Below are positions 1-64,000 of a stretch of 64,000 nt of DNA, one piece after another. The stretch comes from Paramecium tetraurelia (taxonomy: Eukaryota). How positions within the stretch are numbered: position 1 is the first letter of the stretch; every line of letters starts with the position of its first letter. The notes beneath the pieces were generated by a model. That model made no database searches. It had not been told where the DNA came from and worked only from the letters and a program-made list of their open reading frames with translations. The stretch lies in NCBI GenBank assembly GCA_000165425.1, contig CT868024.1:186001-250000 (forward strand), read 5' to 3'. The position numbers and the translations under genes were made by a program.

Positions 1-413
1 AATTAAAAAAATATACTCAAATAATTTTTGATGAAAATCCAATAAGGAATCTAATGAAGATAAAATACAAAAGTGCATTTAATTTATTTTTAATAGCCAT
101 TTACAATCATTAGGTTTTTATTAAACAATAATTAAAAAGGAAAATAAACACAAAATTATCTATTAGAAATAGAATAGTTAAAGCAAAATAAAGAATTAAC
201 AATCAGATATGTATTTTCATTCATTAAAATCAAAAAATTGAGTACTTCTTTAATTCAATAAATACTATCATAAAAAATCTATCTCAAAGCCACAATTGAT
301 TTTAGAATTCTATCTAATATAGACCTCCAAGATTAGGAGTGTGATAAATTCATACAGAAAATAATAATTAATATGAATTAATTTTGTTGATTTAATTAAT
401 TTTTATTTTTATA

Positions 414-1116
414 ATGTCTTAACATATTTAAGCATCTGTTTAATTCAGTTTTCCAAAGGCTTCTAGATTTCAAAGAATCCGCACACCTTGTCAAACAGAC
501 TATTATGAACCAAATTATTTTCGCAGCACCAGGGCATCAGGATTTGGCTATGGCAAAAAGTTTGATTTCACCAAAATTCATTTCTACACAGAGACCTATT
601 ATGATCCTACCAGCTCTTTTACTAATCACAAGGGGACAAGTTTTGGATTAGGACGAGATCTTGTTAAATATCGAACATACTATCAAGGGAATCGCGTACC
701 AGGCCCTGGGGCTTACAATAAAAGTTCTAATAAGACAGTCGGTTTTAAAATTGGTGAAAAGTTAAGCAAAACCTAACATGCATCAGAAATGCCTGGTCCT
801 GGGACTTATGATCCAAATTTATACAAACAGAGAAGTATATCCATCAACAAAAAGCCTGAAAGATTTTCAACTGATTCAACTTTCAACCCTGGCCCAGGAG
901 AATACTTCGCCTAATCAAAATCCTGCTAATCTAAGGGGAAGTTCGGAAATGCTCAAAGAAAATGTTTTATTGATGAAGCAGTTAGAGCTGCAGAGAAAAG
1001 TGGAGGTATTAATCAATCACCATTAATTAGTACCAGGCCCAGGGAATTATGACAATTTCACTCAGTTTGTGTAGCTAGAAAAATCACATAAGCGTCCTTC
1101 TACTGCCAAAAACTGA
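414..1116 (+). CDS. SHIPPO-1 / sperm-tail PG-rich repeat (PGPGxY) ciliary protein, ODF3-like
   Basis: Code-6 translation MSQHIQASVQFSFPKASRF... with four PGPG(A/T/E/N)Y repeats; one 25-nt intron at 1006-1030 (gtatt...attag); TGA at 1114-1116. Confidence 0.85.
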
Positions 1117-3187
1117 ATATATAAATCTATTTATAATAACTTTAATCAATAATAAGCTCTAGTTACAATAACTAATTTTGAATCTAAAAATCAAATTACA
1201 AGATAAATGATTATGTTCTCAATCTGCTATTAGTTTTAGATTGTTTTTCTTTTCAAGTCACTATTAAATTATTATAATAATTCAGATATGATTTTACAAG
1301 TTATTATAATTAATAAATAATAAAGTAGATTAAAAAATGACTTTATTAACTATGAAGTTAGTCTTACAATATCAACAATTTTGATGAACAAATTAATATT
1401 TTTAAACAATTCAAGATTAATTGAATTTAAAACTCTAAAATATTTAATGATTGATAGGATATCCGAGAATGAGAATATATTAGTTTGTATATTTAGTAGC
1501 ATGTCTCTTAAGGCAATTTTATATTATATTTCATTTTCCTTCAAAATAGCATAAGCATATGATTTGCATTTCCATTCAAAAACCTAAAGCTTGATATAAT
1601 TTATATTTATTCTTAATATTATTTACAAAATTTTCAGCAATATATAGTTTGCTTATTCTTTCATTAGCAAACATTAATCAAATCCTTATTTTGAAACCAA
1701 ATTTGATCTCCCTTCATATGTGTGCTCTTGTTTTTATAATGTTATCGAAATTGATACTGCTAAAGTTCTTATATATTTTTCTATACTAAAAAATATATTT
1801 GTGAATTCTTTATAATCCCAAAAGTTTCTCAGGTTTGAGAAAATCAAGATGTGTATTGATGATAATATTTAAAAGTTAGAAAGAAAGGAAGGATGCTTCA
1901 AAAAGAAACGTTTTGAATATTTTATCATCAATTATAAATTTAATATAGATGATTATTATTAATATTAACCAAATACAAAATATTTATAATTAATCAATTT
2001 TATTTGAATTTATCAAATAATTATTTTTTAGGCATACAACAATTCTCTGTAATCAGGCCTTCTCATTTCTGAATGCCAATACTTTTTCTGAGACATTCAC
2101 TGAACCAATTGAGTAAATTAATGTATTGACAAATCCTTACCTTTCAGATTTACAATTTTTATGATCTTTCCAATGATATCTTTTAATACTTATCATCCTC
2201 TAACCCGATCACTCATTGGCTTAGAAACCTTCTTGTTCATAGAAACAAAATAATTAATTAAACAGAATATAGATTGTGAGGAATGTTACGGCCTTTAATT
2301 TTGAAATAGTTATTTTTAATATAACAATTCTTACTAAATTAATAATAATATTTTGGGAAGTATTTGCTAATTAGATTATTCAATTAATAACTAAGAAATG
2401 CAGTATAAATTATCATAAAGTATTTTAAAATTAATGTTATCATAACGAGATTCCTTTTTTAAGATGACTATGACATCATTAACGGGAGAAACAATAAGGA
2501 ATCCAAAAGAATTTATTTTGAATTGATACAATAAATATCTTTTAAATATAAACATCCTCATCTATCAAATAAAAACTTGATTCGGTGTTTAATATTATAT
2601 GAGTAGACATAAAAATTTTAAATGAATATAACACTTCTGTCTAGAGTATGACTTTGATAGAATCATAAAATAAAACGATTAAAATTTTTCTCATTAATTA
2701 GCAAAAATAATGGGTTAGCAAAGAAATTGAATCCTCAATTATGGATATAAATATGGATTCCATCTTTAAGATGTGTTTTTTTTGCTTATTACAAAATGAG
2801 TTTGAGTTTTGGTTAGTTTGGAGATAAAATTTAAAAGACTCAAAATAATCTGATAGAGAATTGGAAAATTTAAAAATGAATTGAAACATTTGTAATGAAA
2901 GAATGTCAGATTGTAATGAAATAGGAAATAGTTGTAAAGGATGTATAGAATGAATATTTTTTTGTTTAAAATGAATTGATATCTATTTCACAATTTCACT
3001 TAATGAGTCATCAAGTTGCTTTAGAAAATAAGAAGGTAAAACCACTTTTAGTGGATGTCTGCACTAGAAGTTCATGGTTACAACATGAATATGTGCATCA
3101 TGAAAACACAAGGAAATAAAATTGTTCAAATGCATAATTGAATTATGTTCCAATCTCTTTGTCATTTCCATTATATTAATTATATAA

Positions 3188-3710
3188 TCATAGTTCTGCG
3201 TATCTCATCAATTTATCCTTGTAAAAGTAGTATTGTTTTTAACTAACATACAGCTCGTAATCGAGCATTATTAGCAGTTCTTCTTCTAATTTGTTTAACT
3301 CGGTGATTGTGATTCCTCCAACTCTGGCATAGTAGTCATTCTTGTAGTAATCGTCATCATTATATTTGATGCTAAGAATGATGCAGGCTAGCATAAATCT
3401 AATATATTGATCTGTTATACCTATGAACACAAAAACTATTGATAACTACATCTTGGTTCTTTTCTTGGATCCTGTCTATGTAAATTAATGCCAAGATGAA
3501 GCATTCATTGCTGCAATAGGAGTACATTTAAATACGCTCCAAGTACTTAGCCAGACTTATTGAAGGTTTTTTGTTTGTATGAAATACAGTTTGTTAAGGA
3601 CTCTCAATTATGTCAGTTTCTCTAACGATTTCATCTAAAACTCTGGCAATAGAGTATATGATTCTATCTTCTAGGAATTCCTACATTCCTCCAACAAATT
3701 CTACATCCAT
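3188..3710 (-). CDS. PHO80-like (cyclin U/P family) cyclin
   Basis: MDVEF...[34 protein letters not shown]...CVHR|FMLACIILSIKYNDDDYYKNDYYARVGGITITELNKLEEELLIMLDYELYV; 22-nt intron at 3399-3420. Confidence 0.92.
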
Positions 3711-4461
3711 TTTTCCTAAAAGATATATATGTAATAATTATATATATTATATATAAAATTATGATATGATATTAAAATATAGGTCATTCGAACAACACAA
3801 ATTTTAGCAATCATTCAAAATATATTAACAATCCAATTTAATGTCTGTTTTGTTTAAGTCAGCCTGAAGTTGCCATAACAGAATCCAAACATTTTCACAA
3901 AATTAAATTTTAGAGAAATTGATGAATCCGATCACTTTTTTATGAAGTTCGACAAATGAAATTTAATTTACAGTAAAAATTATCAACCCCAAAATCCGTT
4001 GTCTAGAACTCAATCGCAAGACTTCTGTTGGCTCTTTCAATCAAAGTGATTACACCTCTCAAAACTCGATCATATCTTTTTGTTTTAAGATATACGTTTC
4101 GATTAGAGAAGAGCCTTATAAAGAAAAGAATTTAAATATTTTAATCATTTATGTTGAAATACATTTAGAATCAAATCAGAACTCATTCTATGTAGAAACA
4201 TCATATTTTCATTGAATTTCAACATCTATTGAACCAGGATTACAGATTTTGACAATGGGAGCCTCTATCACTCTAAAATTTATATTTGTGAATTAACTTT
4301 ATGATTTAATTAAATAACGAAAAATCTTTAAAACAATTCCAATTATGTCATCAGAATATGATGCAACATTTTTTGTATAATTCTTCTCTCGAAGACTACT
4401 TTTTATTTAAGTTATTGTTAGAAATTAAGGAAAATGAGAAAATATAAAAAATCAAAACTAC

Positions 4462-4680
4462 TCACACTTCTTCTTCGTCAATTTATTCCAAAGGTTGATG
4501 ATATCTAGCTGATAGAGTTTTGCTTTTTGTTATAATCGCCTTTCCTGAGTGATTCAAATGCTTTCCTTGTTGCTGTTGGATGATTTTCGTCCATTCATCG
4601 AGGTCGTCCTATCGTTATTCTTAAATCGGAATTGTAGAAAATTTAAAATCTTTCTTTTGCTTCTGAGTTACACATCCCAT
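4462..4680 (-). CDS. Small (72 aa) hypothetical protein with N-terminal MGC acylation motif
   Basis: Uninterrupted code-6 ORF MGCVTQKQKKDFKFSTIP...EQIDEEEV-TGA, 73 codons. Confidence 0.6.
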
Positions 4681-5133
4681 CTATTTTTAGTTTGAAAAGT
4701 TAATATTTTATATTTTTAAGTGTTGTACTAAATATTTTTAATTAAATATCACGCTTAACAATAACTTAAAACATCTCAGACAATACTCTAATCTATTATA
4801 CAATTATTTCAATAATCACAATCAAATGTTCATTTTCCTTTATCTTTGCCAACAAACCTTTAAATACCCTGGTCAGAAACCAAATTAAATCATTCCAGTA
4901 CCAAAAGAGACTTAAATAACTAACAATAAATAATTAGAAAAAAATGTGTTCTAATAAATTTAAAACTATCAAGGAATCTCTAAGAACTTATAAAAACTAA
5001 TTATGTGCTCAGAAAACAAACACTCTAGCAATGAAATAAGAAATGCTTTAACAAGTCCTCCAATTTTTGAGAGTAAATAATGTTTATCTATTATAATATA
5101 TATTAGTAATGATTATATTTTCGTAATATTTTA

Positions 5134-6563
5134 TCAATTGATTTAGAACTAAAGATATCTTTATATAGGATTCTTGAAATTGAAGTTTACAGAACGATAA
5201 TGCAGTAATTTATGCTTCACCTCAAGATCCTAATTTTCTAATTGCATAAGTTAGAGTTGATCCCTGAGTGGCATGAATTCATCAACCTCAGAAAAATGAT
5301 TAGCAGTTTTATCTTTGCTGTAAGTTTTCTTAGAAAGAAAGTAAGAATCAGAATTCACAAAATCAACATAAATGCTGTCTGTACTCTTGATTGATCGTCT
5401 TTTATTATAAGATTCCATACTATTTAATTAAGAAGAGGGATTAGAGTTGCCATTCATTGTAGTTGATCTATTTATTCGAGATGCTTTAGATGGGGTTTTT
5501 TCTATTGACCTAAATCATTTAATTTATAAATACGATTAGATTTAGATTTATTAAGCGCTATCATATTTCTTGTTTTGTTACTGATTTACTTTCCATTCTT
5601 GTTTGGTTTTATAATTTTTATAATGACCTTTGTACCAATCAAAAATAAACCATTTTATATGCAGAGGATTATTTTCAAACAGCCCTTTTAGCTTTCGATA
5701 ATTTGGAATTTATTGTGATGTCAAATTCTGGATTTACTTCATGTAACTGCCAATTAAATCAATTAATACTTCAGAATCTGGGAAGGACATCCTTCACAAA
5801 GTTTTTCTAAAGGAATGTTTTTCTTCAATTATCCAATTTTCATTAAGCGATTCTCTTATATTTTCTCACATTTCATCCATGGTAACTCTTACTTAATCAA
5901 ATATATAAGGACATATCCTAAAGCTTCCAAATCATCTTTTCTGCTTTATTCTTCTCCAAAATGAGCTGATATACTTGCATATCTACTCGTTCCGATGAAT
6001 GGGATTTTTTAATTAGTAAATTTAGACTTTTTTGTTAAATCTTTGGCTATTCCGAAATCAATTAAATGTATTTGATTACTATTAACTCTTCCTAAAATGT
6101 TCTCTGGTTTCAAATCTCTATGAATGATATTTCTATAAATATTTAAAACATTTTTTTACAGCTCATGTGATTTTTCTAAAATCTCCAACATTTGATATGC
6201 AATATTGTAGACGCAATCCATAGTAAATTTTTTATGTTTTTTCAAAAAGTGCATCAAATCAAATCCCAGCATATTCGTAATCATTATTTATAAACCATTT
6301 TGTTCCCCAAACCAAATTAATTCTGGGACTCCTTGGACTCCTTGCAGTTCAATTAAAATGTCTATCTAAAATATTTCTAAAAGATGTACCTCTCTGTTTA
6401 AACTGAAAAATCTTTACATTTACTATTTTTCCACTTTTATAGCTACATTCTCTCGAGTTTATAAGTTTCTCCCCAGATATACCTTCCCAAAAGAACCTTA
6501 AGAAAGTAGTTTTAGAACTTTGTATAAATTGGCCACTATTTGTCCTTGCTAAATGTCAGACAT
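5134..6563 (-). CDS. CK1: Casein kinase 1 family Ser/Thr kinase
   Basis: [61 protein letters not shown], LPW; about 4 tiny introns; probable +1 indel near 5634 before the C-terminal tail. Confidence 0.92.
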
Positions 6564-7688
6564 TATGTAAAATCCAATTGATTCTCAATTTGATTAAAAT
6601 TTTTATGATAAATTCAAAAATTGTTATTGGATCCTTAAATGTCAGATATTTATTCTATAAATATGCTTAATTAAATCATTAATTAAGCATAAACTTTTCT
6701 TACTTTTCATCAAAAAACTAAAATTAATTATTATTAAATGACTATCTATAAATTATTAAATTATATTATTTATCTTGTAATATAAATTACATTTAACAAT
6801 TTTAATAAAATCTAGTATATGTTCATGCGATTATGAACCTATTTCAGAGAAATATCTTGTTTTTAAAAAGCTTTTAGAATTATAATATGTTTAATAAAAC
6901 ATTTTTCAAATGAAATTTTACCTATTTGATATGGTTTTATTGGATTCAAATACTGAATAAACGATCACATTAGTCTCAATCTACTCTAACCTATATTTTG
7001 AATTAGTAGCAGGAGCTTTTTTTTTTATTTTCTAGTATATTTGAATGAAATTATTGTGATTGTTTAGTTACATAATACAGTTCACGTAGAAATCTTCTAT
7101 AGCTTTTATCAAATTTTCAACAAAAGTCAAGATGAGATATATCTCAATATCGAGATTGGATTCTGCATATAAAAGGTAACCTTTATAATACATATAATGT
7201 TGAATCAAACAGAGAAAGGAAATTATAGCTTATAAGGTTTACTTATAATCATTCCATATACAAGAGGAATATGAAAGATTGGCTTTGGCAAGTTTTTTTA
7301 TAACGGATTTGTTCGATTTGTAAGGATATTAATTTTAACTCTATTACGTTATCTATTTATGAAATTGCATTTCCATTTTACTCATATAACTCAGATACAG
7401 ATTTTGAAGATTTAGAGACATTATGCATTCTAGAATTTTATTTTGGTGATTTAATTTTTAGAAAGATATCTGATTAATCAATTAATTAAGGGTTAGAATA
7501 TTGATTTACGACCCATTTAAAGAATGCAATTTATAGTTGAATAGTTCTGCATAATTATTAAATTACATTGAATAAAATATACTATATTGCTCTATAATTG
7601 TATGGATCGAATGACAATTTATAATTCTCTTACTTGAGTTTAATATCATAAAATAGACAATTTTATTAATTAAGTATAATGATATACA

Positions 7689-8615
7689 TCATTTCCAAAT
7701 TAGAGGAATTAGAGAACATAATAATAAAACGTTTCCAATTATCTATTCTGTATTGAACTTTGCAGAAAAAACAAAGAAATCAATCAGATACCCAAAGAAT
7801 AGTTAGATTTAACTAACATTTGACACAACACTTAATTTGCCCTCTCTCATAGATTGAACCTACAATATTCCTGCCAATAAAGATATAACTGAAGCAATTG
7901 CGATCATAGAGGTCCCATTTACTGAAGGAATCTTAAAACTAAAAATGATCGATTATTATACTTAGTCCCGTCAAATAGAGAATTTATTACAGGTAAATTA
8001 ATCGCAAAAAATGCTTAGTATAAGGTTATTACAATGCTATCAACCTAAATTGGAATATTATATATAAAATACTTGTTTATTAACAGACTTAACTAAAATA
8101 TTAACTATTGCTTAAGTAATGGATGCTACCAATATCAAAAATATGCCTATCCAATGGTAATAGGAATCCACTGCAAGTTATGTCTAATTATTGTTTTTTG
8201 CTATTAAAAATATTCCTAAACAGGACATTGTCATATTTATTATTAATCGAATATTGAATTATTCCTTCTTTAAAACTAATATATATATGATCGATGTCCA
8301 AAAAGGAGACATTCTATTCAAAAGAATCGATTCAGATACAAGTACTAAATTTAATCCTTTAAAATAAATGAATGCTCCAAATCCACCAATTAAACCTCTA
8401 TTAATTAAACTATCCATAGTTGGCTTATCAAAGTTGTAAACTTGAAGTTTATAGTAGATAGTAGCACTTGCAAGCAGTGTTAACCCTATTAATGCTCTTA
8501 GATATAAGGTTTAGTTAAAATCTAAGTCTGAAACCATTTTCAACAACATTGAAGCTACAGCTGCAAATAAGGAGGACACTACTTGTTTGACTATTGCAGT
8601 AGTTTATATTTGCAT
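7689..8615 (-). CDS. EamA/DMT-superfamily multi-pass membrane transporter
   Basis: Hydrophobic ORF MQIQTTAIVKQVVSSLFAAVASMLLK...LINRGLIGGFGAFIYFKGLNLVLVSESILLNRMSPFWTSII...KKE, matching the EamA pattern; tiny introns. Confidence 0.8.
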
Positions 8616-9811
8616 TTTATTTAACAGATTATTAATTTTGGAGATATAATAATTCAGTTATTTTTCGCTCAAAATTCATTTATATTATGTTGAAAATGAT
8701 CTTTAAAACGATATTTATTTTTTATTTTTTATCTATATTCTGTATATTGTGATGATTTTCACATAGTAATTCAACATAAATAAAATACTATTGAGTCTTT
8801 AGAATATTGACAGTTATTTATTAATTGTTATATTCATTTATACATATTTATATCTATACTATGAAGAATATGAACAATTAGTTTCAGTTGTGAATTTACC
8901 AGAGATGATTGTTATTTTGATTTCACAGATTCATCTAATTACATTACATATACTAATATCTTAATTATATTATTTTAAGATTTAATCAAAATCTTAAACA
9001 TTCTACAAATTATGACAATACTAGTATTTGCTTAGTTATAAGACAGAATACACATAGCTTATTTTGGACTTTGTTAAACAATATTAATATTGTTTAGAAT
9101 GTTCCCTGATTATTTAATGATTGTAATTATATTGTATATCTCATTAATTTGAGGAATTAATAAAATTTTATTGAATTATTTCTAAAAAGTATATTTTATG
9201 GTTTTATCAGATAATACCATAAATTCTAAAAAACTTATACCAAACTAATTATTAATTTTTTTAATTAGTTAATTTATCATACAATATATATATCTTTTTG
9301 AGTTGATTGCAATTAAGAAATTCTTAGATAGGAATAGATGACATATGAATAATGAGAGAATGGCTGGAATTTAGTAATTAAGAGCTATAGTGTCACATCT
9401 TAATACATCTCAGCTTATATTACTTAGTCAACTCTTTCTTTGTTTTTATTCAAATTAGTTTTCTATTGCAATCATTTATTCTAATGTTAGCATTCAGATT
9501 TAATATTCATGAGTGTTGAATCCTATTGGGATAATGACACTACATTTTATCAATTCAGATTTACAATTACTATGTTAATTTAGATTTGCATTTTATCAGA
9601 AAGCATCGAATATATGTGCTCTAAATCTCGCCTCTAACGTTCACTTAGAAGGAAATTTAAGAAGAAGGGTATCTTTTTAAGCTGAACTCTATAAATGCGA
9701 GTAGCGTGTATTTTAAATTTATATTATTGAATTGATGTTAATACTGTGAATCATATAATAATATTCATTGCTGGACTTTATTGATAAAATAAATGAATTA
9801 TTAAAAAATAA

Positions 9812-11061
9812 ATGTTTTATGCAGATTCTATCTAAGATGAGAAAATTAAATCTTACCTTATGTAAGTTGAGCAAGAACAAGAGAAGAAGGATAGAATAAA
9901 AAAACTGGCTGAATCATTAATGAATAAGACCAAATTAAAATTGAAGTATTCAATCATAGCGAAATTAGGTTATCAAATAAGGAATCGAAGAGAGAAGAGT
10001 AATTTAATAAGAAATTAGAAGAGATGAAAAAAATCAGCACTTTCGTAGATGCAAGACCCTCTATTAATCGATTAAACTTACTTAATGATAGAAACCTAAT
10101 ACTAAAACTCTAAGTGATTTAGAAGACATAAAAATATTAGGATAGCAACAAACATAGCGAAAATAGAACTTAAAATCCAAAACAGGAATTTCAGTCTCTG
10201 AATTCCCAGCCCCTTATTTTGGATGAAGAATTCAAATTATAATTTTTGGCTACATAGAATTATGAGCCAATCCAAAGAAAACAGCTTTCAATACCAAAGA
10301 GATTCTAACCGGAGTCCCCCAAAGATGTTGAGGCCCCAATAAAAGGAGAAGAATTGCTCAACTTTGATCCTTCTCCTAAAAACGATTCGAATCTCTTCTA
10401 TCGTTCAGTATTTAGAACTAGTCCTTCTCCTTAAAGAAAGTAGTAAATTTAATAATTTGAGGAGGAAACTCAAAAGGCCAAATAGTTTCTTCAATCATAA
10501 GGACTGATGGAGAAACAGGGATCAAAGAATCAAAAGAGAACTCCATTGAGAAAAATACCAATTTAGCAATACTATTAGAACTTTCAGAAGTAATGTTAGT
10601 CATTAGTGAAGGATGTGGCTATGGAATCGAGAAGGAGAAGGATTATGAGTCATATGGTTGAGAGTGAAGGATGTTCTTCTAAGAAAGAGATTGTGAAAGA
10701 GGCCATCAACCATAAAAGTCAAAATACATTTACAATGAGCACCATGAAGTTAAATAAATCATAGACAAATTCCTTCTCATCTCCAAGATAAAAAATCAAT
10801 AATTCGAATCAAAAGAATAAGTTGGGATCATAGACCTAAAGAATTTTAAGGAAGTCTAAAAGTATATTTGATTCTGAATAGAACAGTCCTATTAAAACAA
10901 GATTGCAAACTTAATTTGAGTCATTTACTTAAGCTGTTAACAAAACTTAGGAGGCATTCAATAAGATAAACAAGGGGAATGAGAAGATTATTCGAAGGAT
11001 GTCTACTGCAGTTAATAGTATTCATAAAAAGTATAGTAATGGGATTGTTTAAGTTTAATGA
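9812..11061 (+). CDS. Hypothetical protein (charged, low complexity)
   Basis: MFYADSIQDEKIKSYLMQVEQEQ..., 23-nt intron near 9946-9968, then about 360 TGA-free codons to TGA at 11059-11061. Confidence 0.7.
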
Positions 11062-11113
11062 ATTATTATATTTATAATTTCTCATTTAATAGGATATTAA
11101 TTTAATCTAAGAA

Positions 11114-12170
11114 ATGGGATGTGGGGTTTCTAGATAACAAAAGGAAAGAATGAAGAGTTATGTAAATTTTATTGGGAATTTTGAAATTAAAGTTGAAAGA
11201 ATTAGGAGAAATAATGTCTAATTAACAAAGTAGATAGCCGATTTGAGAGATGTCAGAAACAAAAGGAAATTTATTTACGTTATCATAGATTAGAGGTAAT
11301 ATTGATTTTAAGATTTTGAGGGATGGAGGAATTAACAAATTATAAAGAAGAACTAGAAAAGAAGTTTTAATTGATTGAGAAAGATATTTTACGAGTCTTT
11401 AAATAATTACAAATATAAGCTGAGACAGAACTGAAGAAAAAAAGAAAACTACTAGACCGATTGATATTTATGATCAAGCTGTTGAAGAAGAATGGAAAAA
11501 AGTATTTTATTTCTAAAATAGAATAAGATGAATGGTAATGATAATGATGCTCAACTCGAAATAGAATCAGATAATATAGAAAGAAGGATATCAATAAAAA
11601 TTCTTAAAGTAATTGATAAATTTAACTAACCAATATTCTGAAAATGGATTTCTATAAAATATTAATAGGCAAATAGCACATGCTAAACAAAAAGATGAAT
11701 AGAATAATAATTAGGAATAATAATTTCAGTTTGATAGTAAAAATAATAATATAAAATGTTCAATAACATGAATAAATAATTAGGAGGATCAATCAAAGCT
11801 TTAATAATAGGATTTGCATAAGATCAAATGAGTATCTAAGAAGCTTTGGGAGATGATCTCTAAGCATATAATAATGAAATTAAAAACAAGTTATTCTCTC
11901 AGGATTTGAGAAATCAGCCATAATAAACATTAGAAATAGTGAAATTGAATTATGTTTCAATGAATAATCTTTGGAGTATATGGCTTAAATTTCTGAAAAA
12001 AATATTACTACAATCCCAAAAAAAAGTAAATAGAGCTAACCTCAAACTTTCTCTTAAGTGTAAAATTGTTAATTGTAAAAAGCAGAAAAATAATTATTCT
12101 TCTCTAAATAAGGTCCTTCTGTTAATAATTAATAAGGAGGGTCTAAGTTTAACTATCAACTATGATTTTA
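11114..12170 (+). CDS. Hypothetical coiled-coil protein with N-terminal MGC motif (exon structure and 3' end uncertain)
   Basis: MGCGVSRQQKERMKSY... with coding-like purine bias; I could not join all exons in frame. Confidence 0.4.
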
Positions 12171-13163
12171 ATGTTTTAATATTTATCAAAATTATTATAA
12201 AACCAACTCATTAATTAAAGTAATTCTGTAAATGAACTCCTAATGTATAATTTCTTATATACAATTTAAATTCGAATTAAATAACAATCTTACATGTGAC
12301 ATTAATTAAATCATATTTTAATCGAATTATATTTCTTTTATTTTCATTTTTGCATTGAAAATTTTACAACCTTACTCATTCTCTTTATTTGTATTAAAAT
12401 TCTTTGTCTAAATGGAAGGGCACTGTTTTATCTTTTGAAACTAACTCAACTTAAGACAGGCCTTGTTAACTTTCCAGAATCAACTGTACTATAAATAGAT
12501 TTCTTATATAAGGTTTTAGAAAAATCATCTAGGGTTACTAAAAGATGAGTTCACTTATGCAAAATATGAGCAATTTCTTATTCATAAGTCTTAAGTCATG
12601 TACTAATAGAGAAAAAAGTCTTAAAATTAATAAACTTTCTACAAAATCAAAAGTTTAATTACAAGCCTATGGAAAAGACCCATTGATAGATTCTGAAGAG
12701 CAGAGATAGCAACTAATGTAGCATGAGTAAATGATAGTATGTAATGAATAGAAAGCAATTAGGAGAAAGGAAATATGAATTCCATGAAGACTGTCATACT
12801 TTTTTCGTTAGAAGATAGGGAGAGAGTCAATAGATAGGATGTTATTCAAATTCACTTCCCAAGAAACTTGATTATAAAAAACATCGACTTTAAAAAATGT
12901 TATCCTTATCAAACACTAATTTACACAATGTCTTCCATTACAAGGTGTTTCAAGTGTACACACATCGAATATAATTAGGATATTCGACAAATTAGAAAAA
13001 ATCTTAACCTGAAAAAAAAATACTAAATATATAATTAGGATAAAAATAGAACATTGTTAATACATACATACAATCAATTAATATGATTTAAATTATCTTA
13101 TTGGAGTTTAACCAATAATTTATAAACCAATTAATCTAAACAAATCTTGATTATATTTAATTT

Positions 13164-14493
13164 ATGATTTAAACTCAAGCCCATCTTCCACAGGAATGGA
13201 TCGATTTCTTAGAGTAGATCAAAAACCTAGACCCAATCGACGTAGAAACAGTAACTTAATATGTAAAAGTGCGGGTCAACCACTTTCCAACAGATTAATA
13301 AATGACAGAATACTACGAAGAAGTATTTTCTAAGTAATATGTTATTTTCAATTTGTTTAGATCCACTAGCGATGTAAACCGGAAAAAATGGCATTAACAA
13401 GACAAAAATCTGCTTATATGGTGCATGACCAAGCACTTAATGTCATAGAATCGATCTGAGCTCATTCCTGTAATTGTTACATTTATTATTTAAGAATGAG
13501 GATGATTGGGAGTTTGTATCAAAAATTCTGTGTGTAGATAAAACTTTGGTCGAATTAAAATGGATTTCTCTTCTCCATTCCAATTTGAAAATTAGTCCCT
13601 GGTCGAAGGAAGAAGATTAGATACTGATTGAAATTGCAAAGTATTCTTATTTAATCAATTATTAAGTGATCATTATTATAAAAACAATTGGACTGAATTG
13701 ACTATTAAATTCAATTCCATATCTTCTACACAGAGATACCCCAAATAGATACGAGAACGCTGGAACAATGTGCTCAATCCCAACATCTCAAGATCAACCT
13801 GGACTAAGGAAGAAAAAATTAAGCTACTTCAATTGATTTTGAACTATGGTAAAAAATGGTCCAAAATCTAAGTTGAGTTAAATGGAAGAAGCGAAAATTA
13901 AATTAAAAATTAATACAATGGAATTATTAGAAATTTAAAAAGATTTAATGTAATTACTTACATCTAATCAGTAGGTCTAAGAAAGTGAGGAAAGGTTGCT
14001 GATCAAAGCAATAATTGAAAATCCAGATCAGAAATTAAGTTTGACAGTTACACAATTCATGTCAGACTTCCTAGCCAAGAAAGACTCATCAAAAAGCATT
14101 GAACCTACTCAAATCAATCAAATCACTGAATCTTAAACTCAAAAGAAACCCTGTGTTGACCCGTCTCCATTGGAATCGGGGATCACTGCCACAAGTACTA
14201 TATCCATATTTATAAAAGATATCTTATTATAAGAAAAGTTGAATTAATGTAAAGAGGTGCAATAACAGATGATGCAAACATCCATTTAATAAAATTAATA
14301 TATTTCAACTCCCTAATAATAACCATATTAATCAATGCCAATAGTTTAGAACCAGTATTTTTACAATAATGCCACTTATCCAAATTATTACCCAAATTAT
14401 CATTAATAAAATTAACAATATATAAACTACCCTAACTACAATTAAGTGCAATCGTTAATGCCATACTAGTAATATCATTATGCCTATTTTTGA
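13164..14493 (+). CDS. Myb-domain transcription factor with Q/N/P-rich C-terminus
   Basis: PWSKEEDQILIEIA...NWTEL...RYPKQIRERWNNVLNPNISRSTWTKEEKIKLLQLILNYGKKWSKIQVELNGRSENQIKNQY; about 4 tiny introns. Confidence 0.92.
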
Positions 14494-14711
14494 TTAAACA
14501 AGATTTGAACAAAATATTGATACATATCAAATTTTATCTTATTATTATGATAATTTTTAATAACGAACTTGCAACTCGCTATCAGTAAATTAATATATTT
14601 AAAAATTATTCCAGCAGATCAAAATAACTTCGCTTTTTATTTTCACCCAAAGTTAGCTTCCTCATTAACATTCTTATCCATTTACACAAAGTTAAAAAAA
14701 TTATTAATCTT

Positions 14712-14842
14712 TGAAATATAAATTTAATACTCCTTCCCTATAAATTATATGTAACATTAACCAGACATTTCCCCTGAAGAGATATTAGGCAGGAATAGGT
14801 GTTTGTGTGTCTTTGAATGAGAAATTTAGTGTCTGCACATTT
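14712..14842 (+). ncRNA. Candidate box H/ACA snoRNA
   Basis: Hairpin (atataaattta/taaattatat), then H box ACATTA at 14754-14759, then a long hairpin (cagacatt/agtgtctg base; gaagagatat-aggca/tgttt-gtgtgtcttt top), then ACA at 14837-14839 plus 3 nt; lies in an intergenic gap. Confidence 0.45.
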
Positions 14843-15094
14843 GTGTATAAATTACTCAAAAATATATATTACGATGACTTTTATTATTAATTAATTTATT
14901 AATTGGTAATAATTAAAAAAGAAATTTAATTTAATTTTAATTATGTAAATAATTTACATAAAACGATATTCATGAAGTTCCTCATTAATTGGGAAAGTAA
15001 TACAAATTCATTTATATAAAGGTACTATTGTAAAAGTGATTCAATAATTTTTGTGAATTTATTAGAGTAATAAATATAAACAAATATATAAAAG

Positions 15095-15682
15095 TCATTA
15101 AGAAATGTTATTAATGTAGTTGAATAGGTCTTATATGATTCTGAAAGCGAAGGGTTTGATTCTGTTTAAGTTGATTTAGAATTGTTCCACCTTAATATTC
15201 GCCATCTGAGCAATAATTTTAGCATTTATGCCGCCTTATTTCAAATATATAATATCAGTGGCAATTTTGACTGATATGGCGTTTTGAAGTGATTTAGGCA
15301 ATTTATTTATTAAGGGTTACATTTGTTATAAGAGAAAGCAGCAAACTTGGGTTGCTTTTGAATTTAATTTGAGTTTTTGGCATAAAGTAGAAATTAAAGA
15401 AGAATATTAATTTTAAATGCATTTGGAAAGGTATTCTACTTTAACATCTGCCTTTGGTAATGAGTAATTTAGCTCTTTCATAGCACAATGTACTAATGCC
15501 TAAGCATGTAGTGAGGTGTTTGGTATATTTAAGTTATGAAGTATTGCAATTGCTTTTTTTTCAATTGCATCATCCAAATTCATTTTGAACACCAAGTGTT
15601 AAACTTCTTCTAATAAGTCAGTAGATCTCTTTGGAGTAGGACATTCATCTCTAAATTTAGGTACTGGAGGTCTATTAATCAT
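15095..15682 (-). CDS. TFIIB-like double cyclin-fold protein (195 aa), no zinc ribbon
   Basis: Intronless 196-codon ORF MINRPPVPKFRDECPTPKRS...MNLDDAIEKKAIAIL...LISTLCQKLKLNSKATQVC...IIAQMANIKVEQF; the fold is my inference from the repeat pattern. Confidence 0.65.
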
Positions 15683-16379
15683 TCTTATTTAATTTATTGA
15701 TATAATTCAAGACCTCATTAATCAGTTTAATATAAATTTTCATGAAAAAACTCATAATATAAATTGTTAGATAATATTAAAACATTATTATTAGAAAGCA
15801 TTATTGACAACACCCAATTTTTAAAGTCTAAAATTTCTTTAATTTTCGTAAAATCCCTTTGACCCACAACTCTCAATTGTAATCATGCCATTTTCGACTT
15901 TTACCATGTTGATTGATCATCCCAATCTTTACTTATAATTTCTCATATACTTAACATTAATTTGAAATGAAAATGTAAGTAAATGATCCCTATGGTTTTC
16001 AAATATTATTTTATCTTCATCCTAAGCTTCCTTCCTTCATTCACTCTATAAAGATTAATAATTTTTTACATTTTAAAATTCAATAAGATTCAAGTGTAAT
16101 TTTTATACTTCCCCTTTTTAATTTATGTTTATAGTTTCTCTCTTAAATTCTTAATCATTTATGGTTACTATTTCAATGCTTGGTTGATGTAATTTTGATT
16201 AATGTATTCAAATTTTTGGATGACTTATAATATCTCGGTCTCAAGAATAGATATGCTATTAAATCGAACAAGCAGTACTTCCACGTATGATAATAACAAA
16301 TATGAATAAAAATCAGTAATACATAAGAGTATAAGAGTTCTCTCTTTTATTAATAAAAACTTCTAATTAATTTATAAAC

Positions 16380-19300
16380 TCAATAATCAATCATTTCATA
16401 CAACTTTTCCCAAGCCTTCTCTTTGCTCTTAGCATAAATATGCAATTATGATATTTCATAATATTTATCTTTTTTGATATTGACTATCTGGGCTTCTAAC
16501 ATATCATAAGGAATGAACAATTTATCTCCTTAGGATACTCTTCTGTAATCTTAATGTGGAATTTTGATCAGATTAAAATTGAAAGGGTTTCCTATGTTAC
16601 TTTAATACCTAACAATAAATGTTATTATTACCATTGATAAAATTGATATTTTGGTTGTCTCTTTATGAAATCAGGTGAATAAAATTGTTATACTTAAACA
16701 TTGTCTAATATTAATGTAGCCCATTGCATTACAATATTTGAACTGCAATTCGAATCCAGGTAGATAGCACCAACAAGAGCAAAGAAAGCAGTTTCTAAGC
16801 ATTGTGTATGTATAGATTTCTAAATTTTACCAATTTTAAAAGCTAAGGATGAATCTTTACATTTTTCAACTTCACTTGCTAAATTTAAGAGGATAGTTGA
16901 ATAGATGCTATTCAAATACTACTACAAACCAAGTTGAATGGCTAAATATGCTAGAAATGGAGTTTTCGAAAGAATCTTTCCAACAATTTTAATTGCAAAA
17001 CAATCTATTAAATTTTACTTTAATATATACCCAAGTTGTTCTCATTCAGTATTTTAATTGTTAGATAATTCCATAATGCTTTACCTAACATTGCTAAGAG
17101 TGAATTTTCATAATTATTCTAGTCTGTTTCATTCATGCATTCAAATTAACTTTTAAATTCAATCCATTATTATTCCTATATCATCCCTTGAAATTCTTCC
17201 TTCTTTTAAAATTGTTCATAATACTTGAATTTTAACTTGTTATTAATCACAAATTTAAATGAAATATCAGTCATTGCTTAAAACAACAATTCAAAGTGTT
17301 TGAATTAGTATTTTATTTTATATTCAAGAGAAGAGAACACTCTTTTAATTTTCCTAGTCTATTCGCTCAGAGGCACAAAACCAGGCAGGAATTCCTATAA
17401 ACATTATGATGAGTTCACATGAATCTTCATAGAAGTCATTATTCGAAAGGTTCTAAGCCAATTTAGACCGTTGACTAAATCCTAATCATTCTATTAGATT
17501 AGAAATAATGAGTTTTGGATGAATTAAAAGAATTCCTAATTTGATATATGAATCTTATTTTTAATTGTATTTCTCTATGATTTCCTTTTGGCTACTGAGA
17601 AATCATCTAATATTAATTATTCCATCATCATATCAAAATTATCTTGGAATTTCTCTAGCCCAATAAATTGTGTAGTTATATCATTAAGATCGTTCTTATG
17701 TAAATAGAGGAAGAGGTAAGACTCTAGCAAACAATTCCTTACATAAGTGCTTCTTGTGAATGTTTTATATTTAGCTCTGGTAATATTGATATCATTTTCA
17801 AAATAATTAGCATACAATACAACTGCTATAAGGAATTTATAATATTGATGGCCTAATAGTAATTCATTATATTTATGAGACGACAAATCCAATGATTTGA
17901 ATAAAATTTCATCCAATCTATCTTTCACATCAAAATTCAGAACAACATCAGAAACGCTATAATGTATAAAATTTAATTGCAATGAATCCAATTCATTTTA
18001 ATAGCAATATTGGAGAGAAGTGAGATACTTAATGTATTTACTAGTGGAATTCAAAACTTCATTTATATGAGGTTTGATATTCTAAGGGATAATCTAAATT
18101 TTTTGAATTAGCTATTCTTTAATTTTATCCTGGAATAGATCCACTTTGAATCTTAAAGCAAATTGATTGATGATTTAGCTAAGTGTGAATTTACTCTTGA
18201 CTGAACCCTTTAATATTAGAAGTAAATTCGAGTTGCTCTCACTTTTAATTCTTATTTAACATTCTAAAATTAATAAAAATGGTATAATTACTTTGATTAA
18301 TAATTGCATATATGTCATCTCTCCATTATTGTAAGTTTTCTTCTTTGATTATTGTCTCCACATATTTTTTATAATGACCTTCATATTAACTCTTAGAAAT
18401 CTTCTACATTGATTAAAATTAAATGCCAAGAGCTTACAAAGTGTTTTCGCTCTTACTGATTTGAGGAAGCATTTGTTTTGGAAAAGCCAACAATATTTTC
18501 TCGTTCTAAAATAGACATTCATAAAGCAAGAAATCTTCAAACTAACCTTCTTAATCCTTTGTTTAAAACAGGGTTTTGAATAAATTAGTATAATATCTTT
18601 TTTATGAATTAACCTTCCCTCCCATTGTAGATTAACTTTGCACCAACCTCTAAGAGTATTTACATGCTATTTGCCATTATTCTCTTGTCTATTAAATTTA
18701 AGATAATTATAGTTACCATCATGATTTAAGAATCATCTTAATCTGCCCCAATGTGTTAACCCAAATCACTATCGAAACAGATTTGTAAGTTGTCATCAAT
18801 GTATCCTTTCTAATATAATTACACTGATGCTTCAAATGCAGCTGATGCTTTGGCATCTTTAGAAGATGGAGCAAGTTTTCCATAAAATATGAAACTTTTC
18901 ATTGATATTGGGAGAAGTAAAAAGGCTATGAACTACTGATTCGTCTATGCATTTCCATGCAATTAATAAATTGCATATTTAGGCTAAGTCTTATCAGCAT
19001 CCTTTTAGTTGAACTTCTAACACAATTACTATATTAATTAGCAAGACCAGTTTGTATTGATTAGAGCACCCGAGCCCTCAATTTCAAATGAATCAAAATA
19101 AGTGTTTTCATAGGTTTTGCTCTCTGGTGAATATAAAAAAATAATTACATAGAGTTTGCATCGCCTTATTGAGCATTTGCTATCTTTAAGGAGCAGTCAA
19201 TTCTTCAATAATCTACTTAATATTGTTTTAAACTTGTTGATGACTTTACACTTAAGCTTGCTATAACTTGTCAACCATGAATATCATAAACTATGAATTT

Positions 19301-21351
19301 TCCTTTCTAGCTCTACCTTTCATTTAAACGTATGCCTTTGAACTTGAGATTGGATTGAATCCAATAACATAATTACACATTGGAATATCAATACCTTCTT
19401 CTGCCACAGATGTAGAAATTAGAATCTTGATTTTTCCTTATCTAAACTTATTTATAATGTCATTTTAAACTGTAGAACTAATTCTATAAGCAAAAATGTT
19501 CAATCTATTGACCTAGTCTTTAAGCTATTCAATTGAAAATTTGCTTTGATCATTTTATAATTCAGCATATAGTTTTTTAATTAGTTCTTCTTAATCCTCT
19601 TTATTGGATTCAATCACATTGATCATTATGCTATTATTCTGTTTTCTCACCATTGAGGAACAATGTCCTATTATAAAATTTGATACAATATCTAACACAT
19701 AATGTATGAATCAGTACTTATTCTCTCTGAAGCCAAATATTCTTCTATTAGTCTATTTAAAAAGAAGGCTGTAAGCCTTTGTTTCACAAAGATCAAAATT
19801 CTGCTGTTATCATCTCCTTATGAATAAGCTTTTCTTATAAGTTCAAATAAGACCTGTACTTTAGGAGTTGATGATTGTTACACATTCGAGTATCTTAATT
19901 TTGCATCCTTTAATATGGTCGAGATTGATTTTAAGATGTCTAAGCAGGCAGCTTAATTTGGGGGTCTCTTGATGGTTAAAAAATCATTTAACTTAATAAT
20001 AACATATTCCACCAATAATACTACCAATATATTATATATGTATACCAAATAAATATTGACCTAATTCTAAATACATTTAAAACCCATTTATTAGGACTTA
20101 TTTCTCAATTTATGCAATTAGGATTTTAGTTTATAAATCATATGAGTATTTTTTTTTGAAATTTTCCAATGTTTACTTTATTTAAAAAAACTCAGTTAGA
20201 TAGGAGTTTCTTCTCATTACATCAAGAGCCTTATTCTCATTTTTCTCACAATTAGTGAGTGATGCCTTTAAATCAATTACTTTTTGGATGTCAGGATCAT
20301 TGAAAAGCATCTTATAATAGATAGGTACAATCTAAGCCTCTTTTATATGTTTCTTAAGGTTTTAAGCATCTATATGTAAATATTATGAATCCATATTTGC
20401 TGATAACTAAAGCAATTCTTATAATAGTTAATTGTTGCTGACTGATTTACTATTCATAACAGGAGAAGCAGTTGCACCAACAATTTATGGTAAAAATTGA
20501 TTATCAGACTAAAACTTAGTTTTAAGGTAAAATTCTTTTAAAATATAGTTGTATGGATGATCTTATATTGCATTATGACATTCATCCATTGCAATAAAAC
20601 TGAAATTAGAGATTTTCACCAATCCTTTTCTTAAAATGTTGAGGAAGATTTAGGTAGTCATTACTAGAATTTTACTCTCCTCTAAAATAATTTGCCACAT
20701 AATTTAATTCCATATGTCAGTGCATTTACTTCCATGTAATACATTTAACTTGGACCCAATTTCCTTAGCCTTCACTATCATACTATCATCGTCGCTTATT
20801 AATTCAGCAACTCTAGGCAATTTCTACTTAATTTGCTAGGCCTATTATTCTACTAATTAAACGGTATTGGCTAGAAAGACTATCTTTTTATCAGGATATT
20901 TAAACAAACGATCCCACATCAACATAATAATGACTAAGGTTTTACCTAATCCTGTTTCCAAATAGATGATAGAATTCTTGCCAATTCCCTTCTCATATAA
21001 TTCTATTTAATAATCTCGAAATTCAAACTCTTCAATAGTATCTACGATCGTATCATCCTCTTCTAATAGATTGACTTTATTGTTAAGTATTTCTTAGTTG
21101 TTAGAAATCGATGACAGCATTTAATCAACTAAAGAAGAAAGCGAATCCTTAGGTTCATTTTGCTATTCCTGGCTCTCTGAGATATCCAAATCAAACAAAT
21201 TTTCTTCTGGCTACTTAATAACATTCTACAAAAATTGAGAGATTTAACTTTTATCTTCTTCATCGTCATCTTCAATTAATTTAACATCAAAGGAATTATG
21301 TTAGAGATCCATATTCTCCAATTTCTTATCGTCTGCAGGTAATTCGTACAT
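16380..21351 (-). CDS. Dicer-family protein (DExH helicase + helicase C + Dicer dimerization/DUF283 + two degenerate RNase III domains); resembles Paramecium Dcr2/Dcr3
   Basis: FRDYQIELY, IIYLETGLGKT, IAMDECHNA, VGATASP, ILIFVKQR, LISTSVAEEGIDIP, VQMKGRAR; DUF283-like KDAKASAAFEASVQLYQKGYIDDNL; RNase III-like segments ending ALVGAIYLDS. Confidence 0.92.
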
Positions 21352-21398
21352 TAATATTACGAGTAATAAAAAATTACAATATATATATAAATATTTGT

Positions 21399-23064
21399 AT
21401 GAACGAATTTTAAACATTTTTTGTCGGTTTGGGAGATCGATAATATACTCCCATTTCGGATGAATACAGAAAATAATTTAAGATCAGAGGTGACTTCATC
21501 TACCCATCTAATAAAAAGTTTGATCAAATTTGTAAGAGGTTGAGTATATTAAACTCATTTATAGTTTTTTAGAAGATGAAAAATTGAGAAGCAAAAGAAA
21601 ATGGGACAACTCTTTTAAATTATTTATGATTTGGTTTCTGGTTAAATATTTTGAGAAATAGAACCTTACTAATATTCTTCCGGTATCATGAGAAAATACA
21701 TCATAGGATGAGAATGACTGGGTTAATTTCGAAAATATCCTTAAAATTGACAGACATTCATTAAAGCAGAGATGGATAACCCTCATAAACCCACAGATGA
21801 AATCAACTAACTGGCTTCAAGAAGAGGATGATTTCATCAAAACACAAATGAAGTAGTCTAATCAATTTAAACATAGCCAAAAGCATAAACACATTTGGAC
21901 ACAGATAGCAGTCTCACTATACGAAAGAAATCTGTAAGGTAACATACGAACACCTAAACAAATAAGGGAAAGATGGATGAATTATCTTAACCCTGAATTG
22001 AATAAGTACAATTTTCATTGTATTCTCTTAGAGATCAATGGATGCTCAAGGAGGATTTGATTATTCTCAATAACGTTGTAAAGAATGGAAAGAAATGGTC
22101 CTAAATTTCATAATAGTTAAATGGAAGAACAGAGAATTAAGTCAAAAATCGGTATCACTTGTATTTATATCTTAAGCTACAAATCTCTAATTCATAAAAT
22201 ATGCAAAGATGATGAATGTGATGAAATTGATATGGTTAAACAATACATAAGAAAAAAGTAAGATTTAAATAATTTAATTCTAGTCAAGCTCATGTGGATT
22301 CCAATAAGTAAGGAATCATAGGAAAAAGAGGTAGGCATAAAAAAGGAATAAGAAGTAAAGACTAAAATGTTGAATCAAGAAAATAAAGAAATCTCCCAAA
22401 AATCATAAAACAAGAAGAATAACTATCACATTAATCATTTAATTAACCAGCATAATTAATTATTTAATAAGCATAACAATAATAGTAATAGTAATAATAT
22501 TAGTAATAATAATAATAATAATAGTAAACTTAACAAATGTAATTGTAACAATTACAATAGTAAATGAATTTTAATAATGAAGAAATGAAGATTGCTTTAA
22601 ACTTACACTCTAATTTCCTTTAAGAAGATATGAAAAATGCAACACCTTTAATGATGATATAATGTTTAACATCACCTGGGTATCAATTTTTAGAGAATCA
22701 ATTCTTAAAACAATTATCTCCAGGAATAGTTGAGGAAGGAGAGTGCAATCAGAATTCCTCTTTGCAATTACATAAATTAAATAATATGTATAAAGCCAGT
22801 TCCGCTTCACCATTTTTGTTGCCCTCCATGTTGCAATCTCCATTTTGGAATAACGAATAATATTTGTAGTAACATGATGAATAAATGGCACCGCCTATGC
22901 AGACATAGTAATTTACATAATAGATATCTACTACTCCTTTTTTGAATTTAGGTTATTTAGGAAAACCTAAATTAAATGGTTTTTCCAATAAAAAAGAACT
23001 AGACTTATTACAAGAGAACCCAATTTAATCATTTAATAAAAGAAGAAATCTTAATTAATAGTGA
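21399..23064 (+). CDS. Myb-domain transcription factor with poly-Q tract
   Basis: NWLQEEDDFI...HIWTQIA...RTPKQIRERWMNYLNPELNK|DQWMLKEDLIILNNVVKNGKKWSQISQQLNGRTENQVKNR; about 6 tiny introns. Confidence 0.92.
22474..22527 (+). repeat. (TAA/TAG)n trinucleotide run encoding poly-glutamine
   Basis: In-frame taa caa taa tag taa tag taa taa tat tag taa taa taa taa taa taa tag taa inside the Myb CDS. Confidence 0.85.
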
Positions 23065-24134
23065 AATGACTATAAAATCAAAATTAGTTTATTCGTATTT
23101 ATTCTAAATTTTCAAAGAATATCTCTTCTTAATTGACAAGTTTTGTTTATCATATTCAACTTCAACTAATTTATTTTAAATTTATTCAGATAAGATGGTA
23201 TTTCATTCTTTATATTTTTTGATTGAAATACGTGTTGATTGAAAATAATAGTGTTTCGAATACTTATGCTGTTTCTCTGTGATAAAGTAAAATAAATAAT
23301 CTTATGTATTATCTTTAAACAGAATCAATTTTTCAGAATAAAGGTTATCAATAAATTAAAATGTCTTATAAATTATTAACAAATTAGAATTCTAAAAGAA
23401 GTTTGAGTTTAAATATAAAATGTAAGTTAACATTGCAAACTTGTGTAATCAATAGTTCCTTTTGAAATTATGAAACAGATACGGAATTAATCATAGAAAA
23501 TTGGATAAATATGCATTAAAAATAAGTTTATCGCATTATACGGAATAAATTAAGAGTTTTTGTTCATTTAAAATATATTTAAAGACTTAGTATGGTTATG
23601 AATTATATTTTTTGCTTATGAAATAAATGTGTTTTCACTCTTTTCAAAATTAAACTGAAAAAAAATAAATATTCTGACAAGAAATTACATTAAATTAACA
23701 ATGAATAATCAATATAAATGTAGTTAAGAATCAAATAGGATTTTAGAAAAGGAGCTTGAGATTTTTCATTAATAGTTTTAGTTTCATAGTAAATTTCTAA
23801 TCACATTACTAGATACAGAATCAAGTATCTTTATTATGATTATCTCATTGATGATGTGATTATAGGACTATATAAAAATAAAATTTTTATTTTGAAAATC
23901 AAAATAGCGGATTAAATAAAATATAAGAAAGATAATCGATTTTTTGTAAGGTTATTAGTAGATTCGAGCAAAGGATAACTAAAATTGGCAGATGTAATAG
24001 TGTAATTAAAGGGGGATTCTGACAAAGAGAGATGAGGTGTATTTTTAAGAACTCGATTCAGATACGCTTTAATTTAATTTCTTTAAACAATTTTTCAATA
24101 ATAAAATTAAAATTTAATAATCACTTTTCTTTTA

Positions 24135-24560
24135 ATGTCACATTCCAGTGATATAACATAAATAAGTGATTAGAATTCACTGGTTTAGAAACCTATTACA
24201 TCAGAGGATGAGGTTAATATTTTGAAGGCTTAAAAATCAGATGTTCCTATTGGTAAAATGCATCAAGTCAAGCTTCCTTCTGCGATATTGAGTAAAAAAT
24301 AAATTGAGTTGAAAAAAAACAATTTATTGCATTTAAAAATGTGGAATTCAAAGTCAGATGAAGAGATGGAGAAGATCAATGAAGTTTTTAAGTTATTTAG
24401 AAGGAAATTTGGAAGGAATGCCTAATATTTAGATGAGTTCTTTACAATTTTGGGCAGAGCAAATTTAGATTTAGAGTTAGTGCAATAGTTAATTTAATTT
24501 GAAGATAAATTTCTCAAAAAATATATCCAAGATAGGAGTTCTGAGAATAGAATTGATTGA
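24135..24560 (+). CDS. Small ELM2-like domain protein (141 aa)
   Basis: Intronless 142-codon ORF; DVPIGKMHQVKLP...LKMWNS resembles the ELM2 I-x-VG-x-x-(H/Y)QA-x-IP...W motif. Confidence 0.6.
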
Positions 24561-24645
24561 TACTTATGTATATCCATCATTTTTCAGAGGCCTACATATT
24601 TTATATTAGAAAGTGAAATTAAATATTTTATAATTAATTTATTGT

Positions 24646-25152
24646 ATGGCCAGGAGAAAAACTGTCAAACGCGCATAAAAATCTCATAAGCATTTATTTA
24701 CAAGAAATAAAAAGATAAATAAGACATAAAAAGAACAAAATAAAATTCCAGGGTGGAACAAAAATATTTCATTCACTCAAAACTTATCTAACTTAGGAAT
24801 GAACACAGGTTATTAGATTAATCAAAAAATAACTGATGAATTAAAACAAAAGGAACAAGCTCCATAATAATACATTGAGGCAGAAGAAATTTCTATTGAT
24901 TAAATAAAAGAATTGTAAAAATAAGCAACATAAAAATTACCACAAGAAGAAGTTGAAAAGAAGAAAAATAAGGTGAGAATGAATATTGATGATGAATGGG
25001 CAGTTGAAGCACTTGTTAAGAAATACAAGTAAGATTGGGAAGCTATGAAAAGAGATCACAAATTAAACACATTCTAATGGACCGCAATTTAATGTTAAAA
25101 AAAATACAATGATTACATTAAAAGATATGGTAAATGTCCTAAACCCTAATGA
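24646..25152 (+). CDS. NOP16: Nucleolar protein 16 (ribosome biogenesis)
   Basis: MARRKTVKR...GWNKNISFTQNLSNLGM...VEALVKKYKQDWEAMKRDHKLNTFQWTAIQCQKK; intronless, 169 codons. Confidence 0.85.
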
Positions 25153-25224
25153 TTCATGAGTAAATTTATATGTATATTATTTATATGAATAAATTCTTAG
25201 ATTTTCATTAATAAATATTATTCT

Positions 25225-27315
25225 TCATTTATTTATTGATTACAATAAATCTTCTGAGTCTTAAAGAATATTTCGAATTCTATCAAAATTATGATATTAC
25301 GGTTTAAAATTATCATTTATATCTTATTTGATTTACATAGGTTACTGAGGTTAATAAGATAATTAACTTGAAACTTTCAAAGGTTAATTTGATATGTTAT
25401 GATTTTAAATTGGTGTAACATAATAAGGATTAGGAACTTATGAATAAGTAATTGGATTTATGGGTAGATTCGCAGCATTTATTGTTTACATTTAATTATT
25501 GGGTTAGTAGGGTGTATTTAAAAGAGGATTTGTGTAGTTATACTATTAAATAGGTACCTTTGGGACATCTGCAGTTTATATTGCTCCATTTATAGTTTAA
25601 TTAGGAACTCCTAATGGTAAATTTTTCGATTAAATTTCTCTTTTTGGAGTGACAAAATCATAAGTTTAATTCTAAGAATTTATAATAGAAAATTTATTAC
25701 TTAAGCAGGGTATTTTTGTATTGGAATTTACATATTAGGTACTTAAGGCTATAAAGTAGTAGAACCTAATGGGATTTGTGGGGATTATTGTTATTTTTAG
25801 AATGCTTATATAGTTGAGCCATCTATTGGTTAATTCAGAATTGTAGGAGATGGACCTACAATAACATTGGGATTGCTTAGAACTGAAGAGGGTGTCTAAT
25901 TATAAGTTTGTGCTAATTGATAGTTAGGAGATATATAGGTTGTGCTGAAGGTATCTTGTTGTATTGGTTATTGAGATGATGGAATTAATTAGGATTATAA
26001 CATTAATTTTGAAATAAGTTTTGGTTGTTAGTTAGTAACTTAAAATTATTGTTGGGTAAGATTTGGATCTTAAAATTAGAATTCAGATTTTTGTTAAAAG
26101 AACATGGGTTAATTTCCTAATTTATTATGTTCTATAAAGTTATTTTATGGATAAATGTTTGGTTGGGATCTTTAAGACTCAATATTGTTGGCTTATTAAT
26201 ATGATATTTACTATTTGATTTATTATGTTTCAATTTGTCTTGGGCTTTATTAATATTATTATGTTTCATAAATAATTTCTGATTAAGATCGTTAATGTTA
26301 CTGTGAATTGGATAGTTGACTGTAGCGATATGGAAAACTTTCAATAACAGATTTACACTTCAGCGTGTTATTTAAAGGAAGCGCATTTTATTTTACCGCT
26401 TCATAATTAACAACAAAGTCTTAGAAATTAAGTATTTTGCTTTGGTATGGTTTGAGGATATAATAAACATCATCTATGGTTAATTGGTTTGCTGATTCTG
26501 CCATTAATAACTCCATGATTCGAATCAATTAGATTGAGTAATGGTTATAACATTAATTTTGCAATTCATTAATTTGTTGTTCATCTAATTATTTTTAATC
26601 ATTTAATTGCATCAAATCTAATAAGGTTTTCCCCAAAGCATAAGAATCAATTGAATTCCATTGGATTTTGGGTTACTAATTTTGTAGCAGTTGTTTTTTG
26701 AGAGATGGAGGAAGATACGTTTCTGTTTTATTGTTGATAAATTTATTGATTGAATTTTCTTAATCAATTATTATTCCTATTGGACATAATTTTATTTAAC
26801 CATTTGATTTTAAGGAAATTGTGACTGGTCTAATATCTTAATGGTTGTATCCCTTCTGCTTCAATTCATAGAGAGCATTAGTAATTGACCAGAGAAAGTA
26901 CCATAATTCCTTTTCAGAAAATCTTTCTGAATGTTGTTTTCTATGCATTAATTCCCTACTTTAGTAAAATGAATTACTTCTCTAAATTTTGGGGTATGTA
27001 TTCAAAGTAGCTTGAAATAACAGTAGAAGTTGAGCAAAATTCTGATGATTGCTTTTCAATGCTTCCGTAATAATCGATTATGTAGGGAGCTTGAATTTTT
27101 TTGATCATTGTTTGGAACTTCAGCCAGGGTTCATCGGATTCATGATTAAAAACTCTATAAGGGAATTCAATAACCATCTCTTGGTTGGCATCATTGATGT
27201 AGATTTATCCGGTTTTAATTTCATTTTTTAAATCAATTGGCTTGAATTGGCTTTAGAAAGTTTTAAAGAAAGAAGAAGAAATGGGATTTGATTATGAGGA
27301 TGCAGATTATCCCAT
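25225..27315 (-). CDS. N-myristoylated pseudokinase with a long Q/P-rich tail
   Basis: MGQSASS...SYFEYIPQNLE|...FSEKELWYFLWSITNALYELKQKGYNHQDIRPVTI...QIKLCPIG...IDSYALGKTLLDLM; 23-nt intron near 26955-26977. Confidence 0.8.
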
Positions 27316-27544
27316 AAAATAATTTCAAATAAATTTTATTTTATTAATATATAAGGTTGGCTCAAACAGTTTTAACTTAATTTTGATTTTTGCACAATGA
27401 GATATGTGGTTTTTGATGTTGCTTTTGATTGTTGTTTATAATTGAAATAAAATGGTTTTTAGTATTTTTGCATTTTTTAATTAATACCTGATCTTAATCG
27501 CTTAGATATGGAATTCAAATTTTTAAATTCATGTCTAATGATAT

Positions 27545-27643
27545 TGAGGTACGCGAATAGCCTGAATGTGGGTATTCGTACATTCTCAGGATCGAGAGAG
27601 GATGCATTGGATTTATCATTTAAATTTGTGTATCTGCACAATA
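27545..27643 (+). ncRNA. Possible H/ACA-like structured RNA
   Basis: Two predicted hairpins (tgag-gtac-cgaata/tattcg-tac-ctca; ggatgca-tggattta/taaatttg-tgtatct), AGAGGA between them, ACA at 27638-27640. Confidence 0.3.
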
Positions 27644-27674
27644 TTATATTATTTATTTAAATTAAAAATCGGAA

Positions 27675-30600
27675 ATGAATTCGAAGGGCAAAAGGACTTT
27701 AGGTACATGATATAAAAAATATATGACAGGTCCAATTTAAAAAATTAACAAGCCGTCGATCGATTTTGAGTCAGCTCTAAAGGAACATCGAGCAGTGGAG
27801 GAAAGAATAAAAATGGAAACTGACAGTCAAGATCCGAGGTATTTAGAGTAACATATGTATTTAAGGAAATTTGTAATGAACCTGTTGAATGATCGTGATA
27901 ATTCATTAATAATGGATAATTCCCTAACTCATTCGCAAGTGGCTATAAAAAAGAAAGTATTATTGATAATTAATTTAACAGGTGTACATACGTTCAAGAC
28001 AGGTTAAGAGTCAAGTGCCATTCATGTAAATGTAGACGAAGAACAACTCCCAAATTTAATTTGCATCTCCTTCTTAGAGTTTGAAGTTTGACTTTGATTT
28101 GAAACCCGATTTCAATTCTAAACGATCGAATTTTGTTCCCAAGTTTATAAATTCAGGAATCAATTTTGACGTCGAAGTAAGAGGAACACTTGGAGAAGAG
28201 TTTACAGAGTTTCAGATGTGTAATTAAGTAATCAAATAAATTAGATGACAATGACTCATAACCAGAAGACATCCCAAAAAATAAAAACTTTTCTTATGGA
28301 GGCAGAATGACCAATAAAAAACTTAAGGAATACGATTGTTGGGATGAAGAAAGAACTCCTTAAGAATGGTTAGAAATATGTAAAAAGAGCAATCCTCCTC
28401 ATGCAAAATGTCCAATGTTTGATTAATCAGACAAATACGTTTGGACAGATGTGGAGGTGTTGGGTTTTGAGAATGGCAAATTCGAAGTCAAGATATTGAG
28501 ATCAAGCAAAATCAAACGAATAGGCAGATTGTCACTATAATTCAATTCAGAAGATCCTGTCAAATTCGAATAAAGAGTTGAATTGTGTAAATAAAGATAA
28601 AAGAATGCTGATGATGAATTGAGATTCCTTAAATATGTGGACTCTTTGCCTGATTCAATGACATCGACTTTATCTCTTGAAATGCAGAAAAAGATCGAAG
28701 AATACACAGTTTTTAGAGATTTGCCATACATAATCAAAGAAGATCCAAGCAAAATAGCTCCTGGGTTTCCACAGATTTAAAATCTCAAAGATGAATTGAA
28801 GTAGATGATCACAGATCCAGAAATCAGAAGGAAACAAATGCAACATCTTGAGTTGCTTAAAAAAGACTTGGTGAAATAAGTTCAAAAAGAATATATCATG
28901 CTCATGAAGAAGTGTTCAATTCTCAAGGACATGGAAGTCAATAAGAATGATATCAAGTGGATTTAATTAAGAATCAAGAACAGATTTGAATAAACCAAAA
29001 GGCCTTATCATGGTTTAACTAAATAGTTTGCGAGTGACACTAAAATTCTGAGCTTCGAATCTCTGGGCCAATAGACATCAAAGCAAGTGAAAGTTCAAGA
29101 TAATTGGGCCTTTGTTGCAATCAGATAAAACATCTCACAATTACATTATTCAAAATTCACTGTAGTCGTTAACACATTGAATGCTTTAACAGCCAGATCC
29201 TAATTGTATTAGAATTTCCCACTCCTTAATGTATTGCTTAATCATTAATCTTTACCCATGGCTTTGTCTAATTTCGAAAGCTAACAAAAATAGCATAATA
29301 TCTAAGGAAGATAAACTCTGTAGGTGTAATGGCGTAGCACTATTGTTGGAGACATTCAAGATAAATTAAGAGAAAAGTATAGATTCTATTAAACTGAAAC
29401 TGAGGACTATTTGGATAGTGAATTGTAAAAATTACTTATTCGAATCGACTATATGTTTACCAATTATATTAGAGAAAATGTAGTTCGACAAACTTGCTAG
29501 TCATGGATTGATTTTCTAAAAAAGTTCACGACTCCAAAAGACGGGGAATAATGGAAGATTAATGATTATCCTTTATTGATTTTAAATCTTGAAGTCAATC
29601 TCAATTTCAAGAAAAAGAAGAATGACAAAAAAAATAAATAAGATGATACTCCTTTGTTGATGACAGATGAGGATCCCAATAGTGCCATTTACTTTTCTCC
29701 TAATTTCTCTGCCATCTAACAGGGTTTGTTAAAGCCAATAGATCTTTTATTGGAATCAGTGAATTCCTTTAATAGACTCGAAAAAGATTTGGTTCCATTG
29801 GTGGATATTGATTAGAAAAAGGAGGTAAAGGGACGATTGAGAGCTTACGAGATTGAAAATGACAAGGATTAAATGTGGATTAAGTGGGCTAAGGATAAGG
29901 TCTAAGAATATCTGGAGATCGGTTATTAGAAACCTAATTAAATGCTATAAAAGTTCAGGGAATTTAGTTTCTTATTAGAAAAGTCTGTTCAAAGTGTTCT
30001 AAAAAGTTTATTTGGAGATGTGTCGAAAAAACCTATCATAACCTCATTGGATAAGGATGAGATATCAAAAAAGTTATCTGATTTTATTAATGCCAAATTT
30101 TAAATACAAAGATTATGTTTGGATGAAAAGAATGAATAATTTTTTTAGATTAAAACTAGAATTGCCAAAGAAAATTTGATCTCAAAAGCCAATGAATTTA
30201 TCACATCCATTTTGAAACAGTGTTCAGATATTGTGACTGACAACATTAGTCGTTTAAGTTAGGAATATAGCGATATGAGTGATAGAATTACAAAGCAACC
30301 CAAAAATGAGGCTGAATTAGTAGAATTAAAATCTTATATAGCAGAACACGAAGTTAATTTGGCAAAGAAGAAATAAGAGGTGGATTGTATCTATGATTAT
30401 TTGACCATGTTCGAAGACATGAGTCATAATTTTGAAGATAAAAACCTCTATGAGTTTTGGAATTTATATAGTTTCCCTCCTGAAATTAAAAATCATGTGA
30501 TCGAAGGTCAAAGAAAGGCTAATCTATAAGAGTAAAAGTTTATGGAAAACTTGGATAACGAGAAGGATAAGTTCCAAGGAGAATTGAAGGAATTGACAGA

Positions 30601-33600
30601 ATTATTCTCAACTGTCTAGAAATTTGATGACTATTCAAGAGTAAAGGATTTTGCAAATGATGTCGTATCACTCAATGACCGTTTCTAAAATGCCTAAAAG
30701 AAGGTAGAATCATTTAATGAGAGAGAAATACTGTTTAAATAATAACCATCAGTTTATGAAGATTTGAATTAATTGATTAAGGATTTCACTATTTACTTCA
30801 ATTTGTGGACTAATGCTATTGAATTTGAGTATGATAGAAGTGATTGGTGTACAGGTTCATTCTTGAAGCTAAATTTCACTGAAATTGAAAACAAAGTTAG
30901 AACCAACTAAAGGAATGCCAATTTACTTATAAAGGCTTTCTCTGATGCACAAGATGACACAGCCGTAGAAGTGGCACGCAAGTTGAAAGGTCAAATCGAT
31001 GAGTTCAAAGAGAGATTGTGGTTGATTGAATTACTGACCACTGAGGCTATGAAAACTAAGTTGAATATGTGGAAAGACATCTGGAAGATTGTTGGAATTG
31101 TTGATCAAGAAACAAATGACGATTTATCATTGGATGCTTTGGTTTCTCACGGCCTTATGAATTTTAGGAATGACATCGAAGAAGTGTCAAGGAGAGCTGA
31201 GAAATAGTGGTAAATAGAAAAGAATCTCAATTCAATTCAAGAGAAGCTTAAGGATTAAAAAGTAGAAATGATTCCATACAAAAAGACAGGAACCTTTGTG
31301 TTGAAATCTTTAGAAGAAGTAGTGTAATGCTTTGATGATTAATTCAACATTCTATTGATGTTAAAGGCACAACCTTAAATCAAAGCTGTATTACATAAAG
31401 CATAAGCCTTGGAGTAAAAGATAGTGTTGATTTAGGACACACTTGATGGTTGGATAAAGTGTTAAAGAGGGTGGATGTATTTGGAACCTATTTTTACTTC
31501 TGATGATATCAAGAAGAAAATGCCTTAAGAAACCTTAAAATTTTAGAAGGTGGATACTCATTGGAAATAAGTGATGGAATAATTCAGCAAGGAGCCCAAT
31601 CTTTGGGACGGAGTAGAAAGTGATAAGATGAAGAATGAATTCGATTAGGATAATAAGGCTTTGGATTAGATTTAGAAATCTTTAAGTGAGTATTTGGAGA
31701 CAAAACGTAACTCATTCCCAAGATTTTATTTCTTATCAGATGAGGAACTATTGGAAATCTTGGCATAAACCAAAGATCCAGAAACAGTGTAGAAGCATAT
31801 TAATAAATGTTTTGAAGCCATCAACTTAATTAGAATTTGTAAATGGATAGGAAGTGGTAGCCAATGATATCAGCAGAAAAAGAAAAAGTACAATTTTTCA
31901 AAAGGAATTAATGTTAATGAAGGTGAAAAGAAAGGTAATGTGGAAAAGTGGTTGTGTGAAATTGAGTCTGTTATGATAGACACATTGAAGAAGATTATGA
32001 AAGCCTCACATTTGGATAACGATACAAAGAGAGTTGTTTGGGTAAGGAAATGGCCTGCTTAAATTGTATTGGCAGTTAATATGATCAGATGGACCAGAGG
32101 TAGTGAGCTGGCTATAAATGATAAAGACAATTAATAAGGAGGATTGACAGGATTTTTATAACAATTGATTAATGAACTTAGAGATATTGTTGATTTGGTT
32201 AGATAAGATTTGTCTCCTTTAGAGAGATTAACATTGGGTGCACTTGTTGTGTTAGATGTACATGCAAGAGATGTAATTAGACAACTAGTAAAAATTGGTT
32301 GCAATGATATTAACAATTTCTAATGGATGGCGTAATTGCGATATTATTGGACTGAATAGATAATGAAATGCAATGTCAAGATGATCAATGCTGATTTACT
32401 CTATGGATATGAGTATTTGGGTAATAGTATGAGATTGGTCATTACACCTTTAACTGATAGATGTTATCGTACTTTGATGGGAGCATTCCATTTACAGTAT
32501 GGAGGTGCACCTGAAGGTCCAGCAGGAACAGGAAAAACAGAAACTGTTAAGGATTTAGCCAAAGCATTGGCAGTTCAATGTGTTGTGTTTAATTGCTCTG
32601 ATGGTTTGAACTATTTAGCTATGAGTAAATTCTTTAAAGGATTGGCAAGTTCAGGAGCTTGGTGTTGTTTTGATGAGTTCAATCGTATAGATTTAGAAGT
32701 GCTCTCAGTTATTGCTTAATAAGTGCTCACCATTTAGGATGCTATCAGACAGAAGAGACCAGAGTTTGAATTTGAAGGTACCTCAATTAAATTGATTCTG
32801 TCATGTGCCATTAATATTACAATGAATCCAGGATATGCAGGTAGATCCGATTTACCCGATAACTTAAAGGCTCTATTTAGACCATGCGCTATGATGGTTC
32901 CAGATTATGCATTGATTTCAGAAATCTATTTAGCATCTGTAGGATTTTAAGATGCCAATAATCTAGCACGTAAAATTGTGGCCTCATTAAGATTGTCATC
33001 CGAACAACTTTCATCCCAGGACCATTACGATTTTGGTATGAGAGCCTTAAAAGCTATTTTGACAGCTGCAGGTAATCTAAAAAGAGTTATGAATGACATT
33101 GAAGATATCATATGTTTAAGAGCCCTTATGGATGTCAATATTCCAAAATTCACAATAAATGATGTGCCCTTATTCAATTCAATTACCTCAGATCTATTTC
33201 CAGGAATCAAGTTGCCTGAATAAGATTATGGAGCATTGGAGACAGCACTCAAAAATACGGCATAAGAGATCAACATTCAAGCAGAAAAAGGATTCATTGA
33301 AAAGTGTATTCAATTATTCGATACCATAAATGTTAGACATGGTCTGATGATTGTAGGATAAGCATTTGCAGGTAAATCCAAAGTATTGGAATGTTTGGCC
33401 AAAGCCATGTCTTCATTAAATAAGGTGTAATCTTTTGTGAACGTTGCTGTGCTCAAACTTAATCCAAAATCCATTACTTCAGATCAGTTATATGGTAAAT
33501 TGGATCCAGACACAAAGTCATGGACTGATGGAGTCATTGCTATTATTATGAGATAGTGTGCGTAAGATGCAGAAATTGAAGAAAGGAAGTGGGTTGTATT

Positions 33601-36600
33601 TGATGGACCTGTTGATGCAGTTTGGATTGAAAATATGAATACCGTATTGGATGATAATAAGAAGTTATGTTTGACATCTGGTGAAATCATTAAGATGACA
33701 AACTGGATGACTATGATGTTTGAAGTTGAGGATCTTGCTGTTGCATCACCTGCCACTGTTAGTAGATGTGGTATGGTCTTTTTAGAAACACAACAAATTG
33801 GATGGTATGCCTTAGTCAAATCATATATATAAACAATCCCTGAAAAATTCATAGAACATCACTATTTGGATGATCTATTAAGAGTCATTATTGATGCCAG
33901 TTAGGAATGGTTGAGGAAGAATGGTAAATTCCCAATTTACAAGAGTGAAATGACTCTGGTGAAAAACATGTTACTGATACTCCAAACTTATTTACAGGAA
34001 TGGACAGACATAGATGAGAAAGCATAATAGAAATAAATTAATCATAATGAAATTAAGGATGTAGTCTCTAAAGCTGTTCTATTTTCTTGTGTTTGGAGTT
34101 TTGGTGCAGCCATAGATGAAGTGTGTCGAAAACAATATAATTTATTCTTGATTAAGTTGATATCTGCAGAAGATGTTCAAGAGACCTTCAACTTATAACT
34201 GTAATATAAATTTACACCTGTCTCTATCAACGCTAAATTACCAGATAAAGCTAATCTATTCGATATGGTGTATGACAGAAATAAAAACAATTTCATCAGT
34301 TGGACTCAAACATAGCCTCCATTTGTCATTCCTAAAGGATGTGACTATCATGATTTGCTCATTCCCACTAGTGATTCTATTAGAAATAATTACTTTCTGC
34401 ATTTATGTGTAAGAAATAAGATACATTTATTGGTATCTGGACCAACTGGTACTGGTAAGACCTCGAATATTGTTAGTGAAATCAATAAAAACTATTTTAA
34501 CACTGAATATACAAATTTGATAACTGCGTTTTCAGGTTAAACTCTGGTCAATTAAGTCTAAAAAACTATAGAAGCAAAAGTTAACTCAAGGAGAAGAAAG
34601 GGATATTTTGGACCTGAGGAAGGCAAAAAATACATTGTTATATTTATTGATGATTTGAATATGCCAGCCAAAGAAAAGTATGGGGCATAACCTCCGATAG
34701 AATTGTTAAGGTAGTGGATGGATACACAAGGTTGGTATGATTTAGAAACTAAAGAACCTAAGTTTCTTCAAGGAATTACTTTTATTGCTAGCATGTTGCC
34801 ACCAACAGGAGGAAGAAATGTAGTAAGTATGAGATATTTAAGACACTATGTTCTCTTATATGTTGAACCTTTCGAAGGAGATTCATTACAACGTATCTTT
34901 TAAAATGTGTTGGAATGGTATTATGCAAGACAGACGAATCCATTTATGAAATCAATCACAAATCTCAGAGATTAAACAGTGAATGCAACTCTTGATATTT
35001 ATCAATTAATTCAGACTTGTAAGGAACTTTTGCCAACTCCAGCCAAATCACATTATATTTACAATCTTAGAGATATCAGCAAGGTGTTCTAAGGAATTTC
35101 TAAAGGAACTATTAAATCTTTCAGGGATGAAAATGATTTCATAAAGTTATGGGCACATGAATGTCAACGTGTGTTTTAAGATAGATTGATTAATGAAGAT
35201 GACTAAGGAACTTTCGACAAAATATTAAAGGAAACCATTTTGAAACATTTCAAACGAGATTGGAAACAATTAGTACAAATAGAACCACTCTTATGGGCTT
35301 CTTTTGTTCCCACCCTCTATCCTGATGATGATAAAACAAAGAGACCCATGACTGATATCTATTGTGAATTAACAGATCGAGAGACACTTAAGAAAGTATG
35401 TCAGGAACAATTAAATGAATACAATTCATAGTACACGAGTAATCGAATGGAGTTAGTGTTATTTATGAATGCAATCCAACACGTGCTTAAGATAGTGCGT
35501 GTGGTCAACACAACATTTGGTCATGCTTTGTTGGTTGGTGTAGGAGGTTCGTGGAAGAGAAGAGTTTGGCCTAATTGGCCTCCTTCATTGCATTCTAAAA
35601 TGAAACATTGCAAGTGGACTCAAGAAATTGGATTGAAGAATTGCAGAAGGTAATGAAGATGGGAGGAATAGATCAAAAGGAATTTGTGTTCATGTATTCG
35701 GATACTTAGATCATTAAGGAATCGATGGTTGAGGATATTTGCAATATCTTGAATAATGGTGAAGTACCTAATTTATTCCCACCTGAGGAGAAAAGTAAAA
35801 TCATCGAAGAAATGAGTAGTTACACATCTGGAACTCCAAACGAGAAATATAGTTATTTTGTAAAGTAGTGCAAGAAGAATTTGCATCTTGTGATTTGCAT
35901 GTCTCCTGTAGGAGAAGCATTTAGAAGGAGATTGCGTACCTTTCCCTGCTTTGGTTAATTGCACAACAATCGATTGGTTCTTGCCATGGCCAGAGGAAGC
36001 CCTTAGATCAACAGCTGATGCAGTGTTTACCAAGAGACATTGAACCATCTCGACTCTGACACTAAATTGAGATTGGGTTTGGTGGATGTAGCAGTCGACA
36101 TGCAAATCAGAGTGTCTGATCTAACCAAAAGATATTACAACGAATTAAGAAGATACTATTATGTTACCCCAACATCGTATTTGGAATTGCTCAACACATT
36201 CAAGAGACTCAAGTCAGACAGAGATCAAAATATGTCCAAAATGATATCTCGATATGAGGCAGGTGTAGATAAGATCATCATTACAGAAAGTGAAGTGAGC
36301 AAAATGTAGAAGGAATTGGAAGATTTGTAACCAAAATTGGAGTAGGCTACTAAGGACAACAGTATAATGTTGATTAATTTGTAAAAGAAATAGAAAGAAG
36401 CTGATGCAAGAAAGTAGGTTTGTCAATAAGAAGAGAAAGATTGTAATGTACAAAGAGATGGGGCAAATGCTTTGAGAAATGATTGTTAAAATGATCTAGA
36501 CAAAGTGTTGCCCATCTTGGCTCAGGCTGCTGAAGCTTTGGAAAAGATTGATAAAAATGATATGGTTTAATTGAAATCATTCCCTAAGCCTCCTCCTTCT

Positions 36601-39600
36601 GCTGCCATTGTCATGGAAGGATTGTGTTACATCTTTTAGGAAGATTAAAATGTGCCTTGGAAACCAAAAGAACCTGGCTCGATGGAAAAAGTGTAAGATT
36701 TTTGGGAGTATTCTAAAAAGAATCTTTTGAATGATAAGTTGATTAAAAGAATTAAGGATTTCAGAGATGATTCAATCAGATAAATTCCTTAAGTGAAGAT
36801 CAACAAATTAAAGGCATTCTCATAAAACCCATTGTTTTAGAAGGATAAGGTGTTTAATGCATCCGTTGCAGCAGGTAATTTGAGTTTGTGGGTTCGGGCT
36901 GTTGTAGAGACTTATGATGCTTTATTGGTGGTGGATCCAAAGAGATAACAATTATTGGAGGCAGAGTCAAAGTTAAAGGAGGCAGAAGAAACTCTTAGAG
37001 TGAAGTAGGAAGCATTACAGGAAGTGCTTGACATGTTGGCTAAGTTGGAGGCCGAATATAATAAGGCAAAGTAAGAGAAGGAGGACTTGGAAGCTAAGGT
37101 CAATAAGTGCAAAATCTAATTTGAGTAGGGCTGAGAAATTAATTACTGAATTAGGAGGTGAGAAGGAGAGTTGGAAGAAGAAGGCTGCTGATTATAGAGT
37201 TGATTCTAAGACAATTGTTGGTGATTGCATATTGTCATCAGGAATTGTGGCCTATTTGGGAGCATTTCCAATTGCCTACAGAGATGACACAATAAAAATA
37301 TGGTAGACTTTGTTGGAGAAATTGACTATTGAATTCGATCCTGAATTTTCATTGCAGAAGATCTTGTGTGATCCAATCACAATGGGACAATGGACAAATG
37401 TTTAAAAATTGCCAAATGATTCGTTTTCTATTGACAATGCCATCATTCTTAAGAATTCCACTAGATGGCCTTTGATGATTGATCCTCAAACCTAAGCTAA
37501 TACTTGGGTTAAGCATATGGAAGCTTAGCAATTAGTAATTGTGAGACCTACCCAATCGTAAAATGTGTTATCAAAGACCTTGGAAAGTGCCATATAATTT
37601 GGATAGAGTGTGTTGTTAGAAAATGTAGGTGAAACCATTGATGCTATCTTCGAATCTATTCTCTAATAAAAGATCATCAAACAAGGGTCAGCTTACAAAT
37701 TGAAATTCGGAGACAAAATGATTGACTACTCCAGAGACTTTAAGTTTTACATGACTACTAAATTGGCTAGACCTCATTATCCCCCTGAAATTTGTGTTAA
37801 GGTTACTATGTTGAATTTCCAAGTAACTCAGGAGGGTTTGGAAGATCAGATGTTGAATATTGTTGTGAAGATCGAGGAACCTGCCAAAGATGAGCAAAGA
37901 TAAAGGAATATTAAGGAATTCTTTGAAAATAAGAATAAGTAAAAGATGACAGAAGATAACATTTTGCAATTGTTGCAGGACTCAAAAGGAAATCTTTTGG
38001 ATGATGAAGTATTGATTGATACTCTGCAGAGATCGAAGGCGGAATCAATCACAATTTAGGATAAGTTGAAGAAACAAGAGCAGGATAGGGAACAATTTAA
38101 TTAAATTCGTAATTTCTACAAAGAAGTGGCCAAGAGAGTTGCTAATCTATACTTTGTTGTTTTGGATCTGTCCTTAATTGAACCTACTTATCAATGGTCT
38201 TTGGAGTTCTACATCATACTATTTGAGAGGGCCATTCGAGAGTCAATATAAGGAAAGGAGAATAGAAGCAAAAATATCATTGATAAGTTTTAGATATCCT
38301 TATACGAGAGTATTTGTAGATCTCTATTGGAGAAGGATAAGTTGATATATTCATTTTTGATGACAATGAAAGTGATGCAAAGTGAGGGTAAGATTACTCC
38401 ACAAGAAATCCGTTTCACTATGGTTGGTGGTACATACACAGATCCAACATATCCATAACCATAACCAGAATGGATATCGAAAAAGATGTGGTGTCTAGTA
38501 ACTGAAGCAGCTGACACTCTGCCATTCTTTAAAGGATTCCCTGAATCATTCTCTAAACACCTCTCTGATTGGCAAGAAATCTATGATAGCAGTGAACCAT
38601 AGACTCAACAATTACCTGAACCTTGGAATTCATAATTGACTGCTTTCTAAAAGTTGATTGTCTTGCGTATCATCAGACCTGATAAATTTGCAAATGCCAC
38701 TCAGAATCTGATCATAACAGAAATGGGCAAATAATTTATGGATCCTCCCCCCTTCAATCTAGAATATGCCTACAAAGACGCAGATGCTTATACTCCACTG
38801 ATATTCATATTGTCTCCAGGTGCTGACCCTCGTTTGGAAATATCAACATTGGCTGATCGTCTAGGATTTAGATAGAACTTCATTACTCTCTCCTTAGGTT
38901 AAGGTCAAGGAGAAATTGCCACTAATGCTATCAAGGGAGCTGTCAAAGATGGCAAATGGGTTTTATTGTAGAATTGCCATCTTGCACCATCATTTATGCC
39001 TGAATTAGAAAGAATTCACGAATAAGAAATATGTGCAAAGCCAGCTCAAGAGGTTAATTCAGACTTTAGAATTTGGTTGACTTCTATGCCCTCAAATGTA
39101 TTCCCAGTAACACTATTAATGAGAGGCATCAAGATGACATACGAACCCCCAAGAGGCTTAAAAAACAATATGTTGAGAAACTTCTCTTCAATTGATGCCA
39201 AGAGTTTTGAGTAATGTAAGAAACCTGTGGAATGGAAAAAACTGTTTTTCGGTTTGAATTTCTTCCATGCTGTGTGTCTAGAACGTCGTAAGTATGGACC
39301 TCTGGGATGGAATATCCCTTATGAATTCACATCAGCAGATCTAGCCATATCAGTGTCTTAATTGAAAAACTTCCTTGACACTTTCGAAGATATCCCTTGG
39401 GAGGCTCTTAATTACATGGTTGCTGAAGCTAATTATGGAGGTAGAGTCACAGATCCCAAAGATAGAAGATTAATTAGTATTCTGCTTAAATAATTTTATA
39501 CAACTGACGTATTGTAGATTGACAAACATAAATTAAGTCCAAGTGGCATTTATTATGTTCCTCCAAATGGAGTGTTAGAAGATTACAAAGAATATATCAG

Positions 39601-40658
39601 AAATCTCCCTCTGAATGATTAGACTGAAGTGTTCGGACTACATGATAATGCAGAGATATCATCAGCAATTATTGAAACTAATTTCATTACATCAACCATA
39701 TTATCCTTATTACCAAGATCAACAGGAGGTTCTGGTGTGTCTGCTGAAGACTTAATCAAAGAGAAATGCAAACAAATCTTATCTAAATTGCCTAATTAAT
39801 TCAACGTTGAGGATGCTGCTCGTAAACATCCTGTGCAATACAATCAGAGTATGAATACTGTCTTGCAATAAGAGTTGATTAGATTCAACAAATTGTTATT
39901 AGCTGTTAGACAGTCTCTCATCGATTTAGGTAAGGCAATCGATGGTTTGGTCGTTATGAGTACAGATCTGGAGCAAGTGTTCAATAAAGTGTTTGATAAC
40001 CAAGTCCCGGATGTGTGGCACAAAGTTGCTTATCCCTCACTTAAACCACTAGGATCATGGATCAATGACTTTATTGACAGATTGCATTTCATGCAGTTGT
40101 GGATTGATAATGGAGCTCCGCCAACCTTCTGGGTATCTGGGTTCTTCTTCACTTAATCATTTTTGACTGGAACTCTTCAGAACTTTGCTCGAAAAGTATG
40201 TAATTAATTAATAATTTAGTACCAAATCCCAATTGATACACTCTCCTTTGAATTCATAGTGATTCCTCCTTCATCTCAAGAATACGATCTTACAAAACCT
40301 CCTGATGATGGATGCTACGTTTATGGTCTGTTCCTCGATGGTGCTCGATGGGATGAGGAAAATAGATGTCTCAACGAAAGTTTACCAAAAGTACTCCAAT
40401 ACAAGGTGCCCTACTTATGGCTATTACCAAGTGAAGAGAAGAAGGATTGGGATGCTGATATATCGGTACGAATACTCATCTAGATCTTAGGTTTATGAAT
40501 GTCCAGTCTACAAGACATCGAGAAGAGCTGGTACTCTATCAACGACAGGTCACTCCACCAACTTTGTCATTTCTATATATTTACCCATTTCACCAGATCA
40601 TCACCCATATCATTGGGTCAAAAGAGGAGTGGCTATGCTATGCTAAACTGATGATTGA
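27675..40658 (+). CDS. Axonemal inner-arm (single-headed) dynein heavy chain, DNAH1-like
   Basis: [26 protein letters not shown]1 [19 protein letters not shown]2 GQAFAGKS, P3 GPTGTGKT, P4 GVGGSGRK (after indel correction), C-terminus [23 protein letters not shown]...[18 protein letters not shown]; several +1 indels; subfamily call inferred from the N-terminal QFNSEDP..F..R motif. Confidence 0.96.
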
Positions 40659-40712
40659 TTCAAATTTTATAGTGTTACGGATTAATATATATATTAAAAT
40701 CACACATAGTTA

Positions 40713-41234
40713 TCACATAAACAGTTTATTGTTTTTGTGTCTTAATAATCTAACCTCAAAAGAGACCTTTTTTTGAATAGCAACTTATTTTGGTCTATGA
40801 ACTGATTTTTAGGACTTGGTTTGATTTATTTTTAAAATACTCTTGATAGTCTGGGTGTCTGACCCTCCTTAATTCTTTCTCAAGTTCACTGAAGTCTCTT
40901 CTTATAATACTACTTAGAATTTAGTTTGAGTTACAATTGCATTTAATTTTTGACTCACAACCTATACTGCCTCGCTTATCCTTGCTTGTTCTTAATGAAC
41001 TGTATTTTATTCATTGGTTATTTTCTCTTCAGTAAACCTTTTATTGACGTCCTAATCTTCCAGAATGCTCTCCAATTCGGTTAACTCTTGAGCATCCTCA
41101 AGTAATTCGGAATGAGTCAAAGGCTTCTCCAACGCACATTGTCTGTGAGGAGCCATTTTAATTTGCTTATTGATAATTGGAAATTGAGGATTTTCCTTAT
41201 TGTTAGATGATCTATTAATACAGACAGATCCCAT
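40713..41234 (-). CDS. Small acylated protein with SILK and (after a probable 1-nt indel) KVSF PP1-docking motifs
   Basis: MGSVCINRSS...TIKSILKNK; as assembled it stops at 40756; removing one base near 40820 gives ...IQKKVSFEVR...FM-TGA. Confidence 0.6.
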
Positions 41235-41283
41235 ATGCTTGAAGCTTTATTAATTTTTTTATGAAAACAAACAAATATATAAG

Positions 41284-42645
41284 TCATTCTTATTCAATTT
41301 AATTAGGTGGAACAGTAAAATATTTAATCTTTCCTTGGTTCCAATCCTACAACACAATTCTAGCTGCACAATCTAAATCTGGAATGCCTCCTTTCTGCAA
41401 CTTCCCTCTAGCCAAAGCTACCTAACACAAGAACTCGTTCAAATTGTTGAATGTTTGAATTTTGTACAGTAAGAGTAACTCATTCTTAGAAACCTTTTTC
41501 AAAATTTCTCCAATTGGCTCCCTTGGATCCTCAATTTACTCAATCTACGAATAATATAAATTGGATGATACCTTGATGATATTCCTTAACAAAGTGCTCT
41601 CCTTATTCTCAGAATCAAAGACTACTCCTGGACAATCAATGATCTTCACCTAACTGTCAATAACCACTTCTTAAAGACCCTTTGTGAATCCTGGAGTAGA
41701 AGACACAGCACAAGCCTTGCTCCTCTTGAGACTGTTGATGACTGAACTCTTTCCAACATTGGGATATCCAATAACACCAACAGTCACACTGCTCTTAACT
41801 CCATCATTTTTTGAGTAATTCTTTATCAATTCCAATAGCTTGTCAGCTCCTATGGCTTTAGAGGATGAAGTCAAATCATCAGCCAAATCCTGTCTCTGAG
41901 ATAGGGTTTTCTTGTAAATGGAGGCTGATGATAAGTTGGATTATTATTATTAGGTATTGGCTTTGAAGAGAACAGTAGCAAATTCTCTTTCGCAAATGAG
42001 CCAACCATGCATCTGCATTGCCTGGAGGAACTAAATCGATTTTGTTCAACACCAATATTATCTTTTTATCTCCTGGCATACCGAGGATTTCTCTCTCCAA
42101 ATGCTTGCATCTACATGCCAATGGATCTCTGGCATCCAAGATTATCAACAATATATCAGCAGCCTTAAATTTAAATTGATTAAATTTACCTCTGCTACTT
42201 TCTTCACTTGGGTAATATATTTCTTATGCTCTTTGGTTAATTAAGTCAAATTCTCTTATTTGATTTATTCTTCTTCAACAACCACCTGAGCCTTTGTCTC
42301 ATATAGATTTGATTTGACTTCAGCCAAATTAAGATCGAGTTCCTCTTTTTATTATAATTTTTATATCTTTTTCTCCTGCTCCTCTTAATCCTTCTTCCTT
42401 TTCAGGGTCTCAATAACATTCTTCTTAAATGGATACATATTGGGGATTCCTATCTCTTTGGACGAAGCTACAATGTTATTAAGATTGAAAATACTTTTCT
42501 TAATTTATCCCAAGGCACTCATCTTTCTGGCTTCCTTTTTGAGCTTTTTGTGATGCTATTTAACCTTCTTCTCTATTTTGTATTTCTTATTCAATGCCAA
42601 TCTCTTACTTGTACGACCCTTAGGTTTGTTTGTAAACTTAGCCAT
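41284..42645 (-). CDS. NUG1: Nucleostemin/GNL3-like circularly permuted nucleolar GTPase
   Basis: SKRLALNKKYKIEKKVKQHHKKLKKEARK, IGIPNMYPFK, ILDARDPLACR, LVLNKIDLVP, VGVIGYPNVGKSSVINSLKR, IIDCPGV, DWNQGKIKYFTVPP; +1 indel near 41989. Confidence 0.93.
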
Positions 42646-42676
42646 TTATTAAAAATATTTTAATTTTTATATTATC

Positions 42677-44581
42677 TCAAACACCTGTTGCATACATCTT
42701 CACAATATCAAGTAATTCGTTTGGTACCTCACATTCACTGGCTATAAACTACGCTATGTTGGCAATACTCTATTTTTTATATCAATATGATTCTATACAT
42801 GTATGTCAATCAATTTGCTCAAGTACAACAACAAATGGAAATCTGCAAATCTGTGATGACTCGGTTTCTTTTAGTGTTTGTGTAAGAATGTCTTCAAGTC
42901 TTACTATTTAGCTACTACAGATCTGTTCTCCACTGGGAAATCGTACAACTTTAGAATACTATAATTTGAATTCGGATTGTATCCATGAGCAACCTTTATA
43001 AACATTCAAGTTTAATATTACATTCACAATAAAGAAGTCAGGCTCAAACTCTTTGACTGATTTTCCATTGTACACAAAAGAGGGCAAGACATCCAATTCG
43101 TTTTTAGCCTCTCTAACTTACAACACCTTTCTTCTTTCAGAATTCTAGAATATCCCATCTTGCTCCAATTGTTATCCCTAGTCAGAAACCATATAAACCT
43201 CTGGAACCACCTCATCAGGGTTGTCCTTCTTGGCTGAAAATGATATGGCTATTATTTTTACTTCTCAGCACAACTGTCAAGAACTTGCTCACCAAACAAC
43301 CCTCAGGATGTTAAATAGAATGCATTTGTTAGTATCGTGCTGCCTATCTCAATTCTTCACTCGATAGAAAACAATCATGATTGACATTTGTAAAAATCCA
43401 ACCTATTTTCTCCATTCCCAAGTTAGTTGCTATTTCATCAGCATGAGTTTAAGCAGGATCTTACAACAAATCAACATGACCAAATGTTCCTTTTTGAGGA
43501 GGTTCATATATAGCTTCGACTATGGCTCTGACACCGTTTTGATAATTAGGGTCTGCAGCGTAATATCCGTATAAGAATCCCATTCTCTATTCTGTTTTTC
43601 CTTTGCTAGTCCAATATTGCACTAAATTCGACATTTCTGGGATGTTCAGGAACTCAACATAATCAACATGTCTGTAAATTTGTCTCTTTAACAAGATGGA
43701 TGGTGGAAGACAGTTATTGCACATGGCCTTAGGATACGGAGCATGATTTTTGCAATCTTTCTTGAGTTTATAAGATATCTAGGATTAAGGTGGAATGGGA
43801 TTACCATAGTTGGGGGAAGACAGTTGTTACATCTCCCATTGTCTGGGTGTTATCCACGACATTTGAATTTCATATCATGCAAATATTGATCAAATGAAAG
43901 ATGTTTGGCCTCTATTTGTCCCTCGTCTATGCAATGTGGACACTTTCCATTGGGCCCATGTTGACAGAGGATCTTATTGGCTGTTTTAGTATTCTTCTTC
44001 TCCTATTCATAAGGTGCACAATTCAAACAACGACCCCCCTCTCCGTGCTTGCATTTATTAATCTCTGTTTTCTCCTGCTGTTCTACCTTGGTTGATGTTG
44101 TAGATAAACAGTTAATACATTTTGCTTGTGGACCATGTTGGCAAAATTAACTCAATGCACTAGGATTGTAATATGAATTCAATACTGGTCTTTGTTTTCG
44201 TGGATTTTATGGTCAACCTGTTAAATCTATTAAGGATTTGCTTCTTTTCCAAATGCCATATACACTTTTGGTTGTTCAGGAGTTTAAATTTGTTATGGTT
44301 TTTATTGAACTTTCTTTTGGTCAACGGAGACATTGATGAAGGCTCCATTCCTATTTATTTGTTATTATTTATTACTCAAATTTGGAAATGTTTTTGATTG
44401 GCGTAGTGGGAGATATTCTCAAAGTTAACACCACTCCATCTAAAGATAATGTTAATGATTCAGGAGGTTTATTCAAAATTTGACTAATTTTGTTTACAAA
44501 TTCTTAAAATGTTTGAGTAGAAAGAATAGAGACTCTATTCATTCCAACCTCCGACCTTATCATAACTATAATCTCTGACAT
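42677..44581 (-). CDS. NPL4: Nuclear protein localization 4 (Cdc48/p97 cofactor)
   Basis: N-terminal UBL-like MSEIIVMIRSEVGMNRVSI; CKNHAPYPKAMCNNCLPPSILLKRQIYRHVDYVEF; QRMGFLYGYY...GVRAIVEAIYEPPQ; tiny introns. Confidence 0.92.
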
Positions 44582-44702
44582 TTAAACCTTATTAAATTTA
44601 TTAATTGAAATTCAATTTCACATTAGTATTACAATATATGAATGAGAATACTTTCCTTCGATAATTTGTATAATTATGATTAAAAATAACAAAAACTAAT
44701 AT

Positions 44703-47700
44703 TCATAACTTATCGAGTAACTATTGTGTTTATTTCAAAGGAGTCCAACTCATATCCCTGTTGATAATTTTTGTATAGATGTGGGTTTCAATTCCATTCA
44801 TATTCTGTTTCCCAACCTATAGCAGATGCACTATGAAAGCGATGTAATTTGAAAGACTATGAACTTCATCCACATGCTCATGGAATTGCAAACCCTACTT
44901 CTCGAACTCCCATCTAGAAAACTATACTTAAGATCTGATACCTCTCTAATGAACAAATGACGCAAACATTGTTTCTGTCATACTCGTTTTGTTACTACTT
45001 ATCTCTCAGTTCCGCAAATGTGTCTATTATGATACCATTGATGATGTTGATCATAATGAGAGTTACAATTATGAAAAAACTAAAATCAAAGAGAAATCGT
45101 GGGTAATAATCAGATGACTTGTGATAACTTTCAATATCCCCATGTGCTGCTAATCCAGATCCTTCTCTCAACCCAAAATACACCAAACTTATAAAGCAAT
45201 GAGCAGGAGTATCACAGAGCAATTCCTCTTCATGAATATCGTCTTCTGGATGCACTATTACATCCAATTAAAAACTAGTTGCAAATCTCCTGAATCCTAT
45301 GTAACTGTACGCATTCAAAATAATGAGCAAAACACTGAAAATTCCCAAGAATTACTACCATCTCAATCGCAATGCCTCCAATACTGAGGACATTGTCTAA
45401 GAGATGTAAATAAAACAAAAGCTTTGCAGGTAAAAACAGAAGGGTTCAAAGGTTCCTAAAACGCTCAGGACAAAATGCAAGAAAAATTAGAAAATGTCTC
45501 TCCTCTACAATATCTTGAACATGATAACAAATGTGTTGTAGAATGTGTGCTTAACCTCCTTGCAGCTGATTTGATAATAGATACTCATTCTGAAAAACAA
45601 TTGGCAAATCAAAGCCAAAAGTGACATGAATATCAACAGTATTTGACAGAGTGTCAATGCCAAAGAATGAGACTCTTGGTACTTCATTGAAATGCGATTC
45701 TCCTCATTTTCTATTTTCATAAAAGCTGTATTCGATATCAAAAGGAGTACTATGATATTCAAGGCAGTAATCGACGTAGCCAATTGGGTGTGATTGAAAC
45801 TAAGTTTAAATAAGGGGATAGTTACTTGGGTGATATGGCAACACTGATTAATCTTTGGAAGAATAAGGATTTTCTATATTTGGACATGTTTTCTTTCATC
45901 TCAGTCATGAATTGAGGGATGGAGTCAAATATGGATGCCAACTTAGATGCTGGATTTGATCTGTCAATGGTTTCTATCAAGAATTGTAATTTGGTTTCCT
46001 CAGATAAGAAAAAGCACATTGGAGGTTTGAGAAAATGGAAAATCTCAATCTAGTCCTTCTGATTCACATATTCGATAGATCCAACTATATTAAATATAAA
46101 CTAAAAGGCTGACTTTACCAGATGATCTCCTTCTCTTTTGAATAATTGTGGTTGTCCTTATTAGCATTACTACTTTTGATCCTTTAAGTATTGACATATT
46201 TCAAGACTGCTGGTAGCATACAAATTCAACATCTTGTAGATTTAATAAAGTATCTTGATAAGCATCTTGGAATCGAAAATCAATGACTCGTTAATATTGT
46301 CTCCTAATTCTCTTCTATACTTCTCAGTCAATTGACTGTCAATTGTAGATAAATCCTTCAGGTCTAATTTATTAAATATTATCAACGCTCTATACGTCTA
46401 TGTGAGGGTTTCTTCTAATAGTTTGTGATTGATGAGATTCATTATGTATTGGAAGTCATCTGGATTTCTCTCAGGATCTTCAAGCAATGACAAAATCAAT
46501 TGAAATATATAAAGTCGAAGTGTGTACACACTATTCTATTGGTTCTCATTTGTCCTTACAGTTAAGATTTGGATGATGACTTGCCAAACCCTATTTTTAC
46601 TTAATTCATTAAAGGTTAATTTTTAATTGTTTTATTACGAGCCTTAGTTGAATTCAGCAATAGTTATGATTGTATGAGCGAACAATTTAAGGAAGGCCTA
46701 GGATACATCAATTCCATACTAATCCCCTTGAGTACTGTGAATCCCAAATTGCATAAACTCATTCTAAGTACTTGTTTGCTTCTGACTGTTCTTCCTTTTT
46801 TGCAAGAATTTCAGTAGGTAATCAGTAGTACTACTATTCTTCTTCTTCAGTTGCATAGTTCTTACATTGTGAACTGCTTTTTAAAAGCTAGCCTTGGTTT
46901 GTGATTTAATTTTGTTTTGATTGTTAGTCTCCCTTACTATTTCCAAAATCTATTTCGACTTAAATAAATCAACTAATAATTTGAGAATGCACAGCAACAG
47001 GCCTGATTCTCCCACATAATTCTGCATTTCTTAATTTTGACCCTCTGCCAAATATCTTATGAATTCAAGGACAATTATTGAATATTTACCACTGTTGATT
47101 ACTATTGACAAATAAGGCTAATCTTGATATACGATAACCTTTTTAAATAAAAATGGAATGATTTTGGTTGATAAGTATTGCAGGAAACTGTCAAAGTTCT
47201 TTTAAAAATTTGGATATTTTGGATCTTGTTTTTGAATATTGGTGTTGATTATCTATTGTACTGGTTTCGTTTCTGCTTGTATTAATCTCTACAATTATAC
47301 TATATAATTGATATGAGACATAAAAATTGTATTTGGATATTCCAAATTGCGATTTCTCTAAAACTAAGTCTATTATTATAGCAATTCAATTAAGACATTT
47401 ATGAATATTAGACTGTATTACTCTTTACTCCTATTGCGATATTCCTTTTTAATCAATTGCACTATTGCATTCTACTCCAATATATCGTTGTCTAATTCAA
47501 TCCGCTTCAGTTTAAATTTCAATAACACCTTATTCAAAGCCTAGAAAACACTCTTGTCTTTGAATCTAACAATATCATCGATTGCCTTCTATGAAATTGC
47601 AACGCTTAAGTTGTTCTCCTTAATCAAAAATATCTCTGGTGGACTTGAGTTGTCATGCTTATTGGATAAGGAGTAGTTCACAAGAGTCTTGAATTTCTCC

Positions 47701-50700
47701 ATCACTTATACCAACTCTTCGAATCCTCCCAAGGGACCCTGAAACAATTTCAATTACTTCAATTATTGACTAAAGTATTAGTGGATCTATTCTATTTTCT
47801 CTATTATCGATGCTTATTCTAAGAGATCCTAAGTCTCCAACAATTGGTTTCTGTTGAAATAATCAATAATCAGATTCATAAATCGAATAAAGGTATGTGT
47901 CAACAATACTGTTGCTATTGCTAACCCTTCTTGACTGCCTAAGTCCTTTTGCATTTAGAATATTTCATTCAATTATTTCATGGTGAAGGATTGCTGAAAT
48001 ATAAGCGATTAGTTTAATGAGTTAATTGAAAAAAAGGACATTTGTGATAATTAATTCTAGGGACTACCTTAATTATTTGAAATTCCATTCTAAATTAGTT
48101 CCAAAGAAGTAGTAAATGACATAAACGAATATCTATTCTAATTTTGATTGATGAACACATCATAGGATGAGGAATCGGGAGTATATTGATTCCCTTTTGT
48201 GAAGATGTCAGTCGAATGATTAAGCACCTGAGGCAATATTTTGTTGTATAGATTCTCACATATTTAATGGAATTGTAGATAATCGTGATTCATTTCGTTT
48301 GATATTATGATCAACTCCAAGATTGCAATGAGCAATTCGAATATTTAATGCTTATTATACAATATGCTAGATGCATGCTTTTAAGTTAACTCTGAGCAAT
48401 CATCATATTGAGTATCCAACATTTCATTCAAATTAATGAGATGCTGCAATAAGAATTAGGGATTTAAGAAGCAATATTAATAGACATTAATAAACCCACT
48501 TTTTAGTATTACATCAAAGTGAAATTTGATTATGATGTTCCTGAGAGTGCATTAACCATAATAAGGTAGTTCCTTTTCTGCAATTCTTTAAAATATTTAA
48601 TAATTTTCTACTGTATATATCTAATTTATCAATTATTGATTGAAATTGATCATCCGGTTTAGTATTTCAAACATCAAAGTTGTAATATTAATTATTATTT
48701 CTAATTGAGCCAACTTAACGAATTAATTTTATATAAGGAACTAACAATATCGTATGATGATTTAATCTAAGCCCTTCTCATAAAGTACTTGTTGAGTCTA
48801 TTTTATGATTTTCATATCCGATTTCAAATGTTGCTTTAATTCCTCCTGCAGATTCTTTGCTGATTGACTAGGTTAAATTGTATAACTACTTTTTTTTTTT
48901 TTGATTTTCACAGATTTTCTCTTGATTAGCCTCAAACTTCTCTAATTCCCTAAAATACTTTGTGTTAAGAAGTTCTTTACATAATTTCAATAGCCTTTCT
49001 AGATCCCCTTCTTCAATTTCAAATGAGATTTCAACTGAATTTAGAAAGTACTTATTCCATTCAGCCTTAAAGTTTTCAACTTGACTTATAAACTTATGTA
49101 AATAATAATGCTTACATCCTAATTTAATATGGTCAGCCTTTCGTATTTCCATAGCAACAGATCTTCAATCTACAATTACATAATCTAAGTCCTCAAAGTT
49201 GTGTCAACAAAAAGATTTTCTCTCAACATTATTTAAATGATATGATTCAATTTGGATTGCGGATTCATCATCTAATTATAATACTATCCATTCAAATTAT
49301 AGTTTATGACTATGTTAATAAAGACTCTCCATATGATTTAGAGCTTCTCTGATTCCCCACTGTAAAATAAATCTATTTGCAAATTCTTTTTCTTCTTCTC
49401 AAAATAGAAAGACGCAGTGTATTTATCAATTAATGAAATCTATCTCTTCTCATTCCTGTTAATCTACTCATTCAGAATCTCATAAAATAAATCGTCCTTC
49501 ATTTGAAAATATGTCAATATCAATATCTTACTCAAGAGGTTGAACATCTACTCTGTGAAGAACCTTTGAATCTACCCAAAGTTCTTCTATTGGTTATAAT
49601 AGTCAATGTCTTTGCATAGTTTCTCCAAATTGAGGATCACCTTAAACACTACTTGAGTCTTAATCAATAGCCCCGTTTACAATCCCATTTTCACACATTT
49701 CAACAAGACTATCAACAATTTTGAGAGGATTGGGTTGGTGATTTCAATATCAAATAAGATTCTATAGTATCTCTTAATCAATTCAGTCAATTCCACTTGC
49801 AAAATTCCATTATCCAAACATTGATTATACTTCCTGATTTAGCTCCGCTGTATTGGAGTGCTATTCTCGATGTCCAAGGTGTCAATTTTTCTAAATTTAG
49901 AGAATTCATATTTAAGTTGTATGGATTGTATTTTCAAAATCTTCAAGACCAGCTGAGAGAGTTTCTCTTTGGCTGATTCTTATAAATTTTATGATAATAT
50001 GTGATATTAACCTAAACATAGTTAGAGATTGATTACTCACTAAGAATTTAATCTAACTTGACGTCATGCATTGCCACATCTTATCATCAAGGTATGTTAG
50101 ATTGTACTTTAATTTTATAAGTAGTTATTCTATAAACACATGGATGGATGCAATTTCAGTATACGGGAATCTCTTCTCTGTGAAAAGTTCTAAGATTTTT
50201 TCATTCAAATTTTATTCATCCTATTAAACATCTATTCTAATAACCATAAGCAATAATGTATTACAGTTTTTAAGACCAGATGCATGTTTAATTGAAGTCT
50301 CCTGTCTCCAGTTCATTGAAAATATTTTCAAATGTATTTTTCAATTCTCCAAAGAGGAGTTCGAAAAGATCAAAATTATTTAACAATGCGTTAATAATTT
50401 TTATCATGACCAACTCATCTTCAGGCTTGTATTTAAGCGTCTTTGTGATGTTGTACTTCTTTAATTATTCATTGTAATGCACTCTGAGTTAGTATTTGGA
50501 ATGCAATTAATCGCACTTACAATCTTCCCCAGGGATATATTTATGAGTATGCTTGCAATTTTTAATACAGAATGAACAAAGATTAGTCTTACAAGTAGGG
50601 CAATTTGAAATAGGACAAAAGGTTTGAGAATTCAATGGACAGGGTTGAACAACTAGTTATTTTTGTTTATGCTTGAACAGTCCGCATTCACACTTAAAAT

Positions 50701-50920
50701 TCCCCCTGAGTTTTAGTAATTTTGCTTGTTAGTGATATACATTCCTAGTTTTCTTATGACAATGCTCAAAACAGTATTTACAAATCCCATGAGGATAATC
50801 AAAGCATTATCCGCATTAATACATTTCCTATATTATCATTTTATTAGTTTGTAAACTACAGTCCTAAGACTTGAATGTTTGGTTAAATTCAGGTATTTGT
50901 GATCTTCTACTATTCAACAT
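44703..50920 (-). CDS. IP3 receptor/ryanodine receptor-type Ca2+-release channel (CRC) with N-terminal UBR-like zinc finger
   Basis: RIH-associated-like LEFIRYLAEGQNQEMQNY; TM region; pore CDTPAHCFISLVYFGLREGSGL...RFLFDFSFFIIVTLIMINIINGIIIDTFAELRD, then CVICSLER...HVDEVHSLSNYIAFIVHL; probable indels near 48890 and 47300. Confidence 0.88.
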
Positions 50921-51052
50921 TAATAAATATTATATAATGTAAATTTTAAATTTTAATTCCATTCTGCCGAAATCACTCCTATCTAATTATTATAGATAAA
51001 CCTTATTAGTTTAATAAATCAATTAAGTTTGGTATATATTCATAAATTAATA

Positions 51053-51999
51053 TCATTTATTTGACCACTCTATTCCATTCTCACCGATTTAATAGAGAAT
51101 TGATTTATCAAATGGCAATCTGTCATTCAGTGATTTATGAATCTTCATGATTTTTGATTATTTCGTAGAAATCAAATGGATGATAGTACTAGCGAAAGTG
51201 TTGATATATTAATCATATTTAGTTGCTTGTATGTACTGCAATTAATCCTAGACTGATCTGATTGAGATTACAAAAGTGTTTTGTTAAGACTCAGTCAATT
51301 CATGAAAATATCTCATTAGTTCATTAATGATATGGTAGAAATTATAGATTTCTATTTCACTTTCGTAATACAAGGTCATTAATCCATCAATAAAAATAAT
51401 AGTCTTACTAGGTATGTTCTTGATTAGTTACTCGAAGTCTTTGAGACAATCAACAGCCTTATATTAAATTCTGCTTAATATATCAAGGGTTGCTGCCTCA
51501 GAATTCGAACTTTTAATCATTTTGTATATTCTTTAAGCTGACAAGGTACATGAACAATCATAATATATCACATTCGAATTGCTAATCTAATTAGAGAAAT
51601 AGTTTTCAATGGCTGAAAACATCATGGAAGTTTTGCCACTTCCAATATCACCTAGAATAAGCGAGATATTATTAAGTGGTAGACATTCATACTCACCTAG
51701 GACTAAATATTAGTATAATTTTGGTTGCGGATTTTAGTGTAGTTGATTCAGAATGTTCTATTCCATTTCCCTTATTGTGGCTATTTCTGAATCTATTTCA
51801 TTGAACAGTGCATCAACATCATTTGGTAACATTTTCTGCGAAATGAGTTTTTCATAGAACTTCTATCTTTTTTACTTCAAGAAATCCAAGACACTTACAA
51901 CTCCATTCCCTTTGAATCTCTGCAAGACAGCTTTTCTATTCCCCCCAAGCAAAACACTTATCTAATTTATTTTAGATTGCTTACAGGAAAGTAATTCAT
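51053..51999 (-). CDS. RecA/RAD51-paralog family ATPase (RAD51D/XRCC2-like)
   Basis: Walker A ISLILGDIGSGKTSM, VIYYDCSCTLSAQRI, Walker B IIFIDGLMTLY, C-terminal YQIGENGI; 23-nt intron at 51962-51984. Confidence 0.75.
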
Positions 52000-52018
52000 T
52001 TTAATTATTTTTATATTT

Positions 52019-52027
52019 ATTCCCGCC
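52019..52027 (+). promoter_or_regulatory. E2F-like site (ATTCCCGCC) in a 35-bp bidirectional promoter
   Basis: Only GC-rich word in the spacer 52000-52034 between the divergent ATGs of the RAD51 paralog and PARP; fits the WTTSSCGC consensus. Confidence 0.45.
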
Positions 52028-52034
52028 ATTTAAT

Positions 52035-53807
52035 ATGACATTCTAATCTAGTCTCCCTGAGATTGATATAATACCAGAGGGTGAAAACAAGGATCAATCC
52101 TACCTTTAATAATTATTGCATAACAGGACTCCCAATCCCAAAGCTTAAGAATAACAAGAAATGCTCATTGAGGAACAATCGCCCCCTGTTAGGAGGAAGT
52201 TGTTTTAAGAGAGAAAACTGTATAAAGGTGAAAGTGACATCGAAGAGGAAGTCGAAGAAATCAAGCAAATGGCAAAAGTAAAATCGGATAATCGATCGGC
52301 ATTGCCAGGATATTAGGTTCATAAAGATTACACAGTGATGCTCAATTTGACAGATATTTCTTATGGAGTCAAGGGTCACAACAAGTTCTATTAGATATAG
52401 GTCTTGAAGAAGGATGGTGACTACTTTCTATTCACTAAATGGGGAAGAGTAAATATCATTATACAACAATTTAGACTGGCGCATCGAATCCATAGTAAGA
52501 AATCAAAGAAAGCGATCTGGTCACAGCTATAAAAGGGTTTGAGAAGAAATTCCGAGATAAAACCCATTGGGATTGGAGAGAGAGAACTGAATTCAAATAA
52601 TAACCAGGGAAATATTGCATAGTCGATGTTTTGGGAGGAGGAGGAGGTTCTGTGAATAGTGAAATAGAGAAGTTGAATTAAAGAAATGGAAGAATTGCAG
52701 CCAGGATCAAGAACTTACCTTCCACTCTAGATCCTCCAATATTTGAATTGATGAGTGAAATTTGGGATATTCAAAGGATGAACAAAACTCTTAAAGAATT
52801 GAACTTTGATACTGATAAGAATCCATTGGGTCGTTTGTCTGTGGAGGCCATCAAGAAAGGGTTCAAAATACTCAATGAAATTCAATAAGCCCTAAGAGAC
52901 TTCAAATATAGTTTATTGGTTGATCTTACTAACGAGTTCTATACAAATATCCCTTAAAACTATGGCATGAAATTACCACCTAAGATTGATAATTATGAAA
53001 TCTTAGGCTAAAAGAACTAATTATTGACTGTGCTATAAGAATTAGAATTGGCTAATCGATACATCAACAGTACTTTGGCTGAGAACAGTGACGTCAATCC
53101 TCTAGATTAATTTTACAGACTATTAAAAACGAATATTAGAGAGTGTTAAGATTTCGATGTCATTTCTAAAATTGAACATTCTATCAATGTATCGCATGGT
53201 CCAACTCATGAGAAATTTAAATTGTAAGTAGCAAAAGTCTATGAAGTTGAAAGAAAAAACGAAAAAATTAGATTCTTTCCATTCAAAGCCTTAGAAAATA
53301 GAAAACTATTGTGGCATGGATCAAGAATCACAAATTTTGTAGGAATATTATCAGAAGGATTAAAAATAGCACCTCCAGAAGCCCCAAGTACTGGTTATAT
53401 GTTTGGAAAAGGAGTTTATTTTGCTGATATTTGCTCCAAATCAGCTGGCTATTGTGTTGCCAACATTGATCATCCTTATGGATATGTGTTATTATGCGAG
53501 GTTGCTCTGGGCAACACCTATTAAATTTATAAAGCTAAGGATCATGTTAGACCCCCTCAAAATTACCATAGCATACATGCAGTAGGCAGAAATCATGCAG
53601 ATCCTAAAACCAGAGAGAAGATTAAGTATATATATTTGAAGATTAATTATAAATAGTAACCTAGATTTTGAGTCTGGAAAAGTCATCCCAAATGAAGAAT
53701 TAAAGATCCACAACATTGAATCAAGTCTAATTTACAATGAATATGTGGTTTATGATGTTGCTTAAGTGCAAATTCACTATCTAATAAAACTTAAATTTAT
53801 ATTTTGA
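52035..53807 (+). CDS. PARP: Poly(ADP-ribose) polymerase, PARP2/3-like architecture (WGR + regulatory + catalytic)
   Basis: HNKFYQIQVL...[84 protein letters not shown] (H-Y-E triad intact). Confidence 0.95.
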
Positions 53808-53847
53808 ATTTGAAGTTATTTATAATATAAATATCTCATTAAATATT

Positions 53848-56679
53848 ATGAATTTATCAATGGAACAATCATAAGAGATTATTAAGTAATGGTTTAAAGG
53901 ATCCGAAAATATATATAATTACAATGTTTTAACATATCCCTCATATGAATAATAAGTATTTGTATAACACAAAGTAGGCATACATTTTAACCTAACATTA
54001 ATTATATGAATTATGTAGATAAAATCAAAATTAGCAGGATTTATAAAAGAATTTATTTTAATTTAGTGATCAACATAAGGCCATAATATATGTCATGTTT
54101 CTCGCTCCTCAATATTAAAGAAGTGTAAATTTAATTAATTATTTATTTAGCTGTTTGATTTAATGAATATAAATGGGTTTCATAATATTATTGCATTTTA
54201 TTCAGAATTTAGTCACTTCATAAATACCTAATATCATTTATTGAAAGATCATATCAAGTTATAGATATTTGAGATTATGAAGTTTTTCTTGGAAAATCCA
54301 CTTGATTAATTGGAAGAATGCTTCAAAAGCTTCCTAAGAACCTGCATCATCTATCCTCACAACTCCAACTACACTTTTCTATTGGAATTCCTGAACTTTC
54401 TATTTGATCAACACAAACAAATAATAGCCAAACCAAACTTGGCCGCACTATTATTTTACAAATATCTATTGATTTTGAATATCGACGACTATTACAAGAT
54501 ACAACAATTCCCACATAAGAAAATCAATGATCTAATGATTGAAATATGGTAACTCTACTAATAGACGATTTTATCATTTGGCAGAGAGTTGTTGATCAAT
54601 CTCTAAACTCCCTTTCAATATTCAGAGTTCAACATCTCCATGATAAATTTAAATGTAATCAAATAAAATCTACCTATATCCCATTTGATCGCCAATCAGA
54701 CTACCACAACTGCAGCATACAAGGCAAATTACTAATTGGCCTTGCCTTATGAAGTGGAACAAAGAATCGGCTTTGCAATATTTTCATAGATGCCCCTAGA
54801 GAGTATGTCCACCTTTTTGACAATGATATTCGAGAAATACGGATATCATATCAATTTCATAGGAGCAATAGTCAGAAACATTATTTGTGGCTACCAATTC
54901 GATGAAACGGAAATAATCCAAAACAAAATCGCTGATACCTTGCTATTAATATACGAGATCGCCGATCTGTAAGGTGAGAAATGGCCAGTCTTCTTGAAGT
55001 TCATCTATTCAGACATATTCTTTATGACTAAGTAAATGCATACATGATATTTTAAGAGATTTTAAGGACGATCACAACATCTAGGCAGGCTTGTATTTCT
55101 TAAGAAAACTGTACCATAAATAATTATATAATGAATTGCAAGGGGCTTTGTGGTTTATCTTTTAAACTTTCGAAGTTAACGAACAATTGAAAAAGAAGGT
55201 CTAACCACAATTGCTATCATTGAGTTCTCATAACATCTTTTAAAAGCTATTGGAAGATCAAAATATAAGAGAAGCAATCAAGTGCAAAATACACGAGTAC
55301 TTCCTGAAGTTGATCTGTAACCAATATCAAGGTCCTGGAGGATTGAGTTATGATTAGCCCCATACGGCATTATACACAGTTGACGATTTGGATACTCCTC
55401 AAGTATAGTATCTCAATGGCAATACAACAAACATTGATGACTCAATCTTAGATGAATTCTAAGGGAATTCTATATCAAACTAATAAAATGATATTATGTT
55501 GGAAGAGGCCGATGTTGCAAATACGATCTAAATAGATATCACTTTGTAAAAGATACTAGAAAAGGAGAAGCTCGATGCAATATTTTAGAATCCTCAGTTA
55601 GAACAAAATCTAATTCGATTATACAACTTCTTCAACAAGTCCATTTAACCAGATGTGAAACATGTGTTTCTTTAAGAATTGACCAAAATTATTATCAGAC
55701 TGTATGAAGACTAATTCTACGATCTTGATTATGGTATCGCTTTTGTTATTATGTAGAATACCCTTTTAATTGTTTATCCACATTACTGTAGATAAATTTT
55801 AATTAGGACAGTTTATTGTATGACTTAATAAAAAGCTTGGTGTCTTCTGAGTAATTTAGCATTCATTACTTGTTTTTGGTATACTTTGAACGCAAGACAA
55901 AATCAGTGCATCTAGAGAAATTGCTTATGTAATCGCCAGATCAAATAATAAAATCATTTAAAATTATTCAAAGTTTGATTTCAGCTCAAAGAAGTTAAGT
56001 GATTTTTGAAGAAGTTTTATCAAATAACCAATTGAACACAAGCATAGATTTTGTTTTCAATCTTTTAATGATTACCAATATCTAAACCATTTAAAAAGCA
56101 TCAAATAGAATTTAAATTTTGTTCTGTTCTAATTACAGTTCGATTTTGTACTTCTTAAAGAAAATTCCTCAGATTGAAACTCTTTAGCTCTTTGGCTTTG
56201 TGGTGGAGTTAGTTTAGAAGATAATTAAGTATATTTAAATTAATTATGCAGGCTTAATGAAAATCAAAAGGACATGAATATTCTGATCGATCAAATATTT
56301 GTTAATATAGAAAATCCAAGTAAAGCATTTTGGATGGTGTTCACATAGGTGTTTTAATTATTGTTACAATACAAGAGAATATCTGAAGTAATTATAATGT
56401 TATGAAAATATTTAGGAGAATTTAATACAATTTTTTGTGAATTGCTTTGTAAATTCAAATAAATATTGCGAAGGCATTGCAGAAATATTTTTAATGACTC
56501 CAAATACATTGAAAACATTTATTTTCAAGGCGTTGACTAAACATTTGGATAAGACAAAAAACTATGAATCGGTGGAATTCATATTAAAACATTTGATAAA
56601 GGATTAAAAGAATGTCAGTTTTAAAAACTCTCTTCAAAATAATTTAGATAATTATATGAAACAATAAGAAAAAAAATGA
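53848..56679 (+). CDS. Large hypothetical alpha-helical protein (multi-exon)
   Basis: Continuous coding-like sequence from MNLSMEQSQEIIKQWFK to TGA at 56677-56679 with several tiny introns; no domain recognised; exon joins not fully verified. Confidence 0.6.
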
Positions 56680-56751
56680 ATTTTAGTGTTTATTTTTTAT
56701 TCTTTGAGTATATGATGATCGTTATTGATTAATATTATTATTATATTTCTA

Positions 56752-58099
56752 TCAATTTTCCTTCTTTTCTAATTTGTAAAATGATAATTCCTATATATGC
56801 TTATCTTTCAATTCTTCCCATAATTTTTAATACCTTTCCTAATTTGGTTGAGCTATTAAATTAATTTTACTCTAAATGAATCTATTGAAATTTGATTGCT
56901 TATAAAAGTTGGAGTCTGCATTGATCTGCTTCACATCTATAAATCTAGACAATTGCTCAGTACCATCAAGATTACCAAATGATTCAGTTTGACTAAATTT
57001 ATTTTACATACATCTTACTTTAAATTCAATCTAAAAAATAATAGGAGTAGCAATTTAATCAAATAAGTCCGTTAATCATCAGGTTCGTCACTACAATAAG
57101 AATAATTCTAGTTTTTGAAATCTATATCAGGAACAATTTCATTAAACTCTTTGAGGGACTATTGCCAATCTGAAATCTTAACATCTATTCTATTTTTTTG
57201 AGTTGATATTAAAATATTAGAAGGAGAAACGAATTTCATTTTCTTCTAGAATTATTGATTGCCTCCTGAGGATCTCAAATCTGTTTAATCCAAGTATGTT
57301 AATATTTGATGAGCTACTTAGAATTTCTAATCAATGTTGAATTGAGTTGATGCTCTAAATCAATTTTATAAATAAATTACGCAAATGAATAAAGATTGTG
57401 ATCTTCAAGGGTTGAAATAAGATACATCGAACCAATCGGACTAGTTTAATCAGTTTCTTTTAGTGGCTCTACCTTATATGCATGATATTTCTTGTAATAT
57501 TCCCCTTTTTGCTATTGTTTACCAAGATTAATAAGAAAATTGTGAAATTTTTGTAAATTAACTCCGTTCCAGCACTTAATAAAATACATCCCTTTGTCTT
57601 TTAAATGCCCAATAAAGCTGTATGAATTGTAAGGAGTTTATCGTATGATTCTCATATTTCTTATCTCTCCTTCTAATTCTCTGAGAGTGTTGGCAAATTC
57701 AGAACCTCTTTACTTGTAACTTGAGATATTATCATCCAAAAACAAGGGCCCTTTAATCTCATTATTGGGAAATTGAAGATCTATTAATTGTTCCTTCAAT
57801 AGTTAAACTTTTAATTGATCAACTGGTTTTTGATTGTATTGAACTTCTACAGAATCTTGTTGAAGTTTAGCATATTTTTCCTTGAATCCTTCGACTTTAC
57901 TTTCGAAAAGTTTTTGTTATTTAGATCTTGGGCTTTCTATTTGACTAAGTAAAAGGTTGGCCTCTCTGACTTCAACAGGTTTAGTGTTTCCTTAAACATA
58001 AGATTATTCGTTGTTGTTATGAACTACACTTTGATTTTGAATTTAACTTTGCGGAGCCTTAGATACTTCACTCTTTGGTTTTTTAGATGAGCAGCACAT
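56752..58099 (-). CDS. Highly divergent kinase-like (pseudokinase) protein with N-terminal MCC motif
   Basis: MCCSSKKPK...; FVSPSNILIS...DVKISDW resembles subdomains VIb-VII; one frame change near 57500-57560. Confidence 0.55.
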
Positions 58100-58244
58100 T
58101 GTTTATTAAAATGGAATATATATTAATATAATTGACTTTAATTTTTATTTTAAATGTCCTTTTTTAATCTACTCAACAGTATAGTTCTGTTAATAAAAAT
58201 ACATAAATGCCAGATTACATTTTATCATTACAATATACTTATAA

Positions 58245-59970
58245 TCATAACTAGGTTATTAAACAACCTAAAGATGACTTTTTTTGGCTTCGAGCTTCCA
58301 TAATTATTTTTTTAACAGGATAATTATCTTATCGATGTAATTAAAATGAACTTTGTGATTGAGATTTAATGATTTGAACATTATGAAATTCATCTTTCTT
58401 TTCTGAATAATTCTAATTCGGAGTTTTTATAGCATAAGATCGACTTGGAGTAACAGTTCTTGAATTTTTGTAGGAATGAATGTTTAATGATTAATATTAT
58501 TGTTGAAATAGATTGTGTAGAGAATCCTAATTCAAAATTGGAGGTCTTTGAGTTTCAATCTAAGAATTCTAATAAGAGGTCTAAGCTAATAATTTATTCC
58601 TCATTGATTTCAATTTCCTTAAGTAATTATCCTTCTCATCCTTGCCTTCTCTCGACTTAAAAGCAATTCTGTTCTTTTTTCTTGAAGACAGACTTTGAGC
58701 CTATTCATTTTTTCTCAATTACGATTAAAGATTGACTGGCTGATAAAAATAATTTTAGATTTTTTGTTTCAACTATTCTAAGTTAGTATCTGATTCTATC
58801 TCCTCCCTTGCTTACTATTATTGAGGAATGACTTTTGTATTCCTAATGGTTTTCAATAAATTTTAATAAGGATTACAAGATTTTGGTTTGAATTCTGGAA
58901 CAAAAACAGTTTCTGGATTATCAAACTCCTCTGAATTTTCTATTTTTCTTACCTAATCTTATAACTTTTCAATTCTTTCCTTTAATATGAGTTTAGTTTA
59001 TCTTAAATACTTTTTCAATAAAACCGAGTGATAATTGTCTGCTATCTACAAGTATTAGAATAGTGGGACTCTGTAGACTTCACTCACCGTAGTAGAAACA
59101 GCATCAGTAGATCTGCGAATATTGTCTAACTGATTCCTATTTTAGTACCATGACTGATTATCGATAAACTCATAATCTCCAAAACATTGTCCAGTTCCCA
59201 AAGTCACAAGTCCATAATCTTATAATTTCCCTTTTACTTTTATTTTCTATTAAATTAATATTTCCCCACTCTTTACTACATAAAATGATTTATCATTCTG
59301 TCCTTCTTTATACACATACTGATTTCTTAGGATTGTAATTAATTTCAAATGATGTATGATCAATGCCAATGCCAATTCGTTCCATCCATAGAAAATAGCT
59401 GTGGGCTTTAATTGGTAATACTGAACTGCAATTAGATGATCTATCACAGGTTACAAGAAGTTGTAATAGGCCTCATAGCTGATAACGAGAAGTACAGAAT
59501 TGCATGCACATACAACTGTTGCTGTTCTTGGAAGTCTATGATGTAGGCTCACTTCTCCAAAATAATCTCCAGGAACTAATACAGCTGCAGGTTACTTATT
59601 CTCAATAATATTAAATTGTCATACTGATTTCCGTAATCTCATAAGGGAATATATTCAGATTGCCATCCAAAATAAAATACATTTTCCTTCCTACTTCCCC
59701 CATGGTGAAAATTATATCCTTCTCTGAATGCATTTCAACTTGAAACTGTTTCATGAACATACGAAATTTATCTGTGCTTCTCAAGTATCTTTAAATTTTA
59801 GAACAAATTGGAAATATTTTTAGCATCTATTTCTCGAGATATTGCATGTCCTATTCACTTTGGTTCGATAACGCATTCAAAATATTCTTTACAGTGACCT
59901 GATAATTGCCCTCTGCAAATATTTTGGTCATGTTTTTCAGTAGTTAGACTTTCTAAACTGCCTTCTTCAT
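58245..59970 (-). CDS. Tandem cyclic-nucleotide-binding domain protein
   Basis: IIFTMGEVGRKMYFILDG...LVPGDYFGEVSLHHRLPRTATV; VYKEGQNDKSFYVVKSGEI...LGTGQCFGDYEF; start codon uncertain. Confidence 0.85.
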
Positions 59971-60334
59971 CTAAGTATTTATAATTTAAATATAATTAAA
60001 AATAGGTAATTAGGACTTTACTGTTTCTTCTTAATTTTGATCCCACATCTCATTATGCACCTTACACTGTGATAAATCAAACTTAACTAGTTTTTACTTG
60101 AGTTTTATTTCCATTACTTCAGCATTCCTCAGAATTCTACTATGTTTCAAATATAGAATAAGCGACAAGTCCACAAATTTTAGATTTACTTGTTAAATCC
60201 AATTATTATTTCAATATGCATTCTTTAATGAATTATGCAATAATACTCGTGGAGTTAACTCACACATAAATATTTAATTTATTCTATGAGTAAAATGTTT
60301 GAATTTAAAAATAATTAACAGAAAAACATTACAA

Positions 60335-63227
60335 ATGAAGGCCATCCCAAAATAATAGACCTTAATTACAGTTGCTCGTCCTTGCTCCTTGTCTAAAGAG
60401 CTTACGCCAATTTCCATTCATTCTCCTGACCGATAATTGGTGTATGGCTTGAAAACTTAAACATAAGCCAGAGTATAAACTTATGTAGGTTCTCCATTCA
60501 TACAGTCCCCAACTTACGATGCAAATAAACCGCTCATTTCTTCACGTATGCATCTATCATAGTTCTAGCCAACTTGAATGTCCAACCTCAATCCCCAAAA
60601 AAATTGATAGACTCCTATCATTACAAATAGAGGACACTTGACTATAAATCCTCAGGGGCAGAATACAAACCATTTGAAACCACTAAACAACTAATTCCCT
60701 AAATCAACCAACAAGATTTTGCAAAGACCTATCAATTTGATATAAATAAAGAGAATAAGGAAACATATTCTAATACTGATAGAAGAACTCTGAATAACCC
60801 ATTCTTAGAATCAAAAGAAAACATTAAGGTTGGACTTGAATTTCTAAGTATATCTCCAATTTAGGAATTAGCCAATTAGAATACAACTAACATACCTTCA
60901 AAATTAACTTAAACAACCTCAATAAAGTCGAAACTTTAAAATGACATCAACAAGATTTCTAGTTCTTTGAGAGAATTAATAAATTCAATCTAAAAGCAAT
61001 TGGGAACAAGTAATCTAACTGATGTTCTTAATGATAAAATGATAGATGTGCTCTCTAATTTCAGAAAATTGGAAGAAACAATTGTGTCAGATTTCTCAAA
61101 TTAGCAATTGCCTTAGGTGAATAGCTAACATTCAAATGAACAGAAAATCTAATCCTTGACTGAGGATTATAATAAATTGAAGGCCATTCTAGATTAATTA
61201 CAGAACAAAATGGGATCTCTTGTTTAAGAGAATTAGAAGGTATCATCTATTATCCTAGCCTTTTAGTTAAATAAATAATTGATAGATTAAGAGCATTAGG
61301 TTTAAGATGAAAGGAGGAGACTCAAGGATGAGAATCAAAAACTACAATAGAATTAATGTGAATTGAACAGAGTGCTGGGATGTCTGCAACTCAACCAAAA
61401 AGAAAATGAGGAGTTGAGGAATCAGTTATAAAAATTGGAAAAAAACATCAGCGACTCAGTGGTTTGCCGATAATTATTTTAGCAAGATGAATAATCAAAA
61501 GAGTTTCAACTCAAATATTAAAATTTATTAAGAGATTATACTCAATTAGAATCAAAATATAAATAAGTAGTTTAAGAGAGAAACACAAGAGACATGAATA
61601 AATCTCCTTCTGTCTTGAGATCACCATCTGGAACTCCACATCAACAATAGAGTAAGCAGATGGAATAACTTGAATTGAAGATACTTTAATTGCAAATAGA
61701 GAATGATAATTTAAAAGCAGAGATTGCTCATAATTAGGTTGATTCAAGATCGTTAGATTAGAAGAACAATGTGATTGATTAGTTGGAAGAGAAGATAAGA
61801 TCTATATTAAGAGAACGCACAGAATCTGAAGATCACCTTTAATAAATTTGTTATAATTTGGAAAATTAAATTGAGTAGATAAAATCTAATTTAAGTTAGA
61901 AAGAAACAGAATTGAATTAAATGGCTAAACTAAAGAAGGATGTTGAAAGAGACTTCCAATCCTCAGTCAAAAATCATCAAATAGTCCAAAAAGGACTGGA
62001 TGATAAGATCACAAGCATTAAAGCAGATTATGAAAAATTATAAGCTGACTATAAATCTGTAGATTAGAAACGAATTAAGGCTGAAGAAAATTTAAAATCA
62101 TGTGAAAAATCATTAGAATTACAAAAGTAAGAGTCGAATTCTTTGCAAACAGAAAATTTAAAACTTCATGATAAATTGTAACATCAATAAAAGTAATTGG
62201 AATAGTTGAGTCAACAATTGTAACAGTATCAATAATCAACCTAATAATTGCTGAAATAATTGGATAACTTGAAAGAAATTGAGTCTCAATAGAAGTAGGA
62301 TTTGGATCAATTATAATCCTAATTAAGGTAGATCAAATAAGATGCTAAGAATTAGATCAACGATTTAAATTAAGCTTTAGCATTATCATTGACAAAAACA
62401 AAAGAGAAGGAAAAATAAAACATTGATCTTGTTGAAGAGATGAGTGCTTTGAAGGATCAATATGAAGTGTAAAAGAAGATACAATTAGAACACATCAATG
62501 AATTAGAGAGAAAACTAAAGAGTCTAAGATCTTAATTGGAGGAAACAATAGAGAATAAGGAAAATGAAATTAATGATTTAAAGCTTCACATGGAACAATA
62601 ACTAAAGTTGATGGATTAAAGGAATACTAATTCTTATTTTGATTTTGAAGAAAGAGAATAATAGTGGATCTAAGATCTTCAATAGAAAACAGAAATCATT
62701 GAAACATTAAAAGGGGAGTTGGAAAAGACTAGGAGCATCAACTATAATATTCAAGAGGATGCACTTAAGAACAACATTTAAAATACATAGTTGAATGTTA
62801 CAATTAATAATCTGAAAGGTGAATTAAATCAAGCCAAATAAGAGTAAGCTCATTTGATTGACATGCTAAAAAAAAGAAAGGAAGAAGCTGAACAATTACA
62901 TTTAGGATTGGAAGAGGCAAGAAAGGAAGCTTAAGCAAAAAAGAATATTGCTGAAGATAATAGAAGTATATAGTTGATAATATTTTAGGGACATTGCTTA
63001 GGTAATAGGATTTATAGGCATCATTGGAAAATTTGTAGAGAGATAATTTAGTTTTGACTTAGAAGGTCAATTCTTTGAATAATGAACTCTCAAGGAAATA
63101 AAGGGAGCATTAAGAAAAGTCTGAGGAATACACCATTCTTAGAAGGAAATATGATGAGACAGTCTAAAATTTAGAGAGATTGGAAAAGAGATGGGGAGAT
63201 AAAATAGAATAACATAGAAAAAATTGA
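60335..63227 (+). CDS. Long coiled-coil protein with P/Q/T-rich N-terminus
   Basis: MKAIPKQQTLITVARPCSLSKELTP..., then extensive Q/E/K/L heptad sequence to TGA at 63225-63227; contains introns or indels. Confidence 0.75.
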
Positions 63228-63390
63228 TTAGTTAAATTATTTAAATTAATAAATAATCATTTTACTAATAATTCTGCAAACTATCAATAAATTAATCTAA
63301 TTAATTGGATTACATTTTATTAGATAATTTATATAAATTCTGTTTTAGTGCTATTATAATACAGTTAATAAATTGTAATAAATATAAATA

Positions 63391-64000
63391 ATGCTGAGCC
63401 CAATAGAAGTTTTTCAGTAAATGGTGAAATCTGACACCTAGTATCATATATGATTCATATTCGTAAGATTTGTCAATAATTCAACATTAAGTTCATTTAA
63501 TACTTTCAAATAAAGATTATCAAGTTTGGGATTTAGTTCGCGAAGCAACAGCAGTTTCATAAGTGAAACATTAGCCACTACGACAACAACTTAATCTTCG
63601 CATTTTAACTATTAGAGCAATTAGACTTTGAATAAAATCGATGAATGGTAAAGAAGGCAAGACTAGTTGGTTTAATAATTGGCCTAATCAAAATCAAAGA
63701 ATATGTACATTCCAAATTATCCACCAAAATAATCATTCGATTTGAGATCAAGATTTGAGCAGCATAATGCCTAATCACTTTAAATAAATATATCCTTGGA
63801 TAATAAATTCCAGAGATCCCCATCATTAATTGCCCATATGCTGGATTCATAAATTATTTCTGATTTAAGTGAGCATCCAATAAGCAAATCTAAAACCAAA
63901 GATGATGAATAGAAGAAGAAATCAAACCTCAAAACATCAGCACAAAAAACTGTTGAAAAAAAATCCGTAAAAATTGAGGAGAAGCGAAAATCACAATCAG
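63391..64000 (+). CDS. Hypothetical protein, 5' part (runs off the window)
   Basis: MLSPIEVFQQMVKSDT, 27-nt intron at 63441-63467, then TGA-free to the end of the window. Confidence 0.65.

Follow-up and report, generated by a model that had tools for sequence, protein, structure and literature searches.

What use can a cell have for a Dicer whose RNase III domains have lost their catalytic acids? The question is posed by a gene on the minus strand of the window, the whole stretch of 64,000 nucleotides of Paramecium tetraurelia DNA that was analysed, and it was raised before by Lepère et al. 2009 (PMC2647294); in the later literature accessible to our search no answer to it was found. The nuclease-dead state of the protein, published in that same year, is likewise not new. 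Our additions are comparisons among orthologues, RNA-seq cover, phylogenetic trees and a signature at the C-terminus. They concern relatives in P. bursaria and Tetrahymena that are dead at the same sites, the loss of the motor in Dcr3, the common signature and the maintenance of the reading frame, and they are small, pointing to concrete experiments rather than constituting a new discovery.

The DCR2 gene and the domains outside RNase III

The locus holds DCR2, a macronuclear gene that encodes Dcr2. Its RNA-seq-backed coding region (21351..16380, minus strand) comprises eight exons (21351-20046, 20020-19718, 19691-19149, 19123-18717, 18688-18292, 18263-17031, 17004-16632 and 16608-16380) that run from an ATG at 21351 to a TGA stop at 16380-16382 and are separated by seven introns of 23-28 nt each, of the form GTA...TAG or CAG. 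Under the ciliate code the CDS of 4791 nt yields 1596 amino acids; 110 internal TAA or TAG codons are read as glutamine, and the single TGA in frame is the terminal stop. The translation matches the database protein P0001 at 100%, and the model agrees letter for letter with the row Dcr2Pt (GSPATP00033115001) in Supplementary Fig. S1 of Lepère et al. 2009 (PMC2647294) over the residues legible in that alignment. As the gene itself is the published Dcr2, the finding is a rediscovery. The first-pass annotation, made from the letters alone, had named Dcr2 and Dcr3 as degenerate Dicers, which they are known to be, but did not recognise that the gene at hand was Dcr2 itself. The transcript is present at a low level on the minus strand, with RNA-seq cover in 27-28 of 30 bins over a span of 5.6 kb and 112, 144 and 78 poly(A) reads in three runs, every one of which carries the minus-strand signature. 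Microarray values are 10.4 for vegetative growth and 9.6 for autogamy (Lepère et al. 2009, Table 1, PMC2647294).

Dcr2 is a full-length Dicer-family protein with a helicase, a DUF283, two RNase III-type domains and a C-terminal domain, the same order as that given by Lepère et al. 2009 (Nucleic Acids Res 37:903; PMC2647294). It begins with an acidic extension (residues 1-105, 21037..21351, minus strand) that returned no family in a Pfam scan and is 79% identical in the P. pentaurelia orthologue and 60-63% in two P. sonneborni copies. The RIG-I/Dicer-type helicase that follows (residues 106-690, 19231..21036, minus strand) is recognised by its motifs and by Pfam (ResIII 56.3 bits, DEAD 53.7 bits, Helicase_C 53.7 bits) and PDB matches, the best of which are Dicer helicases (AncD1D2 1.4e-58, DCL1 2.1e-46, Dcr-2 2e-32). 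All seven motifs (I, Ia, II, III, IV, V and VI) are intact and align residue by residue with those of Arabidopsis DCL1 and AncD1D2; on the minus strand, motif I, LETGLGKT, lies at residues 131-138 (20938-20961), motif II, MDECH with its DECH box, at 255-259 (20575-20589), motif III, GATASP with TAS, at 292-297 (20461-20478), and motif VI, QMKGRAR, at 659-665 (19306-19326). Note that the helicase carries an insert at approximately residues 301-500. The Dicer dimerisation domain, DUF283 (residues 744-831, 18783..19046, minus strand), reaches 54.4 bits with PF03368 against a cut-off of 23.7. Intact helicase motifs with a DUF283-like domain behind them were thus correctly read in the first pass.

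The middle region (residues 836-1095, 17935..18770, minus strand), where other Dicers have their platform and PAZ domains, belongs to no recognisable family. Pfam found neither PAZ nor platform at E<=0.1 over the whole protein or at E<=1 in exon pieces, as the earlier remark that no clear PAZ is visible had anticipated, and comparison with active Dicers gave an hhalign probability of 0.2%; the Atlas score of the region, 0.80, is at the level of chance. No Pfam PAZ is seen in P0010 either, an active Dcr2-like protein of Tetrahymena, so that the absence of PAZ is a trait of ciliate Dicers and not of the dead ones among them. At the carboxy terminus, in the position of the dsRBD of other Dicers, lies a domain (residues 1501-1596, 16383..16693, minus strand, with the intron 16631-16609 inside) with the signature I-K-x-P-H (1535-1539) and Y-D (1555-1556). 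The signature residues are found in 8-9 of the nine dead Dicers, whereas most of the 18 active Dicers compared have gaps there. This domain is the block best kept between Dcr2 and Dcr3, at 59-61% identity; Pfam did not detect dsrm in it, and a PDB sequence search gave no match.

RNase III domains and their catalytic positions

Two-metal catalysis by RNase III requires an E...D and a D...E pair of residues. Among 19 active Dicers taken as reference, both pairs of the IIIa domain are present in all 19, and the E..D pair of IIIb in the 18 sequences that cover this domain. In Dcr2, the IIIa-like pseudo-domain (residues ~1100-1262, 17434..17922, minus strand) contains the motifs NELLLGHQ (residues 1118-1125, 17845-17868; placed at 17842-17871 in the first-pass annotation) and FFQFIQNS (residues 1230-1237, 17509-17532), so that the catalytic glutamate is replaced by L1120, or by a one-residue deletion depending on the alignment, the following aspartate by H1124, and the second pair by Q1232 and Q1235. 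In the IIIb pseudo-domain (residues 1375-1481, 16751..17097, minus strand, with the intron 17030-17005 inside) the motifs are SLLAMLGK (residues 1373-1380, 17080-17103; earlier 17080-17105) and ETAFFALVGAIYLDS (residues 1467-1481, 16751-16795; earlier 16752-16800), with A1376 and K1380 in place of the first pair and T1468 and F1471 in place of the second. The motifs had therefore been read from raw sequence correctly to within a few bases. None of the eight catalytic acids is left, and no glutamate or aspartate occupies any catalytic position in the alignments with the 19 active Dicers, just as had been proposed for all eight metal-binding acids; the published alignment agrees, with all four catalytic residues mutated in both RNase III domains of Dcr2, Dcr3 and Tetrahymena Dcr1 (Lepère et al. 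2009, PMC2647294).

The two domains are not recognised with equal ease. IIIb scores 35.2 bits with PF00636 against a cut-off of 27 and is found by hhalign with a probability of 97.4% (E 1.1e-11), whereas IIIa has no Pfam match and no PDB sequence match at E<=10, and its hhalign scores are weak, with E 5.3e-6 and a probability of 70% in a global domain-to-domain comparison and E 0.0027 and 11% in a local one. Its assignment is based on this weak profile match and on a collinear order in every alignment. The profile search proposed in the first pass thus recovers Dicer_dimer, Ribonuclease_3 in IIIb only, and no PAZ. Since two-metal catalysis needs the acids and Dcr2 has none of them, the protein is unable to dice dsRNA by the canonical route, and it counts as a Dicer by descent, not by enzymology. 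With its helicase motifs intact and zero of eight acids retained, the label of a pseudo-Dicer was well chosen, and the first-pass interpretation as a whole is partly supported. The role suggested there, that of a non-cleaving, ATP-dependent sensor of dsRNA, translocase or scaffold, would be consistent with our data.

Constraint, descent and the proposed role of Dcr2

The dead RNase III region is open and gap-free in three aurelia orthologues. Against P. pentaurelia Dcr2 and the pair of copies in P. sonneborni, IIIa is 83, 68 and 71% identical and IIIb 74, 61 and 65%, and Q1232 and Q1235 are retained in all six aurelia Dcr2 and Dcr3 sequences. The most conserved domain is Hel1, with 91, 86 and 88%. 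When drift by substitution only was simulated, 5 of 300 runs to 66% identity left a frame of 501 codons open, and 0 of 300 did so when taken to 40%; the frame of DCR2 is upheld beyond what such drift permits. Four of the helicase motifs, I, II, III and VI, show no or almost no change across all four Dcr2 orthologues, P. bursaria Dcr2/3 and both Tetrahymena Dcr1 sequences, and P. bursaria Dcr2/3 also lacks the catalytic acids at the sites that are dead in Dcr2. Across 11 aurelia genomes, 20 of 22 expected Dcr2/Dcr3 copies are kept (Jenkins et al. Table 2).

Ciliate Dicers including Dcr2 form one group, with support of 100/99 on helicase and DUF283 columns and of 100/100 in the full-length tree. 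Within it, on 1139 full-length columns, the dead Dicers (Paramecium Dcr2 and Dcr3, P. bursaria Dcr2/3 and Tetrahymena Dcr1) are united at 100/99, and the AU test rejects the alternative of a single Tetrahymena clade (p-AU 0.0038). On helicase and DUF283 columns the support is 77/79 and the alternative is not rejected (p 0.306), so that the argument for an ancient origin leans on columns that hold the trait itself. It is possible, if doubtful, that an old nuclease-dead clade with the I-K-x-P-H...Y-D domain predates the split of Paramecium and Tetrahymena, that its ancestral task was the ATP-driven sensing or handling of dsRNA, and that it divided in aurelia into a motor-competent Dcr2 and a motor-dead Dcr3 acting together. 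Example jobs for such a clade are to deliver or withhold substrates of Dcr1 and RdRP, or to back those endogenous siRNA clusters on which dcr1 mutations have little effect. The very long retention of dead Dicers beside an active one suggests that the Dicer scaffold is useful beyond the cutting of RNA.

The best explanation is probably a transcribed, nuclease-dead Dcr2 that would work, most likely, as an ATP-dependent factor binding or translocating dsRNA; such a factor is favoured because Dcr2 orthologues, P. bursaria Dcr2/3 and Tetrahymena Dcr1 all preserve the ATPase and RNA-contact motifs of the helicase along with DUF283 and the C-terminal domain. We put the specific mechanism forward more tentatively, in that the helicase would provide ATP-dependent binding of dsRNA or translocation along it, the dead RNase III pair could form a platform for RNA binding or protein docking, and Dcr2 would act beside Dcr1 and RdRP complexes while making no small RNAs itself. 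The precedent counted for this proposal is RNC1, whose two dead RNase III domains bind RNA according to PMC9275481. The literature accessible to our search holds no biochemical or genetic result that gives Dcr2 a function: silencing of DCR2 had no effect on new-MAC development (data not shown in Lepère et al. 2009, PMC2647294), Table 1 of Jenkins et al. lists no pathway for Dcr2 or Dcr3, and a forward screen with 71 RNAi-deficient lines gave alleles in RDR1, RDR2, DCR1, CID1 and PDS1 only, with none in DCR2.

A role that does without ATP hydrolysis, in which Dcr2 would be a passive scaffold or regulator, seems rather unlikely to us. Such a protein would use DUF283, its two dead RNase III domains or its C-terminal domain to dock on Dcr1, on Dcr3, on a Piwi protein or on an RdRP complex, where it would tune the choice of substrate or sequester dsRNA. 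Dcr3 has the same architecture with its helicase motifs destroyed and still persists at 83% identity between two species (1567 aa, 3 gaps), so that the ATPase motifs are dispensable for at least this member of the clade, which favours a scaffold, as does the fact that the C-terminal domain is what Dcr2 and Dcr3 keep best. RNC1 is the RNA-binding partner in a heterodimer, and Paramecium silencing already employs an apparently inactive RdRP, Rdr3. Against this stands the strict retention of every Dcr2 helicase motif by four orthologues, by P. bursaria and by Tetrahymena Dcr1, and the 86-91% conservation of Hel1 would be difficult to account for were ATP binding and hydrolysis unnecessary.

That Dcr2 is instead a cryptic nuclease, cleaving RNA by non-canonical residues such as E1119, E1467 or H1124, is highly improbable. 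Both glutamates do lie one residue upstream of a catalytic position, and mutation of dcr1 had little effect on some endogenous siRNAs (cluster 22), leaving room for another producer; but these dcr1 alleles are hypomorphic, and besides the loss of all canonical acids none of the three residues is conserved. Both P. sonneborni copies have N in place of E1119, other relatives have Q, R or G in place of E1467, and H1124 is replaced elsewhere by L, S, C or K. Nor is any other constellation of acids kept. A neutrally drifting duplicate that is merely still annotated is scarcely credible. The RNase III region does evolve faster than the helicase, exon 6 of DCR2 as a query retrieved five matches, all from Paramecium, among 1.84 billion representatives, and no phenotype was reported by Lepère et al. 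2009 (PMC2647294). A decaying relic is nevertheless contradicted by the gap-free open frame in three orthologues and its rarity in simulated drift, by the retention of the copies in aurelia and by the transcription of the gene. It is also at odds with the existence of relatives in P. bursaria and Tetrahymena.

Comparison with known systems

RIG-I-like receptors and Dicer-related helicases have no nuclease activity and hydrolyse ATP in dependence on dsRNA, and it is in this manner that Dcr2 is proposed to work. RIG-I, MDA5, LGP2 and DRH belong to the same branch of the helicase superfamily as Dcr2 and appear among its PDB matches at ~1e-28 to 1e-22. Unlike them, Dcr2 keeps DUF283 and two RNase III-type domains, and a Pfam scan at E<=0.1 detected neither a CARD nor the RIG-I C-terminal domain (PF11648), both of which are present in the RIG-I matches. 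As its helicase is closer to those of Dicers, which match best (1.4e-58 to 2e-32, against ~1e-28 for RIG-I, LGP2 and MDA5), the earlier suggestion of a protein functionally closer to a RIG-I-like helicase holds as an analogy only. An analogy is also all that links Dcr2 to plant RNC1, a chloroplast group II intron splicing factor; its tandem RNase III domains likewise lack the essential catalytic residues and are reused as an RNA-binding module with a partner protein (review PMC9275481), but RNC1 has neither helicase nor DUF283 and is an organellar protein, not a Dicer.

The active ciliate Dicers (Paramecium Dcr1 and Tetrahymena Dcr2; P0118, P0114, P0010, P0115) share family and domain order with Dcr2 and have no Pfam PAZ either. 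They differ in that all eight catalytic acids are present, and their Ribonuclease_3 score is 131 bits in two stretches, compared with 35 bits in one for Dcr2. Paramecium Dcr1 is required for 23-nt siRNAs, according to PMC2647294 and a forward-screen paper. Tetrahymena thermophila Dcr1 (P0008; P0009 in T. malaccensis) resembles Dcr2 in its intact helicase motifs, its largely lost RNase III acids and its C-terminal I-K-x-P-H and Y-D signature; it is set apart by a long N-terminal extension, an identity of only 25-28% and one or two acids kept at catalytic positions, such as a D at the IIIb E position. Lee and Collins reportedly found in 2006 that Tetrahymena DCR1 is non-essential. The paralogue Dcr3 (P0005; P0006 in P. 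octaurelia) has lost helicase motifs I, II, III and VI, matches no Pfam helicase family and has a long helicase branch (1.17), but is 35-36% identical to Dcr2 over 98% of the length and shares with it the architecture, the dead RNase III positions (Q..Q and A..K) and the C-terminal domain.

Gene model, published identity and expression

The gene at 16380-21351 lies on the minus strand and is read from an ATG at 21351 to a TGA at 16380-16382 in 8 exons, separated by seven introns of 23-28 nt that all start with GTA and end with TAG, or CAG in one case. The window is AT-rich (24-36% G+C), with open reading found only under the ciliate code, and the coding sequence of 4791 nt yields 1596 residues, with 110 in-frame TAA or TAG codons read as glutamine and a lone TGA as the terminal stop. 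The translation equals, without differences, P0001, a database protein annotated as a macronuclear product of P. tetraurelia. Note that the introns rest on this match, as splice joints could not be listed from so small a number of 58-nt RNA reads.

The gene is already published and not new. The row Dcr2Pt in Supplementary Figure S1 of Lepère et al. (Nucleic Acids Res 2009, PMC2647294) starts with MYELPADDKK and tracks our model through the helicase, DUF283 and the two RNase III blocks; its accession there is GSPATP00033115001, and the row Dcr3Pt of the same figure is P0005, the P. tetraurelia Dcr3. According to these authors the function of Dcr2-type paralogues, "if any, remain[s] to be determined" (PMC2647294). 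A literature search for Dcr2 function found no assignment, and a search by gene identifiers found no paper. In the available portions of Jenkins et al. 2021, Dcr2 and Dcr3 are given no pathway, and the copies kept in 11 aurelia genomes amount to 20 of the 22 expected. Marker et al. 2014, in the accessible text, report from 71 RNAi-deficient lines alleles of RDR1, RDR2, DCR1, CID1 and PDS1, with none in DCR2. Excerpts of Hoehener et al. 2018 name Dcr1-3 just in passing, those of Marker et al. 2010 do not mention Paramecium Dcr2, and dead ciliate Dicers, i.e. those lacking all or most of the RNase III catalytic acids, are not covered in the available parts of PMC9275709 and PMC2287173.

Three poly(A) RNA-seq runs placed 112, 144 and 78 reads over DCR2, covering 27-28 of 30 bins at a low depth of about 1-4, consistent with the modest microarray values in Table 1 of Lepère et al. 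(PMC2647294). The first mate fell on the plus strand in all three runs, which fits a minus-strand mRNA in usual stranded libraries; the small-RNA run X24 contributed 1 read. Beyond 21336 the reads carry the opposite strand signature (21336-21700, plus-strand transcript); they set in a short way upstream of the DCR2 ATG, so that a divergent neighbour starts within about 100-250 bases. A loose end at 21683 in 8 of its reads may mark a splice site. Elsewhere in the window, three long open frames at 28103-40495 (plus strand) match the dynein heavy chain families DHC_N2, AAA_6, AAA_7, AAA_9 and Dynein_C and form a single large dynein heavy chain gene, while a frame at 25380-27104 (minus) weakly resembles protein kinases (32.7 bits) and one at 58248-59618 (minus) has a cyclic-nucleotide-binding match in two stretches (62.1 bits).

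Domains and catalytic sites of Dcr2

The first-pass annotation had described a Dicer with intact helicase motifs, a DUF283-like domain, no clear PAZ domain and all eight RNase III acids replaced, and this observation is confirmed. In whole Dcr2, Pfam finds ResIII (residues 109-274, 56.3 bits), DEAD (114-297, 53.7 bits), Helicase_C (603-664, 53.7 bits) and Dicer_dimer (744-831, 54.4 bits), the last being the DUF283-like domain, as well as Ribonuclease_3 in one stretch (1375-1481, 35.2 bits at a cut-off of 27); neither PAZ nor dsrm is matched at E<=0.1. All helicase motifs are found, namely I (LETGLGKT), Ia, II (DECH), III (TAS), IV, V and VI (QMKGRAR), at positions that had been annotated correctly to within a few bases.

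The catalytic sites were judged by aligning Dcr2 with a set of 19 active Dicers that spans ciliates, fungi, plants and animals, in which both RNase IIIa acid pairs are present in 19/19 and the RNase IIIb E...D pair in all 18 that cover the motif. As evidenced by this alignment Dcr2 retains none of the eight acids: in RNase IIIa the catalytic E, D, D and E are replaced by L1120 (or a one-residue deletion), H1124, Q1232 and Q1235, and in RNase IIIb by A1376, K1380, T1468 and F1471. E1119 and E1467 each lie one residue upstream of a catalytic position, and neither is conserved among the orthologues. In a separate observation, of the two P. sonneborni Dcr2 copies (P0003 and P0004), P0004 carries a glutamate where RNase IIIb has its catalytic D after the E (LLGMLGE).

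By profile comparison the RNase IIIb domain is recognised at a probability of 97.4% (E 1.1e-11) and RNase IIIa weakly, with a local E of 0.0027 (probability 11%) and a domain-to-domain global E of 5.3e-6 (probability 70%); the IIIa motifs fall on the same residues in every alignment. Exon 6, the RNase IIIa region, retrieved 5 proteins, all Paramecium-like, from 1.84 billion representatives, and 0 matches among PDB sequences (phmmer, E<=10). The ESM Atlas score for the middle region is 0.80, which is chance level, and that for the C-terminal half is 0.90 to RNase III/Dicer clusters, a lead only.

Constraint on the dead region was gauged from protein identities and a drift simulation, a rough stand-in for dN/dS. 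Identities to P. pentaurelia and to P. sonneborni copies 1 and 2 are 84%, 72% and 74% for whole Dcr2, 91%, 86% and 88% for Hel1, 83%, 68% and 71% for RNase IIIa, and 74%, 61% and 65% for RNase IIIb. Residues 1096-1596 align with these three orthologues with 0 gaps. Random substitutions in codons 1096-1596 left a TGA-free frame in 46/300 runs at 80% identity, 5/300 at 66% and 0/300 at 40%, with indels ignored, the inclusion of which would worsen the case for drift. Q1232 and Q1235 are present in 6/6 aurelia Dcr2 and Dcr3 sequences. Together, the absence of gaps, the simulation and the kept glutamines argue that the dead RNase III region is under constraint, weaker than that on the helicase. A metagenome scan with P0001 returned 32 stretches that fit the pattern, none of which encodes a relative.

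Probable common descent and the C-terminal domain

The one Dcr2/3 gene of P. bursaria (P0007) keeps its helicase motifs intact, lacks every catalytic acid and branches off ahead of the Dcr2/Dcr3 split (support 100/99 and 99/97), so that catalysis was lost before that duplication. In Dcr3 of P. tetraurelia (P0005) and P. octaurelia (P0006) helicase motifs I, II, III and VI are lost besides the RNase III acids, and the helicase family is absent from the Pfam scan; the protein is full length, with 83% identity between the two species. By its sequence Dcr3 is thus a doubly dead Dicer, conserved nonetheless. Dcr1 of Tetrahymena thermophila (P0008) and T. malaccensis (P0009) keeps the helicase motifs, with most acids gone. 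Lee and Collins (2006) reportedly found Tetrahymena DCR1 to be dispensable.

All nine dead Dicers fall together at 100/99 in 1139 trimmed columns, RNase III domains included, under a site-heterogeneous model, and an AU test on the same columns rejects an all-Tetrahymena Dicer grouping (p 0.0038). Support for the group falls to 77/79 when the 572 columns of the helicase and DUF283 are used, and the AU test leaves the alternative unrejected (p 0.306). A single old origin of the dead Dicers seems likely, and the grouping may already stand in the Dicer phylogeny of the supplementary datasets of Jenkins et al. An N-terminal 'SSISN' motif common to Dcr2 and Tetrahymena Dcr1 was dropped as low-complexity and alignment-dependent.

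One independent hint of common descent comes from the C-terminal domain (residues 1501-1596; 16383-16693, minus strand), the best-conserved block between Dcr2 and Dcr3 at 59-61% identity. Its signature, I-K-x-P-H with Y-D, is common to Dcr2 and Tetrahymena Dcr1 and not found in active ciliate Dicers; 8-9 of the nine dead Dicers carry it, and for most of the 18 active Dicers in the comparison its positions are gaps. The domain occupies the place of the dsRBD of other Dicers and is unrecognised by Pfam and PDB sequence searches; phmmer gave 0 PDB matches for a query that spanned the intron at 16631-16609, so that the last 75 residues alone were in frame. Its 'PH' and 'AKSKEKA' helix may resemble the RNA-contact motifs of dsRBDs.

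Possible roles of Dcr2

RNase III enzymes employ two-metal catalysis that depends on the catalytic acids, and as these are absent Dcr2 should not carry out canonical dicing. The reading in the first-pass annotation of a non-cleaving, ATP-dependent protein acting on dsRNA is a reasonable proposal. The likeliest role of Dcr2 would be that of a factor that binds dsRNA or translocates in an ATP-dependent manner, with the dead RNase III pair as its RNA or protein platform; we put this forward tentatively, at somewhat less than even chances. That Dcr2 is purely a scaffold we consider unlikely, but the existence of the motor-dead Dcr3 keeps this reading alive. For Dcr2 as a dsRNA-binding or translocating factor, the closest working analogies are twofold: the RIG-I-like and Dicer-related helicases, which are nuclease-free, and the plant splicing factor RNC1, whose two dead RNase III domains, in the available part of the source (PMC9275481), bind RNA together with a partner.

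Follow-up and report, generated by a model that had tools for sequence, protein, structure and literature searches.

The gene for the calcium-release channel CRC-VI-3 occupies positions 44703..50920 on the minus strand of the analysed window, a 64,000-nucleotide stretch of Paramecium tetraurelia contig CT868024.1. The gene spans 6218 bp from ATG to TGA, and its spliced product contains 2021 amino acids. Over all 2021 residues, the product is 100% identical to "calcium-release channel VI-3" of Paramecium tetraurelia, a protein known from cDNA (TPA CCC21104.1 / G7ZUA6). The same gene, with zero sequence differences, was published as CRC-VI-3 in 2011 (Ladenburger & Plattner 2011, PMC3213138). The 6218-bp span, the six intron sizes, and the residues T579, L680, and P2010 of our model all agree with that report. 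The peptides quoted in the initial annotation of the window are located, as it proposed, in the channel reading frame, which begins with the ATG at 50920. Since the spliced product is identical to the cDNA-based protein, the N-terminal Cys/His clusters and the channel form one chain.

The six introns, all read on the minus strand, are 22, 23, 25, 26, 28, and 28 nt long, and no indels are needed to maintain the frame. Intron 1 (50237..50264; 28 nt, GTA...TAG) has to be removed to obtain identity with the published protein; the initial annotation had recognized this intron, and the frame indeed continues from it into the channel. Introns 2 (50012..50036; 25 nt), 4 (48868..48889; 22 nt), 5 (45800..45825; 26 nt), and 6 (44914..44941; 28 nt), four of the six, are absent from the contigs of run X5, which skip 25, 22, 26, and 28 letters at these positions. 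Intron 3 (49093..49115) is 23 nt long. Two indels had been presumed downstream of the first intron; the frame shifts are in fact introns 3 and 4, and with both removed the product equals the published protein at every residue. A 31-nt intron at 48980-48950, which gives a model of 2018 amino acids, was dropped; the 22-nt intron at 48889-48868 reproduces the published protein. In the original genome annotation, the locus was represented by two separate models of 688 and 1221 amino acids, the first of which ends approximately at intron 4.

Transcripts of CRC-VI-3

The expression of CRC-VI-3 is low, with 66, 192, and 93 reads from three oligo-dT runs, which cover the gene thinly and contain no read-level splice joints. 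The reads are strand-consistent over the gene, including positions 50402-50855 in the Cys/His-rich part. As described in PMC3213138, seven of 15 cDNA clones are full length, which places the Cys/His-rich finger and the IP3R/RyR-type channel on one polypeptide, in agreement with the initial annotation. The remaining eight clones carry premature stops: intron 3 or intron 4 is unspliced in three and two clones, respectively, and an intron-like 26-bp fragment "x" is spliced out in three. The premature stops led the authors to suggest that CRC-VI-3 may be drifting towards a pseudogene (PMC3213138).

In our spliced models, retention of intron 3 creates a stop at residue 627, and retention of intron 4 creates a stop at residue 689 (TGA at 48780-48778). 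We infer that fragment "x" corresponds to positions 48586..48611 of the minus strand, the sole 26-nt candidate listed with a GTA start, a [T/A/C]AG end, and an A+T fraction of at least 0.7; its splicing places a stop at residue 761. The initial annotation had named a finger transcript ending at a real TGA as the finding that would speak against the fusion. Such a stop does exist at 48780 when intron 4 is retained, and intron 3 or 4 is kept in five of the 15 clones, but the seven full-length clones join the finger to the channel (PMC3213138).

These transcripts raise the alternative that the finger region is mainly a separate soluble protein, made from messages that end at residues 627, 689, or 761. 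The recurrence of the clone stops in the spliced models and the original division of the locus into two genes are in line with this alternative, which we nevertheless regard as unlikely. Besides the full-length clones, a GFP fusion and an antibody against residues 579-680 give similar patterns on membrane compartments, and CRC-VI-3 was localized to early endosomes (terminal cisternae) and to the contractile-vacuole pore (PMC3213138). The reading frame is also intact and colinear, at 2020-2021 residues, in four species of the Paramecium aurelia group. Furthermore, Paramecium normally degrades messages that contain a premature stop, which counts against a separate soluble product.

Channel domain of CRC-VI-3

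The transmembrane domain of CRC-VI-3 is formed by residues 1681-1935 (44992..45756, minus strand) and matches Pfam Ion_trans (2.6e-6), RyR1 (6.5e-17), and IP3R3 (5e-16). Its pore loop, G-L-R-E-G-S-G-L-A-A-H-G-D, is composed of residues 1875-1887 (45174-45136, minus strand). The transmembrane domain is followed by a post-S6 linker finger of the form CxxC...H...H (residues 1945-1970; 44859..44964, minus strand), which spans intron 6 and aligns residue for residue, including its four ligands, with IP3R3 2538-2563. A profile comparison with IP3R3 reaches 8e-30 over profile positions 1573-2016, the linker finger included. Ion_trans is the sole Pfam family found on the full protein, at 27.2 bits against a cut-off of 25.

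The segment upstream of the channel is of a different nature. Pfam detects no MIR domain, IP3-binding core, RIH, or RIH_assoc domain on the full protein at E<=1, and exon 5, which encodes 1040 residues, has no match among PDB sequences at E<=1. By sequence, the final ~450 residues are a true IP3R/RyR channel, and the rest of the protein is not recognisably IP3R/RyR. The claim of the initial annotation that the IP3-binding/MIR head is missing is consistent with these searches. Its expectation of RIH_assoc alongside zf-UBR and Ion_trans in one chain is not, as Pfam returns only Ion_trans.

Cysteine- and histidine-rich modules at the N-terminus

The N-terminal region of CRC-VI-3 contains two Cys/His modules. 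Module 1 (residues 21-84; 50669..50860, minus strand) has the invariant residues C21, C36, C39, H44, C47, C50, C54, H55, C77, C79, and H84. Module 2 (residues 94-140; 50501..50641, minus strand) has the invariant residues C94, C107, C110, C115, C118, and H124; its residues C122, C134, C136, and H140 are shared by the aurelia species only. The first 200 residues contain 17 cysteines, compared with 0-5 per 100 residues elsewhere in the protein. The putative ligands of module 1 follow the order C...CxxC...CxxC...C-H...CxC-G...H over approximately 64 residues. At the first knuckle, C21 stands alone in all five species compared, lacking a second cysteine within three residues. H63 is not conserved in Paramecium bursaria, and D41, located beside the second CxxC, is an aspartate in the aurelia species and a proline in P. 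bursaria, where a glutamate follows two positions later. The two modules have no significant similarity to each other (75 of 500 shuffles reach their score), and module 2 alone has zero matches among PDB sequences at E<=10.

Full-length orthologues of 2020-2021 residues are present in P. octaurelia (97.4% identity), P. primaurelia (91.9%), and P. pentaurelia (92.0%). The 17 Cys/His residues between positions 21 and 140 are invariant in the four aurelia species and in P. bursaria, even though overall identity to the latter is as low as 32-39%; judged from this alignment, their conservation exceeds chance expectation. Within the N-terminal region, conservation is highest in module 1, which has 45% identity to P. 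bursaria compared with 22-26% further downstream and has no changes in P. octaurelia. Among 1.84 billion representative sequences, the N-terminal query retrieved only a 366-residue fragment from P. bursaria and a 36-residue metagenome peptide. Because this library contains one sole relative below 50% identity, the evidence of conservation comes from a single genus. None of 417 candidates carries the N-terminus within a longer protein of 383-2000 residues, a range that omits the 2021-residue orthologues. The search with residues 1-230 returned only the query's own record among 222 candidates, and metagenome scans gave no match, whether run with the alignment of the N-termini or with a motif back-translated from the 36-residue peptide. 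The N-terminal Cys/His region is probably zinc-binding.

An alternative, in which the clusters make up no discrete zinc finger but a leader that is disordered, redox-active, or decaying, in a gene becoming a pseudogene, is improbable. The pLDDT of the AlphaFold model is below 50 throughout residues 1-148, no family model matches the region, the gene is weakly expressed, and the authors' pseudogenisation suggestion points the same way (PMC3213138). However, low pLDDT is expected from an alignment of only five sequences. The invariance of all 17 residues between such divergent species, the unchanged module 1 of P. octaurelia, and the regular spacing of CxxC pairs followed by histidine argue against such a leader. 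The AlphaFold2 models, with a mean pLDDT of 39.3 for residues 1-218 and 35.8 for residues 15-95, are both unusable for a fold comparison.

The type of finger was approached by profile searches. The initial annotation had reported a match to the zf-UBR pattern, which we could not reproduce: Pfam finds zero families, including ZZ, zf-UBR, RING, IBR, and B-box, for residues 1-218 and 21-142 even at E<=10, and at E<=1 neither the full protein nor the fragment from P. bursaria matches zf-UBR, RING, or IBR. In a profile search of 177,635 PDB sequences, the best matches are dystrobrevin (0.011), KCMF1 (0.04), and PRT1 (0.18), all sub-threshold. Profile A2 yields eight matches at E<=10, every one of them to dystrobrevin, KCMF1, or PRT1, aligned at six Cys/His ligand positions. 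With profile A4, the same three proteins account for 11 of 18 matches, again sub-threshold; the other rows are an unrelated ferredoxin-NADP reductase, which ranks on top (E 0.025), and six of the zinc-ribbon protein bL32m. No UBR-named chain is among the eight A2 or 18 A4 matches. The language-model look-alikes of the finger region are IBR/RBR clusters with scores of 0.82-0.87, below the level of a trustworthy lead, and one database automatically named the 688-residue fragment a "RING-type domain-containing protein". Among the RING-like treble clefs, module 1 plausibly belongs with the ZZ/UBR-box/B-box group.

In the sub-threshold alignments with the ZZ-type zinc fingers of dystrobrevin, KCMF1, and PRT1, module 1 is matched at the aromatic-x-CxxC, across the spacer, and at the next CxxC and its subsequent histidine ligands. 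The ZZ finger has a CxxC first knuckle and eight ligands in the order CC-CC-CC-HH, whereas module 1 has one cysteine at the first knuckle, extends over approximately 64 residues with an added invariant CxC-G and histidine, and is not matched by Pfam ZZ (PF00569). The UBR box is a family of 70-80 residues that is related to the ZZ and B-box fingers, differs in that its first knuckle is split and a third zinc is bound, and accompanies many unrelated domains (PMC4506424). The UBR box (PF02207) resembles module 1 in length, in the lone early cysteine, in the two CxxC pairs, and in the late CxC-G and histidine, and the ligand order of module 1 would fit the split knuckle and third zinc described in PMC4506424.

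It is nevertheless quite unlikely that module 1 is a genuine UBR box, recognizing the N-terminal residues of peptides (N-degrons), with this binding, zinc, or redox gating the release of Ca2+. The lone first cysteine and the late CxC are what such a box would display, such boxes occur together with diverse domains (PMC4506424), and the weak ZZ matches include KCMF1 and PRT1, of which the PRT1 ZZ domain is an N-degron reader (PMC12370974). Against this identity stand the missing Pfam zf-UBR match, the lack of UBR-named chains among the PDB matches, and the variation of D41, the one nearby candidate for the acidic cleft of a UBR box, which is a proline in P. bursaria. Furthermore, UBR boxes have so far been found in ligases and assorted soluble proteins, and the partner-domain text of PMC4506424 names no ion channel. 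The coupling of a UBR-type domain to channel gating is purely hypothetical.

Proposed role and comparison with known systems

We propose, with a probability of roughly 60%, that the segment flagged in the initial annotation (50500..50920) codes for the initial ~140 residues of CRC-VI-3, in which two Cys/His modules replace the IP3 head and module 1 is a RING-like treble-clef finger. Canonical IP3R/RyR receptors start with β-trefoil/IP3-binding domains, and CRC-VI-3 appears to carry the two modules in their place. Module 1 would most likely fold by coordinating two or three zinc ions and belong to the ZZ/UBR-box/B-box group. It would combine a ZZ-type ligand order with a single first-knuckle cysteine, resembling the "split" knuckle of the UBR box, and with the invariant downstream CxC-G and histidine. 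Module 2 may repeat this ligand pattern in a shorter and less conserved form. The fingers would be exposed on the cytosolic face as a protein- or peptide-binding module, which may tether, target, or regulate the channel in place of IP3 binding. More speculatively, module 1 could recognize free N-termini of proteins in the manner of a UBR/ZZ-type domain while being joined to an IP3R/RyR-type pore, such that the N-terminus of a peptide or protein, such as one that proteolysis has exposed, and not IP3, triggers or tunes the release of Ca2+ from early endosomes. We regard this as a very long shot; if true, the N-terminus-reading head would sense a class of ligand not known for the IP3R/RyR superfamily.

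It is the signal sensed by the large cytosolic head that defines an IP3R/RyR channel. In Paramecium, 34 genes encode channels of this type, and many of them lack the IP3 site. A conserved zinc-finger head would add a case of head-swapping to the evolutionary history of the superfamily, and would offer a small, expressible domain for finding its partner. The partner could reveal how the targeting or gating of an endosomal release channel works in a protist. The value of the finding is limited by the detection of the domain in one genus only and by a gene that is weakly expressed and often mis-spliced.

The fusion, which the initial annotation did not know from the literature, thus concerns a gene on record since 2011, and it is the finger that is unmentioned there. 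The report calls the N-terminus of CRC-VI-3 "truncated", and the words "zinc" and "cysteine" are absent from PMC3213138, so the finger modules add to its description of the protein. Literature searches found no Paramecium Ca2+-release channel or InsP3 receptor with a zinc or RING finger, nothing relevant on the domain architecture and evolution of ciliate IP3R/RyR, and, in titles and abstract openings, no ion channel carrying a UBR box. The finger on CRC-VI-3 is a new, modestly interesting detail of a known gene.

CRC-VI-3 contains 2021 residues, compared with 2671-2750 in the full-length IP3R chains and about 5000 in the RyR chains that it matches. It differs from the metazoan receptors in its Cys/His-rich N-terminus, which has no detectable β-trefoil/MIR, IP3-binding core, RIH, or RIH_assoc domain, and its pore loop contains additional residues that the aligned motif of IP3R3 lacks. 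It shares with them the juxtamembrane region, the pore domain of six transmembrane segments, the pore loop itself, the post-S6 CxxC...H...H finger, and the C-terminal tail.

Gene model and identity of the channel

The window reads as ciliate DNA because its G+C content is 0.24–0.36 and its reading frames stay open only when TAA and TAG are read as glutamine. The coding frame of the channel gene CRC-VI-3 opens at ATG 50920 on the minus strand and contains the peptides quoted in the initial annotation. Its exons are joined via six small GT...AG introns, all on the minus strand: intron 1 (50264-50237, 28 nt), intron 2 (50036-50012, 25 nt), intron 3 (49115-49093, 23 nt), intron 4 (48889-48868, 22 nt), intron 5 (45825-45800, 26 nt), and intron 6 (44941-44914, 28 nt). 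The spliced coding sequence is uninterrupted over 6066 nt and comprises 2021 codons and a TGA at 44705-44703. The two indels presumed initially are not needed; the two frame changes ascribed to them are introns 3 and 4. A 31-nt intron 4 at 48980-48950, resulting in a protein of 2018 residues, was dropped in favor of the 22-nt one.

Ladenburger and Plattner (2011) described P. tetraurelia CRC-VI-3 with the start at 1, the stop at 6218, six introns of 22, 23, 25, 26, 28, and 28 bp, and an ORF of 6063 bp encoding 2021 residues (PMC3213138). The gene in the window spans exactly 6218 bp, has the same intron sizes, and its spliced model carries T579, L680, and P2010, matching residues quoted in that paper. 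The database record "calcium-release channel VI-3" (P0008) is 100% identical to the model over all 2021 residues. Annotated colinear orthologues of 2020–2021 residues are present in P. octaurelia (97.4% identity), P. primaurelia (91.9%), and P. pentaurelia (92.0%). In P. tetraurelia, the gene was originally annotated automatically as two proteins, of 688 and 1221 residues. The end of the 688-residue protein (P0006) lies approximately at the stop generated by retention of intron 4 (residue 689, TGA 48780-48778). Over residues 1–682, the identity of P0006 to the cDNA-based protein is just 96.8%, and there are four gap positions; at least one intron was therefore mis-called in addition to the early stop.

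Directly downstream of the channel gene lies an NPL4 homologue with several small exons (42800-44611, minus strand; Pfam UN_NPL4 5e-5 at 44321-44611, zf-NPL4 1.4e-16 and NPL4 6.2e-22 at 43215-43874), whose own cysteine-rich zinc region is unrelated to the channel head. A P-loop ATPase-like ORF (51053-52093, minus strand; Pfam ATPase_2 1.3e-7, just below the family cut-off, and a weak nSTAND3) ends 132 nt upstream of the channel ATG; the intergenic region and promoter of the channel gene are therefore very short. A poly(ADP-ribose) polymerase gene follows at 52421-53671 (plus strand; Pfam WGR, PARP regulatory 1.1e-35, catalytic 1.8e-48), and a frame open from 51747 suggests that it has more upstream exons. 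The G+C content is 0.32–0.36 at 28000-46000, compared to 0.24–0.29 across most of the remainder.

Transcripts, pore, and the region upstream

That the finger and the channel belong to a single chain, as proposed initially, is settled by the published cDNA, in which 7 of 15 clones are full length from start to stop (PMC3213138). Among the 15 clones, intron 3 was kept in three, intron 4 in two, and a 26-bp intron-like fragment 'x' was spliced out in three; all the aberrant forms led to premature stops (PMC3213138). We reproduced these stops on the window gene at residues 627 (intron 3 kept), 689 (intron 4 kept), and 761 ('x' spliced). Fragment 'x' is probably 48611-48586 on the minus strand (GTA...AAG, inside exon 5), the only 26-nt stretch in the list of candidate introns. 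Contigs from the public sequencing run X5 lack four of the six introns, with 25, 22, 26, and 28 letters missing at 50010, 48868, 45800, and 44914, respectively; introns 1 and 3 are outside their coverage. Three oligo-dT RNA runs place 66, 192, and 93 reads on the gene region, including bins 50402-50855 over the finger. The first mate is on the plus strand in nearly all of them, which fits minus-strand RNA. The public runs provide independent, thin support for a single chain; as they list no read-level joints, they do not show continuity on their own. Expression of the gene is both weak and sloppy.

Exon 6 matches RyR1 (6.5e-17) and IP3R3 (5e-16). Against IP3R3, a profile of the orthologues scores 8e-30 over profile positions 1573–2016; the pore loop lies within this stretch, as does the post-S6 CxxC...H...H finger, whose ligands align one for one. 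Nothing is recognizable upstream of approximately residue 1570, and a 1040-residue read of exon 5 has no match among PDB sequences at E ≤ 1. This agrees with the remarks that CRC-VI conservation is confined to the channel domain and that CRC-VI-3 has a truncated N-terminus (PMC3213138). Of the zf-UBR, RIH_assoc, and Ion_trans domains expected in one chain, Pfam returns Ion_trans as the only family for the whole protein. The proposed absence of the IP3-binding/MIR head is supported, as no MIR, IP3-binding core, RIH, or RIH_assoc is detected by Pfam in the whole protein at E ≤ 1. One polypeptide combines a conserved Cys/His head with an IP3R/RyR-type pore and has no detectable IP3-binding region.

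Conservation and possible role of the Cys/His head

Residues 1–200 contain 17 cysteines; elsewhere there are 0–5 per 100 residues. A 366-residue P. bursaria fragment (P0001) shows 32% identity (BLASTP, E 6e-26). In the four aurelia species and P0001, the invariant residues are C21, C36, C39, H44, C47, C50, C54, H55, C77, C79, and H84 of module 1 (residues 21–84) and C94, C107, C110, C115, C118, and H124 of module 2 (residues 94–140). Between P. tetraurelia and P. bursaria, no part is better conserved than module 1, with 45% identity compared to 22–26% further downstream; between P. tetraurelia and P. octaurelia, module 1 has no changes. Module 2, which is degenerate in P. bursaria, repeats the ligand order of module 1 (C...CxxC...CxxC-x3-C-x-H...CxC...H); the similarity of the two modules is not significant, its score being reached by 75 of 500 shuffles. 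The head has been seen in one genus only, Paramecium.

The gene has been published, along with its localization and its irregular splicing (PMC3213138). The text of that paper does not mention the finger (zero occurrences of 'zinc' and of 'cysteine'), nor did we find a mention in the literature searched, which covered few of the subscription reviews. The automatic name 'RING-type domain-containing protein', given to P0006 by one source, shows that some profile has flagged the head.

Antibody and GFP fusion both place CRC-VI-3 on early endosomes, the terminal cisternae, as well as in the oral region and at the contractile-vacuole pore (PMC3213138). The head would bind zinc and lie in the cytosol, as the N-termini of the channel family do, and could be a module that binds proteins or peptides and serves in tethering, targeting, or regulation. 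Gating of Ca2+ release by a free peptide N-terminus, as proposed initially, has family resemblance as its sole support and is improbable.

Possible resemblance of the head to ZZ and UBR fingers

The zf-UBR match reported initially was not recovered: for the head region, Pfam gives no zf-UBR, ZZ, RING, IBR, or B-box family, or any other, at E ≤ 10. A phmmer search of PDB sequences with the head finds KCMF1 only (E 0.4). A five-sequence head profile (A2) matches eight distinct PDB sequences at E ≤ 10, every one dystrobrevin (0.011 and 0.073), KCMF1 (0.04), or PRT1 (0.18); C21, C36, C39, C47, C50, and the next histidine align with ligands of the matched proteins. With a profile of module 1 alone (A4), 11 of 18 matched sequences belong to these three proteins (E 0.034–4.3), and the others are six of the zinc-ribbon protein bL32m (0.8–8.5) and one ferredoxin-NADP reductase (0.025), which is unrelated. 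Neither the eight nor the 18 matches include a chain with the name of a UBR protein. In dystrobrevin and KCMF1, we take the parts that match to be ZZ domains. The matching part of PRT1 is a ZZ domain (PMC12370974). A language-model atlas points to IBR/RBR clusters instead, with values of 0.82–0.87, under the level treated as more than a lead. Two AlphaFold2 models of the head (pLDDT 39.3 and 35.8, alignments of five sequences) are too poor for fold comparison.

Judged from sequence, CRC-VI-3 is a Paramecium-specific IP3R/RyR-type channel with a putative ZZ/UBR-like zinc-finger head. Kaur and Subramanian (2015) argue that the UBR box arose from a RING-like treble clef of the ZZ/B-box type when the first zinc knuckle was split, with N- and C-terminal extensions binding a third zinc (PMC4506424). 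Module 1 shares the ligand order of ZZ, but has a single cysteine where ZZ has CxxC, and continues beyond the ZZ pattern with an invariant late CxC-G and histidine. By this pattern argument, the ligands of module 1 appear compatible with the UBR arrangement.
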